Of a stretch of 42,033 nt of DNA, positions 1 through 42,033 are shown one piece after another. The number at the start of each line of letters is the position of its first letter. Positions within the stretch are counted from its first letter, which is position 1. A model generated the notes under the pieces. That model worked only from the letters and a program-made list of their open reading frames with translations. It was not told where the DNA came from and ran no database searches. The DNA lies in contig SXIZ01000163.1 in the NCBI GenBank assembly GCA_005779525.1, forward strand, positions 1-42,033, written 5' to 3'. A program made the translations under genes and the position numbers. Source of the stretch: Methylococcaceae bacterium. Lineage in GTDB: Bacteria > Pseudomonadota > Gammaproteobacteria > Methylococcales > Methylomonadaceae.

Positions 1-357
1 AAGCTCCTCGATGGAACCGATGTGGATGTCATCGTACTGCCCAATCAGGAGACCTTAGGCAGTATTTTAAAGCATGTACGTAAAGGCGATGTCGCGGGGG
101 TGAGTTCCTTATGTGGGGGAACCGCAGAAGCGATAGAGGCAGTGGCGCATCAATCGCGGGGGGTTAGCTCGGTGGTCGGGTTGCGAGTCGATGAAATCAG
201 TTTGCCCGAAGGTGTGGTCCTAGGAGCTTTAATTCGCAATCATGAAGTCATACCTATTCATCATGATACGGTATTTGAAGAGATGGACAATGTGGTGATG
301 TTTGCGTTGGATAAAAAATTAGTGAAAAACATTGAAACCCTATTCCATCGTATTTAG
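1..357 (+). CDS. trkA: Trk potassium-uptake protein TrkA, C-terminal fragment (5' end outside window)
   Basis: Reading frame 1 is open from the window edge to the stop at 355-357. The RCK/TrkA-C-like sequence (GVVLGALIRNHEVIPIHHDTVFEEMDNVVMFALDKK) resembles the C-terminus of TrkA as I remember it. Confidence 0.7.
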   Translation, partial: KLLDGTDVDVIVLPNQETLGSILKHVRKGDVAGVSSLCGGTAEAIEAVAHQSRGVSSVVGLRVDEISLPEGVVLGALIRNHEVIPIHHDTVFEEMDNVVMFALDKKLVKNIETLFHRI

Positions 358-367
358 TAGTTTATAT

Positions 368-763
368 ATGCTGTTTTGTTATCGTCTTAGGTTTTTACCT
401 CGCATAGTTCCCGGTTTAGTATTGTTGTGTGTACTACCAAGCTGTGCTTTGTGGGATCCACTGCTGGACATTGATGAGTTTGCTGCTTATGCGGAACAAG
501 TTTTTAAGCAACAAAATGCGATTACCGATCAAATTATCGACGCCGCAGAGCTATTGAATAAAGAGCAGTACGCGCGCCTTTCTCAGGCAGAGTTAAAAAT
601 GCATGACGCTTGTCAGTTATTAAATGAATACGCCGTGCGTGAACGTGATGGTCTGGAGCGTGGCATTTTTTTCCAGCAACAGGTGCAAAGAAGCATTAGC
701 GGCTGTGACCAATCCTTGAAGTCAGTTGCAAAGCTATTGCATGAATTACAGGTTGCAGATTAG
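368..763 (+). CDS. hypothetical lipoprotein-like protein
   Basis: ORF 332-763. The internal ATG at 368 gives a hydrophobic signal peptide ending in the lipobox-like LPSC. No family recognised; start uncertain. Confidence 0.5.
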   Translation: MLFCYRLRFLPRIVPGLVLLCVLPSCALWDPLLDIDEFAAYAEQVFKQQNAITDQIIDAAELLNKEQYARLSQAELKMHDACQLLNEYAVRERDGLERGIFFQQQVQRSISGCDQSLKSVAKLLHELQVAD

Positions 764-772
764 ATTGGATTC

Positions 773-804
773 AGCCCTCCAGCGGAGTTCTTCGCTGGAG
801 GGCT
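773..804. terminator. perfect 12-bp GC-rich hairpin between convergent genes (possible bidirectional terminator)
   Basis: AGCCCTCCAGCG (773-784), 8-nt loop, CGCTGGAGGGCT (793-804). It lies between the stop at 763 (+) and the stop at 892 (-). No clear U-tract on either strand. Confidence 0.5.
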
Positions 805-891
805 CTGCATTGCAGTATAACGTTAAGAGCTTAATAAGCTAAACGAAAAGTTGCTCAGCAAGGGTATAGACGGCAGGGAAGGTGGTCCTGA

Positions 892-2427
892 TTACGCTTG
901 CGCTTCGTGTAATTGCATATTAATGAGTTTTAATGTCGCGAGCACGGCAGCAAAAACTTGGTTGGAATGCACAGCCCGAGTTTTTCGCAGTTCATGTCTG
1001 CAATCCCAAGTAATAATACATTCAGTCAAAGCATTTATATCTCCGCCTTTGGGAATGCGGATTTCGTAATCTAAGAGTGGGGGGAGGTTGTAGTTGTGTA
1101 AGGCTAAAACGCGCTCTATCGCATTGATAAAGGCAGCAAATCCCCCATTACCATGACCGGTCGCCAAATGTTTACTTCCTTCGATGCTCACCCGAATACT
1201 TGCAGTCGATTCAAGATCTAAGCCGCTGGTAATCGAACAGTTAAGGAGCTTAATGTGTTGGTAGTTTTTGGTTTCTAAAACATCGGCAATGATAAACGGC
1301 AAATCATCCGTGGTTATGGTCTGTTTCGAATCACCCAGGCTGACAATACGTTCCAAGACTTTTTTCTGATTTTCTTCAGATAAATCCAGTTCTAATTGTT
1401 CTAAATTCTTTTTCAGCGAGGCTTTGCCACTCATTTTGCCCAAGGCGTAGCTGCGGATGCGTGAGAAGCGTTCTGGACTGAGGCGAGTTTTATACAAGCC
1501 ACCTTTTTGATCACCATCCGCATGAATTCCAGCCGTTTGGGTAAAGACATCGGCACCGACAATCGGGGCGTTGGCCGCGACGCGTTTACCAGAGAAGTTT
1601 TCGACCATGCTGCTGATGCGCGCTAAGTGACTCTCGTCTATGCCCAAATGCATGTGCATTTTATCGCGCAGCACCACCGCCACTTCGGCGAGGGAGGCGT
1701 TACCGGCACGCTCTCCCAAGCAGTTTACCGTGCAATGTACTGCACTGACGCCTGCGCGTACGGCTGCCATGACATTAGCAGTTGCTAGACCGTAGTCATT
1801 GTGCGGGTGGAAATCAAATTGCACGTCCGGGTAGCGTTGACACATATCGTAAAGACTGGTGAATACTTCATCGGGCGATAAAACGCCTAAGGTATCCGGC
1901 AACATGAAATGGCTGATCCCGGCATTTAATAAGTTATTCATTAAGCCATAGACATAATTGGGATTGGCTTGATAACCATTGGACCAATCTTCGAGGTAGA
2001 CATTCACCTTTAGACCTTTATGCAGCGCGTAAGCAACGGTTTGTAGAATATCGGCACTGTGTTGCTCTAAGGTTTTACCCAATTGCTCGCGGCAATGTTT
2101 TTCACTGCCTTTGGTGAGTAGGTTTATAACTTGGCCTTCGGTTTCCAAAATCCAATCAACACTTTTGGTGTAATCGACAAAGCCTAATACTTCCACGCAG
2201 CCATGATAACCTTCTTGCTTAGCCCATTGATTAATATGGGTGACGGCTTCTTTTTCACCTTGGGACACACGTGCGGAAGCCACTTCAATGCGATTCACTT
2301 TTAGCGATTGCAGTAATGCTTTAGCAATATTAAGCTTTTCTGACGGGGTAAAAGAAACGCCTTGCGTTTGTTCACCGTCACGTAAAGTGGTGTCCATCAG
2401 CTGGATGGTTCGGGGTGTGGTGTTCAT
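892..2427 (-). CDS. cimA: (R)-citramalate synthase, LeuA/CimA family
   Basis: 511 aa. The N-terminus MDTTLRDGEQTQGVSFTPSEKLNIAKALLQSLKVNRIEVASARVSQGE, plus HPHNDYGLATAN, GERAGNASL and YALGKMSGKASL, closely follow my memory of Leptospira-type CimA rather than enterobacterial LeuA. A C-terminal LeuA-dimer-type regulatory domain is present. Confidence 0.75.
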   Translation of the reverse strand: MNTTPRTIQLMDTTLRDGEQTQGVSFTPSEKLNIAKALLQSLKVNRIEVASARVSQGEKEAVTHINQWAKQEGYHGCVEVLGFVDYTKSVDWILETEGQVINLLTKGSEKHCREQLGKTLEQHSADILQTVAYALHKGLKVNVYLEDWSNGYQANPNYVYGLMNNLLNAGISHFMLPDTLGVLSPDEVFTSLYDMCQRYPDVQFDFHPHNDYGLATANVMAAVRAGVSAVHCTVNCLGERAGNASLAEVAVVLRDKMHMHLGIDESHLARISSMVENFSGKRVAANAPIVGADVFTQTAGIHADGDQKGGLYKTRLSPERFSRIRSYALGKMSGKASLKKNLEQLELDLSEENQKKVLERIVSLGDSKQTITTDDLPFIIADVLETKNYQHIKLLNCSITSGLDLESTASIRVSIEGSKHLATGHGNGGFAAFINAIERVLALHNYNLPPLLDYEIRIPKGGDINALTECIITWDCRHELRKTRAVHSNQVFAAVLATLKLINMQLHEAQA

Positions 2428-2553
2428 GCCTGATTGCTGCGCTGGTTCAAGGGGTTAATGTGTTACTCCGGGTGCAAAACTTCTGTTTGCCTACCGCATC
2501 GGGATGATCGATGGTAGAGCTAGAGAGCCCTACCATCCTTCAGAGAGCTGAGC

Positions 2554-3165
2554 TTAAGCCCAAAGCCAAGGAAAGTTTTGTTTATGGCGTTGCTCATATG
2601 CATCTATTTGGTCGACGTGTTGCAACGTTAAGCCAATGTCATCCAGACCGCTGAGTAAATTGCCTTTACGAAATGGATCAATGTCAAAACTGAAATTATT
2701 GCCCGCTGGGGTGGTGACCTGCTGGTTTTCCAAATCTACACCAAAGCGTATGCCTTCATTTGCATTGATTTCAGCCATCAGCGCATCCAACACATTTTTT
2801 TCGACTTTAATGGGTAAGATACCGTTTTTAAAGCAGTTATTAAAGAAAATGTCGGCATAGCTGGTAGAGATGATGGTGTTAAAGCCATAATCGGCAATTG
2901 CCCAGGGCGCATGTTCGCGCGATGAGCCGCAGCCAAAGTTATCGCCTACGACTAAAATTTTGGCACCTTTAAATGTCGGTTTGTTTAATTCAAATTCTGC
3001 ATTGTCGCTGCCATCATCGTTATAGCGCCAGTCATGAAATAAATGGATGCCAAAGCCGCTACGTTCGACTTTTTTTAGGAATTGTTTGGGGATAATTTGG
3101 TCGGTATCCACATTGCTGCGATTCATGGCCGCAGCGATACTTTCGTGCTTTGTATAAGGTTGCAT
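2554..3165 (-). CDS. leuD: 3-isopropylmalate dehydratase small subunit
   Basis: 203 aa. Typical LeuD sequence (NVDTDQIIPKQFLK, GDNFGCGSSREHAPWA). GGAG RBS upstream of the ATG at 3165. Confidence 0.95.
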   Translation of the reverse strand: MQPYTKHESIAAAMNRSNVDTDQIIPKQFLKKVERSGFGIHLFHDWRYNDDGSDNAEFELNKPTFKGAKILVVGDNFGCGSSREHAPWAIADYGFNTIISTSYADIFFNNCFKNGILPIKVEKNVLDALMAEINANEGIRFGVDLENQQVTTPAGNNFSFDIDPFRKGNLLSGLDDIGLTLQHVDQIDAYEQRHKQNFPWLWA

Positions 3166-3182
3166 AGTTGCTCCGAGGCTGA

Positions 3183-4580
3183 TTATAGGGTGCGAATGTC
3201 TACAAAATGTCCCGCTGCAGCCGCGGCGGCGGCCATAGCTGGGGAGACTAGATGCGTACGTCCACCTTTACCTTGGCGACCTTCGAAGTTACGGTTCGAA
3301 GTAGACGCGCAGCGCTGACCTTTGCTTAATTCATCGCCATTCATGGCTAAACACATAGAACAACCCGGATCGCGCCATTCCCAACCTGCATCGATAAAAA
3401 TTTTATCTAAGCCTTCGGCTTCGGCTTGTTGTTTCACTTGATATGATCCTGGAACCGCAATTGCTGTAACGCCTGCGGCGACTTTGGTGCCTTTAGCAAC
3501 TTCGGCGGCAATGCGGAAATCTTCGATACGGCCGTTGGTGCATGATCCAATAAAGACGTAATCTACCGGAATATCAGTGATTTTAGTGTTAGGCGTTAAG
3601 CCCATGTAGGCGAGGGCACTTTCACAGGCTTTGCGTTTGCCTTCATCACTAAAACTTTCAGGTGCGGGCACGACATCGTTAACTCCACTGACTTGCTCGG
3701 GCGAAGTACCCCAAGAGACTTGAGGGGCAATGTCAGCCGCGTTTAATACGACAGTCGCATCGTAGCTGGCATCAGCATCGCTAGGGAGGCTTTGCCAATA
3801 GGCTAAAGCTTGATCCCAGGCAGCGCCTTTCGGTGCAAATTCTTTGCCTTGCAAAAAGGCGTAGGTCTTTTCGTCGGGTGCGATCAAGCCTGCACGAGCA
3901 CCTGCTTCAATAGCCATATTACATAAAGTCATGCGGCCTTCCATGCTTAACGCTTTAATGGCGTCGCCCGCATATTCGATGACATAACCTGTACCGCCCG
4001 CGGTACCAATTTTGCCAATAATGGCAAGTGCAATATCTTTGGCAGAAGAGAATTTGTTTAACTCACCATCAATCCTTACCAGCATGGTTTTGGATTTTTT
4101 TTGTGGCAAGGTTTGGGTGGCCATCACATGCTCAACTTCGGAGGTACCAATCCCAAAAGCCAGTGCGCCAAAAGCGCCATGCGTGGCAGTATGACTGTCA
4201 CCACAGACCACGACCATACCAGGGTGTACGAAACCATGTTCGGGCACGACAACATGGATCACTCCGTTATTTGGGCTTTGCATGTCATAAAGATTCAAAC
4301 CATTTTCGCGGCAGTTTTCCGCCATGACTTCAATTTGTTTTTTTGCAATCGGGTCAGCAATGGGTAAATTACGATTTTTAGTCGGGACGCAGTGATCCAT
4401 GGTCGCTAAAATACTATGTGGATTGCGAACTTTACGCCCTGACAGCCTTAAGCCTTCGAAAGCTTGTGGACTGGTAACTTCGTGCATCAAGTGCCGATCT
4501 ACATAGATTAACGGAGCCTGGCCCGCTGCTTCGGCAACTAGGTGGCTATCCCAAATTTTTTCATACATGGTTTTTTTCAT
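3183..4580 (-). CDS. leuC: 3-isopropylmalate dehydratase large subunit
   Basis: The track ORF begins at a TTG (4592). The ATG at 4580 gives [15 protein letters not shown], which aligns with the LeuC N-terminus. Aconitase-family Fe-S Cys motifs ([20 protein letters not shown]) and the conserved C-terminus [18 protein letters not shown] are present. Confidence 0.95.
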
Positions 4581-5103
4581 TGCGTATTCCAATCATTTAC
4601 AGGCCGATGCACCCAGGTGCGGGCCCGACATTAACTACAGGGTCAAAGTGACATTAAGCCCGACATTATCACCTAAACGTTACCTGGATTGCAATGTGCC
4701 GAAAGCCGTGGCAAGTAATTTCTAGTAAAAATTATTTTACGGAATACTTGAAAGAATTCAGTGTTCAAGTGTGTAGAATAGGGTAAAGATAATGATATGT
4801 GTTAGAGTAATTGCTGCTGCGCATCTTTGACTTTATATGATTAAATAGTCCCCTGTCATGCTGGTAGAGAAAGTATTAAGCGTTTCGGTGTAACGGAGGT
4901 GTGCAAATAAGTTGTTTTAAAATGATTTTAGTATATTGTTTAATAGTAAGAATTTAAAAAAATTGCTCAGTGACGGCCAGTTTACGTTGTAAATTCACTG
5001 AAAATATTTTTTTTTCGACTAGACTTAAACGCAGTAAGCCAAGCTTCTAGATGGTTAGGCAATGTTTTTGTTAAAAAATTTCTATTTATTTAAGGGGAAA
5101 ATA

Positions 5104-5466
5104 ATGGCGAGTATATTGGCAGTTGATGATTCTGCTTCAATGCGGCAGATGGTATCTTTCACGCTTAAAGGAGCAGGATATGATGTTGAAGAAGCGGTTG
5201 ATGGCGTTGATGCCTTAAGTAAAGCAAAAGCCAAAAAATTTGATTGTGTCGTAACCGACGTAAACATGCCCAATAAGGATGGTATCTCGTTAATTAAAGA
5301 TTTAAGAGCGCTTCCAGACTATAAATTTGTCCCATTGCTCATGTTGACGACCGAATCTGGCATGGATAAAAAACAGCAAGGTAAAGAAGCCGGGGCAACA
5401 GGGTGGATAGTCAAACCCTTTAATCCTGATCAGCTATTAAAAACAATCCAAAAAGTTCTAGGATAA
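5104..5466 (+). CDS. cheY: chemotaxis response regulator CheY (single receiver domain)
   Basis: The ATG at 5104 is preceded by AAGGGGA. 120 aa with receiver signature DDS...VVTDVNMPNKDG...T...KP. First gene of the che operon. Confidence 0.9.
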   Translation: MASILAVDDSASMRQMVSFTLKGAGYDVEEAVDGVDALSKAKAKKFDCVVTDVNMPNKDGISLIKDLRALPDYKFVPLLMLTTESGMDKKQQGKEAGATGWIVKPFNPDQLLKTIQKVLG

Positions 5467-5511
5467 GCGCTTATTGCATTGTCTGGTCTTTATTCGCGCG
5501 GGTAATTCTTT

Positions 5512-7602
5512 ATGGCTATTGATATGGCACAATTCCATCAGGTCTTTTTCGAAGAAAGTTTCGAAGGGCTTGAGGCAATGGAATCAGGATTGTTAAATCT
5601 TGACATGGGTGATGTGGATGTTGAAGAAATTAATACTATCTTTAGAGCGGCGCATTCTATAAAAGGTGGCAGTGGAACCTTTGGATTTACCGCTGTTTCG
5701 GATTTCACGCATGTCATGGAAACCTTATTGGATGAAATGCGTGATGGTCGACGTAAAGTCACACAACCTGCCGTCAATGTCCTGCTCGGGGCGGTAGATT
5801 GTTTGCGTGAAATGTTAACAGCGATTCAGAATGAGCAGGATATTGACACACAAAGTGTCGCAGAACACAAGCGACACCTGGATCAAGAGCTGCGCGGTGA
5901 AGTGAGTAATAGCGCTCAAGTCTCGCAGGTAGCTACAGCGAAACCCAAAACCGCTCCAGCGACGCTGAAATCAGTTGCACCTGGTTGGCGTATCACCTTT
6001 TGTCCGCATTTGGATATGTTAAAAACGGGAAACGATCCCGTGCGCATTTTCAGAGAATTGGCTAATCTTGGGGCCTTGGAAACCACGGTTGATCAAAAAG
6101 GTCTCCCCGATTTTTACGATTTGGACCCTGAAGAATGTTATTTATCTTGGGGGCTTAATGTCGCAGGGGATATTGCTCAGTCTAGCATAGAGGAAATATT
6201 TGATTGGGTTGAAGAAAATTGCGATTTATCTCTTCAATCATTTTCAGATTTGGCACAACGCGATTTAGCGCATCAACCCGGAGTTGTCGTATCGGATGAT
6301 GCCGATCCTACACATCATCAGCAAGATCTGAGTCACCCAGAACCTATCGAAGAGAGTTCGGACGCGGCAAAAGTTAAAACCGTTGCTAAAGAAGAAAGTA
6401 AGGTTGCCAATAAAGGTTCAAGCTCGATACGTGTCGAAACCAGCAAAATTGATACGCTGATTAACATGGTGGGTGAGCTGGTGATTACACAATCCATGCT
6501 GAGCTTGGTGGGTGAGCATTTTGAAATTGGCAAATTAGATCATTTAAAAAGTGGTTTAGCGCAGTTAGAGCGACATACTCGCGAATTACAAGAAAGTGTG
6601 ATGAATATTCGCATGTTGCCCATTAGCTTTGTATTTAGTCGTTTTCCTCGCTTAACCCATGATTTAAGTGCAAAATTAGGAAAAAAGATCGAGCTAAAAT
6701 TAGTCGGTGAGCACACAGAAGTCGATAAGACAGTGGTTGAATTAATCAGTGATCCACTTGTGCATTTAGTGCGTAATAGTTTAGATCATGGTATTGAAAT
6801 GCCGAATGAGCGTCTTGCGATGGGTAAACCAGAAACAGGCACAATTATTCTTGAAGCCTATCATCGGGGTGGCAATATTGTTATTGAAGTACGTGACGAT
6901 GGAAAAGGTTTAGATAAAGCCAAGTTACGTGCTAAGGCGATTGAAAAGGGTTTAATCGATAAAGATACGCCATTAACAGATAAGCAAACGTTCGAATTAA
7001 TTTTTATGCCGGGATTTTCCACTGCAGAGAAATTGACTGACATTTCTGGTCGGGGTGTAGGTATGGATGTCGTGCGCCGTAATATCCAGTCACTCGGTGG
7101 CAATATTGAAATCATTTCGGAGTTGGGTAAAGGGTCAACAATTGCTATTCACTTACCGTTGACCCTGGCAATTTTAGATGGTCAATCGATAGCCGTGGGT
7201 GATGAGACTTTTATCGTACCGCTAGTGTCCATCATTGAATCGATTAATGTGACTGATGCCATGACTAATAAAGTCGCTGGTAAGGGTGAAACCTTTAGAT
7301 TACGTGGGGATTATTTACCCATCATCCGCATGCATGAAATTTTTGATGTTAAAACTGCCAAAGCACAAAAACTCACTGAAGGCTTAGTGGTGGTGGTTGA
7401 GGGCCAAGGAATTCGTTGCGGATTGTTTGTAGATGATTTATTAGGGCAACAACAAGTAGTGATTAAATCATTAGAAGCTAATTATCGTCGGGTTGAAGGG
7501 GTTTCCGGGGCGACGATTTTAGGTGATGGATCAGTTGCGTTGATTTTGGACATTCCAGGTTTAGTTCGCTTGTCAAACCAAAAACATGCAGGTAGAGATT
7601 AA
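5512..7602 (+). CDS. cheA: chemotaxis histidine kinase CheA
   Basis: 696 aa. HPt motif HSIKGGSGTFGF, dimerisation and HATPase regions (DPLVHLVRNSLDHG, DDGKGLD, GRGVGMDVV), and a C-terminal CheW-like domain. Confidence 0.95.
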   Translation: MAIDMAQFHQVFFEESFEGLEAMESGLLNLDMGDVDVEEINTIFRAAHSIKGGSGTFGFTAVSDFTHVMETLLDEMRDGRRKVTQPAVNVLLGAVDCLREMLTAIQNEQDIDTQSVAEHKRHLDQELRGEVSNSAQVSQVATAKPKTAPATLKSVAPGWRITFCPHLDMLKTGNDPVRIFRELANLGALETTVDQKGLPDFYDLDPEECYLSWGLNVAGDIAQSSIEEIFDWVEENCDLSLQSFSDLAQRDLAHQPGVVVSDDADPTHHQQDLSHPEPIEESSDAAKVKTVAKEESKVANKGSSSIRVETSKIDTLINMVGELVITQSMLSLVGEHFEIGKLDHLKSGLAQLERHTRELQESVMNIRMLPISFVFSRFPRLTHDLSAKLGKKIELKLVGEHTEVDKTVVELISDPLVHLVRNSLDHGIEMPNERLAMGKPETGTIILEAYHRGGNIVIEVRDDGKGLDKAKLRAKAIEKGLIDKDTPLTDKQTFELIFMPGFSTAEKLTDISGRGVGMDVVRRNIQSLGGNIEIISELGKGSTIAIHLPLTLAILDGQSIAVGDETFIVPLVSIIESINVTDAMTNKVAGKGETFRLRGDYLPIIRMHEIFDVKTAKAQKLTEGLVVVVEGQGIRCGLFVDDLLGQQQVVIKSLEANYRRVEGVSGATILGDGSVALILDIPGLVRLSNQKHAGRD

Positions 7603-7607
7603 GACTT

Positions 7608-8150
7608 ATGTTGCAAACAGATACCAATAATGCCGACTATAAAACTGAAAATGAACCACGTTTAGCCAATATAGAACAATTTTTAAGTTTTGTGTTGGGA
7701 AATGAAGAATATGGGGTCAGTATTCTCCGGGTTCAGGAAATTCGCAGTTGGGAGCCTGTTTCACGGATTCCTAATGTTCCAGTCTACGAAAAAGGTGTCG
7801 TAAATTTACGTGGCGCGATTGTGCCAATTATTGATTTACGCGAACGCTTTAATTTAGGACGCGCTGAATATACGCCGCTGACGGTTGTCGTGGTTTTACA
7901 AGCCCAGGTGAACGGTAAATCACGTACCATGGGGGTGGTTGTCGACTCGGTATCCGATGTAGTGGATGTAGATAAATTCAGTATTCAACGTCCACCAGAT
8001 TTTGGGGCCAAAGTGAGTACCGAATTTATCAACGGCTTAGCTTCAGTTAATCAACGTATGGTGATGTTGTTGGATGTCGAAAAATTGCTTCGTCTAGATG
8101 GCATTGACGATATGGTCACCGAACTCGCTGAAAGTGAATCCAAGCACTAA
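7608..8150 (+). CDS. cheW: chemotaxis coupling protein CheW (copy 1)
   Basis: 180 aa. CheW-like domain ([22 protein letters not shown]...[16 protein letters not shown]). Starts 5 nt after cheA. Confidence 0.9.
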
Positions 8151-8179
8151 TTAATTTTCTACGTAGAAGGATATTTTAT

Positions 8180-10528
8180 ATGAGAGTTAACTTACCGATT
8201 ACAGATCGCGAAGTGGTTATGCAGCCCGGGACAATTCTCGTAACCAAAACCGATTTAAAAGGCATTATTACTTATGCCAATGACGCTTTTGTAGAGATAA
8301 GTGGCTTTACGCGTGAGGAGCTTATCGGTAAGAGCCATAACATCGTACGTCATCCAGACATGCCAGAAGTCGCTTTCCAGGATTTGTGGACTACAGTTAA
8401 ACAAGGACGACCTTGGACGGCCGCGGTAAAAAATCGTACCAAAAACGGTGATTATTATTGGGTCGAAGCTAATGTAACCCCTATGTTTGAGGGGCGAAAA
8501 GTCATAGGCTATCTCTCAGCCCGTTACGCCCCATCCCGCGAATTTATCAAGCAGTCGGCTGAGTGGTATCAGAAGTTGAATGCCTCGGGTGCGAAAACTA
8601 TGCGACCCACTGGAATGGTAGCTAAACTCAAATCCCTATTCGAATTACCACTTACATTTAAATTTAGCGTATTAGCTGTCGCGTATTTATTACCGCTGAT
8701 CTATTTCATGACTACGCTCTATCAGAATGGAAATTATTCTGCTTTAGCGATTGTAGGTGCGTGCGCGTTGACAGCGGTTGCCTTAAATTACAGTTTATTC
8801 CATTTGATCAATGCTACCTTAGAGAAAGGTACGGGAATCTGTTACCGCTTAGCCAATAAATCCTTTAGTAACAAAATAGACTTGAATCGTGAGGATAAGA
8901 TTGGAGATTTCTGGCGTGGCTTATATTCTATGCAGGTTCAGTTGCATGCAGACTTAGCATTCGCCCACGAAGAAGGGGCTAATGCTCAACGGATCAAACA
9001 AGCATTAGACAATGTCGCGTCGTCTGTGATGGTTGCAGATAATAATCTCAATATTATTTATCTCAATAATACGGTTAAAAAGTTATTTCAAAACGCTGAG
9101 AGTGATATTCAGAAGCAATTACCCAATTTTAATGCTGCAAAATTATTAGGATCTAATATTGATATTTTTCATAAAAATCCTGCGCATCAACGTCAGCTAT
9201 TGCTCAATTTGAGTTCTACTTTAAGTTCAAGTTTGCAAATTGGTGGTCGTTATTTAGACATCGTTGCTAATCCGGTGATTACTGAATCCGGCGTAAAAAT
9301 TGGGGTGGTGGTTGAATGGGTAGACCGTTCGAATGAAATTAAAATAGAAAATGAAATTGCAGTCCTCGTAGATGCGGTTAAATCCGGTGATTTGAGTAGT
9401 CGTATTGCCTTAGATGGGAAATCTGGATTTTACGCCAAGTTAAGTCAGGGTATCAATGAAATGAGTGATGTCATTGATCATGGTTTTGTGGATGTGTTGC
9501 AGGTGATGACCGGGATGGCTCAGGGTGATTTGACTCAATATGTGGATAATGATTATGCGGGTATTTATGCAGAATGCCGCGATCATATTAACGAGACCAC
9601 CGCTAAATTACGTGATGTATTTTCAGAAATTAGAGATGCAGCGGAATTTATCAATAACTCTTCACATGAGATTGCCAGTGGAAACAATAATTTATCACAG
9701 CGTGCGGAAGAACAAGCTTCAAGTTTAGAGCAGACCGCCTCAAGCATGGAAGAGTTGACCTCTACCGTTAAAAATAACTCCGATAATGCTCAACGTGCCA
9801 ATATCGTCGCCAGTGAGGCTAGAAATTTAGCTGAAAAAGGTGGGGATGTGGTTAATTCAGCGGTGGCGGCAATGCAAGAAATCAATGAAAGCAGCAACAA
9901 AATTGCTGAAATTATTGGTGTGATTGATGAAATTGCTTTCCAAACTAATCTCCTGGCGTTGAATGCCTCCGTTGAAGCGGCTAGAGCAGGTGAGCAAGGG
10001 CGAGGATTTTCGGTGGTCGCAACTGAAGTGCGCAATTTAGCGCAACGCAGTGCAACCGCTGCCCACCAAAGTAAAGAATTGATTCAAGCGAGCGTCTTAA
10101 AAGTCCGATCCGGTACACAATTTGTCAATGAAACTGGAAAATCACTCAATGCAATTGTGGATAGTATTAAACAAGTAGGTGATATAGTCGCTGAAATTGC
10201 TTCTGCCAGTGCACAGCAGTCCGCAGGAATTGAACAAGTCAATATGGCCGTTGCGCAAATGGACGAAATAACCCAACAAAATGCGGCTTTAGCTGAGCAA
10301 GCCTCGGCTGCAAGCATATCTATGAGTGAGCAAGCAGAGCGTATGACCGCTTTGCTAGATTTTTTTAAAGTCGAAGTCGATAGTAAACCTCTAAAGAATA
10401 ACACTGAGCTAAAAACCAATTCTCAGTCTAAGCATCAAAAAGCAACGCTTCAGACTTCTAAAATCTCCAAATCCACACACGCTGTGGATACTGAAACTGA
10501 TGCAGACGCAAATTGGGATGAGTTTTAG
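8180..10528 (+). CDS. methyl-accepting chemotaxis protein: N-terminal Aer-type PAS, TM hairpin, Aer2-type PAS, HAMP, signalling domain, C-terminal NWDEF pentapeptide
   Basis: 782 aa. The N-terminal PAS carries [17 protein letters not shown]...[12 protein letters not shown] (Aer-like). Two TM helices are joined by a ~6-residue loop. The internal PAS carries [16 protein letters not shown]...[10 protein letters not shown] (Aer2/McpB-like). Receptor tip is [34 protein letters not shown]. The protein ends in NWDEF. Confidence 0.9.
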
Positions 10529-10689
10529 CTATACCCTCTTTGGGATACACTTAAGAGTTGTCGTTGAATCAATACGAAAAGATTTTGAACAAGTGCATCC
10601 CATCGTATGAATTACGTGGACATTAGATTTGAAACAGGTTTGAAGATATCAGTTCCTGTAGGTATTAACTTAAGAGTGGAAAATTCATC

Positions 10690-11181
10690 ATGGTAAGCGA
10701 GACCGCAGATACTAAAAAAATTGAGCAATTTTTGACCTTTCAACTGGATGATGAAGCTTACGGCGTTGAAATTCTGAAGGTTCAGGAAATTCGTGGTTGG
10801 GAGCCTGTTCGGGTGATACCCAATACCCCGCATTACATTAAAGGGGCATTAAATTTGCGAGGCGCTATCGTCCCAATTGTGGATTTGCGGGAGCGTTTTG
10901 GCATGCAGGCTAAAGAGTATACTCCAGTCACCGTGGTCATCGTACTGTGCGTTGAAAATGCTTCAGGTAGCCATGTGATTGGACTAGTCGCGGATGCAGT
11001 TTCAGATGTTTTAGACATTCGCTCGGGAGATATAAAAAAATCTCCAGATCTGGGCTCTAAAATTGATACCCGATATATGCGCGGCATGTACGTATACAAG
11101 CAGGGTATGATTATGCTGCTGGATGCAGATCGATTGCTTAATCCGGCTGAATTTGAAGGCATCAGTCGTTTAGTGGAATAA
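10690..11181 (+). CDS. cheW: chemotaxis coupling protein CheW (copy 2)
   Basis: 163 aa. High similarity by eye to copy 1 across the core (FLTFQLDDEAYGVEILKVQEIRGWEPV...[16 protein letters not shown]). Confidence 0.9.
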   Translation: MVSETADTKKIEQFLTFQLDDEAYGVEILKVQEIRGWEPVRVIPNTPHYIKGALNLRGAIVPIVDLRERFGMQAKEYTPVTVVIVLCVENASGSHVIGLVADAVSDVLDIRSGDIKKSPDLGSKIDTRYMRGMYVYKQGMIMLLDADRLLNPAEFEGISRLVE

Positions 11182-11182
11182 T

Positions 11183-11944
11183 ATGAATGCGCGAGTGGTA
11201 GCAATTTTTAATCAGAAAGGCGGTGTGGGTAAAACAACTACTTCAACTAATCTGAGTCATGCGCTTGCAAAAGCAGGCAAAAAAGTAACCGTTATCGATT
11301 TTGATCCACAAGGACATTTGTCCATCTCACTGGGTATGTTAAATCGCCAAGCTTCTGGGATTGATGCCGTTTTACTCGATGGCGCAGATGTCTCTCAGTG
11401 TGTCATACCGATGCGAGAAAATCTTCAATTAATCCCTTCTGGACCCAAACTACATGACATCGAACTCATGAGCACGGGTGGCGCAAAGCGCAGTGAAATT
11501 TTGAGACATACTTTGTTAAATGACTTCCAAGACCAAGATTATGTGTTTATCGATTGTCCGCCTTCTTCTGGCTTATTGGTAGCAAATGTTTTATTTGCCA
11601 CGGATGAGATTTTAATTCCCATGAGCAGTGATTTTTTAGCATTGCAAGGGCTTTCAGATTTGATCAAAACTATTAGAAAATTTGAGCAGGTTTTAAAGAA
11701 AAAATACAAAACCCAAATAGTGATGGCACGCTATACTTCTAGTAGGAAATTTTCAAAAGAAGTCTTGGGTAAGTTACAGCAATATTTTCCCCAACAAATT
11801 TTAGCGACTGTAATCCGTGAGACTGCGGTATTGTCTGAATGCACTAGTTTTGGCATGACAATTTTTGAGTATCGACCTAAAAGTGTATCGGCGAATGATT
11901 TTCACAATTTAGCCAAAGATTTTTTGCAAGGTAAGGTGATGTAA
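11183..11944 (+). CDS. ParA/MinD-family P-loop ATPase embedded in the che operon
   Basis: 253 aa. Deviant Walker A FNQKGGVGKTTTS, A' box VIDFDPQGH, Walker B YVFIDCPPS. The ATG lies 1 nt after the cheW2 stop, and its TAA overlaps the next ATG (TAATG). Confidence 0.9.
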   Translation: MNARVVAIFNQKGGVGKTTTSTNLSHALAKAGKKVTVIDFDPQGHLSISLGMLNRQASGIDAVLLDGADVSQCVIPMRENLQLIPSGPKLHDIELMSTGGAKRSEILRHTLLNDFQDQDYVFIDCPPSSGLLVANVLFATDEILIPMSSDFLALQGLSDLIKTIRKFEQVLKKKYKTQIVMARYTSSRKFSKEVLGKLQQYFPQQILATVIRETAVLSECTSFGMTIFEYRPKSVSANDFHNLAKDFLQGKVM

Positions 11945-12393
11945 TGGCAAAAAAACAAGAAGAAAGTTTGCTGGGTTATGATCCATTAGCGTGGATGAAT
12001 GAGGAACCGCAAGGCGAGGAAGTTTCTGCTGCGCAAGAGCAAGAGCAAGTAGCGTCTGCTACCGAGCACAGTTCCAATGCTCAAGTAACTCAAGAAAATC
12101 AACTCAAAGTGGTTTTGGAAGCGGTTCAAAATATTCAAAATGTCGCTAATTTACGTGAGGAGATTATTAGTAAATTAGAAAATAGTTTGGGAGCTATCGA
12201 AATTGATGCCTCTGCGGTAAATTCAATTGATACTGCCACCTTACAATTATTTGTGGCCCTTAAAAAAGAAACCGATCGATTAGAACGGGTATTAGTTTTC
12301 GATTTTCCTTCAGAAAGATTTCTGGAGGCCGCTAATCTAATAGGGGTCAGCAAATTATTAGAGCTTGATAAATCTGCCTCTGGATTTTTCTGA
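11944..12393 (+). CDS. STAS-domain protein with basic N-terminal peptide and acidic linker
   Basis: 149 aa. N-terminus MAKKQEESLLGYDPLAWM, then an E/Q-rich linker of about 45 aa. The C-terminal ~95 aa show a STAS-like pattern (IEIDASAVNSIDTATLQLFVAL...VLVFDFPSERFLEAANLIGVSKLL). The STAS assignment is by eye only. Confidence 0.65.
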   Translation: MAKKQEESLLGYDPLAWMNEEPQGEEVSAAQEQEQVASATEHSSNAQVTQENQLKVVLEAVQNIQNVANLREEIISKLENSLGAIEIDASAVNSIDTATLQLFVALKKETDRLERVLVFDFPSERFLEAANLIGVSKLLELDKSASGFF

Positions 12394-12473
12394 GGGTTTC
12401 CCAATTTGTACGATGAACAAAATATCTGCACAAGATATTTTGCAGTTTTGATAGTTGATTAGGGGATTACACA

Positions 12474-13304
12474 GTGAGTAAAGCACGTGAATTTGAATAT
12501 ACGCGGGAGGATTTTAATTTTTTGCGAAAATTATCGAACGAATATTCAGGTATCATAGTTTCTGATGACAAATTTGATATGTTTTATTCGCGCCTATCGA
12601 AACGGGTTAGAGTGCTAGGTCTGCAAAGTTTTAAAGAATATTGTGTTTATTTGGAGAATAATCCAGAAAAAGAATTTACCGATTTTATGAATTCAGTGAC
12701 GACGAATTTGACGTCATTTTTTCGTGAAAATCATCATTTTGAATATCTGAAACAGACGCTCATTCCGATATTACTGAAAAAAAACAGTGCCAGCAAAAAA
12801 ATAACGCTGTGGTCGGCAGGATGTTCAACCGGGGAAGAGCCGTATTCTTTGGCGATGACCTTGTTAGAAAATGTACCCGCTGGCTGGGAAATAAAAATAC
12901 TGGCGACCGATTTAGATACGAATGTACTGAAAGCTTCCGCTGAAGGTATTTACACAACAGACCGTATTGGTGGGCTATCGCCCGAGCGTTTAAAACGCTG
13001 GTTTAAACAAGGGACGGGTGTGAATGCTACCAAGATTAAAGTTAAACCGGAATTACAGGCATTAATTCGCTTCCGCCAATTGAACCTCATGCGTGAATGG
13101 CCCATGAAGGGAAAATTTGATTTTATTTTTTGTAGGAATGTTTTGATTTATTTTGATCGGGAAACTAAAAGTCAGTTAGCCCAACGTTACGCGCAATTTT
13201 TAGAGCCCGCTGGACTACTGTTTATTGGGCATTCAGAGTCACTGCACCAATTAACTACAGATTTTGAGTTAATTGGTAATACCATTTATAAGAAAAAAGG
13301 CTAA
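12474..13304 (+). CDS. cheR: chemotaxis protein methyltransferase CheR
   Basis: 276 aa, GTG start. Motifs TNLTSFFRE, WSAGCSTGEEPYSLAM and FCRNVLIYFD are typical of CheR. Confidence 0.92.
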   Translation: MSKAREFEYTREDFNFLRKLSNEYSGIIVSDDKFDMFYSRLSKRVRVLGLQSFKEYCVYLENNPEKEFTDFMNSVTTNLTSFFRENHHFEYLKQTLIPILLKKNSASKKITLWSAGCSTGEEPYSLAMTLLENVPAGWEIKILATDLDTNVLKASAEGIYTTDRIGGLSPERLKRWFKQGTGVNATKIKVKPELQALIRFRQLNLMREWPMKGKFDFIFCRNVLIYFDRETKSQLAQRYAQFLEPAGLLFIGHSESLHQLTTDFELIGNTIYKKKG

Positions 13305-13310
13305 TAACTA

Positions 13311-13937
13311 ATGGAGTTAAGTCCACCTTCGGTTGCAGGTTTTGAAAATATTTCTCGCTATTGGGACAAAATTAATAATACGGTGGCTGCTAAGCTACTC
13401 CCTGGGGAGTATTATGTCACCAAAGAAAATGAGATGATTACCACGGTGCTTGGCTCTTGCATTTCGGCCTGTATACGCGACAAGATCTCAGGGATTGGAG
13501 GCATGAACCATTTTATGCTTCCCGAAACTTCGCAATCGCGGCTGGATGAAGGGCGCGAGTCAGTAGTAGGTAATGCAACACGCTATGGCAACTACGCTAT
13601 GGAGCATTTGATCAATACCATTTTGGCGAATGGTGGTAAGCGTAAAAATCTCGAAGTTAAAGTATTTGGAGGAGGGAAAATTATCGCGTCACTCGGCGAT
13701 GTCGGGCTAAAAAATATTACTTTTGTTATGGATTATATAGATACTGAGGGACTACTCTTGGTCTCTAAGGATTTAGGCGATATTTATCCGCGTAAAATAA
13801 ATTTTTACCCGCAGTCAGGTCGTGTACGTATGAAGAAAATTCAGGATTTGCATAATGACACGATTGCTCTACGCGAAAGTCAATACCGCCGTACCATTAA
13901 AGATGTACCCGTGGTTGGTGATGTGGAATTGTTTTGA
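13311..13937 (+). CDS. cheD: chemoreceptor glutamine deamidase CheD
   Basis: 208 aa. CheD signature (TVLGSCISACIRD...GMNHFMLP...KVFGGG). Confidence 0.88.
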   Translation: MELSPPSVAGFENISRYWDKINNTVAAKLLPGEYYVTKENEMITTVLGSCISACIRDKISGIGGMNHFMLPETSQSRLDEGRESVVGNATRYGNYAMEHLINTILANGGKRKNLEVKVFGGGKIIASLGDVGLKNITFVMDYIDTEGLLLVSKDLGDIYPRKINFYPQSGRVRMKKIQDLHNDTIALRESQYRRTIKDVPVVGDVELF

Positions 13938-13946
13938 GAAGTGTAC

Positions 13947-15059
13947 ATGGAAAAAATAAAACTGCTTATAGTTGATGATTCGGCGCTGATACGCAAAATT
14001 CTGACTGAAATTTTTAATTCAGCCCCCGATATAGAAGTGGTTGGAGTTGCTGAAGATCCGCTGATTGCTAGGGAGTTGATCAAAAAACTTAACCCAGACG
14101 TATTAACTTTAGATGTTGAAATGCCGCGTATGGATGGCATAACGTTTTTACGCAATTTAATGCGTTTGCGCCCCATGCCTGTAGTGATGATTTCAACTTT
14201 AACTGAAAAAGGTGCGGATATCACTCTTGAAGCTTTGGGTATCGGGGCTGTTGATTTTGTGCCAAAACCTAAAGTCGATGTCAAAAGTACTTTTAATGAC
14301 TATGCTGAAGATATTATTGCTAAAGTCCGTATGGCCTCTAAAGCTAAAATTCAGGGCGTGGAAGTTACAAATTCTACTTCAGGGAGTAAGCGGGCTGTAA
14401 AATCTTTACCTCCTACGGTTCTCGGATGCTCACAAAATAATTCGGTGGACATTATTATTCCAGCTCTCCTAGAGCGGCCACTAATCAGAAAAACTGAAAA
14501 AATTATTGCCTTAGGCTCGTCGACTGGCGGTACCGAAGCAGTAAAAGTTGTCGCGCGCGAGTTGCCTGAGAATACGCCCGCCATTTTGATCTCGCAACAT
14601 TTGCCTGTTGCGTTTAGTGCGTCTTTTGCCAAGCATGTGAACGATATCTCTCCCATGCAGGTGTCACTTGCTGAAGATGGGCAACCCATTTTGCCTGGCA
14701 ATATTTATATTGCGCCTGGAGATAAACATTTGTTAGTGTTGCGGGAGGCAGGGCGGTATATTTGTCGTTTGCATAGTGGTCCGCCAGTGAATCGGCACAA
14801 ACCCTCGGTTGATGTGATGTTTCGTTCAGTTGCGCAGCAGGTAGGATCTAATGCTATTGGGGTGATGTTAACCGGAATGGGTGCGGATGGTGCACGGTGC
14901 ATGAAGGAAATGCGTGATGCGGGCGCTAGAAATATCGTTCAAGATGAGGAATCGAGTGTGGTTTGGGGAATGCCAGGCGAAGCTTACCGATTAGGAGCGG
15001 CTGAAGTGGTAGTTCCTTTAAATCAGATTGCTAAACAAATACTTAAATTTGCGAGTTAA
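13947..15059 (+). CDS. cheB: protein-glutamate methylesterase/deamidase CheB
   Basis: The track ORF starts at GTG 13941; the ATG at 13947 gives [12 protein letters not shown]. It has a receiver domain plus a methylesterase domain ([21 protein letters not shown]). Confidence 0.92.
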
Positions 15060-15070
15060 CGGGAGGCAAA

Positions 15071-16261
15071 ATGAAACACTTTCTATCTAGAAACTGGTTG
15101 CCTATCGCATTGACGCTAATTTTGTTGGTTCTGCCAATGGCATTGCCAACACAGTACCTTTTTTGGATTGCCGTACCCCTTATTTCTTTAACGTGGGCCA
15201 TTAACGGTTATCAGCAAGTGAAACAAGCTGAGCAACAGCAGTTGGAGCTTGATCGACAAAATCAGTTGCAAAATATTGCGGCGATAGATACTTATTTGCA
15301 GGCTTTAGATGGCTGTATTAAACAAGAAGTGCAGCAGTTTATTGCCGATTTAGGACAGCTTCGCTCTGTAGTCGGTGACGCTGTGAACACCATGGGAAAT
15401 AGTTTTAAAAGCTTGCATAGCTTGTCATCCGATCAGGCGAGAATCGTCTTCTCAATTGTGGGCAATACTGGGAAAAATGATAAGGCAATTAGTTTTACGC
15501 GCTTTGCCGAAGAAACCGATCAAGTACTACGCTATTTTATCGATCATATTTTATTGATTAGCAAACAAAGTATGGAAATGGTGGCGGTGATTGGCGATTT
15601 GCGGGAACACATGGGTTTAGTAGAAAAACTGGTGAGTGATGTTCAAGGGATTGCTGATCAAACCAATCTGTTGGCGCTAAATGCAGCTATTGAGGCCGCT
15701 CGTGCTGGTGAAGCGGGGCGTGGCTTTGCCGTTGTTGCCGAAGAGGTGCGTAATTTATCGAAAAATTCCGATAAATTTAGCGAAGAAATTCGCAAAGTGG
15801 TTAATGCTTCGAAATCCAACATCGAGCGAGCGAATCAAATGATAGAGACCATGGCCTCCAAAGACATGAATGTTGCAATAACCTCTAAATCTAAAATTGA
15901 TCAAATGATGGCGGATATTGCGGTTATGAATGTCGCGATGGAGCAGAAATTATTGCAGGTCTCAGAATTAAGCAAACATTTGGATTTTACAGTGAACGAT
16001 GCCGTTAGAGGCTTGCAGTTTGAAGATTTAACCCGTCAATTAATCGAATACCTTCAAGGAAATACGCGGCATTTCCAAGTCCTTGCTGAGGAAGTACGTT
16101 TAGGCTTAGGGATTTTTAAAACCGATGATCCGCAATTGTGGGTGGGTGAACTGGAAAGTGGTCAAAAACGTTTACTCACGATGCAGCAAGATTGGCAAGA
16201 TAAAGGAAAAAAAATTGTGGCTCAGAACTCAATGTCGGAAGGCGAAATTGAAATGTTCTAG
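15071..16261 (+). CDS. short membrane-anchored methyl-accepting chemotaxis protein without a periplasmic sensor domain
   Basis: 396 aa. Two adjacent N-terminal TM helices have almost no loop between them. Coiled coil follows, then the tip [34 protein letters not shown]. The protein ends in EIEMF. GGGAGG RBS. Confidence 0.88.
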
Positions 16262-16315
16262 ATAAACAACTATCCTCATAGTATTTAAGAATAACGAAAC
16301 TTAGAGAGAAATATA

Positions 16316-16621
16316 ATGGCGGTAACAACTAACTTCGATGCATCAAAATCGATTTTAACTATCAAAATTGCTGGTCGATTTGATTTTGGTGCCCATCAAG
16401 ATTTTCGGAATGCTATAGATCAAATTAAGTTGACTACCAAACAAGTTGTGATTGATTTTTATGCGACAGAGTACATGGATAGCTCGGCTTTAGGTATGCT
16501 GTTGGTATTACGCGATAAAGTCAGTACGAGCTCTCAATCTATTAAGTTAATGAATATTCGGCCAGAAGTTAGAAAGATATTGGAAATTGCGAATTTTGAT
16601 AAATTATTTAATCTGGGATAA
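16316..16621 (+). CDS. STAS-domain anti-sigma-factor antagonist (SpoIIAA/RsbV/CrsA/HsbA-like)
   Basis: 101 aa. Typical STAS pattern with a candidate phospho-serine in YMDSSALGMLLVL, followed by NIRPEVRKILEIANFDKLF. Confidence 0.85.
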   Translation: MAVTTNFDASKSILTIKIAGRFDFGAHQDFRNAIDQIKLTTKQVVIDFYATEYMDSSALGMLLVLRDKVSTSSQSIKLMNIRPEVRKILEIANFDKLFNLG

Positions 16622-16829
16622 TAGGTGAGTTGCTGAAAAAGCCAAGAATGTATGATGTTCTATGCGTGATATTAATTTAAAAGTATTGTATTCTAGAAAA
16701 TTGAATGCTTTGTTTGAAGTGCTATCTTTACCGCAGCAACACACTTTTGGGCTGAGTCAAGTGACATTCAACGCTGTTTTATGAGCTTGGCGATAAATGC
16801 AGAATTTAATGGTTTAAAAATAAAAAAAT

Positions 16830-18512
16830 ATGACCGATTCATTAGCTTTACCTCATGCCAGAATTCTCGTTGCTGACGATAGTCGCTTACAACGTGAAAT
16901 GCTGGCGAGCTTGTTAGGTGATATCGGCTACCAAATTATCTTGGCAGAAGATGGTTTTGCAGCATTAGAGCTATTCAAAGCGCACCAACCTGATTTAGTG
17001 TTACTGGATATTATGATGCCTAAGTTGGACGGCATCCAAGTGGCTAGAGAAATTGCTGCACTTTTGAAAAATGATTATGTCCCGATTGTGTTCATTACCA
17101 GTATGGATACCGAAGACTTACTCAATAAATGCGTTGCTGCGGGGGGTGATGACTTTATTAACAAGCCTTATAACAGTGTTCTGCTCAGTGCCAAAATCAA
17201 TTCCTTATTACGCGTTAAAAGGCTGTATGAAGAACTGCGCAGTCAAAAACATGAGTTGCTAAAGTATCAGGAACTATACGAACAAGAACAACAAGTCGCA
17301 GCAAGTTTATATAAAAATATTTTACACGCGGATTTTGTTGAAACTTCCATCTTACGCTATTCACTGTCCCCAATGGCCTTATTTAATGGGGATATTCTAT
17401 TAACGTCCAAGGCTCCAGGAAATCGCTTTTATGTGTTGTTAGGGGATTTTACGGGGCATGGATTATCCGCGTCCATCGGCGCTGAGCCAACGGCACAAAT
17501 ATTCTATGGGATGGCGCGTAAAGGCTTCGCTGGCGAAGAAATTATTAAAGAAATCAATCGCAAATTACATAAGCTTTTACCGGTAAATATGTTTCTGGCG
17601 ACCACCTTGGTGACTTTACGCGCCGATTCCAGTTTTATGGAAATCATTACCTGTGGTTTACCCGCACATTATCTGTTACATAAACCGACGCGCAAAATCC
17701 GCAGTATTGAATCTAAGAACTTTCCCTTAGGCATCATGGCGACTTATGAGCCTAAAGTGGAATATTTTGAAATTGATCACCATGATTATCTGTATTTGTT
17801 CACAGACGGTGTGATTGAGGCCCAAAATATCGCAGGGCAGCAATTTGATATTTCTGGGGTCATGGCGTGTCTGGAAAATGAAGTCGAGTCACCGTATGAC
17901 AGTATCTTACATAATCTTGCCGTGCATACTCAGGGTTTGGAGCAGCAAGATGATGTCACTTTTGTGGAATTGCATTGTGATTTGAAAAATGCAATTTGGC
18001 AATCAGTCGGTAAGCCACTGGCGGTACAAAAATGTCCTGCATTAACCTGGAGTAGTAAGTTAAGCTTCAGTGTCGAAACTTTGCAACAAGTTAACCCGGT
18101 TCCTGTGATGTTGAATATGCTGATGGATATTCAGGCATTACAGAGTTTCCAGGAAGCGATTTTTTGTATCGTAAATGAATTATTTATCAATGCCTTGGAT
18201 TATGGGCTATTGGCGATGGATGGCAAATTAAAACTGACTTCCGAAGGTTTAATTAAATTTCATGCGATTAAAGAACAACGCTTACAAGAAGTCAAAACTG
18301 GGTCTATAGTGGTAGATTTTCAGCATCAACCTACCGAGGTGGGCGGGCGTTTACAAATTAGCTTAAAAGATTCCGGCGCAGGATTTGATTTTGCAGCGGA
18401 ATTGAAACCAAATCGTGGCATTTATCGGGTACATACCCTGTGCTCTAAATTGGAATATGGCAATGGTGGGCGTGAAGTTTTAGCTGTTTTTGATTGGAGC
18501 TATCAAGAATAA
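16830..18512 (+). CDS. three-domain response regulator: receiver + PP2C/SpoIIE phosphatase + RsbW-like GHKL kinase/anti-sigma domain (CrsR/HsbR-like)
   Basis: 560 aa. Receiver (ILVADDS, DLVLLDIMMPKLDG, KP). PP2C motifs (GDFTGHGLSAS, YLYLFTDGVIEA, QQDDVTFVEL). C-terminal N-box-like ELFINALDYG and G1-like LKDSGAGFD. Confidence 0.85.
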   Translation: MTDSLALPHARILVADDSRLQREMLASLLGDIGYQIILAEDGFAALELFKAHQPDLVLLDIMMPKLDGIQVAREIAALLKNDYVPIVFITSMDTEDLLNKCVAAGGDDFINKPYNSVLLSAKINSLLRVKRLYEELRSQKHELLKYQELYEQEQQVAASLYKNILHADFVETSILRYSLSPMALFNGDILLTSKAPGNRFYVLLGDFTGHGLSASIGAEPTAQIFYGMARKGFAGEEIIKEINRKLHKLLPVNMFLATTLVTLRADSSFMEIITCGLPAHYLLHKPTRKIRSIESKNFPLGIMATYEPKVEYFEIDHHDYLYLFTDGVIEAQNIAGQQFDISGVMACLENEVESPYDSILHNLAVHTQGLEQQDDVTFVELHCDLKNAIWQSVGKPLAVQKCPALTWSSKLSFSVETLQQVNPVPVMLNMLMDIQALQSFQEAIFCIVNELFINALDYGLLAMDGKLKLTSEGLIKFHAIKEQRLQEVKTGSIVVDFQHQPTEVGGRLQISLKDSGAGFDFAAELKPNRGIYRVHTLCSKLEYGNGGREVLAVFDWSYQE

Positions 18513-18574
18513 GACGGCAATCACTTGGGTGAGGCAATTCTAGGATTCATGGTAAAAAGTAGGGGCGGTAACGC

Positions 18575-19189
18575 ATGAGAAAAAATCAAACAAATTCGCA
18601 GTTCGTGGCTGTGGCTTCAATTGCAGCGGAACTCAGTGCCGTTATGGATGTGGCTAAGGAAATATCTCTGGCGGCGGCAAACGCAAAAGCGATTGCCTTT
18701 CGGGCGGGGGAGAAAGCTAAAGGTTTTCAACCTATCACAGATTTTATTAATGAGTTGGCCAAGGACACCATTGAATTAGTTAATGAAATTAATCAACACG
18801 CCATGCAATTATATCAATTGACTGTGGATGAATATCGCATGACAGAAGCGCATAACAAATTTGAATTAGCCGCAAAATATGCCAAAGGTGCGCAGTATGA
18901 GCAGTCATTAAATGCGCCGCGGCTAAAAGCACAGCAAAACATGCAGGATTGTTTGCGTCAATTTAATGCCCATATTGCACAATTACTCGATCAACTGGGT
19001 GAAGTGATGCACCCTGCCCGTGCTGCACGAGTGATCGCTGCGAACTCACGTATTGAGGCTTCGCAAGCTGGAGAATACTTACAAAGTTTACAGGCAGTAG
19101 CCGAGAGCGTCGATAACGCGGCGCAAGTTATTCACGATAACGTGCAGCGGTGCCGCAGCGCTTTATCATTTATTACGATCACAGAATAG
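18575..19189 (+). CDS. soluble protein with two degenerate MCP receptor-tip motifs
   Basis: 204 aa with a good RBS. No TM segment or HAMP domain. Residues ~31-63 (SLAAANAKAIAFRAGEKAKGFQPITDFINELA) and ~150-184 (ARVIAANSRIEASQAGEYLQSLQAVAESVDNAA) both align with the tips of the two MCPs in this operon. Confidence 0.7.
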   Translation: MRKNQTNSQFVAVASIAAELSAVMDVAKEISLAAANAKAIAFRAGEKAKGFQPITDFINELAKDTIELVNEINQHAMQLYQLTVDEYRMTEAHNKFELAAKYAKGAQYEQSLNAPRLKAQQNMQDCLRQFNAHIAQLLDQLGEVMHPARAARVIAANSRIEASQAGEYLQSLQAVAESVDNAAQVIHDNVQRCRSALSFITITE

Positions 19190-19217
19190 TGACAGATCAG
19201 CTAGGGTAGGGTTACGC

Positions 19218-19946
19218 ATGAAAATGACAAAAATTTACGAAGGATCGTATCAGTGGATTATGTATGGGCGTGATGAAAATAAACCCAACAATATTATTGA
19301 TACCAATCAATATATTGTAAGAACTGCGAATCGTTGTTTGTTGATTGATCCAGGTGGAATAGAATTATTTGCTCCGATGCTGGCAGCGGTATTACACCAT
19401 GCACCTGTCGAGCAAATCACTGATTTATTTGCGTCGCATCAAGATCCAGATATTATTTCTTCCTTGGGATTATGGGATCAGGCTTTGCCCAATGCTAAAC
19501 TTCACGCCCCTGCAATTTGGGAAGGTTTTTTGCGCCATTTCGGCTGTGATAGCATTGAATATGTCGCTATTCCAGATAATGGTGGGGTAATTCGATTAGA
19601 AAATGTAGAATTAAAAATTATTCCTGCGCATTATTTGCACTCTTCAGGGAATTTTCATATTTATGATCCCAATGCCAAAATCTTGTTTTCCGGAGATGTG
19701 GGTGCTGCCTTGGAAACACCGGGTGCGCCAATGTATGTCGATAATTTTGATGCTCACGTAGAAAAAATGCGTTACTTTCACCAACGTTGGATGCCATCGA
19801 ATCAAGCAAAACGCAATTGGATAGAACGTGTCCGAGAACTGGATATTGACGTGCTCGCACCACAACATGGTCGTGTCTTTAAAGGTGATGATGTTCGCCG
19901 CTTCCTGGATTGGTTTGAAGGATTACAAGTGGGGACCGCTGTTTAA
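19218..19946 (+). CDS. metallo-beta-lactamase-fold protein, ODP (oxygen-binding di-iron protein)/flavodiiron-core-like
   Basis: 242 aa. MBL-type ligand pattern LLIDPGG...SHQDPD (H74, D76, D78)...PAHYLHS (H138/H141)...FSGD (D160)...PQHG (H217). No flavodoxin domain. Last gene of the che operon. Confidence 0.65.
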   Translation: MKMTKIYEGSYQWIMYGRDENKPNNIIDTNQYIVRTANRCLLIDPGGIELFAPMLAAVLHHAPVEQITDLFASHQDPDIISSLGLWDQALPNAKLHAPAIWEGFLRHFGCDSIEYVAIPDNGGVIRLENVELKIIPAHYLHSSGNFHIYDPNAKILFSGDVGAALETPGAPMYVDNFDAHVEKMRYFHQRWMPSNQAKRNWIERVRELDIDVLAPQHGRVFKGDDVRRFLDWFEGLQVGTAV

Positions 19947-19989
19947 TGCCCAGACTGAGAATTAATTAGCCTGCAATGCCTGAGCGTAA

Positions 19990-20019
19990 TTGACAAACCC
20001 CCTTTAAAACCGTTATCTT
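19990..20019 (+). promoter_or_regulatory. candidate sigma70 promoter for thiD (TTGACA-N18-TATCTT)
   Basis: A perfect -35 TTGACA lies at 19990-19995 and a weak -10 TATCTT at 20014-20019. The -10 overlaps the terminator stem. Pattern match only. Confidence 0.3.
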
Positions 20020-20040
20020 TCCTGATAACGGTTTTTTTAT
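20006..20040 (+). terminator. Rho-independent terminator closing the chemosensory operon
   Basis: AAAACCGTTATC (20006-20017), loop TTTCCT, GATAACGGTTTT (20024-20035), running into a T-rich tract (TTTTTTTATTTT). Confidence 0.85.
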
Positions 20041-20054
20041 TTTAGGTAAGACAT

Positions 20055-20846
20055 ATGAGTTCAATTCGGCCCGTAGTTCTATGTTTTTCCGGGCATGATC
20101 CCTGTGGCGGTGCGGGTTTGCAAGCAGATATTGAGGTACTTATTTCGCATCGTTGTCACGCTGCGACGGTGGTGACCGCGTTGACTGAACAGGATACGCA
20201 TAATATCCGTAAAGTTATTCCTCAAACTGCTGCCGAGTTCAAAGCACAAGCGCTTACAATTCTGAGTGATTTACCTGTGAAAGTCATCAAAATAGGTTTG
20301 CTTGGAAGTTATGACATTATTCTAGCGGTGCAAAAAATTCTGCAAGCGTATCCGAATATCCCGGTGGTGTTTGATCCGATTCTAGCTGCAGGTGGTGGAA
20401 TGCATTTGGCAGATGACGATTTACGGCAAGCAATGATAGAACGAATATTACCGCATACGTTTATTTGTACTCCAAACTCGCACGAGGCAAGGCAACTTAC
20501 CCAGTTGGATGATTTAAAAGCGTGTGGACGTGCGTTATTAGAGATGGGCTGTAAAAATGTACTGCTAACTGGGGCGCATGAAGATACCCGAGCGGTACGT
20601 AATCAACTTTTTCGCCCCGAGGAGACGGTAGAAACCTTTACCTGGGAACGCTTAGGTCATCAGTATCATGGTTCTGGTTGTACCTTGGCATCCAGTATAG
20701 CGGCTTTATTGGCACATGATCTGGATTGCTTCGTCGCTGTCAGTGAAGCGCAAGAATATACCTGGAATGCCCTCAGTAAGGCCTATCCTACGGGAACGGG
20801 CCAATACAATCCCAATCGATTTTTTTGGGTGGATGATGAAAATTAA
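20055..20846 (+). CDS. thiD: hydroxymethylpyrimidine/phosphomethylpyrimidine kinase
   Basis: 263 aa. ThiD/PfkB-family pattern (VLCFSGHDPCGGAGLQADI, VKIGLLGS, VVFDPIL, HGSGCTLASSIAALLA). Confidence 0.88.
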   Translation: MSSIRPVVLCFSGHDPCGGAGLQADIEVLISHRCHAATVVTALTEQDTHNIRKVIPQTAAEFKAQALTILSDLPVKVIKIGLLGSYDIILAVQKILQAYPNIPVVFDPILAAGGGMHLADDDLRQAMIERILPHTFICTPNSHEARQLTQLDDLKACGRALLEMGCKNVLLTGAHEDTRAVRNQLFRPEETVETFTWERLGHQYHGSGCTLASSIAALLAHDLDCFVAVSEAQEYTWNALSKAYPTGTGQYNPNRFFWVDDEN

Positions 20847-21183
20847 TGTTCTGGGGGTAGCCATTTTAGCGCTGGGATTAACTGCCTGCATTGCCAATAT
20901 TGCTGATCCACAAACCTTAGCCCTGGGTAAACAGATTGCCTTCGAGCGTTCTAAAGGCAATTGCTTGGCATGTCATCAAATTGCCGATGGTGAACAGCCA
21001 GGTAATTTGGGACAACCTTTGATTGGCATCGCAAGTAAATACCAGGATAAACAGCAATTGCGCCACCTAATTTGGGATGCGACCCAACACAATCCTGAAA
21101 CGACCATGCCACCCTTTGGACGCAATAAAATACTTACTGAAGCGGACTTAGACAGTGTGGTCGAGTATTTGTGGAGTTTATAG
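20833..21183 (+). CDS. monohaem c-type cytochrome lipoprotein, SoxX-like
   Basis: The internal ATG at 20833 gives MMKINVLGVAILALGLTAC (lipobox LTAC). Haem motif CLACH. The sequence PGNLGQPL...NPETTMPPFGRNKILTEADLDSVVEYL resembles SoxX as remembered. Overlaps the thiD end by 14 nt. Confidence 0.7.
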   Translation: MMKINVLGVAILALGLTACIANIADPQTLALGKQIAFERSKGNCLACHQIADGEQPGNLGQPLIGIASKYQDKQQLRHLIWDATQHNPETTMPPFGRNKILTEADLDSVVEYLWSL

Positions 21184-21187
21184 TGCC

Positions 21188-24100
21188 TTAGGCATTCATT
21201 TCGGGCAATATCTCATTTAAAACCAGCAAAGCCTTATCATATTCAAAGACATCAACATAGTGTCGAAATTCTGCAAAACGGTTGCCTAATTTGAGCTTGA
21301 GCGACGCCTCAATAGGGCGTACAAAGAAATTGCTCCGTGCATTGTTCTCTTCTAACAGTTGTTTCAATTCCAGCAAGGTAGGCAAATCCAAGATTGTTTC
21401 GGCATCTTCCGGGGCTTGATCTGGCTGAGGGATATTTTCTAATGCTTGCATAAACTTCGTTAACTCCTGCTGACATTGCTCGGTCAGTGCTAGGCATTCA
21501 GCATGCATCTCATTTTGCGTTAACAACTGATCTAATTGCGCACTAAATTCTGCAATCCGAAAAATGCCTAAAGTCGCTGCCGCCCCTTTTAAACCATGTG
21601 CAATCCGTTTGGCCTCTTGCAACTGACCTTGGTGAATCAAGTCTGTAATCTTAGGCATGTCTTGCGCATGCGTATCCACAAACATATGCAGTAACTTTAA
21701 GTATTTCGTACTATCCCCTCGGACTAGGTTCATGGCGATTGTGGTTTCTAGGCCCGGGATTCTAGCAAATTGATTGCTAAGAGCTAACGACGGTGGCGTG
21801 ACACTAAATAATGGCGTCTTGACTGGATTGGGTAACGCCTGACTAGCACTGTGTTGTTGTGGTCGAGGTAACCAGCGTAGTAGGGCGATATACAATGCTT
21901 CGGGAATAACCGGTTTAGCGACAAAATCATTCATTCCGGCATCTAAGCATGCGCGACGGTCTTCTTCAAAGGCATTGGCAGTCATGGCTAAGATGGGTAA
22001 AGTGTCGCGGTCCACGAATTCCCGAATTGCGCTCGTGGCCTCCAGACCATCCATTTCAGGCATTTGCATATCCATCAGCACTAAATCAAAGGTTTGCGCA
22101 CGGACTTTTTCTAGCGCAACACGGCCATTTTCTGCAACAGTGACGTTCAAACCGACACCATTCAGCAGGTCTAATGCAACTTCACGATTAACTGGGTTAT
22201 CTTCAGCGAGCAATAAATGTCGATCTTTATAGTAGCGTTTAATCATGGACTCGGCATCGATGGATAAGGCTTGGGTGTGATTGCTAACACGCTGGCCTGT
22301 CTGTAGCAACGCGGTAAACCAAAAAGTACTTCCAATGCCTAAGGTACTTTCTGCACCCGCACTTCCTCCCATGAGCAAGGCTAAGCGCCGGGTGATGGCT
22401 AAGCCTAAACCAGTACCGCCATATTTGCGGGTTGTGGAGGCATCGGCTTGGGCAAACGCCTCAAATAGGAGTGGTAATTTTTCAGGCGCAATGCCAATGC
22501 CGGAATCTTGCACTTCGAAGCGAACGAATATGCCATCTTGAGATTGATTAAGGACGCGGGCTCGTAGCGAAATACTGCCATGCTCAGTAAATTTTATGGC
22601 ATTACTCACATAGTTAATGACCGATTGCCGTATGCGGGTAGGGTCACCTCGTAGCCAGGCGGGCAGATCGTGGCAATCAATTTTAAGTGCTATACCTTTG
22701 GCTCGCGCTTGATCGCTGAAAATAGAGGTAATTTGATTTAATAATGCTGAAGGGGAAAAATCTGTGGTTTCCAGCTCTAAGCGGTTAGCCTCAATTTTGG
22801 ATAAATCCAGAATGTCGTTAATAATCGACAATAAATGTTGTGCCGCGGTATCGATTTTATCTAAGCGTTCAGACTGATGCGGCGTAATACTGCCCTGCCG
22901 CAGCAGATAAGTTAAACCGATAATCGCATTCATCGGTGTGCGTATTTCATGGCTCATATTAGCCAAAAAAGTACTTTTGGCACGGGTGGCCGCTTCTGCT
23001 GCTTCTGCGCGGCGTGCTAGTTCCGCTTCCATTTCGCGTTGCGGATTAATGTCGCGCGCAAAACCGACTGTCCCCAACACGGTGTTATCGGCATCGATAA
23101 TCGGCGCTTTGAAAATCTCATACAACGAACCTTGGAGGTTTAACATCGGTTCCTGCACGGTTCTCGGTTCCCGCGAACGCATGACTTGGTTATCTTCTTT
23201 AAGGTAGTGTTCTGCTAATTTTCTAGGTAAAAAATCAAAATCGGTTTTACCTAATAAGGCCTGACTGTCTAAATTATAGAGTGTGGCGAGCGGGCGATTT
23301 GCGGCAATAAAACGCCCTAAATGATCTTTTAACCACGCCATATGTGGCAGGTTATCGATCAGGGCTTGTAAAGAATGGCTTTGTTGATGTAATTCATTGG
23401 TCCGAGTTTCGACTAACTCTTCCAAATGCATACGGTAGCGGTCTAATTCTTCGCCCATGAGCATTTTCTCAGTAATATCCTCTTGTACTGAAACGAAGTG
23501 CGTAATTTGACCATTGGGCTGCCGCAAAGGGGAAATAATCGCAAATTCCGTGTATTCACTGCCATCTTTACGGCGATTGATAAATTTACCTTTCCACGTT
23601 TCGCCTTTGCGTAGGGTTTCCCAAAGTTCGACATAGGTGTCTGTTAACGTTTTACCGGATTTGCGGATGCGTGGGTTTTGTCCGAAAACTTCCTCAAGGT
23701 CATAGCCGCTATTTTTCAAATAGGCGGCATTCACATATTCGATCTTACCGTCTAAATCGGTAATGATGATACTTTCCGGACTTTGTTCGACGGCCTGCGC
23801 TAACTTACGTAGACGCACTTCGGCAATTTTAAGTTCGGAAATATTGCGTATAAATACGCTGGATAAGGTCTCACCATTTTGTAATTTGAAAATTTGCGAG
23901 GAGATTTCTGCTGGGAAGCTGATGCCGTTTTTATCGATAAGATTGAGTTCACCGCGAAAACGCCCTTCTTTTGCACGTTTTTGCAATGCGATCGCTAAAC
24001 GTGGATCCTGGTTATCCACAATATCCAGCCAAGTCAGCTGTTTTAATTCGGCCTCTGTCCGACCTAAAATGCGTTGTGCCTCATTGTTAGCGCTAATAAT

Positions 24101-25810
24101 TTGACCATTAGGATTTTTTAATAATACGCCATCCATGCTATTTTCGAAAATACTGCGGTAATGAATCTCGCTCTGACGCAAGGCATTTTCTGCTTGTTTA
24201 AGTTCGGTAATATCACGAGAAATTCCAAATATTCCAATGATTTCTTGCTGGCTATTGAATAAAGGCCCTTTGGTGGTATGAAAAATTCTGGGGCCTAAAA
24301 AGGTCTCCAAATTTTCCTCTTGTGTCCGTTGACGCTGCTCCTCAATGATTATGCGACCCGTTGCCATGATGCGTTCGGCTTGCGCAGGAGGAAAAATAAA
24401 TGCATCTGTCTGACCTATGACCGCTGCTATAGGTTTACCTACGACATTACTGGCGGCGCGGTTAAATAAAATATATTTTCCCTCCAGATCTTTAGCGAAG
24501 ATGGCGTCATCCGAGCTATCAACAATAGCTGCTAACAAACTCATGGCTTGTAAGCGTTCCTTTTGGGAATCATGAATAGCTTGCGCCATGCACAGTTCCT
24601 GATGTTGCTGAATTAGATAGTAGCTCGCGGTATTGATAAATAAGGCCAGTAAACCGACTAAGGCAATCCAAGCCGTATTTTTGATTAATTCGCTATAAAT
24701 AGAGGATTGCTCGCGGGAGGTCAGTAACAGCCAGTCGGTGTCTGGAATGGCTTGCAAAACGCCAATGATCAGGATGCCCCGATAATCTCTGTCCTCAATA
24801 ATTGCGCGTGTAGGTTTAGCTTGCACATGAGGCGCTAACAGTGTGGCTAGATTAACTTGTGCGTCTGCGGTCTGCAATTTTGGGCTAAAAATGTGTAGCT
24901 GTTCGCCTGAACGAGAAACTAATACTGTCGTTCCAGAGGTTACAGGTTCGTTGGGACTCAGTAAAGTGGGATAGATCCAATCCGCAAGCTCAATATGCAT
25001 GAGCATGACCGGAGGCGATGCTGGCAGAGTATTTAATGGGGTGATAATGTCAAAGCCCGCTTTACCTTGATTGTCGTAATATGGCCCAAGCTTTAATATT
25101 TGCCGTTCGGCGCTTGCTGTTTGCACGGCCTGTAATTGCTCGGGGGATAACGAGGTAGGCTTAGCGTCGCTTTGCCACAGTAATTTTCCCGAGGCGGTGC
25201 TTAATGCAAAACTATTAAAACGCAGGGTATGTTTTAATTGCAGCAAACGCTGCTGAAATTGTTCACCCGAAGCAGGGTCGCCATCACGTTGCCATTGCAA
25301 AAATTGCAGTGTTAGATGTTGATTGTCGCGTATAAATTCGGCACCCGCTTGGTGTTCCTTTTGCCAATCCGTAATTTGCCGCGTTTTTAATTCGGAAATC
25401 GCTAACAAGCTATCTGTAGCTTCTTGCTTTTCGTGGATATAAGAGCGAGAAATACCTAAGCCCATGAAAACTAGAATCGCGAGCCAAATGCTGATGAATA
25501 TTCGGTTTGCACGTTTCGACGGTGAATGTTCCACAGGTAATTTCGTTTCTGCAACCTTAAAGAAACGCATCAAATAGTAAAGAATGAACGACGTTACCGC
25601 GACAAATACCCAGCCTTTGAGCATGCTGACCAGCGTAATTTGTTCAGGATCATGCAAAAAACTGGCAACTAATTGATCAGAAAATAAAATCCATGCCGAC
25701 GCAAACATGGCATAAATCAGCACGATTCCCAGAATGCTACCTTGGCTGCCTGTCCGTGTCGAGGTGGGTGAGTTTGATGGAGAGGAGCGTGAAGGTGAGT
25801 GATCAGTCAT
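21188..25810 (-). CDS. hybrid sensor histidine kinase (TM/periplasmic sensor, 4 PAS, HisKA, HATPase, receiver, HPt)
   Basis: 1540 aa. TM segments flank a ~250-aa periplasmic Cache/PDC-like region, followed by four PAS/PAC modules. H-box [11 protein letters not shown]; HATPase (DSGIGI, GGTGLGL); receiver [14 protein letters not shown]; HPt [11 protein letters not shown]. Its ATG overlaps the upstream gene's stop by 8 nt. Confidence 0.93.
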
Positions 25811-26723
25811 GCGGTGCAGTTGCGCTGGCTAACGTGTAAAAACGGGCGACTACGGTATTGCCATTTCCTTGATATTCTAAGTAATCGAAACTCAATTTTT
25901 TAGCAATGGCGATACCACGTCCATGTAAATCAAAAGCCCGTTCCGATGAAAATTCTAAGTAGCTGCTCCAATCGAAGCCTGTCCCTTGGTCTTGCACAGT
26001 AAATTGTAGAAATTCGGCTTGGCGTTGAAAGTGCACATTCACATAACGCGTCCGATATTCGGGTAATTGTAGGCGACGAGCAATCTCATCATGCCACGTA
26101 TTTTTAAGCAGTAATGCGCCTTTTTCAGCATAAGAGATTTCTAAATTTCCATGCTCTACGGCATTGGTCAGTAGTTCTTGCAACCCTTGGACTGCGCGTT
26201 CGGGTTCGGGACAAGCTTGCGCCAGATAATTGGCGAGCAGGACCGCTTCATCTAAGTTGTGAAAACGAAAGCTTCCCATTTGTAATAATGCCACGGGGCG
26301 CTCTGCACTTCGCACGCTATTAAGCATATTGTTAATATTTTTGGATTGTTCTTCTGCTGCTTTGACAACGGCGAGTAACACTTCAGCCTGAAATGGCTTG
26401 GTCAGATAGTAGTAAGCGCCATGGATTAAGCCTTCGTGAATGCTTTCATGATCACCTTGAGCGGTTTCAATGATGACTGGGGTATTTGCAAAACTGGTAT
26501 CACTTTTAATCCGTCGCAATAATTCCAGGCCATCTAAGCCTGGTAGTCCGCGATCTAACAAAATAATATCGTAAGGCGGTTGGGTCGCTTGTAAATTTTC
26601 CCATGCGGATAAGCCATCCGAGCACACATGGACCGAATATCCTTCACTGGTCAGTAAGTCCTGAATAATGATGGCAATTAGCAATTCATCTTCAGCTAAC
26701 AGAATACGGGTGGGTTGACTCAT
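25803..26723 (-). CDS. response regulator: receiver fused to an RsbW/SpoIIAB-like GHKL (HATPase_c_2-type) domain
   Basis: The ATG at 26723 ([13 protein letters not shown]) overlaps the upstream TGA (ATGA). Receiver [14 protein letters not shown]...KP. C-terminal N-box [14 protein letters not shown]1-like QDQGTGFD, G2-like GRGIAI. Confidence 0.8.
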
Positions 26724-27829
26724 ATGCTTACTTCCATTTCTGAATCGCGGTAGCGTTCCGCAATTTGACAAAAATTATTAAAATTCTCCAGAAATGCAGT
26801 CGTCATATCCGGATCAAAATGGGTGCCTTGTCCTGCGGCAATAACCTCGCGCGCATGTGCAAATGTCATTGCAGGCTTGTAGACACGTTTGGAAATCAAG
26901 GCATCAAATACATCAGCAATCGCCATAATCCGGGCTGATACCGGAATATTATTGCCGGATAAACCATCAGGGTATCCACTGCCATCCCATTTCTCATGGT
27001 GCCAATGCGATATTTCTTTAGCAAGTGCGAGGAATTCCACTGAGCCCTGAGTATCACGTTCAGCTAATTCAATCGCATCATAACCAAGCTTAGCATGGGT
27101 TTGCATGACCTGCCATTCTGCAGGACTGAGTTTTCCAGGTTTTTGTAAGATGGCATCTGGGATACCGACTTTGCCAATATCATGTAGGGGGGCTGAACGG
27201 CTAAGTAACTTTATGTAGCGCTCATTGAGTGTAGTTTTCAACTGCGGATGCCCCGTTAACAACAGTGCTAATTGGTTAACGTAACCTTGAGTGCGTAAAA
27301 TATGATTTCCAGTTTCAGGATCGCGGGTTTCTGCTAAATGCGCTAAGGCCCGAATACTAACTTCCTGAATAATTTCATTCTCTTCCATTCGTTTATTGAC
27401 TTCAGCTTCCAGCCAGTGATTATGGTAGCTTAAAGCATCTCGGGCGCGCTTTAACTCCAATTGCGTATGAATTCTGGCCAGCACGATTGGAGGGATAATA
27501 GGTTTGGTAATGTAGTCCACCGCTCCCTCGATTAAACCGTGTAATTCTGCGTCCATACTGTCCATCGCACTGACAAAAATAACAGGAATTTCAGCGCTTT
27601 GTGGCTGGTTGCGTAACGCTTGAAGCACCTGATAGCCGTCCATTTCTGGCATCATAATATCTAACAGAATCAGGTCTGGCAGCGGTTGGGTATTCACGAT
27701 GCTTAAGGCTTTGCGACCTGACGTGGCCACGCGCACTCGATACAGTGGTTGCAATAATTCACTGAGTACCGTGAGGTTTTCAGGGGAATCGTCAACAATT
27801 AAAATCGTATGCGGATGGGTTTCGAGCAT
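26720..27829 (-). CDS. response regulator with HD-GYP domain (c-di-GMP phosphodiesterase, RpfG family)
   Basis: 369 aa. Receiver (ILIVDDS, DLILLDIMMPEMDG, KP). HD-GYP motifs HDIGKVGIPD and HHEKWDGSGYPDGL. GGAGAA RBS. Confidence 0.9.
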   Translation of the reverse strand: MLETHPHTILIVDDSPENLTVLSELLQPLYRVRVATSGRKALSIVNTQPLPDLILLDIMMPEMDGYQVLQALRNQPQSAEIPVIFVSAMDSMDAELHGLIEGAVDYITKPIIPPIVLARIHTQLELKRARDALSYHNHWLEAEVNKRMEENEIIQEVSIRALAHLAETRDPETGNHILRTQGYVNQLALLLTGHPQLKTTLNERYIKLLSRSAPLHDIGKVGIPDAILQKPGKLSPAEWQVMQTHAKLGYDAIELAERDTQGSVEFLALAKEISHWHHEKWDGSGYPDGLSGNNIPVSARIMAIADVFDALISKRVYKPAMTFAHAREVIAAGQGTHFDPDMTTAFLENFNNFCQIAERYRDSEMEVSI

Positions 27830-28164
27830 GGGTTCTCCACTGGGGATGCGTCAATAATCTAGCCGTTGAATAGTGCTCCACGTTAGAGCCTGATGGAGGC
27901 TAAGGTTGAATTGTAAAAAGCTGAGGCTTCAATCAGTGTGGCGCTGGTCTATAAAATATAGTTTATAAATAGAATAAAAACCAACTCTATAGCTTTAAAT
28001 TAAGTGCCATTAACTTTGAATGCAAAGTGGGGAAGCCATCATGTTGCTTGACGTTTCCAGTGTGGATTGCTAGCGGCTATAAATTGCCTGCGTTAGGATT
28101 AACATTGGGTATTGGTATAAGCGGTGTGATTTTAAATATATGAAAAATATATTTAAAAATAAAT

Positions 28165-28180
28165 TGGCATGCATGGTGCT
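28165..28180 (+). promoter_or_regulatory. sigma54 (-24/-12) promoter for flgB operon
   Basis: TGGCAT-GCATG-GTGCT compared with consensus TGGCAC-N5-TTGCW. The GG and GC are correctly spaced. Ends 33 nt upstream of the flgB ATG. Confidence 0.65.
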
Positions 28181-28213
28181 TTATATTTTGTAAAGTTTAC
28201 GGAGGTAACCACC

Positions 28214-28621
28214 ATGACTATTAATTTTTCCAATGCTTTGGGTATTCATCCAGATGCGCTACGTTTACGCGAAAAACGTAGTGTGGTGCTGGCGTCTAAT
28301 ATGGCGAATGCAGATACCCCCAATTATAAAGCTGTGGATTTAGATTTTCAGTCTGTACTGAAACAAACCACAGACGAAGAGCAGCGTAAACATTTACGCC
28401 TGGAAACTACGCACCCAGCACATATCGCGCCGCCACAATTGTCTTTAAACGGCGAATTGCTCTATCGTAATCCGAATCAGCCAGCCATTGATGGTAATAC
28501 CGTAGAAGCGCATGTGGAGCAGGCAAAGTATTCAGAAAATGCGGTGCAATATCAAGCCAGTTTGCGCTTTATTAATGGCAGCTTTGCTGATTTAAAAACG
28601 GCACTTAGAGGAGGGCAATAA
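28214..28621 (+). CDS. flgB: flagellar basal-body rod protein FlgB
   Basis: The ATG at 28214 lies 8 nt after GGAGG. 135 aa. Motif ASNMANADTPNYKA. Confidence 0.92.
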   Translation: MTINFSNALGIHPDALRLREKRSVVLASNMANADTPNYKAVDLDFQSVLKQTTDEEQRKHLRLETTHPAHIAPPQLSLNGELLYRNPNQPAIDGNTVEAHVEQAKYSENAVQYQASLRFINGSFADLKTALRGGQ

Positions 28622-28623
28622 CC

Positions 28624-29040
28624 ATGTCCGCATTTAAAATTTTCGATATTGCTGGTAGCGGCATGAATGCGCAAAATCTGCGTCTGAATATAGTGGCCAG
28701 TAATATTTCCAACGCAAACAGTGTCAGTAGCAGTATTGAACAAACCTACAAATCTAGGCAGCCCGTGTTTGCGGCAGAATTACAAAATCTGAAAGATAAA
28801 CAATTACAACCTAGCCGCGTCAATGTTTTGGGGGTAGTCGAAAGTCAAGCACCGCTGGTGATGGAATATGCGCCTAATCATCCTATGGCAGATGCACAGG
28901 GCTATATCTTTAAACCTAATGTCAATACCGTAGAAGAAATGGCCAATATGATGTCGGCCTCGCGTTCGTATCAAAACAATGTTGAAGTCCTGGATACCGC
29001 GAAATCGATGATGTTACAAACTTTAAAAATGGGGCAATAG
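28624..29040 (+). CDS. flgC: flagellar basal-body rod protein FlgC
   Basis: 138 aa. MNAQNLRLNIVASNISNANS and C-terminal SYQNNVEVL. Confidence 0.95.
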   Translation: MSAFKIFDIAGSGMNAQNLRLNIVASNISNANSVSSSIEQTYKSRQPVFAAELQNLKDKQLQPSRVNVLGVVESQAPLVMEYAPNHPMADAQGYIFKPNVNTVEEMANMMSASRSYQNNVEVLDTAKSMMLQTLKMGQ

Positions 29041-29052
29041 GGAGAATAGACT

Positions 29053-29766
29053 ATGACCAATACCACCAGTACCTCAGCCCCAGCGGCTTTTGATTATGCC
29101 AGCTTAACCCGAGTCGAGAAGCCAGCCACTGCGACTAAAGTGACCAGTACTACCCCGAGTGGGACTTTAAGCCAAAATCAGTTTTTGAAATTATTGACTA
29201 CGCAAATGACGCATCAAGATCCTTCTAAACCGATGGAAGATGGCAGTTTTTTGACGCAATTAGCGCAATTTGGCACGGTGCAAGGCGTGCAGGATTTACA
29301 AAAATCCTTTACCGATTTTTCCAGTTCTATTACTTCAGGCCAAGCGTTGCAAGCTTCTGGCTTGGTTGGACATTATGTCTCTGTGCCTGCTAGTCAAGGT
29401 GTGTTGGAAAGCAACAAAGATTTGTCCGGGACAATTCATTTGAGTGGCAGTACCCCGAACTTGCAAGTCAAAATCATCGATCCTAAAACGGGTGAACTGA
29501 TTCAAACGATGAAGTTGGGTAATGCTGCGCAAGGGGATGTTCCATTTAGTTGGGATGGCACCAATGCTAAGGGACTACCTGCCAATCCAGGATTATACAA
29601 AATAGAGGCTTCGGCCTTGATAGACAACAAAAATACTGTGTTAGCCACCGATATTGAGTCGAAAGTGGATAGCGTCAATATTGGAGCAGGCGTGGCTGGC
29701 TTAACCGTCAATTTGGCGGGAAATGCAGGCAGCGTCAATTTTAATAAAATTACACAAGTTCTTTAA
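29053..29766 (+). CDS. flgD: flagellar hook assembly/capping protein FlgD
   Basis: 237 aa. FLKLLTTQMTHQDPSKPMED motif, and position between flgC and flgE. Confidence 0.92.
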   Translation: MTNTTSTSAPAAFDYASLTRVEKPATATKVTSTTPSGTLSQNQFLKLLTTQMTHQDPSKPMEDGSFLTQLAQFGTVQGVQDLQKSFTDFSSSITSGQALQASGLVGHYVSVPASQGVLESNKDLSGTIHLSGSTPNLQVKIIDPKTGELIQTMKLGNAAQGDVPFSWDGTNAKGLPANPGLYKIEASALIDNKNTVLATDIESKVDSVNIGAGVAGLTVNLAGNAGSVNFNKITQVL

Positions 29767-29784
29767 GATTTTTGGAGGTGTGAC

Positions 29785-31215
29785 ATGGGTTTCGAAACAG
29801 CACTGAGCGGCTTAAAATCATCAGCCGTCAATTTACAAACCATTGGTAATAATATTGCTAACTCTCAAACGGTAGGCTTTAAGCAGTCTCGGGCAGAATT
29901 TGCCGATGTCTATGCCAGCAGTATCGGTGGTGTAAGCAAAACGCAACCGGGTGCCGGAGTGAAAGTCACCCAGGTAGCACAACAGTTTATTCAGGGGAAT
30001 ATTGAGCCTACCCAAAATAGTTTGGATTTGGCGATCAGCGGCAATGGTTTTTTTGCTTTGGCAGATTCTATTGACGCCGCAGCGACCTCTAATTTGGTCG
30101 GTGGGTCAACGTCTAACCCGGCAATACCTACAGCATATACTCGGAATGGTGCATTTCAGCTGGATAAATCTGGCAATGTGATTAACGCTCAGGGTCGGTA
30201 TTTATTGGCGTTTTCACCCAATGGCACCACTGTAGACGAAGGTTTTAGTGTCGGGGTGTTTAAACCGCTGAAAATTGATACTTCGCAAGGTTTGCCGATT
30301 GCTACTAAAAACGTCAATCTTAAAGTCAATCTGGATGGCAGTTTGACGGCCCCTTCAAGTGGTTTTGATTTTCTACCGGGAACCAATACTCCTAATCCTG
30401 CGACCTACAACAATACCACGTCTATTACCACTTATGACTCGCAAGGTAATTCGCATATCGCGACCACTTATTTTGTCAAAACCGCCAATCCCAATGAATG
30501 GAATGCCTATTTCTTCCTCGATGGACGCAGTATTACCCCCGGCACGCAGGCGGCTCCGGCGGATCCAACCAATGGAACGCCTGCAACCATCGCATCGGGT
30601 TCTGTAGTCGAGCCACTGGGTACAATTTCGGCATCACCTTTAAGAGTGTCTTTTAACGCTTCCGGCAAATTATTGCCTGTGGTCAGTAATCCTCCCAGTA
30701 CTGTAACAGGAGTGACGACTATCGATTTTGGTGATATTAATTTAGCGGATATTGATCCAAATCTCAGTGTCGATCCGTTATCGATTCGCTTCGACTATAG
30801 CGGCAGTACCCAATTTTCCACACCCTTCAGTGTGAATGGTTTGGATCAAAATGGTGCTCCTGCAGGTAATTTAACGGGTGTGGATGTCGATAAACAAGGA
30901 GTGGTGTTTGCGCGTTACAGTAACGGTGGTGCCAAAGTTTTGGGCCAAGTCGCCTTGGCACGCTTTCAAAGTGATCAGTCCTTGGCGAAATTAGGAGATA
31001 CGACTTGGGGAACCTCGTCTGACTCAGGTGCTCCAGTGTATGGTGCGGCAGGTAGCAATAACTTTGGTACGATGCAATCAGCGGCCTTAGAAGGTTCGAA
31101 TGTGGATTTAGCAGAACAATTAGTTAAATTAATTGTGGCGCAACAATCCTATCAAGCCAACTCACAAACGGTCACCACCGAAAAATCCTTGATTGAAACC
31201 ATTCTAAGAGCGTAA
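29785..31215 (+). CDS. flgE: flagellar hook protein FlgE
   Basis: 476 aa. N-terminus MGFETALSGLKSSAVNLQTIGNNIANSQTVGFK and C-terminus SNVDLAEQLVKLIVAQQSYQANSQ. Confidence 0.95.
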   Translation: MGFETALSGLKSSAVNLQTIGNNIANSQTVGFKQSRAEFADVYASSIGGVSKTQPGAGVKVTQVAQQFIQGNIEPTQNSLDLAISGNGFFALADSIDAAATSNLVGGSTSNPAIPTAYTRNGAFQLDKSGNVINAQGRYLLAFSPNGTTVDEGFSVGVFKPLKIDTSQGLPIATKNVNLKVNLDGSLTAPSSGFDFLPGTNTPNPATYNNTTSITTYDSQGNSHIATTYFVKTANPNEWNAYFFLDGRSITPGTQAAPADPTNGTPATIASGSVVEPLGTISASPLRVSFNASGKLLPVVSNPPSTVTGVTTIDFGDINLADIDPNLSVDPLSIRFDYSGSTQFSTPFSVNGLDQNGAPAGNLTGVDVDKQGVVFARYSNGGAKVLGQVALARFQSDQSLAKLGDTTWGTSSDSGAPVYGAAGSNNFGTMQSAALEGSNVDLAEQLVKLIVAQQSYQANSQTVTTEKSLIETILRA

Positions 31216-31268
31216 GCAGCAGCAAGTTTAGCGTAGCTTTCGCTACGTGGGGATTCAATATTCATTAA

Positions 31269-31310
31269 GCGTGGGGCGTGCCAACGTCTCCACGCAATAG
31301 TTATTTTTTT
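31269..31310 (+). terminator. possible partial terminator/attenuator after flgE
   Basis: GCGTGG (31269-31274) pairs with CCACGC (31290-31295), followed 8 nt later by T7 (31304-31310). A second small hairpin lies at 31231-31248. Weak geometry. Confidence 0.3.
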
Positions 31311-31323
31311 CAGGAGGTGTCGC

Positions 31324-32085
31324 ATGGACAGAAGCTTATATATTGCCATGAGCGGAGCCACGCAGACCTTATTATCACAAACTGCCAATGCCAATAATTT
31401 GGCGAACACGCAGTCTACTGGTTTTAAATCCGATTTCGAACAATTTCGTAGCCAACCCGTATTTGGTCCTGGCTTTCCAACGCGGGTCTATGCGATGAGT
31501 GAGCGACCCGCGACGGATTTTGATGCTGGCCCTTTGGAAACTACAGGTAATCCCATGGACGTTGCCATTAAAGGTGACGGCTGGATTGCAGTGCGGGATG
31601 CGCAAAACCAAGAAGCGTATACCCGTGCGGGGGATTTAAAAGTCACGCCCCAAGGTCAATTGTTGACGAACGATGGTTTGCCGGTCATCGGCAATACTGG
31701 GCCGATTGCCCTGCCTGCCTATGACAAACTGATGATCGGGGATGATGGTACCTTGAGTATTATTCCGGCAGGCGGTAACGCTGCGGCGACCGTGGTGGTG
31801 GATCGGATTAAATTGGTCAATCCCACACCTGGCGATTTGGAAAAACAAAATGATGGACTGATGCATTTAAAACCGCCAGCACCCGGTCAAGCGCCACGCC
31901 CACCCGTGGCTGCCGATGCCAATGTCATGCTAATTCAGGGGGCGCTTGAAGGTAGTAACGTCAGTGCGGTCAATGCTATGGTGGAAATGATTGAATTAGC
32001 ACGTAATTTTGAATTGCAAACCCAAGTCATGAAAACTGCACACGATGATTCCGGTGTGGCTGCTCGATTAATGAGAATGGCATGA
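31324..32085 (+). CDS. flgF: flagellar basal-body rod protein FlgF
   Basis: 253 aa. MDRSLYIAMSGATQTLLSQTANANNLANTQSTGFK and C-terminal EGSNVSAVNAMVEMIELAR. Confidence 0.93.
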   Translation: MDRSLYIAMSGATQTLLSQTANANNLANTQSTGFKSDFEQFRSQPVFGPGFPTRVYAMSERPATDFDAGPLETTGNPMDVAIKGDGWIAVRDAQNQEAYTRAGDLKVTPQGQLLTNDGLPVIGNTGPIALPAYDKLMIGDDGTLSIIPAGGNAAATVVVDRIKLVNPTPGDLEKQNDGLMHLKPPAPGQAPRPPVAADANVMLIQGALEGSNVSAVNAMVEMIELARNFELQTQVMKTAHDDSGVAARLMRMA

Positions 32086-32183
32086 AACCTGCAGCTATTA
32101 AATTAAAAGCTGCATCCGTCAATTTTTTAACGCTTAGAGCGCTGAAGGAGGAGCAGCATCACTTAGATTTTTAGGAGACTGTC

Positions 32184-32969
32184 ATGACAGAACGAGCCTT
32201 ATGGGTAGCTAAAACAGGATTAGACGCCCAACAAACCCGCATGGCGGTGATTTCAAACAACTTAGCCAACGTCAATACCACGGGATACAAACAATCCCGT
32301 GCTGCCTTTGAAGATTTAATTTATCAAAATATTCGCCAAAGTGGCGGACAAACCTCACAAAACACGCTGTTGCCTTCCGGTCTGCAATTAGGCACCGGGG
32401 TTAATATCGTTGCCACTGAAAAATTACATACGCAAGGCAATATTCAACAAACAGGTAACCATTTGGATATGGCCATCAATGGTCGCGGATTTTTTCAAAT
32501 CTTGCTTCCGAATGGTGATATCGGCTACAGCCGTGATGGTTCCTTTACTTTAGATTCCACTGGACAGGTGGTGAATTCCAGTGGTTATCCCTTAGAGCCC
32601 GCGATTACCATTCCGCAAGATATTCAAGATGGCAGTTTGTCTATTGGTACCGATGGTACGGTGACCGTTACGCAAGCAGGTGCCAGCAATAACCTCGGAC
32701 AAATACAGCTAGCAGATTTTGTTAATCCCACGGGGCTGGACTCGATTGGGAATAACTTATTTAAAGAAACCGCTTCCAGCGGAGCACCTACGGTGGCAGC
32801 GCCCACCGACCAAGGGTTGGGTACCGTGATTCAAGCATCGCTAGAGACTTCTAACGTCAATGTAGTAGAAGAACTGGTGAATATGATTGAAACTCAACGC
32901 GCCTACGAAATGAATTCCAAAGCCATTTCGACTACAGACCAAATGTTGTCTGAATTGAAAAATATGTAA
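32184..32969 (+). CDS. flgG: flagellar distal rod protein FlgG
   Basis: 261 aa. [32 protein letters not shown] and [26 protein letters not shown]. Confidence 0.96.
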
Positions 32970-32986
32970 GGTAGGGGAGAACAGTC

Positions 32987-33661
32987 ATGCACATCATTAA
33001 ATTAAGTGGATACCTATTAGCAGCATGTTTGCTGAACGCCTGTGAAAACGTGCAAGAACGCGATCCGAATTTTGCACCCGTCGAACCTGCCTATCTAAAG
33101 CCGCCTGCACAAAATACTGGCTCAATTTACCAATCCGGCTATGACGTCAGCTTGTTTGAAGATCATAGTTCCAGACGCGTTGGCGATATATTGACCGTGA
33201 CCTTGGCAGAAAGTACTAGGGCTAATAAAAAATCCGATTTAACCGACTCTAAAAGTACCTCCATTTCTGCCAAAGTACCGTCCTTTTTCGGCGTGCAACC
33301 TGGGACCATCTTGGGTCAGGATGTTTCTACCGAAGTCGCTACCAGCGATACCTTTAAAGGAGCGGGCGCCGCCGACCAAAGTAACAATTTAGTCGGTGAT
33401 TTAACTGTGACCGTGGTCGAAGTTTTGCCGAATAAAAATTTAAAAATTCGGGGCGAAAAACGGGTCACCTTAAACCGCGGTAGTGAATATATTAGGCTTT
33501 CCGGCATGGTCAGACCGATAGACATCGATGCGAATAATTCGGTATCGTCTACCAAAGTTGCAGATGCCACTATTATGTATACCGGAGATGGCGCGGTCGC
33601 CGATGCCAGTAAAGTCGGTTGGCTAGGACGCTTTTTCTTAAGTCCGTTTTTTCCTTTTTAG
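32987..33661 (+). CDS. flgH: flagellar L-ring lipoprotein FlgH
   Basis: 224 aa. Lipobox LLNAC. Motifs [11 protein letters not shown] and [10 protein letters not shown]. Confidence 0.93.
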
Positions 33662-33672
33662 TGGTTAAGGTC

Positions 33673-34785
33673 ATGAAATTCTCATCTACACAATTAACTG
33701 GCAGTCTGTTATTGGCGATGATGTTCGCTGCACCTGCCTACGCCGAGCGCATTAAAGACATGGCGTCTATCGCCGGAGTGCGCAGTAACCAATTAGTGGG
33801 TTACGGTTTAGTGGTTGGTTTAGATCGTTCAGGCGATAAAACCAGATTTACCGGGCAAAGCATGCGCAATATGTTGGCGCAACTCGGGGTGCTATTGCCC
33901 CCTGGTTTAGACCCGAAATCCCGCAATATTGCTGCCGTCGCGATTAGTGCGGATTTACCACCGTTTGCTAAACCCGGCCAAAAAATTGACGTCACCGTAT
34001 CTTCAGTCGGCGATGCCAAAAGCTTACGTGGCGGGACCTTATTAATGAGTCCTTTAAAAGGTGCTGATGGTAGCGTTTATGCCGTAGCACAAGGCAATTT
34101 AGTCGTCGGTGGCTTAAGTGCCAATGGGAACGATGGCTCTAAAATTACCGTTAATAATCCTAGTGTCGGCCGTATTCCGGGCGGGGCGAATGTAGAACGC
34201 ACCGTACCCACGCCCTTTGCACAAGGCGGTAATGAGCTGATTTTTAATTTGCATGAAGCCGATTTTATGACTGCCAGCCGCATGGTGGAAACCATTAATA
34301 AACAACTCGGTCCGAATACCGCGCGTGCAATTGATGCCAGTTCTGTACGCGTCAACGCACCCGCCGATCCTGGTCAACGTGTGAGTTTTGCGGCTGTGGT
34401 TGAGAATATGCAAGTTGATGCTGATGAAGCCCCAGCTAAAATTATTGTCAATTCACGTTCTGGTACCGTTGTGATTAATGGCAAAGTCACGGTAAGACCT
34501 GCGGCGGTATCGCACGGTAGTTTGACCGTGACTATTAACGAAAATCCACAAGTTAGCCAACCCAATGCCTTTTCCGGTCCGGGGGCGCAAACCACGGTTA
34601 CGCCTAAATCAGAGATTAAAGTCTCTGAAGGTAATAATCATATGTTTGTGTTTAACCCTGGGGTGTCCTTGGATGAGATCGTCAGATCGGTGAACAATGT
34701 AGGCGCAGGTCCAAGTGACTTGGTGGCTATTTTGGAAGCCCTGAAATCCGCTGGCGCCCTACGTGCTGAGTTGATTGTAATTTAA
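33673..34785 (+). CDS. flgI: flagellar P-ring protein FlgI
   Basis: The ATG at 33673 gives a signal peptide ending AYA/ERIKD. Motifs [17 protein letters not shown] and C-terminal [15 protein letters not shown]. Confidence 0.95.
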
Positions 34786-34818
34786 TGTGGCAGCGCAGCG
34801 GGAGCCAAGGGGGAGGTC

Positions 34819-35835
34819 ATGCTAAATATCAATAACAGTGATGTCTATACCGACCTCAATAGCTTGGCGCAATTAAAAACCGCAGCCCGCGAAAATGCGC
34901 CCGCAGCCTTACAAAAAGTTGCGAAACAGTTTGAATCGGTGTTTTTGAATATGGTATTGAAAAGCATGCGGCAAGCGAAGCTCGGTGATGGCATGCTTGA
35001 TAGTGAGCAAAGTAAGTTTTATCAAGATATGTATGATCAACAATTATCAGTCAATTTAGCGGGTAATGTGGGTTTGGCGGACATGATTGTGCAACAGCTT
35101 AGTCCCAAAAAAACCAATGAGATCAGCGTGAGTAAAGATTTACAGGACTACTTACAACACCCGGTATTGGCGCAGCAAAACGCACTGGCACCGGAAACAA
35201 TCCTAGTGGATGCGGAAACGGGTAAAGTTGCCCGTTCTCGTTTTGCCGCGCAACATTATCCGCAAGCCAATTTTGGTGAAGTGGATGATATTCAAGCCAT
35301 CGAAGAACATTTTGAACCAAGCAGCGTTGTGCAATCAAAACAACAATTTTTGGCGCAGTTATTACCTATGGCAGAAGCTGCAGCGCAAGAGCTGGGGGTA
35401 GAACCGAAAGTGTTGTTGGCGCAAGCTGCGTTGGAAACGCGCTGGGGACAAGCAGTGATTAAACAGCGCGATGGTCGCAGTACTTATAATTTATTTAATA
35501 TTAAAGCCTCCAAAGCTTGGCAAGGACAGCAAGCCAGCGTTTCTACCTTGGAGTTTGAACAAGGGGTTCCGCGTAAAGTGATTTCAGGGTTTCGAGCATA
35601 TCACTCTTATGCAGAGAGCTTTCAGGATTATGTGGCATTTATCAAAACCAATCCCCGGTATCAAGAAGCGTTGCAATACGTCGATGATCCCAAAAAATAC
35701 ATGCAAAAATTGCAACAAGCAGGTTATGCGACGGATCCGCAATACGCAAGTAAAGTGATGGCGATTTATCACGGTCAAACCTTTGCCGGATATACGCCTG
35801 AAATTGCACAGGCTGTGCAAGCAGACAGAGGTTAG
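34819..35835 (+). CDS. flgJ: flagellar rod-assembly protein / peptidoglycan hydrolase FlgJ
   Basis: 338 aa. N-terminal rod-binding motif FESVFLNMVLKSMR. C-terminal glucosaminidase domain (AALETRWGQ, YNLFNIKA, GYATDPQYA). Confidence 0.92.
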   Translation: MLNINNSDVYTDLNSLAQLKTAARENAPAALQKVAKQFESVFLNMVLKSMRQAKLGDGMLDSEQSKFYQDMYDQQLSVNLAGNVGLADMIVQQLSPKKTNEISVSKDLQDYLQHPVLAQQNALAPETILVDAETGKVARSRFAAQHYPQANFGEVDDIQAIEEHFEPSSVVQSKQQFLAQLLPMAEAAAQELGVEPKVLLAQAALETRWGQAVIKQRDGRSTYNLFNIKASKAWQGQQASVSTLEFEQGVPRKVISGFRAYHSYAESFQDYVAFIKTNPRYQEALQYVDDPKKYMQKLQQAGYATDPQYASKVMAIYHGQTFAGYTPEIAQAVQADRG

Positions 35836-35847
35836 GAGGATAAAGCA

Positions 35848-37734
35848 ATGGCAGGCGGAATTTTAGGTACAGCGATTACCGGACTAGTGGCATTCCAACG
35901 TTCGTTGGAAACCACCAGTCATAATATTGCTAACGTCAATACCGAGGGCTATAGTCGGCAAAAAGTCGAATTAGCGACTTTTCCTGAAGCGTTTATCGGG
36001 GGCAGTTTTTTAGGGCAGGGCGTTATTGTCACTAATATTAGCCGAAATTATGATCAGTTTTTAAGTACGCAGTTACGTTCCAGTACTTCAGCCTTTAAAA
36101 ATGTCGAGCAATACCAACGGCTCGCGAGTCAAGTTGATAATATTATGGCGGATCCTTCCACGGGAATGGGACCTGCGATGAATGCGTTTTTTAAATCCGT
36201 ACAAGGGGTTGCCAGCGACCCTTCGTCTATCCCTGCTAGACAAACCCTGTTATCACAAGCCGAGGTGTTAACTCAGCGTTTCAATACTATGAATGGACGC
36301 TTTGATGAACTACGTTCGCAAGTGAATAATGATTTACAAGGTGATATCAATAATATCAATGAATATGCTACCGCGATTGCTGAATTGAATGGGCGTATTG
36401 CCAATGATTTGGGGCGTTCTTCCGGTTTACAACAACCCAATGATCTCTTAGATCAGCGGGACGAAATGGTGCGCAAACTGTCAGAATTAGTGGATGTGAC
36501 CGTCATTCCACAAGCAACTGGAATGTACAGCGTATTTATTGGTAAAGGCCAACCCGTGGTCTTGGACAGGTCTAGTAGTCAGTTTTCCTTGCAAACCGCT
36601 GATGGCGACCCAGAAAAATTGGATATTACGATAAAAACCTCAACTACTGAAAAGCAAGTAATTACTGGACAATTAAATGGCGGAAAAATCAAAGGTAGCT
36701 TAGATTTTCGTGACCAAGTACTTGATCCTGCACAACAAAAATTAGGCGGTATCGCTGTCGGTTTAGCCATGGAAATCAATGCTATTCATGCCAAAGGTAT
36801 CGATTTAGATGGACATGGCGACCCCCTGGACGCCAATGGCGATGGGATTTTAGGTACTAATTTTTTCAAATTTACAGGCAGTGCTGAAGTGCCTGTGACC
36901 CCGTTGTCCAAAAATCAAGGTGGGTTGCAAGTGAGTGCCACCTTCAATGATACCAATATCAACCCTCTGGGGGCGAGTGCCAGTGATATTGACAGTAGTG
37001 ATTATGTATTAAGTTTTGATGGGGCTAATTATGCTTTGACACGGGTGCATGATAATCAGGTCATTGCCTTGACTGCACAAACGATTAACAGTCCACCTGA
37101 TCCGGTGCAAGTACCTGCATCCAATGTGCGCTTAGTGCCCGTGAATCCCTTGGTAAAATTGCCCGGGATCGATTTAAAAATAGATTCTGCAACCACGGCT
37201 GCCGCAGGGGATCAGTTTTTGATTCGGCCGACCTATAATGCGGCGGATCGATTAACCTTGAATCTCACCGATCCTAGACAAATTGCCGCCGCCACAAATA
37301 TTGAAACCGACCCGGTGACTGGCAAGCCCGTACCCTTGCTCGATGCGACTACGGGTTCTCCGGTTATAGATGCGGCAGGTAATCCAGTCTATAAAGTTTT
37401 ACCGGGGGTCGTGCAGGGCGATAATCGTAATATTTTGTTGCTGGCGGGTCTGGAAAATCGCACTACCATGCTGAAAGATACTGCCACTTTCCAAGATGCT
37501 TATGGGCAAATTGTGTCTTCAGTCGGTACGTTTACGCATGCGGCAAATTTAAGTGCCTCTGCGCAAGAAGCGCTGTTCAATAACGCTAAGTCTGCAAACG
37601 ATAGTGTTTCTGGCGTAAATTTAGATGAAGAAGCCGCTAATTTAATTAAATTTCAACAAGCTTACCAAGCGGCAGCACAGTTGATTTCGACTACCAACAC
37701 CTTGTTTGATAAATTATTGAGTTCTGTACAATAA
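35848..37734 (+). CDS. flgK: flagellar hook-associated protein 1 FlgK
   Basis: 628 aa. N-terminus ITGLVAFQRSLETTSHNIANVNTEGYSRQ and C-terminus VNLDEEAANLIKFQQAYQAAAQLI. Confidence 0.93.
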   Translation: MAGGILGTAITGLVAFQRSLETTSHNIANVNTEGYSRQKVELATFPEAFIGGSFLGQGVIVTNISRNYDQFLSTQLRSSTSAFKNVEQYQRLASQVDNIMADPSTGMGPAMNAFFKSVQGVASDPSSIPARQTLLSQAEVLTQRFNTMNGRFDELRSQVNNDLQGDINNINEYATAIAELNGRIANDLGRSSGLQQPNDLLDQRDEMVRKLSELVDVTVIPQATGMYSVFIGKGQPVVLDRSSSQFSLQTADGDPEKLDITIKTSTTEKQVITGQLNGGKIKGSLDFRDQVLDPAQQKLGGIAVGLAMEINAIHAKGIDLDGHGDPLDANGDGILGTNFFKFTGSAEVPVTPLSKNQGGLQVSATFNDTNINPLGASASDIDSSDYVLSFDGANYALTRVHDNQVIALTAQTINSPPDPVQVPASNVRLVPVNPLVKLPGIDLKIDSATTAAAGDQFLIRPTYNAADRLTLNLTDPRQIAAATNIETDPVTGKPVPLLDATTGSPVIDAAGNPVYKVLPGVVQGDNRNILLLAGLENRTTMLKDTATFQDAYGQIVSSVGTFTHAANLSASAQEALFNNAKSANDSVSGVNLDEEAANLIKFQQAYQAAAQLISTTNTLFDKLLSSVQ

Positions 37735-37891
37735 TTTGAGAGTGCACTACCTTTGCGCAAGCTGTTTATTGTGCGTGCAAGCCTATTTCGGGAATTATGA
37801 CAATACAAATGTTGCAATACATTATATAATGTGCTCATAGATACTTCCTCATTGCAGTTTCGCACCTTTCAAATTTCCTACAGGTAACTAC

Positions 37892-39694
37892 ATGTCTAAC
37901 GATGTTTCGCTCGTTCCTTCCTTCAGTGAATTAGCTTTATCCGAACCCGTCTTAAAAGCACTGAATGATGTTGGTTACGAAACACCTTCGCCCATTCAAG
38001 CACAAATTATCCCGTTTATACTGGATGGTAGAGATGTGCTGGGACAGGCGCAAACGGGTACCGGTAAAACCGCGGCCTTTGCATTACCCATTATTACTAA
38101 ACTCAATTTAAAATTGCAGGCCCCGCAAGTTTTAGTCTTGGCGCCAACACGTGAATTAGCCATCCAGGTGGCAGAAGCTTTTCAACGTTATGCCGCACAT
38201 ATTAAAGGTTTTCACGTTTTGCCAATTTATGGTGGCCAAGATTATACCTCGCAGCTCAAACAGCTAAAACGTGGAGCACATGTGGTGGTCGGCACGCCAG
38301 GTCGGGTGATGGACCATCTGCGCCGTGGCACATTGGATTTATCAGGTCTGACGCATTTAGTGCTTGATGAAGCCGATGAAATGTTGCGCATGGGTTTTAT
38401 TGATGATGTTGAATGGATTCTTGAACAAATCCCAGAGAAACGCCAAATCGCATTATTTTCGGCGACTATGCCGCCAGTAATCCGTAAAATCGCGCAAACC
38501 TACCTAAAAAATCCCGAAGAAATCACGATCAAAGTCACTACCACCAGTGCGGAAAACATTCGCCAACGTTATTGGCTGGTCAGTGGTGTGCATAAATTAG
38601 ATGCGTTGACCCGAATTTTAGAAGTCGAAACGTTTGACGGCATGATTATTTTCGTGCGCACCAAAACCGCGACCATCGAGTTAGCAGAAAAGCTCGAAGC
38701 TCGAGGACATTCTGCGGCGGCGATTAACGGCGATATGTCGCAAATGCTGCGTGAGCGTGCCATCAATAATTTAAAAAGTGGCAAATTGGATATTCTGATT
38801 GCTACCGACGTTGCGGCTCGTGGTTTAGATGTGGATCGTATTACCCACGTCGTTAACTATGACATCCCGTATGATACTGAGTCCTACATCCATCGTATTG
38901 GTAGAACTGGACGTGCTGGCCGTACTGGGGATGCTATTTTGTTTGTGGCTCCTAGAGAGCGTAAGTTATTAGGCAACATCGAACGTGCCACGCGTCAAAA
39001 AGTGGTTGAGATGGGCTTACCTTCCACCGAACTGATCAATAACAAACGTATCGCACGTTTTAAACAAAATATCACGGATACCTTAGCGTCAGAAGAACTG
39101 AGCTTTTTCTCACAGCTGATGGAACAATATCAACAGGAACACAATGTTTCAGCGCTGCAAATTGCGGCTGCATTAGCAAAATTGTTAGAAGGTGATACGC
39201 CATTATTACTGCGTAATCCCCCTAAGCAGTCCACTGCCGAACGTGAGCGTGAGCGCCCCTCACGTGATGAGCGCGAACGTAAATCCGGTGAACGTAAGTC
39301 GGGTGAGCGGCCCGAACGCGGCAGTAGACGCGGGGGTGCCGAAGCTGTTGATATGGAAACCTATCGTATTGAAGTGGGGTCGGTGCATGGTGTAAAGCCC
39401 GGTAATATCGTCGGCGCAATTGCAAATGAAACTGGCATTGATGGTGATCATATTGCCCGTATCCGCATTGAAGAAAATTACAGTACCGTCGAATTGCCCG
39501 CAGGTATGCCCAAAGCGTTGCTGGAAGAACTCAAAAAAGTACGCGTAGCTGGACAGCAATTGCGTATCAGTCGCATGGGTACCGTGATTAGTGCCAACGA
39601 TGATGAGCGCCGTAAAGATAAAAGTAAAAAGCGTATGAGTTCTACGTCTATCAAACGGAGTGATAGCAAGAAGCCAACTAAAAAATCTGATTAA
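37892..39694 (+). CDS. deaD: DEAD-box ATP-dependent RNA helicase DeaD/CsdA
   Basis: 600 aa. Q motif, AQTGTGKT, DEAD (LVLDEADEM), SAT and HRIGRTGRAG. DbpA-type C-terminal RNA-binding domain and an RE/KS-rich basic tail. Confidence 0.93.
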   Translation: MSNDVSLVPSFSELALSEPVLKALNDVGYETPSPIQAQIIPFILDGRDVLGQAQTGTGKTAAFALPIITKLNLKLQAPQVLVLAPTRELAIQVAEAFQRYAAHIKGFHVLPIYGGQDYTSQLKQLKRGAHVVVGTPGRVMDHLRRGTLDLSGLTHLVLDEADEMLRMGFIDDVEWILEQIPEKRQIALFSATMPPVIRKIAQTYLKNPEEITIKVTTTSAENIRQRYWLVSGVHKLDALTRILEVETFDGMIIFVRTKTATIELAEKLEARGHSAAAINGDMSQMLRERAINNLKSGKLDILIATDVAARGLDVDRITHVVNYDIPYDTESYIHRIGRTGRAGRTGDAILFVAPRERKLLGNIERATRQKVVEMGLPSTELINNKRIARFKQNITDTLASEELSFFSQLMEQYQQEHNVSALQIAAALAKLLEGDTPLLLRNPPKQSTAERERERPSRDERERKSGERKSGERPERGSRRGGAEAVDMETYRIEVGSVHGVKPGNIVGAIANETGIDGDHIARIRIEENYSTVELPAGMPKALLEELKKVRVAGQQLRISRMGTVISANDDERRKDKSKKRMSSTSIKRSDSKKPTKKSD

Positions 39695-39906
39695 GAAAAA
39701 TCTTGTCTATTTAAGTTCTATACATTTAGAATAAAACAGTTGTATCCACCTGACGAACGCTAACGTATAAAGTTTTCGTCAGGTATCAAAAGCCACAATT
39801 AGAGTCGCCTGAGGAAAAATACTTGTTTTTTCAGCGCGGACTTTTTTTGAAATCAACAAAATGTGCAGTACGTTGTTTTTAGGGAAAACTCAGCGGGGAG
39901 TAAATT

Positions 39907-41679
39907 TTGAATTCTTCGAAATTGAAATTAGCAATGGAAGACTTATTTTCATTTAAGATCCGCAGTGATTTTGAATGTGAGGTATTTAAGCAGTTACTCC
40001 TGTTGCAAGCCAAAATGTTGACCCGCATGTGGGTTGCGCAAGCGGTAATAGTCTCTGCGTTTTATATGATGATTTTCCCCTATGTTACGCCTGCAAAATT
40101 CTTCGCTTGGTGTACATTGAGTTGCCTCGCAGAAATTTTGCGCGTGACCTATGGCTACTGGTTCTTAGCCAATCCTCCGAAACCACCGCGCGTTGGCGTA
40201 TCTCATAGGAATTTCGCTGTTTTAGCCGCGTTATCTGGCTTTTCACATGGACTGAGCGCGTTATTTTTACCGGAACTGCCTGCAGCTAGTCAGATATTAC
40301 TTACTTTGGTGCTTTATATCATACCCGCTGCTGGAGCTTTGGGCGGGGCTTCAACGTGTAAAATTCTTGCGGCTTACACCATCCCAGACTTTTCTTTGAA
40401 TGCTTATGCGTTGATCAAAGTTAATCCAGAGCTGCTCTTCCCGGATAGTATTTTGACCATTCTATATGTCTGGTTTATTCTCATGTGTGGGCGCGATACA
40501 GAAAATGTGATGCGTAATTCGATTACCATTCGGCAAGAGCGCGAGCAATTGGTCAGCGAATTAAAAGCCAGCATTCAGAAAACTGAACAAGCCTCCCAGG
40601 CGCGTGCTCGGGTATTGGCGGCGGCAAGTCATGACTTGCGGCAACCTATGCATGCGTTGAGTGTATACAGTGCAGTCCTCATGCATTGTAAATCACTAGA
40701 AGCCTTAGCGGAAATTGCGCAAAATATCGACCGATTAGTGCGTTCTTTGGGTTCTTTGATACACGGTTTGCTCGATTTATCGCAATTATCGGCGGATTAT
40801 TACCAACCTGAACGACAATTGATGGCTTTAGATAAGGTCATCGAGAATGTATGTAATGAATATACTTCAACCATTGCTGAAAAACGTCTGATTCTAATTA
40901 AAATACTCGAGCCAATTCAACTGGTGGATGATATCTTGGCCATCACGCGCATTACCAGGAACTTACTAGATAACGCTATCAAGTATACAGATAGTGGAAT
41001 CATACGGGTATATACACGTGTGCATGCTGATCGTGCGCAACTTATTGTAGAAGATACGGGTAAAGGCATTCCTCAGTGTGAACAAAGCACGATCTTCGAA
41101 GAGTTTTATCAATTAAATAACCCAGGCCGCGATAACAGCAAAGGCGTGGGGCTGGGCTTAACTATTGTTCAGCGACTGGCAGAATTGATTAACGCTCAAA
41201 TTACCTTGACGTCTGAACTAGATAAGGGCTCAAGCTTTTGTGTCAGTTTTGATGGCGAAATGGTGTCACTCAATAGTAGCGTCCCAAATCAGGGGTTAAA
41301 AAACGATAAATTACGTGATGTCATGATTTATCTGATCGATGATGAGGAGGATATTTTGCGCAGCAGCGAAGTATTATTTAAAACTTGGCATATTCAGGTG
41401 AAGACCGCAATTTCTGCACAAGCAGGGGAAGCGTTATTTAAAAACTTTGGCGTACCTAATCTATTGATTGTTGATTTAAGATTACGTGGAGAGGAACATG
41501 GGGCTGATTTAGCGCTCCGCTTATTGAAAACTTATGGTAATTTCCCAGTATTAGTCATCACGGGAGAAACCGCATCTGAAGCTTTAAATCGAACTTATAC
41601 CGCGGGTTTTCAGTTATTACAAAAACCAATATCCCCCGAAAGTTTATTTGATGCACTTTGCAAATGTTTAATTCCTTAA
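39907..41679 (+). CDS. hybrid sensor histidine kinase with polytopic N-terminal membrane domain and C-terminal receiver
   Basis: 590 aa with about 5-6 TM helices. H-box SHDLRQPMHAL; HATPase (NLLDNAIKYT, DTGKGI, GVGLGLTIV); receiver (LIDDEED...LLIVDLRL...KP). A TTG start at 39907 lies 6 nt after GGGGAG. The alternative ATG at 39934 lacks an RBS. Confidence 0.85.
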   Translation: MNSSKLKLAMEDLFSFKIRSDFECEVFKQLLLLQAKMLTRMWVAQAVIVSAFYMMIFPYVTPAKFFAWCTLSCLAEILRVTYGYWFLANPPKPPRVGVSHRNFAVLAALSGFSHGLSALFLPELPAASQILLTLVLYIIPAAGALGGASTCKILAAYTIPDFSLNAYALIKVNPELLFPDSILTILYVWFILMCGRDTENVMRNSITIRQEREQLVSELKASIQKTEQASQARARVLAAASHDLRQPMHALSVYSAVLMHCKSLEALAEIAQNIDRLVRSLGSLIHGLLDLSQLSADYYQPERQLMALDKVIENVCNEYTSTIAEKRLILIKILEPIQLVDDILAITRITRNLLDNAIKYTDSGIIRVYTRVHADRAQLIVEDTGKGIPQCEQSTIFEEFYQLNNPGRDNSKGVGLGLTIVQRLAELINAQITLTSELDKGSSFCVSFDGEMVSLNSSVPNQGLKNDKLRDVMIYLIDDEEDILRSSEVLFKTWHIQVKTAISAQAGEALFKNFGVPNLLIVDLRLRGEEHGADLALRLLKTYGNFPVLVITGETASEALNRTYTAGFQLLQKPISPESLFDALCKCLIP

Positions 41680-41801
41680 CTTCTACAACACCTGCCTACT
41701 CAGCAAGGTTAGAGAGTACTTTGCTTTCCAAATTGCTCCGCAGAGGTAACCTCGCGCCATTTGCCAGAGTTCCATGCTCGCACTGGCAATTCGATTACCA
41801 G

Positions 41802-42033
41802 TTAAACCCGATATAACGGTTCTAAGCCATCATCAGGGCTGCGTTGAAATTTTTGGGTAATATTGTGTTCATTAAATGCTTGCAGTAAGCGTTTTCCTTC
41901 CCAAGTATTGCTATTACCGCTCGGAGCGTAAAGTAGCACATTTAACACTAGAATTTCATCCCGTAAACGCGCATCACAATGATTGGCTAAGGCACCCAAG
42001 CTATGGGTATTGAAGGTTGCAGCCCCCCAAGCT
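41802..42033 (-). CDS. hypothetical protein, C-terminal fragment (5' end outside window)
   Basis: The minus-strand frame is open from the window edge (AWGAATFNTHSLGALANHCDARLRDE...) to the stop at 41802-41804. No family recognised. Confidence 0.45.
   Translation of the reverse strand, partial: AWGAATFNTHSLGALANHCDARLRDEILVLNVLLYAPSGNSNTWEGKRLLQAFNEHNITQKFQRSPDDGLEPLYRV

Follow-up and report, generated by a model that had tools for sequence, protein, structure and literature searches.

The closest described relatives of the locus analyzed here are Che1 of Shewanella oneidensis (so_2117-so_2126), Che2 of Pseudomonas aeruginosa, and cluster III of Vibrio cholerae. All are F7-type systems with a cheY-cheA-cheW-aer2-cheR-cheD-cheB core and a short McpA/Mlp44-like receptor, and they share an Aer2 heme PAS domain, receptors of the 36H class, pentapeptides of the E-W/V-E-x-F type, and a CheY like V. 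cholerae CheY4 (VcCheY4). In S. oneidensis the che core, McpA, and the CrsR/CrsA pair were shown by RT-PCR to form one transcription unit, and control of RpoS has already been proposed as its output (PMC9855816). HsbR/HsbA of P. aeruginosa and the RsbU/V/W-type switches likewise join a REC-PP2C-kinase regulator to a STAS antagonist with a conserved serine. A ParA/MinD ATPase gene inside a che operon is known from PpfA/TlpT (R. sphaeroides) and ParC/ParP (Vibrio), where the next gene downstream encodes the partner, made up of a charged N-terminal peptide, a linker, and an array-binding part; TlpT, which binds PpfA, is a receptor of the 36H class (PMC6829392). In T. denticola an oxygen-binding di-iron protein (ODP) occurs with a sensor-less receptor (TDE2498/TDE2496) (PMC7666581).

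The analyzed window, a stretch of 42,033 nucleotides from a metagenomic contig of an uncultured Methylococcales methanotroph, contains an operon like these F7-type systems at positions 5104-19946. Relative to Che1, Che2, and cluster III, the host is a methanotroph and five genes are extra: a second CheW (compared with Shewanella), a ParA-like ATPase, a tagged STAS protein, a double-tip receptor, and ODP. The first-pass annotation had held that such a combination was not described as a unit. This applies to the combination, whereas the core with McpA and CrsR/CrsA (PMC9855816) and the ODP with a sensor-less receptor (PMC7666581) were known; most of the parts are thus already known, and the way of combining them is new.

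The ORF listing, Pfam scans, and coordinates confirmed 15 co-directional genes separated by gaps of -1 to 208 nt, all on the plus strand and each with family support. In gene order the intergenic distances are 45, 5, 29, 161, 1, -1, 80, 6, 3, 11, 54, 208, 62, and 28 nt. The cheY start at 5104 (AAGGGG N6 ATG) was preferred over the longest-ORF start at 5062. In two public contigs with an identical ODP protein the gene calls matched, from the 782-aa receptor to ODP and further. An intrinsic terminator with a 12-bp stem and a T-run (20006-20035, plus strand, -14.7 kcal/mol) lies 3' of the last gene. This hairpin is real. Contrary to the claim that it stands alone, a second terminator-like hairpin (9 bp plus T7; 10333-10356, plus strand) lies inside the receptor gene, at its 3' end, and is a putative partial stop or processing site. 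Terminator-like matches were not enriched region-wide (20 vs 15.8 ± 4.4 in shuffles). No sigma-54 site was found upstream of cheY, and sigma-70-like sites were not enriched within the region; neither result is decisive on transcript structure. One transcription unit across the 15 genes is plausible, a reading weakened by two long gaps (161 and 208 nt) and by the hairpin inside the receptor gene.

The core genes encode CheY (5104-5466; Response_reg E 4e-27), CheA with Hpt, dimerisation, HATPase, and CheW-like domains by Pfam (5512-7602), two copies of CheW (7608-8150, PF01584 E 1.7e-36; 10690-11181, E 2.5e-34), the methyltransferase CheR (12474-13304; CheR E 4.5e-64, with CheR_N), the deamidase CheD (13311-13937; PF03975 E 2.3e-26), and, by Pfam, the methylesterase CheB with a receiver domain (13941-15059). 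The second CheW is an extra gene relative to Shewanella; V. cholerae cluster III likewise has two cheW genes (PMC11940527). Judged by sequence, the core is orthologous to V. cholerae cluster III, Pseudomonas Che2, and Shewanella Che1. The proposed Che2/cluster III membership is upheld by the gene order, the Aer2-type heme PAS domain, the 36H module with pentapeptide, and the CheY scores: CheY matched the solved structures 4h60/4hnr best and end to end, with 151 bits, whereas E. coli/Salmonella CheY and VcCheY3 scored about 81-87 bits. The protein of 4h60/4hnr is VcCheY4, of which CheY is the ortholog and which does not bind FliM (PMC3774744).

The CheY scores also bear on the possibility that the operon encodes an ordinary aerotaxis or energy-taxis pathway whose main output, like that of the E. 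coli F7 system, is CheY action at the flagellar motor, the additional genes being side branches. We regard this as unlikely, given that CheY scores so far above the motor-binding CheYs (about 85 bits) against a protein that fails to bind FliM. Furthermore, neither cheZ nor cheV was detected in Pfam scans of the 15 genes, and deletion or overexpression of the V. cholerae system genes gave no detectable chemotaxis phenotype (PMC11940527). Methyloprofundus INp10, a relative, holds three cheABWY sets, which leaves a different one available for the motor. Motor output would nevertheless suit the complete adaptation set, the pentapeptide-bearing receptors, the persistence of the core without the 560-aa regulator in many relatives, and the conservation of CheY, which exceeds that of every other protein in the cluster (82-98% identity across Methylococcales loci; CheA, 68-79%). 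It would also agree with the induction of chemotaxis genes by hypoxia in Methylomonas denitrificans (PMC12607906), and the flagellar genes flgD/E/F, which begin 9 kb downstream, leave room for it.

The main receptor (782 aa; 8180-10528) was assigned from PDB domain matches and hydrophobic segments. In order, it comprises an FAD-type Aer PAS domain, two membrane helices, an Aer2 heme PAS domain with di-HAMP, a 36H module, and a C-terminal NWDEF. Residues 14-133 match the PAS domain of E. coli Aer (8dik, E 8e-38) and residues 265-477 the Aer2 PAS-HAMP structure (3vol, E 3e-62), while residues 445-736 align at equal length with Tsr 231-522. FHKNPAHQR and the tryptophan of EWVDRS are identical to the aligned Aer2 residues; these positions include what we take to be the heme histidine and the O2-stabilising tryptophan. 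The earlier description as Aer2-like therefore holds for the heme PAS-HAMP part and is incomplete for the whole, which also has the Aer FAD-type PAS domain and the membrane helices. Unlike in Aer2, the membrane anchor and the Aer FAD-PAS replace the N-terminal HAMPs or second heme PAS. A main receptor that is an Aer/Aer2 hybrid is new here. The second membrane receptor, MCP396 (396 aa; 15071-16261; MCPsignal E 1.4e-28), is McpA/Mlp44-like, with an N-terminal hydrophobic hairpin, no periplasmic domain, and a C-terminal EIEMF. Orthologs of the hybrid receptor have xWxxF at their C-terminal ends, and all 46 MCP396 orthologs end in E-G-[EDNL]-[IV]-[ED]-L-F. Both receptors thus end in pentapeptides of the E-W/V-E-x-F type, as do the System III receptors of V. 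cholerae (PMC11940527).

The ParA/MinD-family ATPase (11183-11944; AAA_31 E 6.6e-47, also CbiA and ParA) carries the deviant Walker A motif KGGVGKT. Of 26 Methylococcales loci, 22 have it, as do 10 loci from other gammaproteobacteria (43-48% identity); the ParC-type ATPases of the Thiomicrorhabdus loci reach no more than 23-27% identity. The adjoining gene encodes a 149-aa STAS protein (11944-12393; STAS_2 E 1e-8) composed of the peptide MAKKQEESLLGYDPLAWM (about 11944-11997), an acidic linker, the STAS domain, and a C-terminal GFF. Each of the 22 Methylococcales loci with ParA kept the N-terminal peptide, which was absent or degenerate in all four lacking ParA. Within the ParA clade, the gene located at the ParA stop or a few bases from it begins with a DPL-type peptide (K-rich ...G-x-DPLAW) in 32 of 33 loci. 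In Methylococcales the STAS protein carries it; Methylophaga-type loci have it at the N terminus of a soluble Aer2-like receptor, and L069 and L071 have it on other small proteins. The link between ATPase and peptide is in line with ParA/MinD partners generally acting via N-terminal peptides (PMC10241942; PMC11407121), and their co-occurrence supports the suggested positioning role of the ParA-like/STAS pair. The architecture is that of PpfA/TlpT and ParC/ParP, and the Methylophaga-type receptor, encoded right after the ATPase, resembles TlpT in being headed by the peptide. In contrast to ParP, which is CheW-like, and TlpT, a receptor, the putative partner here is a STAS-domain protein. The pairing of a ParA-like ATPase with a downstream DPLAW-type peptide, carried by a STAS protein in the Methylococcales lineage, is new.

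The small single-domain STAS protein (STAS101, 101 aa; 16316-16621; STAS E 2.5e-15) is a CrsA/HsbA-like anti-sigma-factor antagonist and reached the TIGR00377 cutoff. Its Ser56 lies within DSSAL, and DS[SA]A[LM] was found in all 34 orthologs; HsbA is phosphorylated on Ser56, for which this residue is the candidate equivalent. The 560-aa CrsR/HsbR-like regulator (16830-18512) consists of a receiver (Response_reg E 2.2e-25), a PP2C domain (SpoIIE E 1.5e-32), and a C-terminal region of 170 aa that matched HATPase_c_2 weakly (E 0.003, below the Pfam cutoff). A profile of 11 regulator orthologs retrieved only GHKL domains from the PDB (SenB, E 7e-4; VraS; RsbW; RetS), and E..N and DxGxGF are invariant. 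Pfam, the GHKL profile matches, and the conserved serine motif agree with the first-pass assignment to the CrsR/CrsA type, and the layout cheB-mcpA-STAS-REC/PP2C/GHKL has its components in common with the S. oneidensis che1 unit. Unlike in HsbR and RsbW-type proteins, the kinase domain is very divergent. The regulator is missing from about half of the related core-keeping operons that cover this region, STAS101 being present without it in L002, L006, L007, L012, L013, L015, and L016, and the Methylophaga homologs (~420 aa) lack the receiver domain. Sigma-factor control in place of the motor, as first proposed, is thus not established as the output. Because of these absences, the partner switch is an accessory branch: an optional output, not a defining one.

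The last two genes encode a soluble receptor of 204 aa (18575-19189) and ODP (19218-19946; PF19583 E 1.4e-72). ODP residues 9-240 align with the solved ODPs 6qrq (E 3e-63) and 6qnm (E 9e-55). Across 11 loci ODP is 81-84% identical and in every case adjoins the double-tip receptor; the two are the best conserved accessory genes (72-84% identity). For each half of the 204-aa protein the best PDB match was TM14 in its tip region (E 1e-5 and E 0.005), and residues 8-84 and 137-197 are mostly invariant around a variable middle. The AF2 model, a monomer computed from a shallow alignment, has four helices (3-48, 52-102, 110-162, and 166-200; pLDDT 82.7, pTM 0.70), with weak fold matches (TM-scores 0.37-0.47). 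With its two tandem tip hairpins, the protein is probably a single-chain four-helix bundle. TM14, its best structural relative, differs in having a single mid-chain tip and forms a homodimer; it is said by Muok et al. 2019 to be paired with T. maritima ODP. As in the T. maritima and T. denticola pairs, the ODP gene adjoins that of a small soluble receptor without membrane and sensor domains; the T. denticola system is F2, unlike the F7/Che2-type system here. The matches in both halves and the constant adjacency bear out the idea of a receptor-tip mimic paired with ODP, and a tandem double-tip receptor as the predicted ODP partner is new.

A survey of 80 loci with CheB as query addressed the co-conservation of the accessory genes with the che core, which holds in part of the Methylococcales. 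The full 15-gene order was found in at least four other species-level genomes (L010, L020, L023, and L026); L025 has the same order with a second receptor gene, cheY not being reached, and partial contigs show it for L004 and L021. Synteny does not extend to the flanking genes, and the same order in many genomes despite differing flanks is more than chance. It thus argues against the view that the 15 genes are neighbours and not one functional unit, with McpA and/or the ODP pair signaling to a different (F6) array, with the STAS/regulator pair driven by another kinase, such as the adjacent hybrid kinase with an Hpt domain, and with separate transcripts from internal promoters in the 161- and 208-nt gaps. 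This view, which we consider improbable, draws on the independent gain and loss of modules among close relatives, on the two long gaps and the internal hairpin, and on precedents: S. oneidensis McpA is co-transcribed with che1 yet works with Che3, an F6 system, so adjacency is no proof of shared signaling; HsbR receives its input from HptB, downstream of hybrid kinases, and not from a CheA, and next door to the operon lie genes for a REC-HATPase_c_2 protein and a multi-PAS hybrid kinase that has an Hpt domain; and in T. denticola the system served by ODP is F2. Against it stand the tight spacing that accompanies the conserved order, the retention in L017 of ODP and its receptor directly after cheB with everything else lost, the System III-type C-terminal motif of MCP396, and gaps of 28-117 nt upstream of the regulator in other loci. 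The promoter searches lean the same way, without being decisive.

We favor, as fairly probable, an expanded F7-type system that combines an O2/redox array with ParA-like positioning and an accessory sigma branch. O2, redox, and possibly Fe(II) signals, received by ODP and the two PAS domains (FAD and heme), would converge on one CheA array. The ParA-like ATPase would position or partition this array by recognizing the peptide at the N terminus of the tagged STAS protein, which would bind the array through its STAS domain, by analogy with ParP for ParC and the TlpT N terminus for PpfA. Phosphorylated CheA would pass its phosphate to CheB, to the CheY4-like CheY, for which FliM is probably not a target, and, in operons that have it, to the receiver of the 560-aa regulator; no demonstration of CheA1 as the phosphodonor of CrsR was found in the accessible literature. 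The receiver may tune the PP2C and kinase activities toward Ser56 of STAS101, the state of which would lead to sequestration or release of a sigma factor, as for CrsR/CrsA with RpoS. The divergence of the GHKL domain, below the Pfam cutoff, speaks against this last part. The true partners of STAS101 could be the neighbouring hybrid kinase and REC-HATPase_c_2 protein, which are encoded 1.2 kb downstream on the opposite strand.

The 15 co-directional genes proposed by the first-pass annotation at 5104–19946 on the forward strand were borne out by the ORF list together with Pfam and NCBIfam scans. Their order is cheY, cheA, cheW, a 782-aa PAS/HAMP receptor gene, a second cheW, a gene for a ParA-like ATPase, a 149-aa STAS protein gene, cheR, cheD, cheB, and the genes for a 396-aa receptor, a 101-aa STAS protein, a 560-aa REC-PP2C regulator, a 204-aa receptor-tip-like protein and an ODP. 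Intergenic distances within the operon range from −1 to 208 nt. Two public metagenome contigs represent the same locus, and independent gene calls agree from the 782-aa receptor through the ODP. The strongest intrinsic terminator of the region lies at 20006–20035, 3′ of the ODP gene. This terminator had been described as the only one; its position after the last gene stands, but the exclusivity was slightly overstated, as a weaker hairpin with a T7 run is present at 10333–10356, within the final 200 nt of the 782-aa receptor gene. Because a 161-nt gap before the second cheW comes next, this hairpin may be an attenuation or processing site. Among orthologous loci, a terminator 3′ of the ODP gene is clear in few (the window and locus L015 of the survey below), and it is therefore not a conserved feature. 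No sigma-54 site was found upstream of cheY, sigma-70-like matches were not enriched in the region, an Rfam search of the window yielded no RNA family, and nothing recognisable was found in the two long intergenic gaps.

The core shows F7-type gene content and order, with cheY, cheA, cheW, an aer2-type receptor, cheR, cheD, cheB and a McpA/Mlp44-like receptor as in the published lists (PMC9855816, PMC11940527). Pfam scans detected no cheZ in the operon. Two cheW genes are found in the window and also in V. cholerae cluster III (PMC11940527). The window CheY aligned end to end with V. cholerae CheY4 (4h60, 4hnr) at 151 bits, compared with about 85 bits for E. coli CheY or VcCheY3. The paper depositing 4h60 and 4hnr shows a lack of FliM binding by CheY4 (PMC3774744). 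The window CheY is accordingly classed by similarity as CheY4 type and predicted not to bind FliM. This prediction bears on the rival explanation that the system is a plain aerotaxis pathway to the motor. Three che gene sets are present in the relative Methyloprofundus INp10 (PMC8788690), in line with a non-motor role of the window system. By gene order, CheY, receptor and pentapeptide features, the core is assigned to the cluster III/Che2/Che1 group, with F7 as its putative class.

The che1 locus of S. oneidensis comprises cheY1, cheA1, cheW1, aer2, cheR1, cheD1, cheB1, mcpA, crsR and crsA; it belongs to class F7, is one transcription unit by RT-PCR, and has been proposed to regulate RpoS through CrsR/CrsA (Fortier et al. 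2022, PMC9855816). McpA of this organism works with the other (F6) system (PMC9855816). In T. denticola, TDE2498/TDE2496, an ODP and a sensor-less receptor, act as a chemotaxis oxygen sensor (PMC7666581). The first-pass annotation had regarded the combination as not described as a unit; in view of these papers, its central idea and two of the modules are not new (PMC9855816, PMC7666581). A literature search found no paper on such a system in methanotrophs.

Conservation was surveyed with CheB as query, using one genome per species and 10-kb flanks. The search yielded 80 loci (designated by L numbers), onto which all 15 window proteins were mapped. The nearest CheB loci were those of Methylococcales (Methylomonas, Methylomarinum, Methyloprofundus, Methylomicrobium, Methylicorpusculum) with 61–72% identity, followed by Methylophaga, Thiomicrorhabdus and other gammaproteobacteria. 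The complete 15-gene order is kept in L010, L020, L023 and L026 and, on partial contigs, in L004 and L021; L025 has the same order plus a second receptor gene and ends short of cheY. In the mapping onto the 80 loci, the accessory genes were co-conserved with the che core in part of the Methylococcales, as had been anticipated. No flank synteny was found among the orthologous loci. As the flanking genes are not common to the loci, the cluster is moved or kept as a whole, and the absent synteny supports the operon as a unit.

Across the surveyed loci the accessory modules are mosaic. The ODP and 204-aa receptor genes always co-occur (11 of 11 loci) and are always adjacent, in L017 directly after cheB; with 81–84 and 72–79% identity, respectively, they are the best conserved accessory genes. 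The 560-aa regulator is present in 10 loci, each time with the 101-aa STAS protein, and the latter occurs in seven loci that lack the regulator, which is clearly an optional part of the operon. Within Methylococcales, the ParA-like gene was found in 22 and the 149-aa STAS protein in all of the 26 loci.

By its sequence matches, the 782-aa receptor is an Aer/Aer2 hybrid. At residues 14–133 it aligns with the FAD-type PAS domain of E. coli Aer (8dik, E 8e-38), NIVRHPDMP included. Beyond this domain come two hydrophobic helices and then the Aer2 module, where residues 265–477 match Aer2 PAS-HAMP (3vol, E 3e-62; 4hi4, E 1e-37). Aer2 and the window receptor agree throughout the FHKNPAHQR block and at the Trp of EWVDRS, which hold the heme His and the O2-stabilising Trp of Aer2, respectively. 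Compared with Aer2 of F7-type systems, the window receptor adds the N-terminal Aer PAS domain and a membrane hairpin. This hybrid architecture recurs in about 20 Methylococcales orthologs; orthologs of the Methylophaga type are soluble. The signalling module and Tsr can be aligned over equal lengths, indicating heptad class 36H. In L012, L014, L022 and L025 the hybrid receptor is longer (1054–1181 aa) or duplicated, and the second hydrophobic segment lies at about 455–463; this shift suggests an inserted domain. The C-terminus reads NWDEF in the window and EWEEF, EWDEF or similar in orthologs. The 396-aa receptor ends in EGEIEMF (16241–16261), and 46 orthologs (L002–L080) end in E-G-[EDNL]-[IV]-[ED]-L-F, a strongly conserved C-terminus despite an overall identity in the family of 31–60%. 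An E-W/V-E-x-F pentapeptide is carried by the V. cholerae System III receptors Mlp45 (Aer2) and Mlp44 (PMC11940527). Both membrane receptors of the window fit this pattern, the 396-aa receptor with the E-V-E-x-F variant.

The ODP gene product matched PF19583 (E 1.4e-72) and the solved ODP 6qrq (E 3e-63), with identical HQDPD, LHS.GNF, FSGD.GAA and APQHG blocks. It is thus assigned a metallo-β-lactamase fold with a di-iron site, and metal and O2 binding are predicted. The ODP of T. maritima reportedly pairs with TM14, and TM14 was the best PDB match of the 204-aa receptor. As in other pairs of an ODP with a sensor-less receptor, a small soluble receptor without a sensor domain adjoins the ODP here; no membrane-spanning segment was seen on inspection of its sequence. 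TM14 is a single hairpin that dimerises, whereas each chain of the 204-aa receptor has two tip motifs. Both halves match TM14 residues ∼83–129, the second half alone still finds the TM14 tip region (E 0.005), and the halves align with each other (residues 13–46 versus 134–167, 35% identity). The family has 479 detectable members; the best 120 of these are at least 74% identical, and all named organisms among them are Methylococcales or unclassified gammaproteobacterial. In 26 family members, residues 8–84 and 137–197 are mostly invariant and the middle is variable. AlphaFold2 predicted four helices (3–48, 52–102, 110–162 and 166–200) with pLDDT 82.7 and pTM 0.70. In a fold search with this model, designed single-chain four-helix bundles ranked first at low TM-scores (0.37–0.47), which is compatible with a single-chain four-helix structure but does not prove it. 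On this model, a single chain would imitate a receptor-dimer tip, its two hairpin tips lying at the same end.

The ParA-like protein has a deviant Walker A motif, KGGVGKT, at residues 12–18 and matched the AAA_31, CbiA and ParA families. Of the 33 loci that contain this ATPase clade, 32 have a gene that starts no more than a few bases from the ATPase stop codon and opens with a K/R-rich stretch followed by G-x-DPLAW, with a DPLS variant instead in three loci. The peptide in the window, at the N-terminus of the 149-aa STAS protein, is MAKKQEESLLGYDPLAWM. Such a peptide is carried by this STAS protein in Methylococcales, by a soluble 843–938-aa Aer2-like receptor, again N-terminally, in the Methylophaga-type loci L029, L031, L036, L040 and L044, and by other small proteins in L069 and L071. 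Among Methylococcales, STAS orthologs bear the peptide in 22 of 22 loci with the ATPase and in 0 of 4 without it, where it is absent or degenerate (raw locus counts, not corrected for phylogeny). Among cultured relatives, Methylomonas lenta R-45370 carries the ParA-like gene together with the tagged STAS gene, Methylomicrobium sp. wino1 carries genes for ODP and the double-tip (204-aa) receptor but lacks ParA, and the double-tip receptor is also encoded in Methylomarinum vadi and Methylomarinum sp. Ch1-1. A plasmid- or chromosome-partition role for the ParA-like protein was rejected, since its gene keeps a constant position within the che operon and the tag co-varies with it.

Partners of ParA/MinD proteins act through N-terminal peptides (PMC10241942; PMC11407121), and the arrangement seen here agrees with this rule. 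As in PpfA/TlpT and ParC/ParP, a deviant Walker A ATPase is encoded in a che operon with a partner directly downstream that has a charged N-terminal peptide. The putative partner in the window has a STAS domain and not the CheW-like array-integration domain of ParP, and the ParC-type ATPases of Thiomicrorhabdus loci are only 23–27% identical to the window ATPase. The binding site of PpfA on TlpT is reportedly the TlpT N-terminus. In that system a cytoplasmic 36H receptor bears the peptide at its N-terminus, an arrangement found in L029, L031, L036, L040 and L044 but not in the window. By analogy, the 149-aa STAS protein would be the adaptor of the ParA-like ATPase, with a STAS domain where ParP has its CheW-like domain. 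Since the Methylophaga-type loci keep a tag-less STAS homolog, located upstream of cheY, the comparison also suggests an array component in its own right. The 149-aa STAS protein (11944–12393) ends in A-[AS]-G-F-F, conserved in most ParA-containing Methylococcales, and has an invariant Thr (IDTAT) at the position of the phospho-Ser of the 101-aa STAS protein.

In the 560-aa regulator, receiver and PP2C domains were clear in Pfam, and the sequence contains the motifs GDFTGHG, TDG and DDVT. The C-terminal 170 residues alone gave HATPase_c_2 at 18 bits, below the cutoff of 27.4. A profile of 11 regulator orthologs matched only GHKL domains in the PDB (SenB, E 7e-4, then VraS, RsbW and RetS), and the N-box and G1-box residues (E..N, DxGxGF) are invariant. 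We read the C-terminus as a probable, divergent GHKL domain. A putative antagonist in a CrsR/CrsA (HsbR/HsbA)-like partner switch, the adjacent single-domain 101-aa STAS protein reached the TIGR00377 cutoff; its DSSAL motif with Ser56 is conserved in 34 orthologs, and Ser56 corresponds to the position mutated in HsbA. RpoS is bound by CrsR and HsbR, both of REC-PP2C-GHKL architecture (PMC6482189). No demonstration that CheA1 phosphorylates CrsR was found in the accessible literature. Methylophaga-type homologs of the regulator are about 420 aa long and lack the receiver (L036, ∼12.7–14.0 kb; L043, 6.0–7.3 kb; L069, 11.6–12.9 kb), so the switch in these loci cannot be driven by phosphotransfer.

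On the reverse strand at 21188–27829, adjoining the operon, are genes for three regulatory proteins: a multi-PAS hybrid histidine kinase of 1540 aa that has receiver and Hpt domains, a REC-HATPase_c_2 protein of 322 aa (RsbW-type kinase plus receiver) and a REC-HD protein of 369 aa. The three resemble an HptB/HsbR-like route and could provide an alternative partner for the STAS proteins. The modules of the operon might thus be adjacent yet separately wired, a rival explanation favored by the hybrid kinase with Hpt and the REC-HATPase_c_2 protein next door; on the other side stands the co-conservation of the accessory genes with the che core. Most likely, the operon specifies a Che2-type array that would be positioned by the ParA-like ATPase and on which oxygen and redox signals would converge. 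One output would be the non-motor CheY and a second, where the regulator is present, the REC-PP2C-GHKL/STAS switch acting on a sigma factor. The analysis supports the operon anatomy well; we infer the CheA-to-regulator step and the sigma target.

It is conceivable, though rather unlikely, that Che2/cluster III-type arrays are ParA-positioned, oxygen-integrating hubs in which one CheA receives input from FAD, heme and di-iron sensors, the last of these by way of a natural single-chain “pseudo-dimer” receptor; CheA output would then be a phosphorylated REC-PP2C-GHKL regulator that frees a stress sigma factor, and DPLAW a portable address tag on a receptor or STAS adaptor. If so, methanotrophs that carry the complete operon would settle what this chemosensory class does, a question of long standing. 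To our knowledge, Che2, cluster III and Che1 have no established physiological output after two decades in Pseudomonas, Vibrio and Shewanella. One conserved methanotroph operon unites candidate inputs (three oxygen/redox sensors), a candidate output (the partner switch) and a positioning system, and the relatives provide natural “deletions” of each module; these hypotheses are therefore directly testable, and the deletions hint at which proteins talk together. Cargo recognition by ParA/MinD proteins has a candidate address tag in the DPLAW-type peptide that accompanies the ParA-like ATPase. The engineered single-chain receptor constructs with which CheA control is studied would have a natural counterpart in the double-tip receptor. 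Oxygen sensing at the methane-oxygen interface is central to methanotroph ecology, and the operon is a likely sensor system for it.

The upstream flank (892–4592, reverse strand) contains leuA-like and leuC/leuD-like housekeeping genes, and the downstream flank (20055–21183, forward strand) a thiD-like kinase and a small cytochrome c. The flanking housekeeping genes adjoin the operon in no other Methylococcales locus; the nearest to an exception is L024, where a thiD-like gene lies some 7 kb downstream in the opposite orientation. Farther along the window, 9 kb downstream of the operon, flgD, flgE and a flgF/G-like gene are located on the forward strand at 29053–32085 and onward.

Follow-up and report, generated by a model that had tools for sequence, protein, structure and literature searches.

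We propose that a 149-residue STAS-domain protein, encoded in a chemosensory gene cluster of a methane-oxidizing member of the Methylococcaceae, acts as cargo adaptor in a positioning module of ParA type that is dedicated to an F7 (Aer2-type, ‘stage 1’) array, a reading to which we assign a probability of roughly 0.6. ParA/MinD ATPases place many bacterial cargos, and it is the adaptor that decides which cargo is placed. To our knowledge, only two types of adaptor have been described for chemosensory arrays, the CheW-like protein ParP and the receptor TlpT. The pair considered here lies within a stretch of 42,033 nucleotides (hereafter the window), and an earlier note, made from the sequence alone, had drawn attention to it as a ParA-STAS combination of a kind not known to its author. 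Literature searches found no published ParA-STAS pair; in the F7 study discussed below (PMC7184735), matches to ‘ParA’ are words that begin with ‘para...’. A STAS protein in a che operon has a precedent in CheS (PMC12654446) and is to that extent less novel than the note assumed.

The ATPase gene is tightly packed between its neighbors (Table 1). One nucleotide separates the stop codon of the second CheW gene (TAA, 11179-11181) from the ParA start codon at 11183, and the ParA stop codon (TAA, 11942-11944) shares a single base with the following ATG (11944-11946), giving TAATG. Both junctions had been read in this way before and are borne out by the sequence. The 149-residue product of the overlapping gene starts MAKKQEESLLGYDPLAWM.

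Table 1. Features of the che cluster and of the downstream GHKL candidates, in window coordinates.
Feature	Position	Strand	Basis
cheY-cheA-cheW-aer2-like MCP, 5' part of the cluster	5062..10528	+	Pfam
cheW2, second CheW of the cluster, directly 5' of ParA	10690..11181	+	Pfam CheW 2.5e-34
ParA/MinD-type ATPase, 253 aa	11183..11944	+	AAA_31 6.6e-47; CbiA 5.3e-22
Deviant Walker A KGGVGKTT (K12-T19)	11216..11239	+	Sequence reading
Translational-coupling junction: Shine-Dalgarno-like run AAGGTGA (11933-11939), then TAATG	11933..11946	+	
Adaptor candidate, 149 aa: N-terminal motif, acidic linker, STAS domain	11944..12393	+	
N-terminal short linear motif LLGYDPLAWM (L9-M18)	11968..11997	+	Family consensus LIG[YF]DPLAW[ML]
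Linker, acidic and disordered, of variable length (about residues 19-51)	11998..12096	+	AF2 pLDDT
STAS domain (about residues 52-145)	12097..12378	+	Pfam, AF2, Foldseek
Conserved C-terminal G-F-F tail	12382..12390	+	
cheR-cheD-cheB, directly 3' of the STAS gene	12474..15059	+	Pfam
GHKL candidate, CrsR-like REC-PP2C-HATPase	16830-18512		
GHKL candidate, REC-HATPase_c_2	25803-26771		

The surrounding gene order, cheY-cheA-two cheW-aer2-like-cheR-cheD-cheB-mcpA-like-STAS-Ser phosphatase, is that of the F7 ‘stage 1’ cluster, as described by Ortega et al. 2020 (PMC7184735). In the supplementary trees of the same study, the orthologous CheAs of Methylomonas methanica and M. alcaliphilum are labelled F7. 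The cluster has cheD and an aer2-like MCP and lacks cheZ, which, along with a CheA bearing a LID domain, characterizes F6 clusters. A 5' STAS gene upstream of cheY, mentioned in PMC7184735, is absent here. Hydrophobic membrane segments are present in each of the two MCPs of the cluster, a DPLAW motif in neither; the Aer2-like MCP ends in NWDEF. Among methanotrophs, an F7 array has been imaged in M. alcaliphilum only (PMC7184735). This array comes from a lineage without ParA and thus indicates that F7 arrays form without the ParA module. The F7 arrays of Vibrio are polar, and their localization does not appear to depend on either of the two other che clusters (PMC7534058).

ParA and the STAS gene are strongly co-conserved and translationally coupled, as the co-occurrence check suggested in the earlier note reveals. 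ParA is found directly 5' of the STAS gene at 78 of 80 Methylococcales genome loci, and at 74 of the 78 loci with both genes its stop codon overlaps or abuts the STAS start codon, an arrangement that is no matter of chance. The spacings, given as extracted for 73 loci, are -1 (32 loci), -14 (17), -4 (14), 0 (6), and -11 (4), and the 74th overlapping locus (L004) was counted from its real ATG. Four apparent spacing exceptions (L064, L065, L071, and L075) were rejected as such on account of N runs in the repetitive linker or in ParA; at these loci the motif comes after the ParA stop codon wherever the sequence is readable. The same arrangement recurs in four distant metagenomic lineages (L081/82, L083, L084, and L094/95), in which ParA identity is just 46-56%. 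Downstream of the STAS gene, the order cheR-cheD-cheB is kept in every locus that reaches far enough. A tblastn search of PLSDB plasmids with the 149-residue protein gave no match.

The 253-residue ATPase, initially recognized by its KGGVGKTT sequence, is a bona fide ParA/MinD-type protein encoded in a che cluster, as motif and profile evidence confirm. Residues 10-19 (NQKGGVGKTT) form a deviant Walker A motif with the signature lysine, and the scores of 160 bits for AAA_31 and 78.6 bits for CbiA both exceed the profile cut-offs; no equivalog reached its cut-off in a search of NCBIfam. The protein can be aligned over its full length to ParA/Soj structures, of which M. xanthus ParA (8RAY, 2.4e-40) is the nearest and Soj proteins come next. 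Its orthologues, 46-70% identical, are encoded at the 78 of 80 genome loci and in the four distant lineages. K12, the Walker A glycines G13 and G16, and D41 of the Walker A' motif (DFDPQG) are invariant in 77 of 77 orthologues, and D124 of Walker B (FIDCPP) is conserved as well. Judged from these residues, the ATPase looks active.

Other positions set this ParA family apart. The residues lining the ParB-binding hydrophobic cleft of M. xanthus ParA are known (PMC12462528), and the equivalent positions here (Q95, S129, V/L131, A134, R/K166, and L171) are kept within the family yet unlike those of chromosomal ParA, as expected for private partner specificity. At the position of M. xanthus L187, for instance, the family has R or K. 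One canonical nsDNA-binding arginine of chromosomal ParA (M. xanthus R238) corresponds to V/L216, and the second such position, M. xanthus R209, is missed by a single residue by an invariant R188.

At the N terminus of the STAS protein is a short motif, LIG[YF]DPLAW[ML], found in 208 of 242 family members. G11, D13, P14, L15, A16, and W17 are invariant among 32 aligned members, and a six-frame translation of the window contains this motif only once, in the 149-residue protein. The earlier note had described a lysine-containing peptide resembling the basic peptides of ParA activators. That description does not hold for the family: the conserved element, G-x-D-P-L-A-W, is hydrophobic and aromatic with an invariant Asp, K4 is conserved only in part, and 70 of the 208 motif-bearing members (34%) have no K or R N-terminal of the motif. 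Stimulation of the ATPase normally goes with a conserved basic residue in the partner peptide. Since the motif has no such residue, it may tether without stimulating, or may work differently. N-terminal peptides as such are used by partners of ParA/MinD proteins (PMC10241942).

The N-terminal peptide is followed by an acidic, E/Q-rich linker, as had been noted earlier. Residues 19 to about 55 are rich in E, Q, and S, and AF2 predicts disorder, with residues 21-51 at pLDDT values below 50. Linker length in the family ranges from 26 to 167 residues (median 61), and the E+D content is 28%. The sequence is repetitive (ETETET...), with N-masking in some genomes.

The C-terminal domain, for which only a STAS-like pattern had been claimed, proves to be a STAS domain. 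Pfam scores exceed the cut-offs for both STAS_2 (35.7 bits, cut-off 29.2) and STAS (31.2 bits, cut-off 22.6), and the beta-alpha core is modeled by AF2 with pLDDT of 73-90. The best Foldseek matches to this model are RsbV (6M36), SpoIIAA (1TID), TM1442 (1VC1), and MlaB (7CH8), with probability 1.00, target-normalized TM scores of 0.64-0.76 and rmsd of 1.5-2.4 A. Two stretches of the domain are conserved, IDASAV..IDTATLQL and DFPSERF. Alignment A1 shows no variation at G147 and F149 of the C-terminal tail, and a G[FL]F ending is present in 181 of 242 members; a Methylobacter-type subclade is without the tail. Pfam reported no CheW profile match on the protein. Some family members are annotated in some sources as ‘MlaB component’. 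Membership of the 149-residue protein in MlaB was rejected, at 16.9 bits against a cut-off of 90.

The presence of the motif follows the presence of ParA. All motif-bearing STAS orthologues that we examined have ParA immediately upstream, usually with overlapping genes. In six ParA-less lineages (Methylotuvimicrobium L051/L059, L085/86, L087, L088, L090/91, and L092/93) the STAS gene stays in the same slot, and the motif is deleted or degenerate (e.g., GHDQLTW). In ParA-less relatives the STAS gene comes directly after cheW2. No counter-example was encountered among the contexts examined, and motif and ParA go together in at least ten lineages, having repeatedly been lost together. Every ParA-linked orthologue has the peptide, and all six of the ParA-less lineages have lost it or keep a degenerate form; the peptide is thus tied to ParA, as had been supposed. 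In a neighbor-joining tree of CheR and CheD, ParA-less lineages are interspersed among ParA-bearing ones, and ParA was therefore probably lost independently at least four times. Part of the co-loss could result from single deletions that took parA together with the 5' end of the downstream gene. Because the STAS gene is kept and the motif lost where ParA is missing, we regard the STAS core as a ParA-independent accessory and the motif as a ParA-dependent add-on. Methylotuvimicrobium (neither ParA nor motif) and Methylomonas (both) form natural controls.

This is the same logic as that of ParP with ParC. In the ParC-ParP system of F6 clusters (Vibrio, Pseudomonas, and Halothiobacillus), a ParA-like ATPase is likewise encoded in the che cluster beside its adaptor (PMC5706961, PMC7534058), and ParP has a parallel layout, in which a region at the N terminus binds ParC, a long, flexible linker follows and a domain at the C terminus serves for integration into the array (PMC5706961). 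The array-side domain here is a STAS domain rather than the CheW-like AIF of ParP, the linker is acidic rather than proline-rich, and the cluster is F7-type (cheD, aer2-like MCP, no cheZ) rather than F6. PpfA-TlpT of Rhodobacter (Cereibacter) sphaeroides also combines a che-operon ParA-like ATPase with a partner that is an array member and makes contact via its N-terminus (PMC5706961, PMC10241942). In that system a cytoplasmic chemoreceptor acts as partner and the nucleoid as matrix. Here, the partner would be a small STAS protein, relatives have F7 arrays associated with the membrane, and of the two canonical DNA-binding arginines one lacks conservation.

Comparisons can also be made with the individual parts. 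M. xanthus ParB has a short N-terminal motif made up mainly of large hydrophobic residues that is thought to form a short helix docking at the dimer edge of ParA (PMC12462528). An Arg or Lys stands at the center of the ParB motif, whereas the DPLAW motif carries an invariant Asp and lacks any conserved basic residue. The CheS protein of Sinorhizobium and Agrobacterium is, by description, similar in being a small STAS protein of a che operon, and it binds CheA (PMC12654446). The descriptions also set it apart, in that CheS is STAS-only, has its gene at the 5' end of operons in alpha-proteobacteria, and shows no association with ParA. MlaB-MlaF pairs a STAS_2 protein with a P-loop ATPase, and here too a STAS_2-type protein goes with a nucleotide-binding protein; unlike in that system, there are no mla genes nearby, and the persistence of the STAS core without the ATPase indicates that the core is not the ParA-binding element.

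The earlier note had gone on to connect array positioning to the partner-switch components encoded downstream, with the RsbW-like GHKL domains (Table 1) taking the STAS protein as a substrate or ligand and ParA positioning thereby wired to a sigma-factor switch. Several observations speak for this. In an alignment to TM1442, D96-T97 falls on the D-S phospho-site, so that T97 stands where SpoIIAA/RsbV-type STAS proteins have their canonical phospho-Ser, at the start of helix 2, and Thr is found there in 218 of 228 scorable members; the nearest structural matches, RsbV and SpoIIAA, are in complex with kinases; and a 101-residue STAS protein and the CrsR-like three-domain regulator are encoded in the same operon, in the window and in many relatives. 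The pair remains intact, however, in about 17 Methylobacter/Methylovulum-type loci without the mcpA-like, 101-residue STAS and REC-PP2C genes, and 10 members, among them P0220 and P0228, which are ParA-linked, have Ala at the phospho-site. The 149-residue protein, which is STAS_2/MlaB-like, also has no match to TIGR00377, the profile of anti-sigma-factor antagonists, which the 101-residue protein does reach (53.9 bits against a cut-off of 53.45). The two STAS proteins have no detectable similarity to one another (E = 1.3), and it is the 101-residue protein that is the obvious cognate of the CrsR-like regulator. Given the persistence of the pair without the downstream module, the Ala variants, the missing TIGR00377 match and the dissimilarity of the two STAS proteins, the proposed link to that module is not supported, and we consider a partner-switch role improbable.

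A signaling role seems a little less improbable but still unlikely. In this case the STAS protein would mainly modulate CheA and CheY in the manner of CheS, or would tether CheR, CheD, or CheB, and ParA would regulate it, e.g., by ATP-dependent sequestration away from the array, to tune signaling or adaptation rather than location. The STAS core does occur without ParA in the same slot upstream of cheR-cheD-cheB and must then have a ParA-independent job, CheS is known to alter CheA-CheY interactions (PMC12654446), and the G-F-F tail is loosely reminiscent of the C-terminal aromatic pentapeptides through which CheR and CheB are tethered. Nevertheless, the characterized ParA-like ATPases of che clusters, ParC and PpfA, all position arrays (PMC10241942, PMC5706961), the layout of motif, tether, and domain is that of a cargo adaptor, and there is no sequence sign that favors a regulatory over a spatial output. 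Least credible is that ParA and the STAS protein are uncoupled neighbors, with the ParA partner elsewhere (e.g., an MCP or a CheW) and the motif binding something else. The motif does lack the basic residue typical of ParA activators, but its perfect match with ParA over at least ten lineages, the repeated co-loss, the conserved overlap of stop and start codons and the absence of the motif from every other protein of the window all speak against this idea.

We therefore favor the array-positioning adaptor. The STAS core would be a general accessory of such che clusters; with or without ParA, its gene always lies immediately before cheR (following cheW, the MCP, or ParA). Gene position and the analogy with CheS suggest that it may dock on an array component, for example CheA, CheW, the tip of the receptor, or an adaptation enzyme. 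In ParA-bearing lineages, the protein has in addition the N-terminal motif on a long, acidic, disordered tether. The motif would physically bind ParA, and the adaptor may also stimulate the ATPase. The array would in this way be tethered wherever ParA dimers sit, the putative matrix being the nucleoid or a polar landmark, and the ATPase cycle would govern the number, position, and inheritance of arrays. More tentatively, at somewhat under even odds, LIG[YF]DPLAW[ML] may represent ParA-docking peptides of a new, non-basic kind, and the STAS protein a hitherto unrecognized, baseplate-associated part of F7 arrays. With the private ParA they would make up a third array-positioning system beside ParC-ParP and PpfA-TlpT, one that would place or segregate the stress-linked F7 array independently of the F6 chemotaxis array of the same cell.

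If the array-positioning reading is correct, a STAS adaptor with a non-basic docking motif would broaden the adaptor repertoire of ParA-type ATPases. The STAS gene that precedes cheR in F7 ‘stage 1’ clusters would also gain a function, and there would be a concrete way of approaching the placement of F7 arrays.

The ParA-type ATPase and the 149-aa STAS protein are encoded within a single tightly packed chemosensory operon (5062-19946, forward strand), whose gene order corresponds to what Ortega et al. (PMC7184735) describe as "stage 1" clusters of chemosensory class F7. In the supplementary trees of that study, two CheA orthologues, from Methylomonas methanica MC09 and Methylomicrobium alcaliphilum 20Z, carry the F7 label. 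The published description starts with an anti-sigma-factor antagonist and does not list a STAS gene before cheR, whereas the window has one in that position; no STAS gene was found upstream of cheY (4592-5062). The closest genomes are from uncultured Methylococcales (CheY 93% and CheA 78% identical in the nearest locus), and the GC content of the window is 44%. The MCP fragment and the di-iron, oxygen-binding ODP protein (metallo-beta-lactamase fold) form a pair that closes the cluster on its 3' side (18575-19946, forward strand), is 71-85% identical across Methylococcales, even where partner-switch genes are absent, and may provide an O2/NO-sensing input to the F7 system. A convergent signalling unit of three genes follows on the reverse strand.

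Features of the chemosensory operon and its surroundings
Feature	Position	Strand	Remarks
cheY	5062	+	operon gene
cheA	5512	+	operon gene
cheW (first)	7608	+	operon gene
aer2-like MCP	8180	+	PAS-PAS-HAMP; C-terminal end NWDEF
cheW (second, cheW2)	10690	+	operon gene
ParA-type ATPase	11183-11944	+	AAA_31 and CbiA matches
149-aa STAS protein	11944-12393	+	Pfam STAS_2 and STAS
cheR, cheD, cheB	12474-15059	+	operon genes
mcpA-like MCP, membrane-anchored	15071	+	C-terminal end EIEMF
101-aa STAS (STAS101)	16316	+	reaches anti-sigma-antagonist model TIGR00377
REC-PP2C(SpoIIE) protein, 560 aa, CrsR-like	16830-18512	+	RsbW-like C-terminus
Short MCP fragment (204-aa, fragment-like MCP signalling domain)	18575	+	
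ODP di-iron protein	19218	+	last gene of operon
Strong terminator-like hairpin	20006-20035		3' of operon
thiD-like ORF	20055-20846	+	overlaps next ORF by about 130 nt, other frame
155-aa ORF	20716-21183	+	
Multi-PAS hybrid histidine kinase with REC and Hpt, 1540 aa	within 21188-27829	-	
REC-HATPase_c_2 (RsbW-like), 322 aa	within 21188-27829	-	start overlaps upstream gene
REC-HD-GYP protein, 369 aa	within 21188-27829	-	
Flagellar rod and hook genes	from 28169		flgB, flgC, flgD and onward

The ATPase aligns end to end with the ParA of M. xanthus (8RAY, 2.4e-40) and with Soj proteins. Its Walker A motif (KGGVGKTT), the 1-nt gap separating it from cheW2 and the TAATG overlap of its stop with the STAS start are all as the earlier note had read them; AAGGTGA lies before the overlap. 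Across 77 orthologues, K12, D41 and the glycines of Walker A do not vary.

The 149-aa protein was described in the same note as an N-terminal peptide (MAKKQEESLLGYDPLAWM), an E/Q-rich stretch and a STAS-like C-terminal domain, and this architecture holds. Both Pfam models score above their cut-offs (STAS_2, 35.7 bits vs 29.2; STAS, 31.2 vs 22.6), and an AlphaFold2 model built on 32 homologues has a confident beta-alpha core (residues 52-145, pLDDT 73-90), with residues 1-11 and 21-51 disordered. Its best PDB matches are RsbV, SpoIIAA, TM1442, RsbS, and MlaB (probability 1.00, rmsd 1.5-2.4 Å). Word-indexed search returned 163 homologues, nearly all from Methylomonadaceae, and an exhaustive HMM search of 1.84 billion representatives returned 718 at E <= 1e-10. 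Among 32 aligned members, G11, D13, P14, L15, A16, and W17 of the N-terminal motif LIG[YF]DPLAW[ML] are invariant, as are IDAS, D96, Q101-L102, and DFPS..F in the STAS core and the terminal G-x-F. The lysines emphasised in the note are not what the family conserves: Lys/Arg are absent before the motif in 70 of 208 motif-bearing members (e.g., MAEEDEDSLIGYDPLAWL), and some distant members have a strongly basic stretch ahead of the same motif (e.g., ...KKPATKKSKSLIGVDPLAWLN).

The linker between motif and core (28% Asp+Glu) has a median length of 61 residues but ranges from 26 to 167, differing even among close relatives, as rapidly evolving entropic tethers typically do. Its simple repeats (ETETET..., or RNRNRN or QKQKQK in other frames) are N-masked in three loci (L064, at about 7800-7900, L065, and L075). 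At the other end, 181 of 242 family members carry a G-[FL]-F tail (window 12382-12390), which could be a docking tail like the aromatic C-terminal pentapeptides of receptors; the receptor C-termini here are NWDEF (aer2-like MCP) and EIEMF (mcpA-like MCP). A Methylobacter/Methylovulum-type subclade has no such tail and ends in ..DVLDVHDA.

Scanning one genome per species for the pattern yielded 80 loci, each with the same cluster; in 78 of them, tblastn with the window proteins placed ParA immediately before the STAS gene. The spacing between ParA stop and STAS start is -1, -4, -11, -14, or 0 in 74 of these (73 in the sequences as extracted, and L004 when counted from its real ATG); in the other four, stretches of N interrupt ParA or the repetitive linker, and the motif follows the ParA stop wherever readable. 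Four far more distant lineages (ParA 46-56% identical) also have an overlapping pair inside cheA/cheW/MCP ... cheR-cheD-cheB clusters, all with the motif or a close variant (e.g., MIGHNPLAWL, LGDDPLSWM).

ParA is absent from six lineages, all of which keep a STAS orthologue in the same slot before cheR. Its N-terminus has no motif in Methylotuvimicrobium sp. KM1 and M. buryatense 5G (L051, L059) or in L087, is basic without DPLAW in L088, keeps MAEKDED with the motif replaced in L090/L091, and has a degenerate GHDQLTW in L092/L093, where the STAS gene directly follows an MCP gene. A different motif, F-[SA]-QKF-x-QAE-x-W, occurs in L085/L086 as FSQKFxQAExW (L085, 8001-8588) and is conserved in a ParA-less subgroup (P0199, P0206, P0209, P0210, P0229); inside P0209, DFDPLEAI resembles a remnant of the DPLAW motif. 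Such a subgroup suggests that evolution can refit the N-terminal extension to a different partner. No locus among those examined has the motif without ParA or ParA without the motif. Retention of the core without ParA, together with this match, implies that the STAS core functions independently of ParA in che clusters of this class and that the motif has no function where ParA is absent. In a neighbour-joining tree of CheR+CheD (unsupported, indicative only), lineages without ParA are spread among those that have it, which indicates at least four independent losses.

The downstream STAS101 and REC-PP2C genes (16316-18512, forward strand) are a three-domain CrsR/CrsA-type partner switch, a type that the literature ties to F7/Che1 systems and RpoS control; N-box and G-box motifs resembling those of RsbW (ELFINALDYG ... 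DSGAGF) lie at the REC-PP2C C-terminus. The earlier note had the STAS adaptor feed into these RsbW-like components, and the window's own 149-aa protein does have a threonine (T97) at the phospho-site, as do 218 members at this position, but ten have alanine, two of them ParA-linked. Moreover, the ParA-STAS pair is kept in about 17 Methylobacter/Methylovulum-type loci without the mcpA-like, STAS101, and REC-PP2C genes. The antagonist model reached by STAS101 is missed by the 149-aa protein, and the two proteins have no detectable similarity. This connection is not supported, though for the window's own protein, which carries T97, it keeps a small probability.

Docking motifs have already been dissected in chromosomal ParA-ParB. 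As there, large hydrophobic and aromatic residues (L/I10, Y/F12, L15, W17, M/L18) make up most of the DPLAW motif, for which AlphaFold2 predicts a short helix at residues 16-19. Six cleft positions, which map to Q95, S129, V/L131, A134, R/K166, and L171, are conserved within this ParA family and differ in chromosomal ParA, as would fit private partner specificity; the basic residue 166 might, speculatively, form an attractive pairing with the invariant Asp13 opposite. The combination of docking motif, long flexible tether, and folded domain resembles ParP as described, whose N-terminal region binds ParC and which joins the array through its CheW-like C-terminal domain (PMC5706961). For the cargo contact, the one described precedent is CheS (PMC12654446), a CheA-binding STAS protein encoded in che operons of alpha-proteobacteria. 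We therefore propose that the 149-aa STAS protein bridges the F7 array and ParA dimers. Of the two canonical DNA-binding arginines, this ParA lacks one and has the other a residue away; the positioning matrix could be the nucleoid or a polar landmark. M. alcaliphilum, which lacks ParA, has membrane-bound arrays (PMC7184735).

Full-text literature searches found no description of ParA-STAS pairing in chemosensory systems. Among the genes of stage-1 clusters, the F7 paper reports STAS genes and one for a phosphatase, and no ParA (PMC7184735); sampled relatives in the genus of its methanotroph model have no ParA, and the model's own F7 locus-tag range appears to span one gene fewer than the Methylomonas methanica range (PMC7184735 supplement). 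Because it is already known that che-encoded ParA-like ATPases position arrays, the pair would represent a new variant within known array positioning, with the adaptor domain, the docking motif, and the array class as its predicted novelties.

Follow-up and report, generated by a model that had tools for sequence, protein, structure and literature searches.

The Thermotoga maritima receptor TM14 homodimerises, giving the four-helix bundle; we take it to be of the same receptor type as TDE2496 of Treponema denticola, and its gene is presumably likewise linked to a gene for an oxygen-binding diiron protein (ODP). For TDE2496, published work describes an ODP genetically coupled to a receptor that is without membrane and sensor modules and modulates CheA (PMC7666581). 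A natural chemoreceptor of another kind is DosM (VC1403) of Vibrio cholerae, which is described as stabilising the F9 cytoplasmic array, where 35 nm separate the pair of CheA/CheW baseplates. It is a long receptor that spans both layers and has its tips at opposite ends. In the laboratory, dyads made by fusing tips of Tm14 or Tar, 71 residues each, were found to bind CheA/CheW and to regulate the kinase (bioRxiv 10.1101/2020.03.27.011866), and the engineered receptor dimer Tsr~Tsr, made as a single chain, shows subunit swapping; in core complexes, the subunits of a receptor dimer differ in the positions that they hold (PMC4692393). Both the pairing of an ODP with a sensor-less soluble receptor and engineered single-chain dyads are already known.

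We analysed a 42,033-nucleotide stretch of DNA from a Methylococcaceae bacterium (contig SXIZ01000163.1; hereafter the window), for which an initial annotation had proposed a single-chain protein with two receptor tips. The open reading frame list and the sequence agree exactly with its gene coordinates and its soluble product of 204 aa. The features discussed below are as follows.

5062..18512, + strand: upstream stage-1 F7 chemosensory operon, assigned from Pfam matches and gene order
18575..19189 (stop included), + strand: tandem-tip gene, ATG start, 204 aa, from the open reading frame list and the sequence
18581..18880, + strand: predicted hairpin 1 (residues 3-102), with helices at 3-48 and 52-102 on either side of a tight turn at ~49-51 in the AlphaFold2 secondary structure; from AlphaFold2, antiparallel H1-H2 couplings (i+j ~89-101) and a TM14 tip match at E 1e-5
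18680..18760, + strand: tip motif 1, residues 36-62, NAKAIAFRAGEKAKGFQPITDFINELA
18881..18898, + strand: putative distal loop connecting the hairpins (residues 103-108), non-helical in both AlphaFold2 models and of variable sequence
18899..19183, + strand: predicted hairpin 2 (residues 109-203), with helices at 109-162 and 166-203 around a turn at 163-165 in AlphaFold2; from AlphaFold2, H3-H4 couplings (i+j ~327-341) and the C-half profile against PDB
19043..19123, + strand: tip motif 2, residues 157-183, NSRIEASQAGEYLQSLQAVAESVDNAA, aligned to the TM14 tip and to tip 1
19218..19946, + strand: ODP gene, downstream of the tandem-tip gene with 28 nt between them
20006..20035, + strand: terminator-like hairpin with a 12-bp stem and a T run, closing the operon after the ODP gene; a consensus match only

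Both hairpin-tip motifs of the earlier proposal were found, 121 residues apart, starting at N36 (N36-AKAIAFRAGEKAKGF...INELA) and N157 (N157-SRIEASQAGEYLQSLQAVAESVDNAA), and the receptor sequence with which they had been compared was traced to the McpA-like receptor of the operon (396 aa), where it forms the tip. By our own mapping onto Tsr, tip motif 1 presumably retains the equivalents of N381, R388, G390, E391, G395 and F396; tip motif 2 lacks G-R-G-F, and its E161 is what we take to be the retained equivalent of Tsr E385. The absence of a TM segment and of HAMP was likewise seen, the maximum Kyte-Doolittle 19-residue mean being 1.5 and Pfam giving no HAMP match; with these two methods no TM, sensor or HAMP module was detected in the protein. 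The arms are indeed too short for methylation helices, with helices of 35-53 residues or ~7 heptads, and the methylation-site consensus [ASTG][ASTG]xx[EQ][EQ]xx[ASTG][ASTG] was absent from the protein, the same consensus giving three sites in the Aer2-like receptor of the operon. The protein shows neither a long hairpin with methylation helices nor an assignable heptad class (24H-64H).

The hairpin-tip region is homologous to solved receptor tips, TM14 being the best solved match for both halves. Pfam MCPsignal (PF00015) matches the whole protein at E 2.2e-6 in two stretches, scoring 28.1 bits, short of the curated gathering threshold of 34.6; many close homologues carry a precomputed match to the same family. 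The two halves match each other in BLASTP (E 4e-5) and in a profile-profile comparison (P 2e-5) that places N157 on N36. The initial annotation had made its reading dependent on a profile match for each half, and both were obtained: the whole protein matches TM14 tip fragments at E 1e-5 via residues 12-81, in the N-terminal half, and the profile of the C-terminal half alone, searched against PDB, matches the TM14 tip (7e-7), TM1143 (6e-6) and PcaY (2e-4), with SRVEAxxAGE falling on TM14 tip residues. When single C-terminal halves were compared with PF00015, 2 of 44 matched at E<0.01. A chance resemblance was ruled out, as both halves match receptor tips independently and each other significantly.

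The family is widespread, with 479 homologues at E<=1e-3 and ~209 clusters at 50% identity (E<=1e-10), nearly all of them around 200-215 aa; the best 120 of the 479 homologues are 201-215 aa long. It is covered by no NCBIfam model. Among 132 diverse representatives sharing 25-40% identity, N36 is invariant, A37, R43, G45 and F51 as well as E161 and A162 are conserved at >=90%, and conservation is lowest at residues 85-135. The spacing from N36 to F51 is identical in all 132 representatives and that from tip to tip is exactly 122 residues in 92 of them. The two halves have diverged to ~25% identity, with complementary tip residues conserved. We also considered whether the protein might be one long hairpin of the TM14 kind, with the central loop as its tip, and rejected this, since the tip of TM14 falls on residues 43-51 and not on ~105, and residues 85-135 are the least conserved. 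In this alignment the N-terminal arm of TM14, ~75 residues, has no counterpart, and the tips, at ~45-51 and 163-167, do not form the single central tip of a homodimerising hairpin.

The two hairpins are predicted to lie side by side with both tips at one end, forming an intramolecular four-helix bundle. An AlphaFold2 model made with 30 close sequences (pLDDT 82.6, pTM 0.71) has helix breaks exactly at both tip motifs, and one made with 132 diverse homologues is all-helical and of high confidence (pLDDT 95.2, pTM 0.87; all five models >92.9). For both models the best Foldseek matches are single-chain four-helix bundles of ~196 aa, aligned over ~200 columns at 7-9 A rmsd, with weak scores (TM 0.42-0.48 and no E <1e-3). 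An extended two-hairpin rod could not give this geometry. The unbroken helix that DSSP assigns to residues 3-102 of the second model was not accepted as a straight 100-residue helix, because that model, too, fits compact bundles at ~8 A; DSSP presumably scored the tip-1 turn as helical. In mean-field DCA, the strongest coupling is I58-V175 (H2-H4, offset 117), the tips are coupled through K47-E167, and the hairpins are coupled in register. Bands expected for a same-end bundle hold 39 of the top 100 couplings against 15.4 expected, a ~2.5-fold enrichment that is noisy at Meff 132, in bands set post hoc after seeing the data. The same-end topology is drawn from Foldseek alignments at modest TM-scores and noisy DCA. 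The helical-bundle fold that the initial annotation called for agrees with these models, and its idea of two tandem hairpins folding into a single-chain four-helix tip is supported by AlphaFold2, Foldseek and the in-register couplings, including the one between the tips.

The gene downstream, first described as ODP-like, encodes a true ODP, with PF19583 at 1.4e-72, matches to the PDB ODPs 6qrq (3e-63) and 6qnm (9e-55), and a retained HQDPD motif. A genome scan for tandem-tip loci kept 80 loci, all from Methylococcales, and in 76 of the 76 that were testable the gene directly downstream, on the same strand, is that of an ODP. The same holds for seven of eight distant members (25-38% identity) in otherwise unrelated neighbourhoods, where the tandem-tip and ODP genes overlap or are 4 nt apart; the remaining member has a CDGSH Fe-S protein as its partner instead. 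ODP-linked receptors of Gammaproteobacteria and the other sampled lineages appear to be mostly of this tandem type and not of the TM14 type. Among the functions that had been listed, a docking partner of the adjacent protein is favored, as the ODP is a near-invariant and often translationally overlapping neighbour.

Upstream, the operon of the window consists of genes for CheY, CheA, CheW, an Aer2-like PAS-HAMP receptor, a second CheW, a ParA-like and a STAS-like protein, followed by CheR, CheD, CheB, a receptor resembling McpA, STAS and an RR-PP2C phosphatase, the gene order of the described stage-1 F7 cluster (PMC7184735). No site comparable to the terminator-like hairpin was found in the stretch that separates the tandem-tip gene from the RR-PP2C gene. 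An F7 che operon stands directly upstream of the pair in 42 of 72 related Methylococcales loci, through three different junctions, which point to repeated recruitment of the pair to che clusters; in the other 30 no che operon adjoins. None adjoins in the eight distant contexts, either, where the pair is found among housekeeping genes and a lone che-type gene lies 1-7 kb away in two cases (an MCP in one, a faint-CheW/CZB protein in the other). The F7 cluster is thereby ruled out as an obligate partner, and with these 30 loci and eight contexts synteny gives no evident sign that the pair is coupled to one particular che system.

The explanation that we consider reasonably likely is that of a minimal sensor-less chemoreceptor in a single chain, whose two-tip bundle and dedicated ODP partner pass a signal to CheA. 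Two copies of the MCP hairpin tip, ~100 residues each and with ~7 heptads per helix, would pack into one bundle, and the kinase-control tip normally built by two subunits would be reproduced in one chain. The ODP, a diiron O2/Fe(II) sensor, would bind the bundle, and the tip end would dock with CheW and CheA-P5. The protein may take the place of a receptor dimer in arrays, which for the window would be the array of the stage-1 F7 system co-transcribed with it, and CheA output would track the metal and oxygen state of the ODP, as described for the ODP of Treponema with its single-hairpin receptor TDE2496. As the two hairpins differ, unlike the identical subunits of a receptor dimer, they may split the roles, one at the trimer axis and one at the periphery, where CheA/CheW are bound. 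It counts against this explanation that a bundle of ~7 nm without a methylation region could not be acted on by the adaptation enzymes of the operon. The tandem-tip protein is probably the adaptor of the ODP to the chemotaxis kinase; that it binds the ODP, CheA, CheW or arrays is what we infer.

The 30 Methylococcales loci and eight distant contexts in which the pair sits amid housekeeping genes would also fit a partner of the ODP that works outside chemosensory arrays, the tip-derived bundle only binding, stabilising or regulating the ODP or signaling to a non-Che target, with tip-like residues kept for bundle packing or ODP binding. The sub-threshold Pfam score and the degenerate tip 2 agree with such a role, and the member whose partner is a CDGSH Fe-S protein suggests that the role could be to partner metalloproteins in general; judging from their sequences, the tips, and especially tip 2 without G-R-G-F, may no longer bind CheA/CheW. 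However, the best-conserved positions (N36, R43, G45, G50, F51 and E161) are exactly the tip-defining ones, the role described for ODP is that of a chemotaxis sensor acting via a tip-containing receptor, and in 42 of 72 loci an F7 che operon has the pair joined to its 3' end. We regard this explanation as unlikely. The lack of sensor, HAMP and methylation region would suit a decoy, cap or competitive inhibitor that binds CheA/CheW or receptor trimers without signaling, titrating the kinase off arrays or ending array growth, perhaps under ODP control, and engineered Tm14/Tar single-chain tips deactivate CheA autophosphorylation (bioRxiv 10.1101/2020.03.27.011866). Against this, the strict coupling to the ODP argues for regulated signaling and not for constitutive titration, and TDE2496 is described as a CheA modulator that is probably integrated into arrays (PMC7666581). 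Since ODPs paired with sensor-less soluble receptors are an established system (PMC7666581), of which the initial annotation was unaware, an ODP-cognate mini-receptor is likelier than a decoy or cap, which seems rather improbable to us, although the data do not clearly separate the two.

The remaining explanation concerns architecture, with either a domain-swapped dimer, in which each hairpin pairs with one from a second chain, or a rod with a head at each end, bridging two layers of CheA/CheW in the manner of DosM in cytoplasmic arrays. Single-chain Tsr constructs undergo subunit swapping (PMC4692393), DCA does not distinguish intrachain from interchain, domain-swapped packing, and the ParA-like protein and soluble receptors of the operon are features of cytoplasmic clusters. 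Yet two independent AlphaFold2 runs gave a compact monomer, in Foldseek the four helices were all matched to compact bundles (~8 A rmsd), the in-register couplings between hairpins, including that of the tips, contradict a rod with tips at opposite ends, and such a rod, by our own estimate ~17 nm long, would be too short for the 35-nm spacing of a two-layer array. The couplings and the compact-bundle alignments led us to reject the DosM-like rod, and we hold an intermolecular arrangement as a whole to be highly improbable.

Extending the single-chain chemoreceptor reading, it is conceivable, as a tentative proposal, that a natural asymmetric single-chain 'dimer' serves as a general plug from soluble metalloprotein sensors to arrays, its hairpins having specialised. 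The usual sensor would be the ODP and, in at least one lineage, the CDGSH iron-sulfur protein; one hairpin would take the trimer axis and the other a peripheral position, binding CheA/CheW or the sensor, hairpin 1 carrying the presumed equivalents of Tsr R388, G390, E391, G395 and F396 and hairpin 2 that of E385. If true, evolution would have already run the subunit-separation experiment for which single-chain Tsr was made. Receptor dimers are symmetric in sequence and asymmetric in use, one subunit at the trimer axis and one binding CheA/CheW, and separating these roles has so far needed engineered single-chain receptors that suffer subunit swapping; a natural soluble pseudo-dimer of 23 kDa, probably monomeric and made of halves that have diverged, would offer a tool already at hand for this problem and a tractable structural object for the control of CheA by a tip. 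It would be, to our knowledge, the smallest receptor-like module. Methanotrophs depend on O2/CH4 counter-gradients, and attachment of the pair to F7 would give that system a second O2-related input beside Aer2. The initial annotation had been aware of no described tandem-tip protein, and we found no natural one in the mainly open-access literature searched.

Compared with the canonical MCP signalling domain (PF00015; 24H-64H), the tandem-tip protein shares the homologous hairpin tip and the antiparallel coiled coil, whereas its helices have ~7 heptads in place of 12-32, methylation sites are missing, the match is below the Pfam gathering score, and the homodimer is replaced by a pseudo-dimer, its bundle being intramolecular and made of non-identical hairpins according to prediction only. 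DosM, likewise of natural origin, is a chemoreceptor whose single chain carries two signalling (tip) domains, but the tandem-tip protein has 204 aa, is linked to an ODP, has its tips predicted side by side at one end, and occurs with an F7 operon or as a stand-alone pair and not in an F9 context. Closer is the TDE2496/TM14 type, with which it shares solubility, the lack of TM, sensor and HAMP, and the presumed relay of the ODP state to CheA; genetic coupling to an ODP gene is shared with TDE2496 (PMC7666581). TM14 (PDB 3g67 and 3g6b; tip fragments 3ur1 and 4jpb) is one long hairpin of 213 residues whose tip lies close to the middle of the chain, whereas the 204 residues here make two short, non-identical hairpins, each about one-third of the normal receptor arm length. 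The engineered dyads ('foldons', Greenswag 2015; single-chain Tsr~Tsr) share the two hairpins in one polypeptide and the pseudo-dimeric tip and are of similar size (2 x 71 residues against 2 x ~100), but they are laboratory-made with identical halves, while the tandem-tip family is natural and widespread, and its halves have diverged.

Pfam matches placed a complete stage-1 F7 chemosensory operon upstream of the gene for the tandem-tip protein, and the locus reads as follows:

5062-18512, +: F7 operon, in the order CheY, CheA, CheW, Aer2-like PAS-PAS-HAMP receptor, CheW, ParA-like ATPase, STAS-like, CheR, CheD, CheB, McpA-like receptor, STAS, response-regulator-PP2C (RR-PP2C) phosphatase
18575-19189, +: tandem-tip gene (ORF, 204 aa)
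19218-19946, +: gene for an oxygen-binding diiron protein (ODP)
20006-20035: strong terminator-like hairpin, after the ODP gene

No comparable terminator-like site was found 5' of the tandem-tip gene. The ODP gene lies 28 nt 3' of it, and its product matched PF19583 at 1.4e-72 and the PDB ODP 6qrq at 3e-63 across residues 9-240, with the HQDPD motif retained. The same F7 order has been described for V. cholerae and Methylomicrobium alcaliphilum by Ortega et al. (PMC7184735); the cluster of the latter comprises 11 locus tags, MEALZ_2869-2879, starting at the F7 CheY, and its published gene list omits the tandem-tip/ODP pair (PMC7184735).

Some features of the operon are observations in their own right. 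The 253-aa ParA/MinD-like ATPase and a protein of 149 aa that matches STAS weakly (11183-12393, +), lying between the second cheW and cheR, are not part of the published stage-1 F7 order. The ATPase recalls the ParA-like proteins that partition cytoplasmic chemoreceptor clusters. No ParA-like match was found in loci L018, L019 and L027 (Methylomicrobium/Methylotuvimicrobium), where the STAS-like gene is nevertheless present. The Aer2-like receptor (8180-10528, +) ends in ...NWDEF, which fits the CheR-tether motif x-[HFYW]-x2-[HFYW] reported for Aer2-like receptors. The McpA-like receptor (15071-16261, +) ends in ...GEIEMF, has a hydrophobic N-terminus with its hydropathy maximum at residue 9 and shows no match to the methylation consensus. 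The last ~170 residues of the 560-aa RR-PP2C (SpoIIE) protein (16830-18512, +) lack a Pfam match and may form an output or partner-binding domain that has escaped recognition. A cytochrome c ORF, as listed (20716-21183, +), overlaps the 3' end of a ThiD-like gene (20055-20846) by ~130 nt; a signal-peptide-like stretch opens with an internal Met, and translation therefore probably starts further 3'. The locus is flanked by more genes for signalling and motility. In 21188-27829 (-) lie genes for a hybrid histidine kinase (1540 aa, multi-PAS, with receiver and Hpt domains), for a receiver-HATPase_c_2 protein and for a receiver-HD protein (PF13487 HD_5); 28169-35835 (+) holds a flagellar rod/hook/ring cluster, from the gene for a rod protein via FlgD, FlgE, FlgH and FlgI to one for a FlgJ-like protein, the first ORF of the stretch (28169-28621) having no Pfam match.

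The tandem-tip protein is as the initial annotation had quoted it, with motifs starting at N36 and N157, and its description as lacking a transmembrane segment and a HAMP domain agreed with the data (maximum 19-residue Kyte-Doolittle mean 1.5; no HAMP matched in the Pfam scan). The methylation-site consensus, found three times in the Aer2-like receptor, is absent. The "real receptor" sequence that the annotation set beside it forms the tip of the McpA-like receptor (396 aa). Pfam MCPsignal matched the protein in two stretches at E 2.2e-6, scoring 28.1 bits and thus below the 34.6-bit gathering threshold, and the closest solved relatives of the whole protein were Thermotoga TM14 and its tip fragments (E 1e-5, residues 12-81). 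The two halves also resemble each other, both in BLASTP (E 4e-5) and in profile-profile comparison of the family alignments (P 2e-5), which placed residues 15-70 onto 136-191 and N36 over N157. A profile built from the C-terminal halves alone of 44 diverse family members matched the tips of TM14 (7e-7), TM1143 (6e-6) and PcaY (2e-4), aligning SRVEAxxAGE with the canonical [11 protein letters not shown], while only 2 of the 44 single C-halves matched Pfam at E<0.01; copy 2 is therefore degenerate but homologous. Judged from these comparisons, the resemblance to receptor tips exceeds chance, and the proposal of two tip copies stood, as both halves match receptor tips.

The predicted fold is that of a compact four-helix bundle with both tips at one end. 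An AlphaFold2 model from 30 close homologues (pLDDT 82.6, pTM 0.71) gave helices at 3-48, 52-102, 110-162 and 166-200 (H1 to H4), with breaks falling exactly at both tip motifs and at the loop 103-109; a model from 132 diverse sequences reached pLDDT 95.2 and pTM 0.87, all five models exceeding 92.9, and DSSP showed no break at tip 1. For both models, the top Foldseek matches were single-chain four-helix bundles of ~196 residues (maquette 6z0c, designed reaction-centre 5vju and 8d9p), aligned over ~200 columns at 7-9 A rmsd; with TM-scores of only 0.42-0.48 and no E <1e-3, these speak to topology and not to homology. A straight 150-A helix or end-to-end hairpins could not align in this way, which makes the model a compact bundle running up-down-up-down, an arrangement that puts both tips at the same end. 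Mean-field direct coupling analysis (DCA) of the 132 sequences served as an independent, noisy check, and 39 of its top 100 pairs fell in contact bands that were fixed after seeing the data, in comparison with 15.4 expected (hypergeometric p ~1e-8). The bands were antiparallel for H1-H2, H3-H4, H2-H3 and H1-H4, and parallel in-register for H1-H3 and H2-H4; the strongest coupling, I58-V175, links H2 to H4 at an offset of 117, and K47-E167 joins both turns. Since intrachain and domain-swapped contacts are indistinguishable, the couplings serve only as support for the bundle. H1 would lie beside H2 and H4 and diagonal to H3, the adjacency expected if H1-H4 correspond to N, C, N' and C' of a receptor dimer.

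We found 479 related proteins at E<=1e-3 in a 90%-clustered database, the best 120 being Methylococcales proteins of 201-215 aa with at least 74% identity, labelled "chemotaxis protein", MCP or hypothetical. An exhaustive profile search over 1.84 billion 50%-identity representatives gave 318 matches, 209 of them at E<=1e-10, with Vibrio brasiliensis and Candidatus Velthaea among the named members. Evident fragments of ~100-180 aa aside, their length is 195-256 aa (200-215 in most), and they align with the profile over nearly its whole length. In one of them, P0261 (229 aa), residues 157-207 almost exactly equal family residues 8-58, preceded by an unrelated N-terminal region of ~150 residues and followed by diverging sequence; a fusion, a frameshift or an assembly artefact may account for this.

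Among 132 representatives with 25-40% identity to the query, N36 is invariant, and conservation reaches 90% or more at L20, A37, R43, G45, F51, L137, E161 and A162. The two tips are the conservation maxima and residues 85-135 the least conserved stretch. The N36-F51 spacing is the same in all 132, and the G45-G166 distance between tips is exactly 122 residues in 92 and 120-124 in 122 of them. By our own mapping to Tsr, hairpin 1 (H1 and H2) retains the equivalents of N381, R388, G390, E391, G395 and F396 but not of E385, whereas hairpin 2 (H3 and H4) retains that of E385 (E161) without R388 or the G-R-G-F turn; the halves are thus complementary and not redundant. Tsr E385, R388 and F396 are central to tip switching (PMC6681711).

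We compared 80 Methylococcales loci, drawn from 221 species genomes with a confirmed relative. The ODP gene lies immediately 3' on the same strand in all 76 loci with sufficient sequence (mean ODP identity 83%), whereas an F7 gene is immediately 5' in 42 of the 72 loci that extend 3 kb or more upstream and in the other 30 it is not. The F7 junctions are after CheB (23), RR-PP2C (12) and STAS (7). In the 23 CheB-junction loci, which are Methylobacter/Methylovulum-type (L050-L053, L056, L057, L059, L060, L062-L067, L070, L072, L074, L076-L080), the genes for the McpA-like receptor, STAS and RR-PP2C gave no detected match, and the pair, following CheB directly, thus occupies the place that the McpA-like receptor has in the window. 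Among distant members (25-38% identity), the next gene encodes ODP in seven of eight, usually overlapping by 4-23 nt or abutting, and these seven pairs have unrelated housekeeping genes as neighbours and no adjoining che operon. The eighth, P0230 (251 aa; L091:7560-8530, JGI 3300041415 contig Ga0439232_0001615), is Ca. Velthaea-type, its cluster containing a Candidatus Velthaea sp. MAG protein; its gene is followed by an overlapping one for a 76-aa CDGSH iron-sulfur protein in place of ODP, which suggests that the scaffold can pair with a different metallo-sensor. As ODP is constant and the F7 operon is not, the unit under selection is the two-gene module and not the che operon.

An ODP partner that has left chemotaxis is favoured by the large number of stand-alone pairs and by the degeneracy of tip 2; we regard it as unlikely, as precisely the tip-defining residues are conserved and the pair is repeatedly fused to che operons. 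A decoy or cap, as proposed by the initial annotation, is hard to tell from an ODP-cognate receptor and seems to us distinctly improbable. Least credible is an intermolecular or double-headed architecture, which is disfavoured by the AlphaFold2 models and the Foldseek matches; the in-register couplings also speak against it, and we give it very little weight.

We propose that the tandem-tip protein is probably an ODP-cognate receptor of a new architecture, in which the pseudo-dimer is a single chain and only the protein-interaction tip is left. It would be bound by ODP and would, through its tip end, engage CheW/CheA-P5, either on its own or at a receptor-dimer position in arrays, and CheA output would follow the iron and oxygen state of ODP. 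In the window, the simplest target would be the co-transcribed F7 system, where the PAS-containing Aer2-like receptor would be joined by a diiron-based input. The components (the MCP tip, the pairing of ODP with a receptor, the single-chain dimer idea) are already known, and databases label the family "chemotaxis protein"; in a literature with few subscription journals, we found no description of a natural tandem-tip pseudo-dimeric receptor this small, or of a tandem-tip protein as the usual ODP partner in the sampled lineages.

DosM is a natural receptor that has two signalling domains and stabilises the F9 cytoplasmic array. The array has two layers with baseplates 35 nm apart, and DosM spans both. 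In Treponema denticola, ODP is coupled genetically to TDE2496; this MCP homologue has neither transmembrane nor sensing modules, can modulate CheA and is probably integrated into the membrane arrays, and ODP deletion alters CheA ordering within the array (PMC7666581). TM14, with structures 3g67 and 4jpb among the PDB matches of the tandem-tip protein, is the Thermotoga receptor of the TDE2496 type. Single-chain receptor "dimers" have been engineered: dyads made by fusing 71-residue tip regions of Tm14 or of Tar bind both CheA and CheW, and they deactivate the kinase (bioRxiv 10.1101/2020.03.27.011866). A single-chain Tsr~Tsr is active in signalling in vivo, its rationale being that identical subunits differ in place, at the trimer axis or at the CheA/CheW-contacting periphery (PMC4692393); the divergent halves of the tandem-tip protein may share out such inner and outer roles.

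What the first reader, a model, noticed from the sequence alone, without database searches (positions are those of the whole stretch)
19218..19946. ODP-like di-metal MBL-fold protein as terminal gene of the che operon
Seen: a 242-aa stand-alone MBL-fold protein with candidate ligands H74-x-D76-x-D78, H138/H141, D160 and H217. It has no flavodoxin or other domain. It lies 28 nt after the receptor-tip protein and immediately before the operon terminator. Established: ODP (oxygen-binding di-iron protein) is a flavodiiron-core homologue encoded next to small soluble chemoreceptors in Treponema denticola and Thermotoga maritima. It acts as an O2/Fe(II) sensor for chemotaxis. Its canonical motif as I recall is H-x-E-x-D-H. 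Here the motif reads H-Q-D-P-D-I: the Glu position is Asp and the second His is missing, so the metal site may differ. Inference: this is a third O2/metal-type input to the array, paired with the tip mimic.
Basis: partly seen in the sequence, partly recalled or inferred. Interest (0 to 1): 0.65.

Follow-up and report, generated by a model that had tools for sequence, protein, structure and literature searches.

The report
Di-iron oxygen sensor (ODP) with mini-receptor partner
The gene is a clear orthologue of the known bacterial oxygen/iron sensor ODP in a methane-oxidising bacterium, with the normal ODP metal-binding motif, always encoded beside an unusually small receptor-like partner; this is an expected family member, not a new kind of sensor.

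Summary
The 242-aa ORF at 19218-19946 is real and lies as described: 28 nt after a 204-aa gene and 60 nt before a terminator-like hairpin. It is a full-length member of the ODP family (Pfam PF19583, 244 bits). It is 44% and 38% identical to the two crystallised ODPs. Flavodiiron proteins match far more weakly, and hydrolytic MBLs more weakly still.

Both solved ODPs read HQDPDV, and H-x-D-x-D plus a hydrophobic residue dominates 150 diverse family representatives. H-x-E-x-D-H is the flavodiiron motif. There is therefore no reason to expect a different metal site.

The window comes from an uncultured Methylococcales methanotroph. Orthologues are 78-98% identical across the order, and NCBI already names some "oxygen-binding di-iron domain-containing protein".

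The 204-aa gene precedes ODP in 79 of 79 evaluable loci, but only 49 of 72 loci place the pair in a che operon. The invariant unit is the pair, not the operon.

The partner is more unusual than ODP. It carries two MCP-tip-derived motifs and is predicted to form a single-chain four-helix bundle. The TM14-type partners of other phyla are long single hairpins encoded downstream of ODP.

Verdict: a new member of a known kind, with a variant partner.

The parts
19218..19946 (+). ODP (oxygen-binding di-iron protein) orthologue, 242 aa, stand-alone MBL/flavodiiron-core fold
   Evidence: Pfam PF19583 at 244 bits, full profile 1-194. Solved ODPs 6QRQ/6QWO at E 2.8e-63 and 6QNM/6R9N at E 9e-55.
19437..19451 (+). 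Codons for H74-Q-D76-P-D78, the canonical ODP first metal motif (FDP equivalent: H-x-E-x-D-H)
   Evidence: Invariant with both solved ODPs. H/D/D in the large majority of 150 representatives. Aligned to FDP nHtEPDH.
19629..19640 (+). Codons for H138-Y-L-H141. H141 aligns with the flavodiiron His ligand. H138 is His in the subgroup containing both solved ODPs and Pro in another subgroup.
19695..19697 (+). Codon for D160 (S-G-D), aligned with the bridging Asp of flavodiiron proteins
19779..19781 (+). Codon for H188 (F-H-x-R-x-M), invariant in ODPs and absent from flavodiiron proteins. It is a candidate replacement for the missing FDP His or a second-sphere residue (inference).
   Evidence: Invariant in the 40-sequence diverse alignment A4. 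No His at the aligned FDP position.
19866..19868 (+). Codon for H217 (P-Q-H-G), aligned with the last flavodiiron His ligand (P-g-H-G)
18575..19189 (+). Cognate partner: 204-aa sensor-less, receptor-tip-derived protein, predicted to be a single-chain four-helix bundle
   Evidence: Immediately upstream of ODP in 79/79 evaluable loci. Best PDB matches are TM14. AF2 model with pLDDT 82 and pTM 0.71, helices 3-48, 52-102, 110-162 and 166-200. Fold matches are single-chain four-helix bundles.
18674..18727 (+). Tip motif 1 of the partner (residues 34-51, AANAKAIAFRAGEKAKGF); predicted turn at 49-51
   Evidence: Invariant block 8-66. Aligned to the TM14 tip. Sub-threshold Pfam MCPsignal match.
19037..19090 (+). 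Tip motif 2 of the partner (residues 155-172, AANSRIEASQAGEYLQSL); predicted turn at 163-165
   Evidence: Invariant block 144-187. The C-terminal half alone finds the TM14 tip in register, E 0.004. The two halves align in register, E 0.004.
20006..20035 (+). Terminator-like hairpin followed by a T-run, closing the same-strand gene cluster
5062..18512 (+). Upstream same-strand chemosensory cluster: CheY 5062-5466, CheA 5512-7602, CheW 7608-8150, Aer2-like PAS-PAS-HAMP-MCP 8180-10528, CheW 10690-11181, ParA-like 11183-11944, STAS 11944-12393, CheR 12474-13304, CheD 13311-13937, CheB 13941-15059, soluble MCP 15071-16261, STAS 16316-16621, REC-PP2C (plus weak HATPase_c_2) 16830-18512
   Evidence: Pfam and NCBIfam scans. 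The composition parallels S. oneidensis Che1, class F7, with CrsR/CrsA (PMC9855816).

Best explanation
The gene encodes an orthologue of ODP, the stand-alone flavodiiron-core protein that binds two irons and O2 and serves as an Fe(II)/O2 sensor for chemosensory signalling.

Shown: family membership, full-length similarity to both crystallised ODPs, identity of all candidate metal ligands, and obligate genetic coupling to a sensor-less receptor-tip protein.

Inferred: ODP loads Fe(II) and binds O2 at the di-iron site. Its metal/O2 state is passed by direct contact to the 204-aa partner. The partner docks through its receptor-like tip onto CheA/CheW of the co-encoded Aer2-containing, F7-like array and changes kinase output. 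The partner has helices of only about 50 residues and no room for a methylation region, so this input would not adapt. In this genome the array's outputs probably include a CrsR/CrsA-like REC-PP2C/STAS partner switch as well as CheY. The O2/Fe signal may therefore tune a stress or lifestyle response, not only motility.
For: - Family: Pfam ODP at 244 bits against a 27.2 cutoff, over the full profile. Solved ODPs match at E 2.8e-63 and 9e-55 over residues 9-240.
- Profile hierarchy against the PDB: ODP 1e-105, flavodiiron proteins 1e-19 to 1e-9, hydrolytic MBLs 1e-8 or weaker.
- Ligands: H74, D76, D78, H138, H141, D160 and H217 are invariant with both solved ODPs and conserved family-wide.
- Sensor role: ODP domains elsewhere are fused to GGDEF (13), hemerythrin (9), REC (6), PAS, GAF, HATPase and MCP domains, as expected for a sensory module.
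- Pairing here: the partner is adjacent in 79/79 evaluable Methylococcales loci.
- Pairing elsewhere: ODP sits next to a sensor-less MCP in Thermotoga (TM14 itself, E 1e-91), Synergistota, Nitrospirota and Aquificota.
- Published function: ODP is an O2 sensor for chemotaxis in T. denticola, genetically coupled to the sensor-less MCP TDE2496, which modulates CheA (PMC7666581).
- Partner: both halves match the TM14 CheA/CheW-binding tip.
- Operon: the composition parallels S. oneidensis Che1/F7 with CrsR/CrsA.
Against: - No biochemical data exist for this protein or any Methylococcales orthologue.
- The ODP structure model failed (pLDDT 42), so ligand geometry rests on sequence alignment alone.
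- The partner scores below Pfam's MCPsignal threshold (28.1 against 34.6 bits). Its tip is strongly derived (no GRGF in hairpin 2, and a Pro just after tip 1), so CheA/CheW binding is not assured.
- In 23 of 72 loci the pair has no che gene within the available upstream DNA, so coupling to this particular array is not obligatory.
- The primary ODP paper (Muok et al. 2019, PNAS) could not be read here. The Fe-peroxo mechanism is cited from its title and from memory.
Confidence: 0.7

Rival explanations
1. The architecture and signalling route are the same, but the physiological ligand in methanotrophs is not O2. The di-iron site might report NO, H2O2, Fe(II) availability or redox state instead.
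For: The closest non-ODP relatives are flavodiiron O2/NO reductases, including NorV and Moorella NO reductase. The title of the original ODP paper already describes dual Fe(II) and O2 sensing (reference quoted). The operon already contains an Aer2-like PAS receptor, a likely O2 sensor, so a second O2 sensor would be partly redundant.
Against: The ligand set is identical to that of the two ODPs characterised as O2 binders. No evidence here points to a different ligand.
Confidence: 0.15
2. The pair acts independently of the co-encoded array. The mini-receptor could be an ODP-controlled decoy that titrates CheA/CheW or caps array assembly. Alternatively the pair could signal to another target altogether.
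For: 23 of 72 orthologous loci have no che gene nearby. In Methylomonas sp. TEB the pair sits between queC and miaB. The partner has no adaptation region and a derived tip. In T. denticola, deleting ODP changes CheA ordering, yet no density in the array could be assigned to ODP (PMC7666581).
Against: 49 of 72 loci place the pair directly after cheB or the sMCP-STAS(-REC-PP2C) block of the same che cluster. A divergent out-group pair directly follows a cheA (L086).
Confidence: 0.1
3. It is an enzyme rather than a sensor: either a flavodiiron-like O2/NO scavenger using an external reductant, or a hydrolytic metallo-beta-lactamase-fold enzyme.
For: It has an MBL fold and matches the Lactamase_B Pfam model. 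Databases often label orthologues 'MBL fold metallo-hydrolase' or 'flavorubredoxin'.
Against: It has no flavodoxin domain and no HxHxDH Zn motif. Hydrolytic MBLs match only at E 1e-8 to 1e-3, against 1e-105 for ODP. The family is coupled to signalling proteins, either genetically or by fusion.
Confidence: 0.05

Closest known systems
ODP of Thermotoga maritima (PDB 6QRQ/6QWO) and Treponema denticola TDE2498 (PDB 6QNM/6R9N)
   Same: Stand-alone ~250-aa flavodiiron-core domain, 44% and 38% identity over the full length. The H-Q-D-P-D motif and the H138, H141, D160, H188 and H217 positions are identical. Each is encoded next to a sensor-less, MCP-derived protein.
   Different: The host is an aerobic/microaerophilic gammaproteobacterial methanotroph, not an anaerobe or thermophile. 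The partner gene is upstream rather than downstream. The partner is 204 aa with two tip motifs, not a 276-295-aa single hairpin. Here the pair ends an Aer2-containing, F7-like cluster with a REC-PP2C/STAS module.
Flavodiiron proteins (FprA, ROO, NorV; e.g. PDB 1VME, 1YCF, 1E5D, 4D02)
   Same: Same MBL-like di-iron core. Six of the seven ligand positions align: H, E/D, D, H, D, H.
   Different: FDPs have H-x-E-x-D-H and a C-terminal flavodoxin domain, and they are O2/NO reductases. This protein has H-x-D-x-D-I and no flavodoxin domain, and matches FDP sequences only at E 1e-19 or weaker with a family profile.
TM14 (T. maritima soluble chemoreceptor, PDB 3G67/3G6B), as relative of the partner protein
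   Same: It is the best PDB match for both halves of the 204-aa partner. Both proteins lack transmembrane and sensor modules, and both are encoded next to ODP.
   Different: In TM14 orthologues about 140 residues precede one canonical tip, giving one long hairpin that, from the published 3G67 structure (from memory), pairs as a homodimer. The window's protein has about 45 residues before tip 1 and a second tip motif at 155-172. It is predicted to be a single-chain four-helix bundle with both tips at one end.
Shewanella oneidensis Che1 and P. aeruginosa Che2 (F7 chemosensory systems with Aer2; CrsR/CrsA partner switch)
   Same: The cluster has CheY-CheA-CheW-Aer2-like ... CheR-CheD-CheB, a second soluble MCP, a STAS protein and a REC-PP2C protein with a weak HATPase_c_2 tail, as in CrsA/CrsR (PMC9855816).
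   Different: The description of the Shewanella che1 locus read here lists no ODP or tip-protein pair. The ParA-like and 149-aa STAS genes are extra. Formal F7 classification was not done.

Membership tests
ODP (oxygen-binding di-iron protein, Pfam PF19583) | Scores above the curated family threshold over the whole domain | tested here: met
   244.1 bits against a 27.2 cutoff, profile positions 1-194 of 194.
ODP (oxygen-binding di-iron protein, Pfam PF19583) | Full-length similarity to the experimentally characterised ODPs, and closer to them than to flavodiiron or hydrolytic MBL proteins | tested here: met
   E 2.8e-63 and 9e-55, with 44% and 38% identity. Profile hierarchy: ODP 1e-105, FDP 1e-19 or weaker, hydrolases 1e-8 or weaker.
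ODP (oxygen-binding di-iron protein, Pfam PF19583) | ODP-type metal motif H-x-D-x-D (no second His) plus the conserved His/Asp/His positions | tested here: met
   H74, D76, D78, H138, H141, D160 and H217 are identical to both solved ODPs. The pattern dominates 150 representatives. Ligand roles are inferred from alignment to FDP ligands, not from coordinates.
ODP (oxygen-binding di-iron protein, Pfam PF19583) | Stand-alone core without a flavodoxin domain | tested here: met
   242 aa, with only the ODP and Lactamase_B models matching.
ODP (oxygen-binding di-iron protein, Pfam PF19583) | Genetic coupling to a sensor-less, soluble MCP-derived receptor | tested here: met
   Partner adjacent in 79/79 evaluable loci. 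The partner is a variant: upstream, 204 aa, with a double tip.
ODP (oxygen-binding di-iron protein, Pfam PF19583) | Binds two Fe and O2 (stabilised iron-peroxy species) and modulates CheA through its receptor | not testable with these tools
   Needs ICP-MS, UV-vis O2 titration and CheA phosphorylation assays.
Flavodiiron proteins (FprA/ROO/NorV) | H-x-E-x-D-H motif | tested here: not met
   The window reads H-Q-D-P-D-I, whereas FDP 1VME reads H-t-E-P-D-H at the aligned columns.
Flavodiiron proteins (FprA/ROO/NorV) | C-terminal flavodoxin (FMN) domain | tested here: not met
   No such domain; the protein ends at residue 242.
Hydrolytic metallo-beta-lactamase-fold enzymes (glyoxalase II, lactonase, RNase Z) | Zn-type H-x-H-x-D-H motif and best similarity to hydrolases | tested here: not met
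   The motif is absent. The best hydrolase matches are at E 1e-4 with the single sequence and 4e-8 with the profile.
Methyl-accepting chemotaxis protein signalling domain (Pfam PF00015), for the 204-aa partner | Scores above the curated threshold | tested here: not met
   28.1 bits against a 34.6 cutoff, matching residues 14-94 only. About half of the orthologues carry a precomputed PF00015 hit. It is derived from an MCP tip but is not a regular member.
TM14-type ODP receptor (single long hairpin), for the 204-aa partner | One canonical tip flanked by two long arms (>100 residues each), encoded downstream of ODP | tested here: not met
   About 45 residues precede tip 1, a second tip motif lies at 155-172, four helices are predicted, and the gene is upstream of ODP.
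F7-type chemosensory system (Che2 of P. aeruginosa, Che1 of S. oneidensis) | Aer2-type receptor with CheY-CheA-CheW and CheR-CheD-CheB in one cluster, assigned with class-specific profiles | tested here: inconclusive
   Gene content and order match. Class-specific (MiST-type) profiles were not available.

The most novel reading that the evidence does not exclude
The short double-tip protein plus ODP could be a second, undescribed architecture of the ODP sensor module. In this reading the partner is a natural single-chain 'pseudo-dimer' of a receptor tip that plugs a non-adapting O2/Fe(II) signal into an F7 array. In methanotrophs that signal would mainly drive a CrsR/CrsA-like partner switch (a sigma-factor or stress/lifestyle decision at the oxic-anoxic interface) rather than flagellar taxis.
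Probability: 0.2. Interest if true: 0.65.

Novelty: new member of a known kind. Interest (0 to 1): 0.35.

Why it matters
Type I methanotrophs live at narrow O2/CH4 counter-gradients, so how they sense O2 and iron affects where methane is consumed. This result shows that nearly every sampled Methylococcales lineage keeps an ODP sensor with intact di-iron ligands. It gives a concrete candidate, beside Aer2, for O2/Fe sensing in these organisms.

It also corrects a likely recurring annotation error. ODP's H-x-D-x-D motif is normal for ODP and is not a degenerate flavodiiron motif. Many orthologues are still labelled 'MBL fold metallo-hydrolase' or 'flavorubredoxin'.

The more original by-product is the partner. 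A natural single-chain, double-tip mini-receptor would be a useful minimal system for studying how receptor tips control CheA.

Tried and rejected
1. The AlphaFold2 model of ODP, built from 16 close orthologues, was unusable (pLDDT 42.5).
2. The primary ODP paper (Muok et al. 2019, PNAS) is not held under its DOI, PMC id or PubMed id. Its content is cited only through PMC7666581 and the reference list of PMC9855402-independent source PMC9665402.
3. The genome scan kept only the 80 best loci, all Methylococcales. Wider contexts had to be sampled one at a time.
4. Profile-profile comparison of the two halves of the partner gave only weak support for an internal repeat (E 0.004, probability 8.7%). 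The repeat claim rests more on the independent match of each half to the TM14 tip and on the four-helix model.
5. The fold search with the partner model did not return MCPs at the top. 2CH7 ranked 43rd, and the best hits were designed single-chain four-helix bundles. This is taken as evidence of bundle topology, not of homology.
6. Model coordinates are not exposed, so the claim that both tips lie at one end is deduced from the helix and turn order.
7. I first mislabelled 6QRQ as the T. denticola protein. One search shows it is the Thermotoga sequence.
8. Considered and rejected: a hydrolytic MBL, a truncated flavodiiron reductase, and a chance ORF (see rivals and membership tests).
9. A 2026 aerotaxis review (PMC13401364) does not mention ODP. 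No paper on ODP in methanotrophs was found.

Full report
**1. Observation**

The ORF 19218..19946 (+) is real, starts with ATG and encodes 242 aa. It starts 28 nt after the stop of a 204-aa ORF (18575..19189). A terminator-like hairpin with a 12-bp stem and T-run follows at 20006..20035, 60 nt downstream. Pfam reports only ODP (PF19583; 244.1 bits against a 27.2 cutoff; profile 1-194 of 194) and the overlapping general Lactamase_B model. No flavodoxin or other domain is present.

**2. What it is**

Searched against all PDB sequences, the protein finds the two crystallised oxygen-binding di-iron proteins and essentially nothing else. 6QRQ/6QWO matches at E 2.8e-63 and 6QNM/6R9N at E 9e-55, both over residues 9-240. 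The next hits are methyl parathion hydrolase-type MBLs at E 1e-4, over about 70 residues only. Identity is 44% and 38%. 6QRQ is the Thermotoga protein, being 87-97% identical to Thermotoga sequences, so 6QNM is the T. denticola one.

A profile of 40 diverse family members gives a clean hierarchy against the PDB:
- ODP: 2e-105 and 9e-100
- flavodiiron proteins (1VME, 1YCF, 1E5D, 4D02 and others): 3.5e-19 to 7e-9
- PqsE, lactonases, glyoxalase II and beta-lactamases: 4e-8 to 1e-3

**3. The motif question**

That recollection belongs to the flavodiiron proteins. In the profile alignment, ODP 'sHqDPDv' lies over 'nHtEPDH' of T. maritima FDP 1VME. Both solved ODPs read HQDPDV at this position.

I examined the 150 best representatives from an exhaustive search of 1.84 billion cluster representatives (881 clusters at E<=1e-3). 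Among them:
- Positions 74/76/78 are H/D/D in the large majority.
- Position 79 is I, V, L or C, with a His in only one aberrant sequence.
- H141, D160 and H217 are conserved.
- Position 138 is His in the subgroup holding the window protein and both crystal structures, and Pro (as in FDPs) in a second subgroup.
- H188 is invariant in the 40-sequence alignment and has no FDP counterpart. It may replace the missing FDP His or act in the second sphere; this is inference.

All seven candidate ligands are identical in the window protein and in both characterised ODPs. Nothing in the sequence points to a different metal site.

**4. Where it comes from and how common it is**

The 120 best of 4391 homologues are all Methylococcales (Methylomonas, Methylobacter, Methyloprofundus, Methylicorpusculum, Methylomicrobium) at 81-98% identity. 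Source names range from 'MBL fold metallo-hydrolase', 'flavoprotein' and 'flavorubredoxin' to 'oxygen-binding di-iron domain-containing protein [Methylomonas albis]'. The closest genome locus is a Lac Pavin Methylococcales MAG at 90% identity. The protein is thus an ordinary, already partly annotated orthologue, conserved across an order of type I methanotrophs.

**5. Surroundings**

Upstream on the same strand lie these genes:
- CheY, CheA and CheW
- an Aer2-like PAS-PAS-HAMP-MCP
- a second CheW
- a ParA-like ATPase and a 149-aa STAS protein
- CheR, CheD and CheB
- a 396-aa soluble MCP
- a 101-aa STAS protein
- a 560-aa REC-PP2C protein whose C-terminus weakly resembles an anti-sigma-type HATPase_c_2 (E 0.003)

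This content parallels the S. oneidensis che1 locus (class F7). That locus has CheA/Y/W/R/D/B, Aer2, a second MCP and the CrsR/CrsA partner switch implicated in RpoS control (PMC9855816).

I compared the window's operon proteins with 80 Methylococcales loci by tblastn. The 204-aa gene lies about 620-700 nt (up to about 1 kb) upstream of the ODP start in 79 of 79 evaluable loci; the eightieth is cut 153 nt upstream of ODP. The wider context varies among the 72 loci with at least 3.5 kb of upstream DNA:

| Context | Loci |
|---|---|
| CheB-sMCP-STAS-REC-PP2C-pair (window-like) | 6 (+1 partial) |
| CheB-sMCP-STAS-pair | 8 |
| CheB-pair | 34 |
| No che gene in the available upstream DNA | 23 |

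In Methylomonas sp. TEB the pair sits between queC and miaB. The conserved unit is therefore the two-gene pair. 'Terminal gene of the che operon' is true for this genome and for about two-thirds of relatives, but not for all.

**6. The pairing is the known ODP architecture, in a variant form**

The literature states that T. denticola ODP (TDE2498) is an O2 sensor for chemotaxis. It is genetically coupled to TDE2496, an MCP homologue without transmembrane or sensing modules that modulates CheA (PMC7666581).

I verified the pairing directly in four other phyla. In Thermotoga sp. KOL6, Aminobacterium mobile, Thermodesulfovibrio and Hydrogenivirga, a 276-295-aa gene follows ODP within 4-40 nt. The Thermotoga one is TM14 itself (E 1.3e-91 to 3G67). 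All four carry a canonical tip ([25 protein letters not shown]) preceded by about 140 residues.

The window's partner differs from these in several ways:
- It lies upstream of ODP and is only 204 aa.
- It scores below the MCPsignal threshold (28.1 against 34.6 bits).
- It has two invariant blocks (residues 8-66 and 144-187), each with a tip-like motif: AANAKAIAFRAGEKAKGF and AANSRIEASQAGEYLQSL.
- Each half independently finds the TM14 tip as its best PDB match, in register (E about 1e-6 for the first with a profile; E 0.004 for residues 111-204 alone).
- The halves align to each other weakly (E 0.004).
- An AlphaFold2 model (pLDDT 82, pTM 0.71) has four helices (3-48, 52-102, 110-162, 166-200), with turns exactly at the two motifs.
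- Its closest folds are single-chain ~200-aa four-helix bundles (TM up to 0.62), not MCP hairpins.

In an up-down-up-down bundle both tip turns lie at the same end. The protein therefore looks like a covalent pseudo-dimer of a receptor tip with no room for an adaptation region.

Its family is small: 479 hits, with the top hits all Methylococcales. Even so, very divergent versions (18-22% identity, both motifs kept) precede the nearest non-Methylococcales ODPs, once directly after a cheA. ODP-receptor modules thus appear to come in two architectures.

**7. How it most likely works**

Shown:
- ODP family membership
- an intact ODP ligand set
- obligate coupling to a receptor-tip-derived protein
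- location, in this genome, at the end of an Aer2-containing, F7-like cluster
- family-wide use of the ODP domain as a sensory module, with 42 long representatives fused to GGDEF (13), hemerythrin (9), REC (6), PAS, GAF, HATPase, MCP and globin domains

Inferred:
- Fe(II) loading and O2 binding at the di-iron site alter ODP's contact with the mini-receptor.
- The mini-receptor docks on CheA/CheW through tip 1 and shifts kinase activity.
- The input does not adapt.
- Outputs here include CheY and probably the REC-PP2C/STAS switch.

Confidence is about 0.95 that this is a true ODP orthologue and about 0.7 for the signalling scheme as a whole. Three rivals are detailed separately: a different ligand (NO, H2O2 or Fe only), action as a decoy or independently of this array, and an enzymatic role.

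**8. Novelty and score**

The ODP itself is a new member of a known kind, and public annotation already recognises some orthologues. Three points of moderate interest remain:
- an ODP sensor conserved throughout an ecologically important group of methanotrophs, for which I found no literature
- its attachment to an F7-like system with a partner-switch output
- the unusual double-tip mini-receptor

Overall interest is 0.35.

Noticed in passing
window 18575-19189: The 204-aa partner of ODP has two invariant MCP-tip-like motifs (residues 34-51 and 155-172). It is predicted to be a single-chain four-helix bundle with both tips at one end, like a natural covalent pseudo-dimer of a receptor tip. It differs from the TM14-type single hairpin.
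   Followed up: yes
L081-L084 compared with L085-L087 and L001-L080: ODP-receptor modules come in two gene architectures. In Thermotogota, Synergistota, Nitrospirota and Aquificota, ODP is followed by a 276-295-aa TM14-type MCP. In Methylococcales and the nearest out-group ODPs (about 50% identity), a ~204-216-aa double-motif protein precedes ODP.
   Followed up: partly
window 16316-18512: A STAS protein (101 aa) and a REC-PP2C protein (560 aa) lie inside the che cluster. The C-terminal ~180 aa of the latter weakly match the anti-sigma-type HATPase_c_2 model (E 0.003). This resembles the CrsA/CrsR RpoS partner switch of the S. oneidensis che1 locus. The block is present in only some Methylococcales loci.
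   Followed up: partly
window 11183-12393: A ParA/MinD-like ATPase (253 aa) and a 149-aa STAS-domain protein are inserted between the second cheW and cheR. They are conserved in most related che clusters and may act in array positioning.
   Followed up: no
L026 9345-10729 and other class-D loci: In 23 of 72 Methylococcales loci the tip-ODP pair has no che gene within the available upstream DNA. In Methylomonas sp. TEB it sits between queC and miaB in a tol-pal/que/ybeY housekeeping region. The pair therefore behaves as a relocatable two-gene module.
   Followed up: partly
Representatives P0244-P0390 (alignment A5): The ODP domain is fused in other organisms to GGDEF (13 of 42 long representatives), hemerythrin (9), REC (6), PAS, GAF, HATPase_c, MCP, globin and a protein kinase. 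A second subgroup has Pro at position 138 and Tyr at positions 107 and 180.
   Followed up: partly
L082 1930-3978; L083 5692-7362: PAS-GGDEF-EAL proteins lie directly beside the ODP-MCP pair in Aminobacterium and Thermodesulfovibrio. This hints at a link between ODP modules and c-di-GMP signalling.
   Followed up: no
window 15071-16261: The 396-aa soluble MCP has an N-terminal ~165 residues with no recognisable sensor domain in Pfam.
   Followed up: no
window 20055-21183 and 21188-25810: Downstream of the terminator lie a ThiD-like HMP-P kinase gene and a cytochrome c ORF whose longest reading overlaps it by about 130 nt, so its true start is probably later. A 1540-aa ORF on the minus strand follows. 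The ThiD and cytochrome c genes are syntenic only in the two closest MAGs (L001, L002).
   Followed up: no
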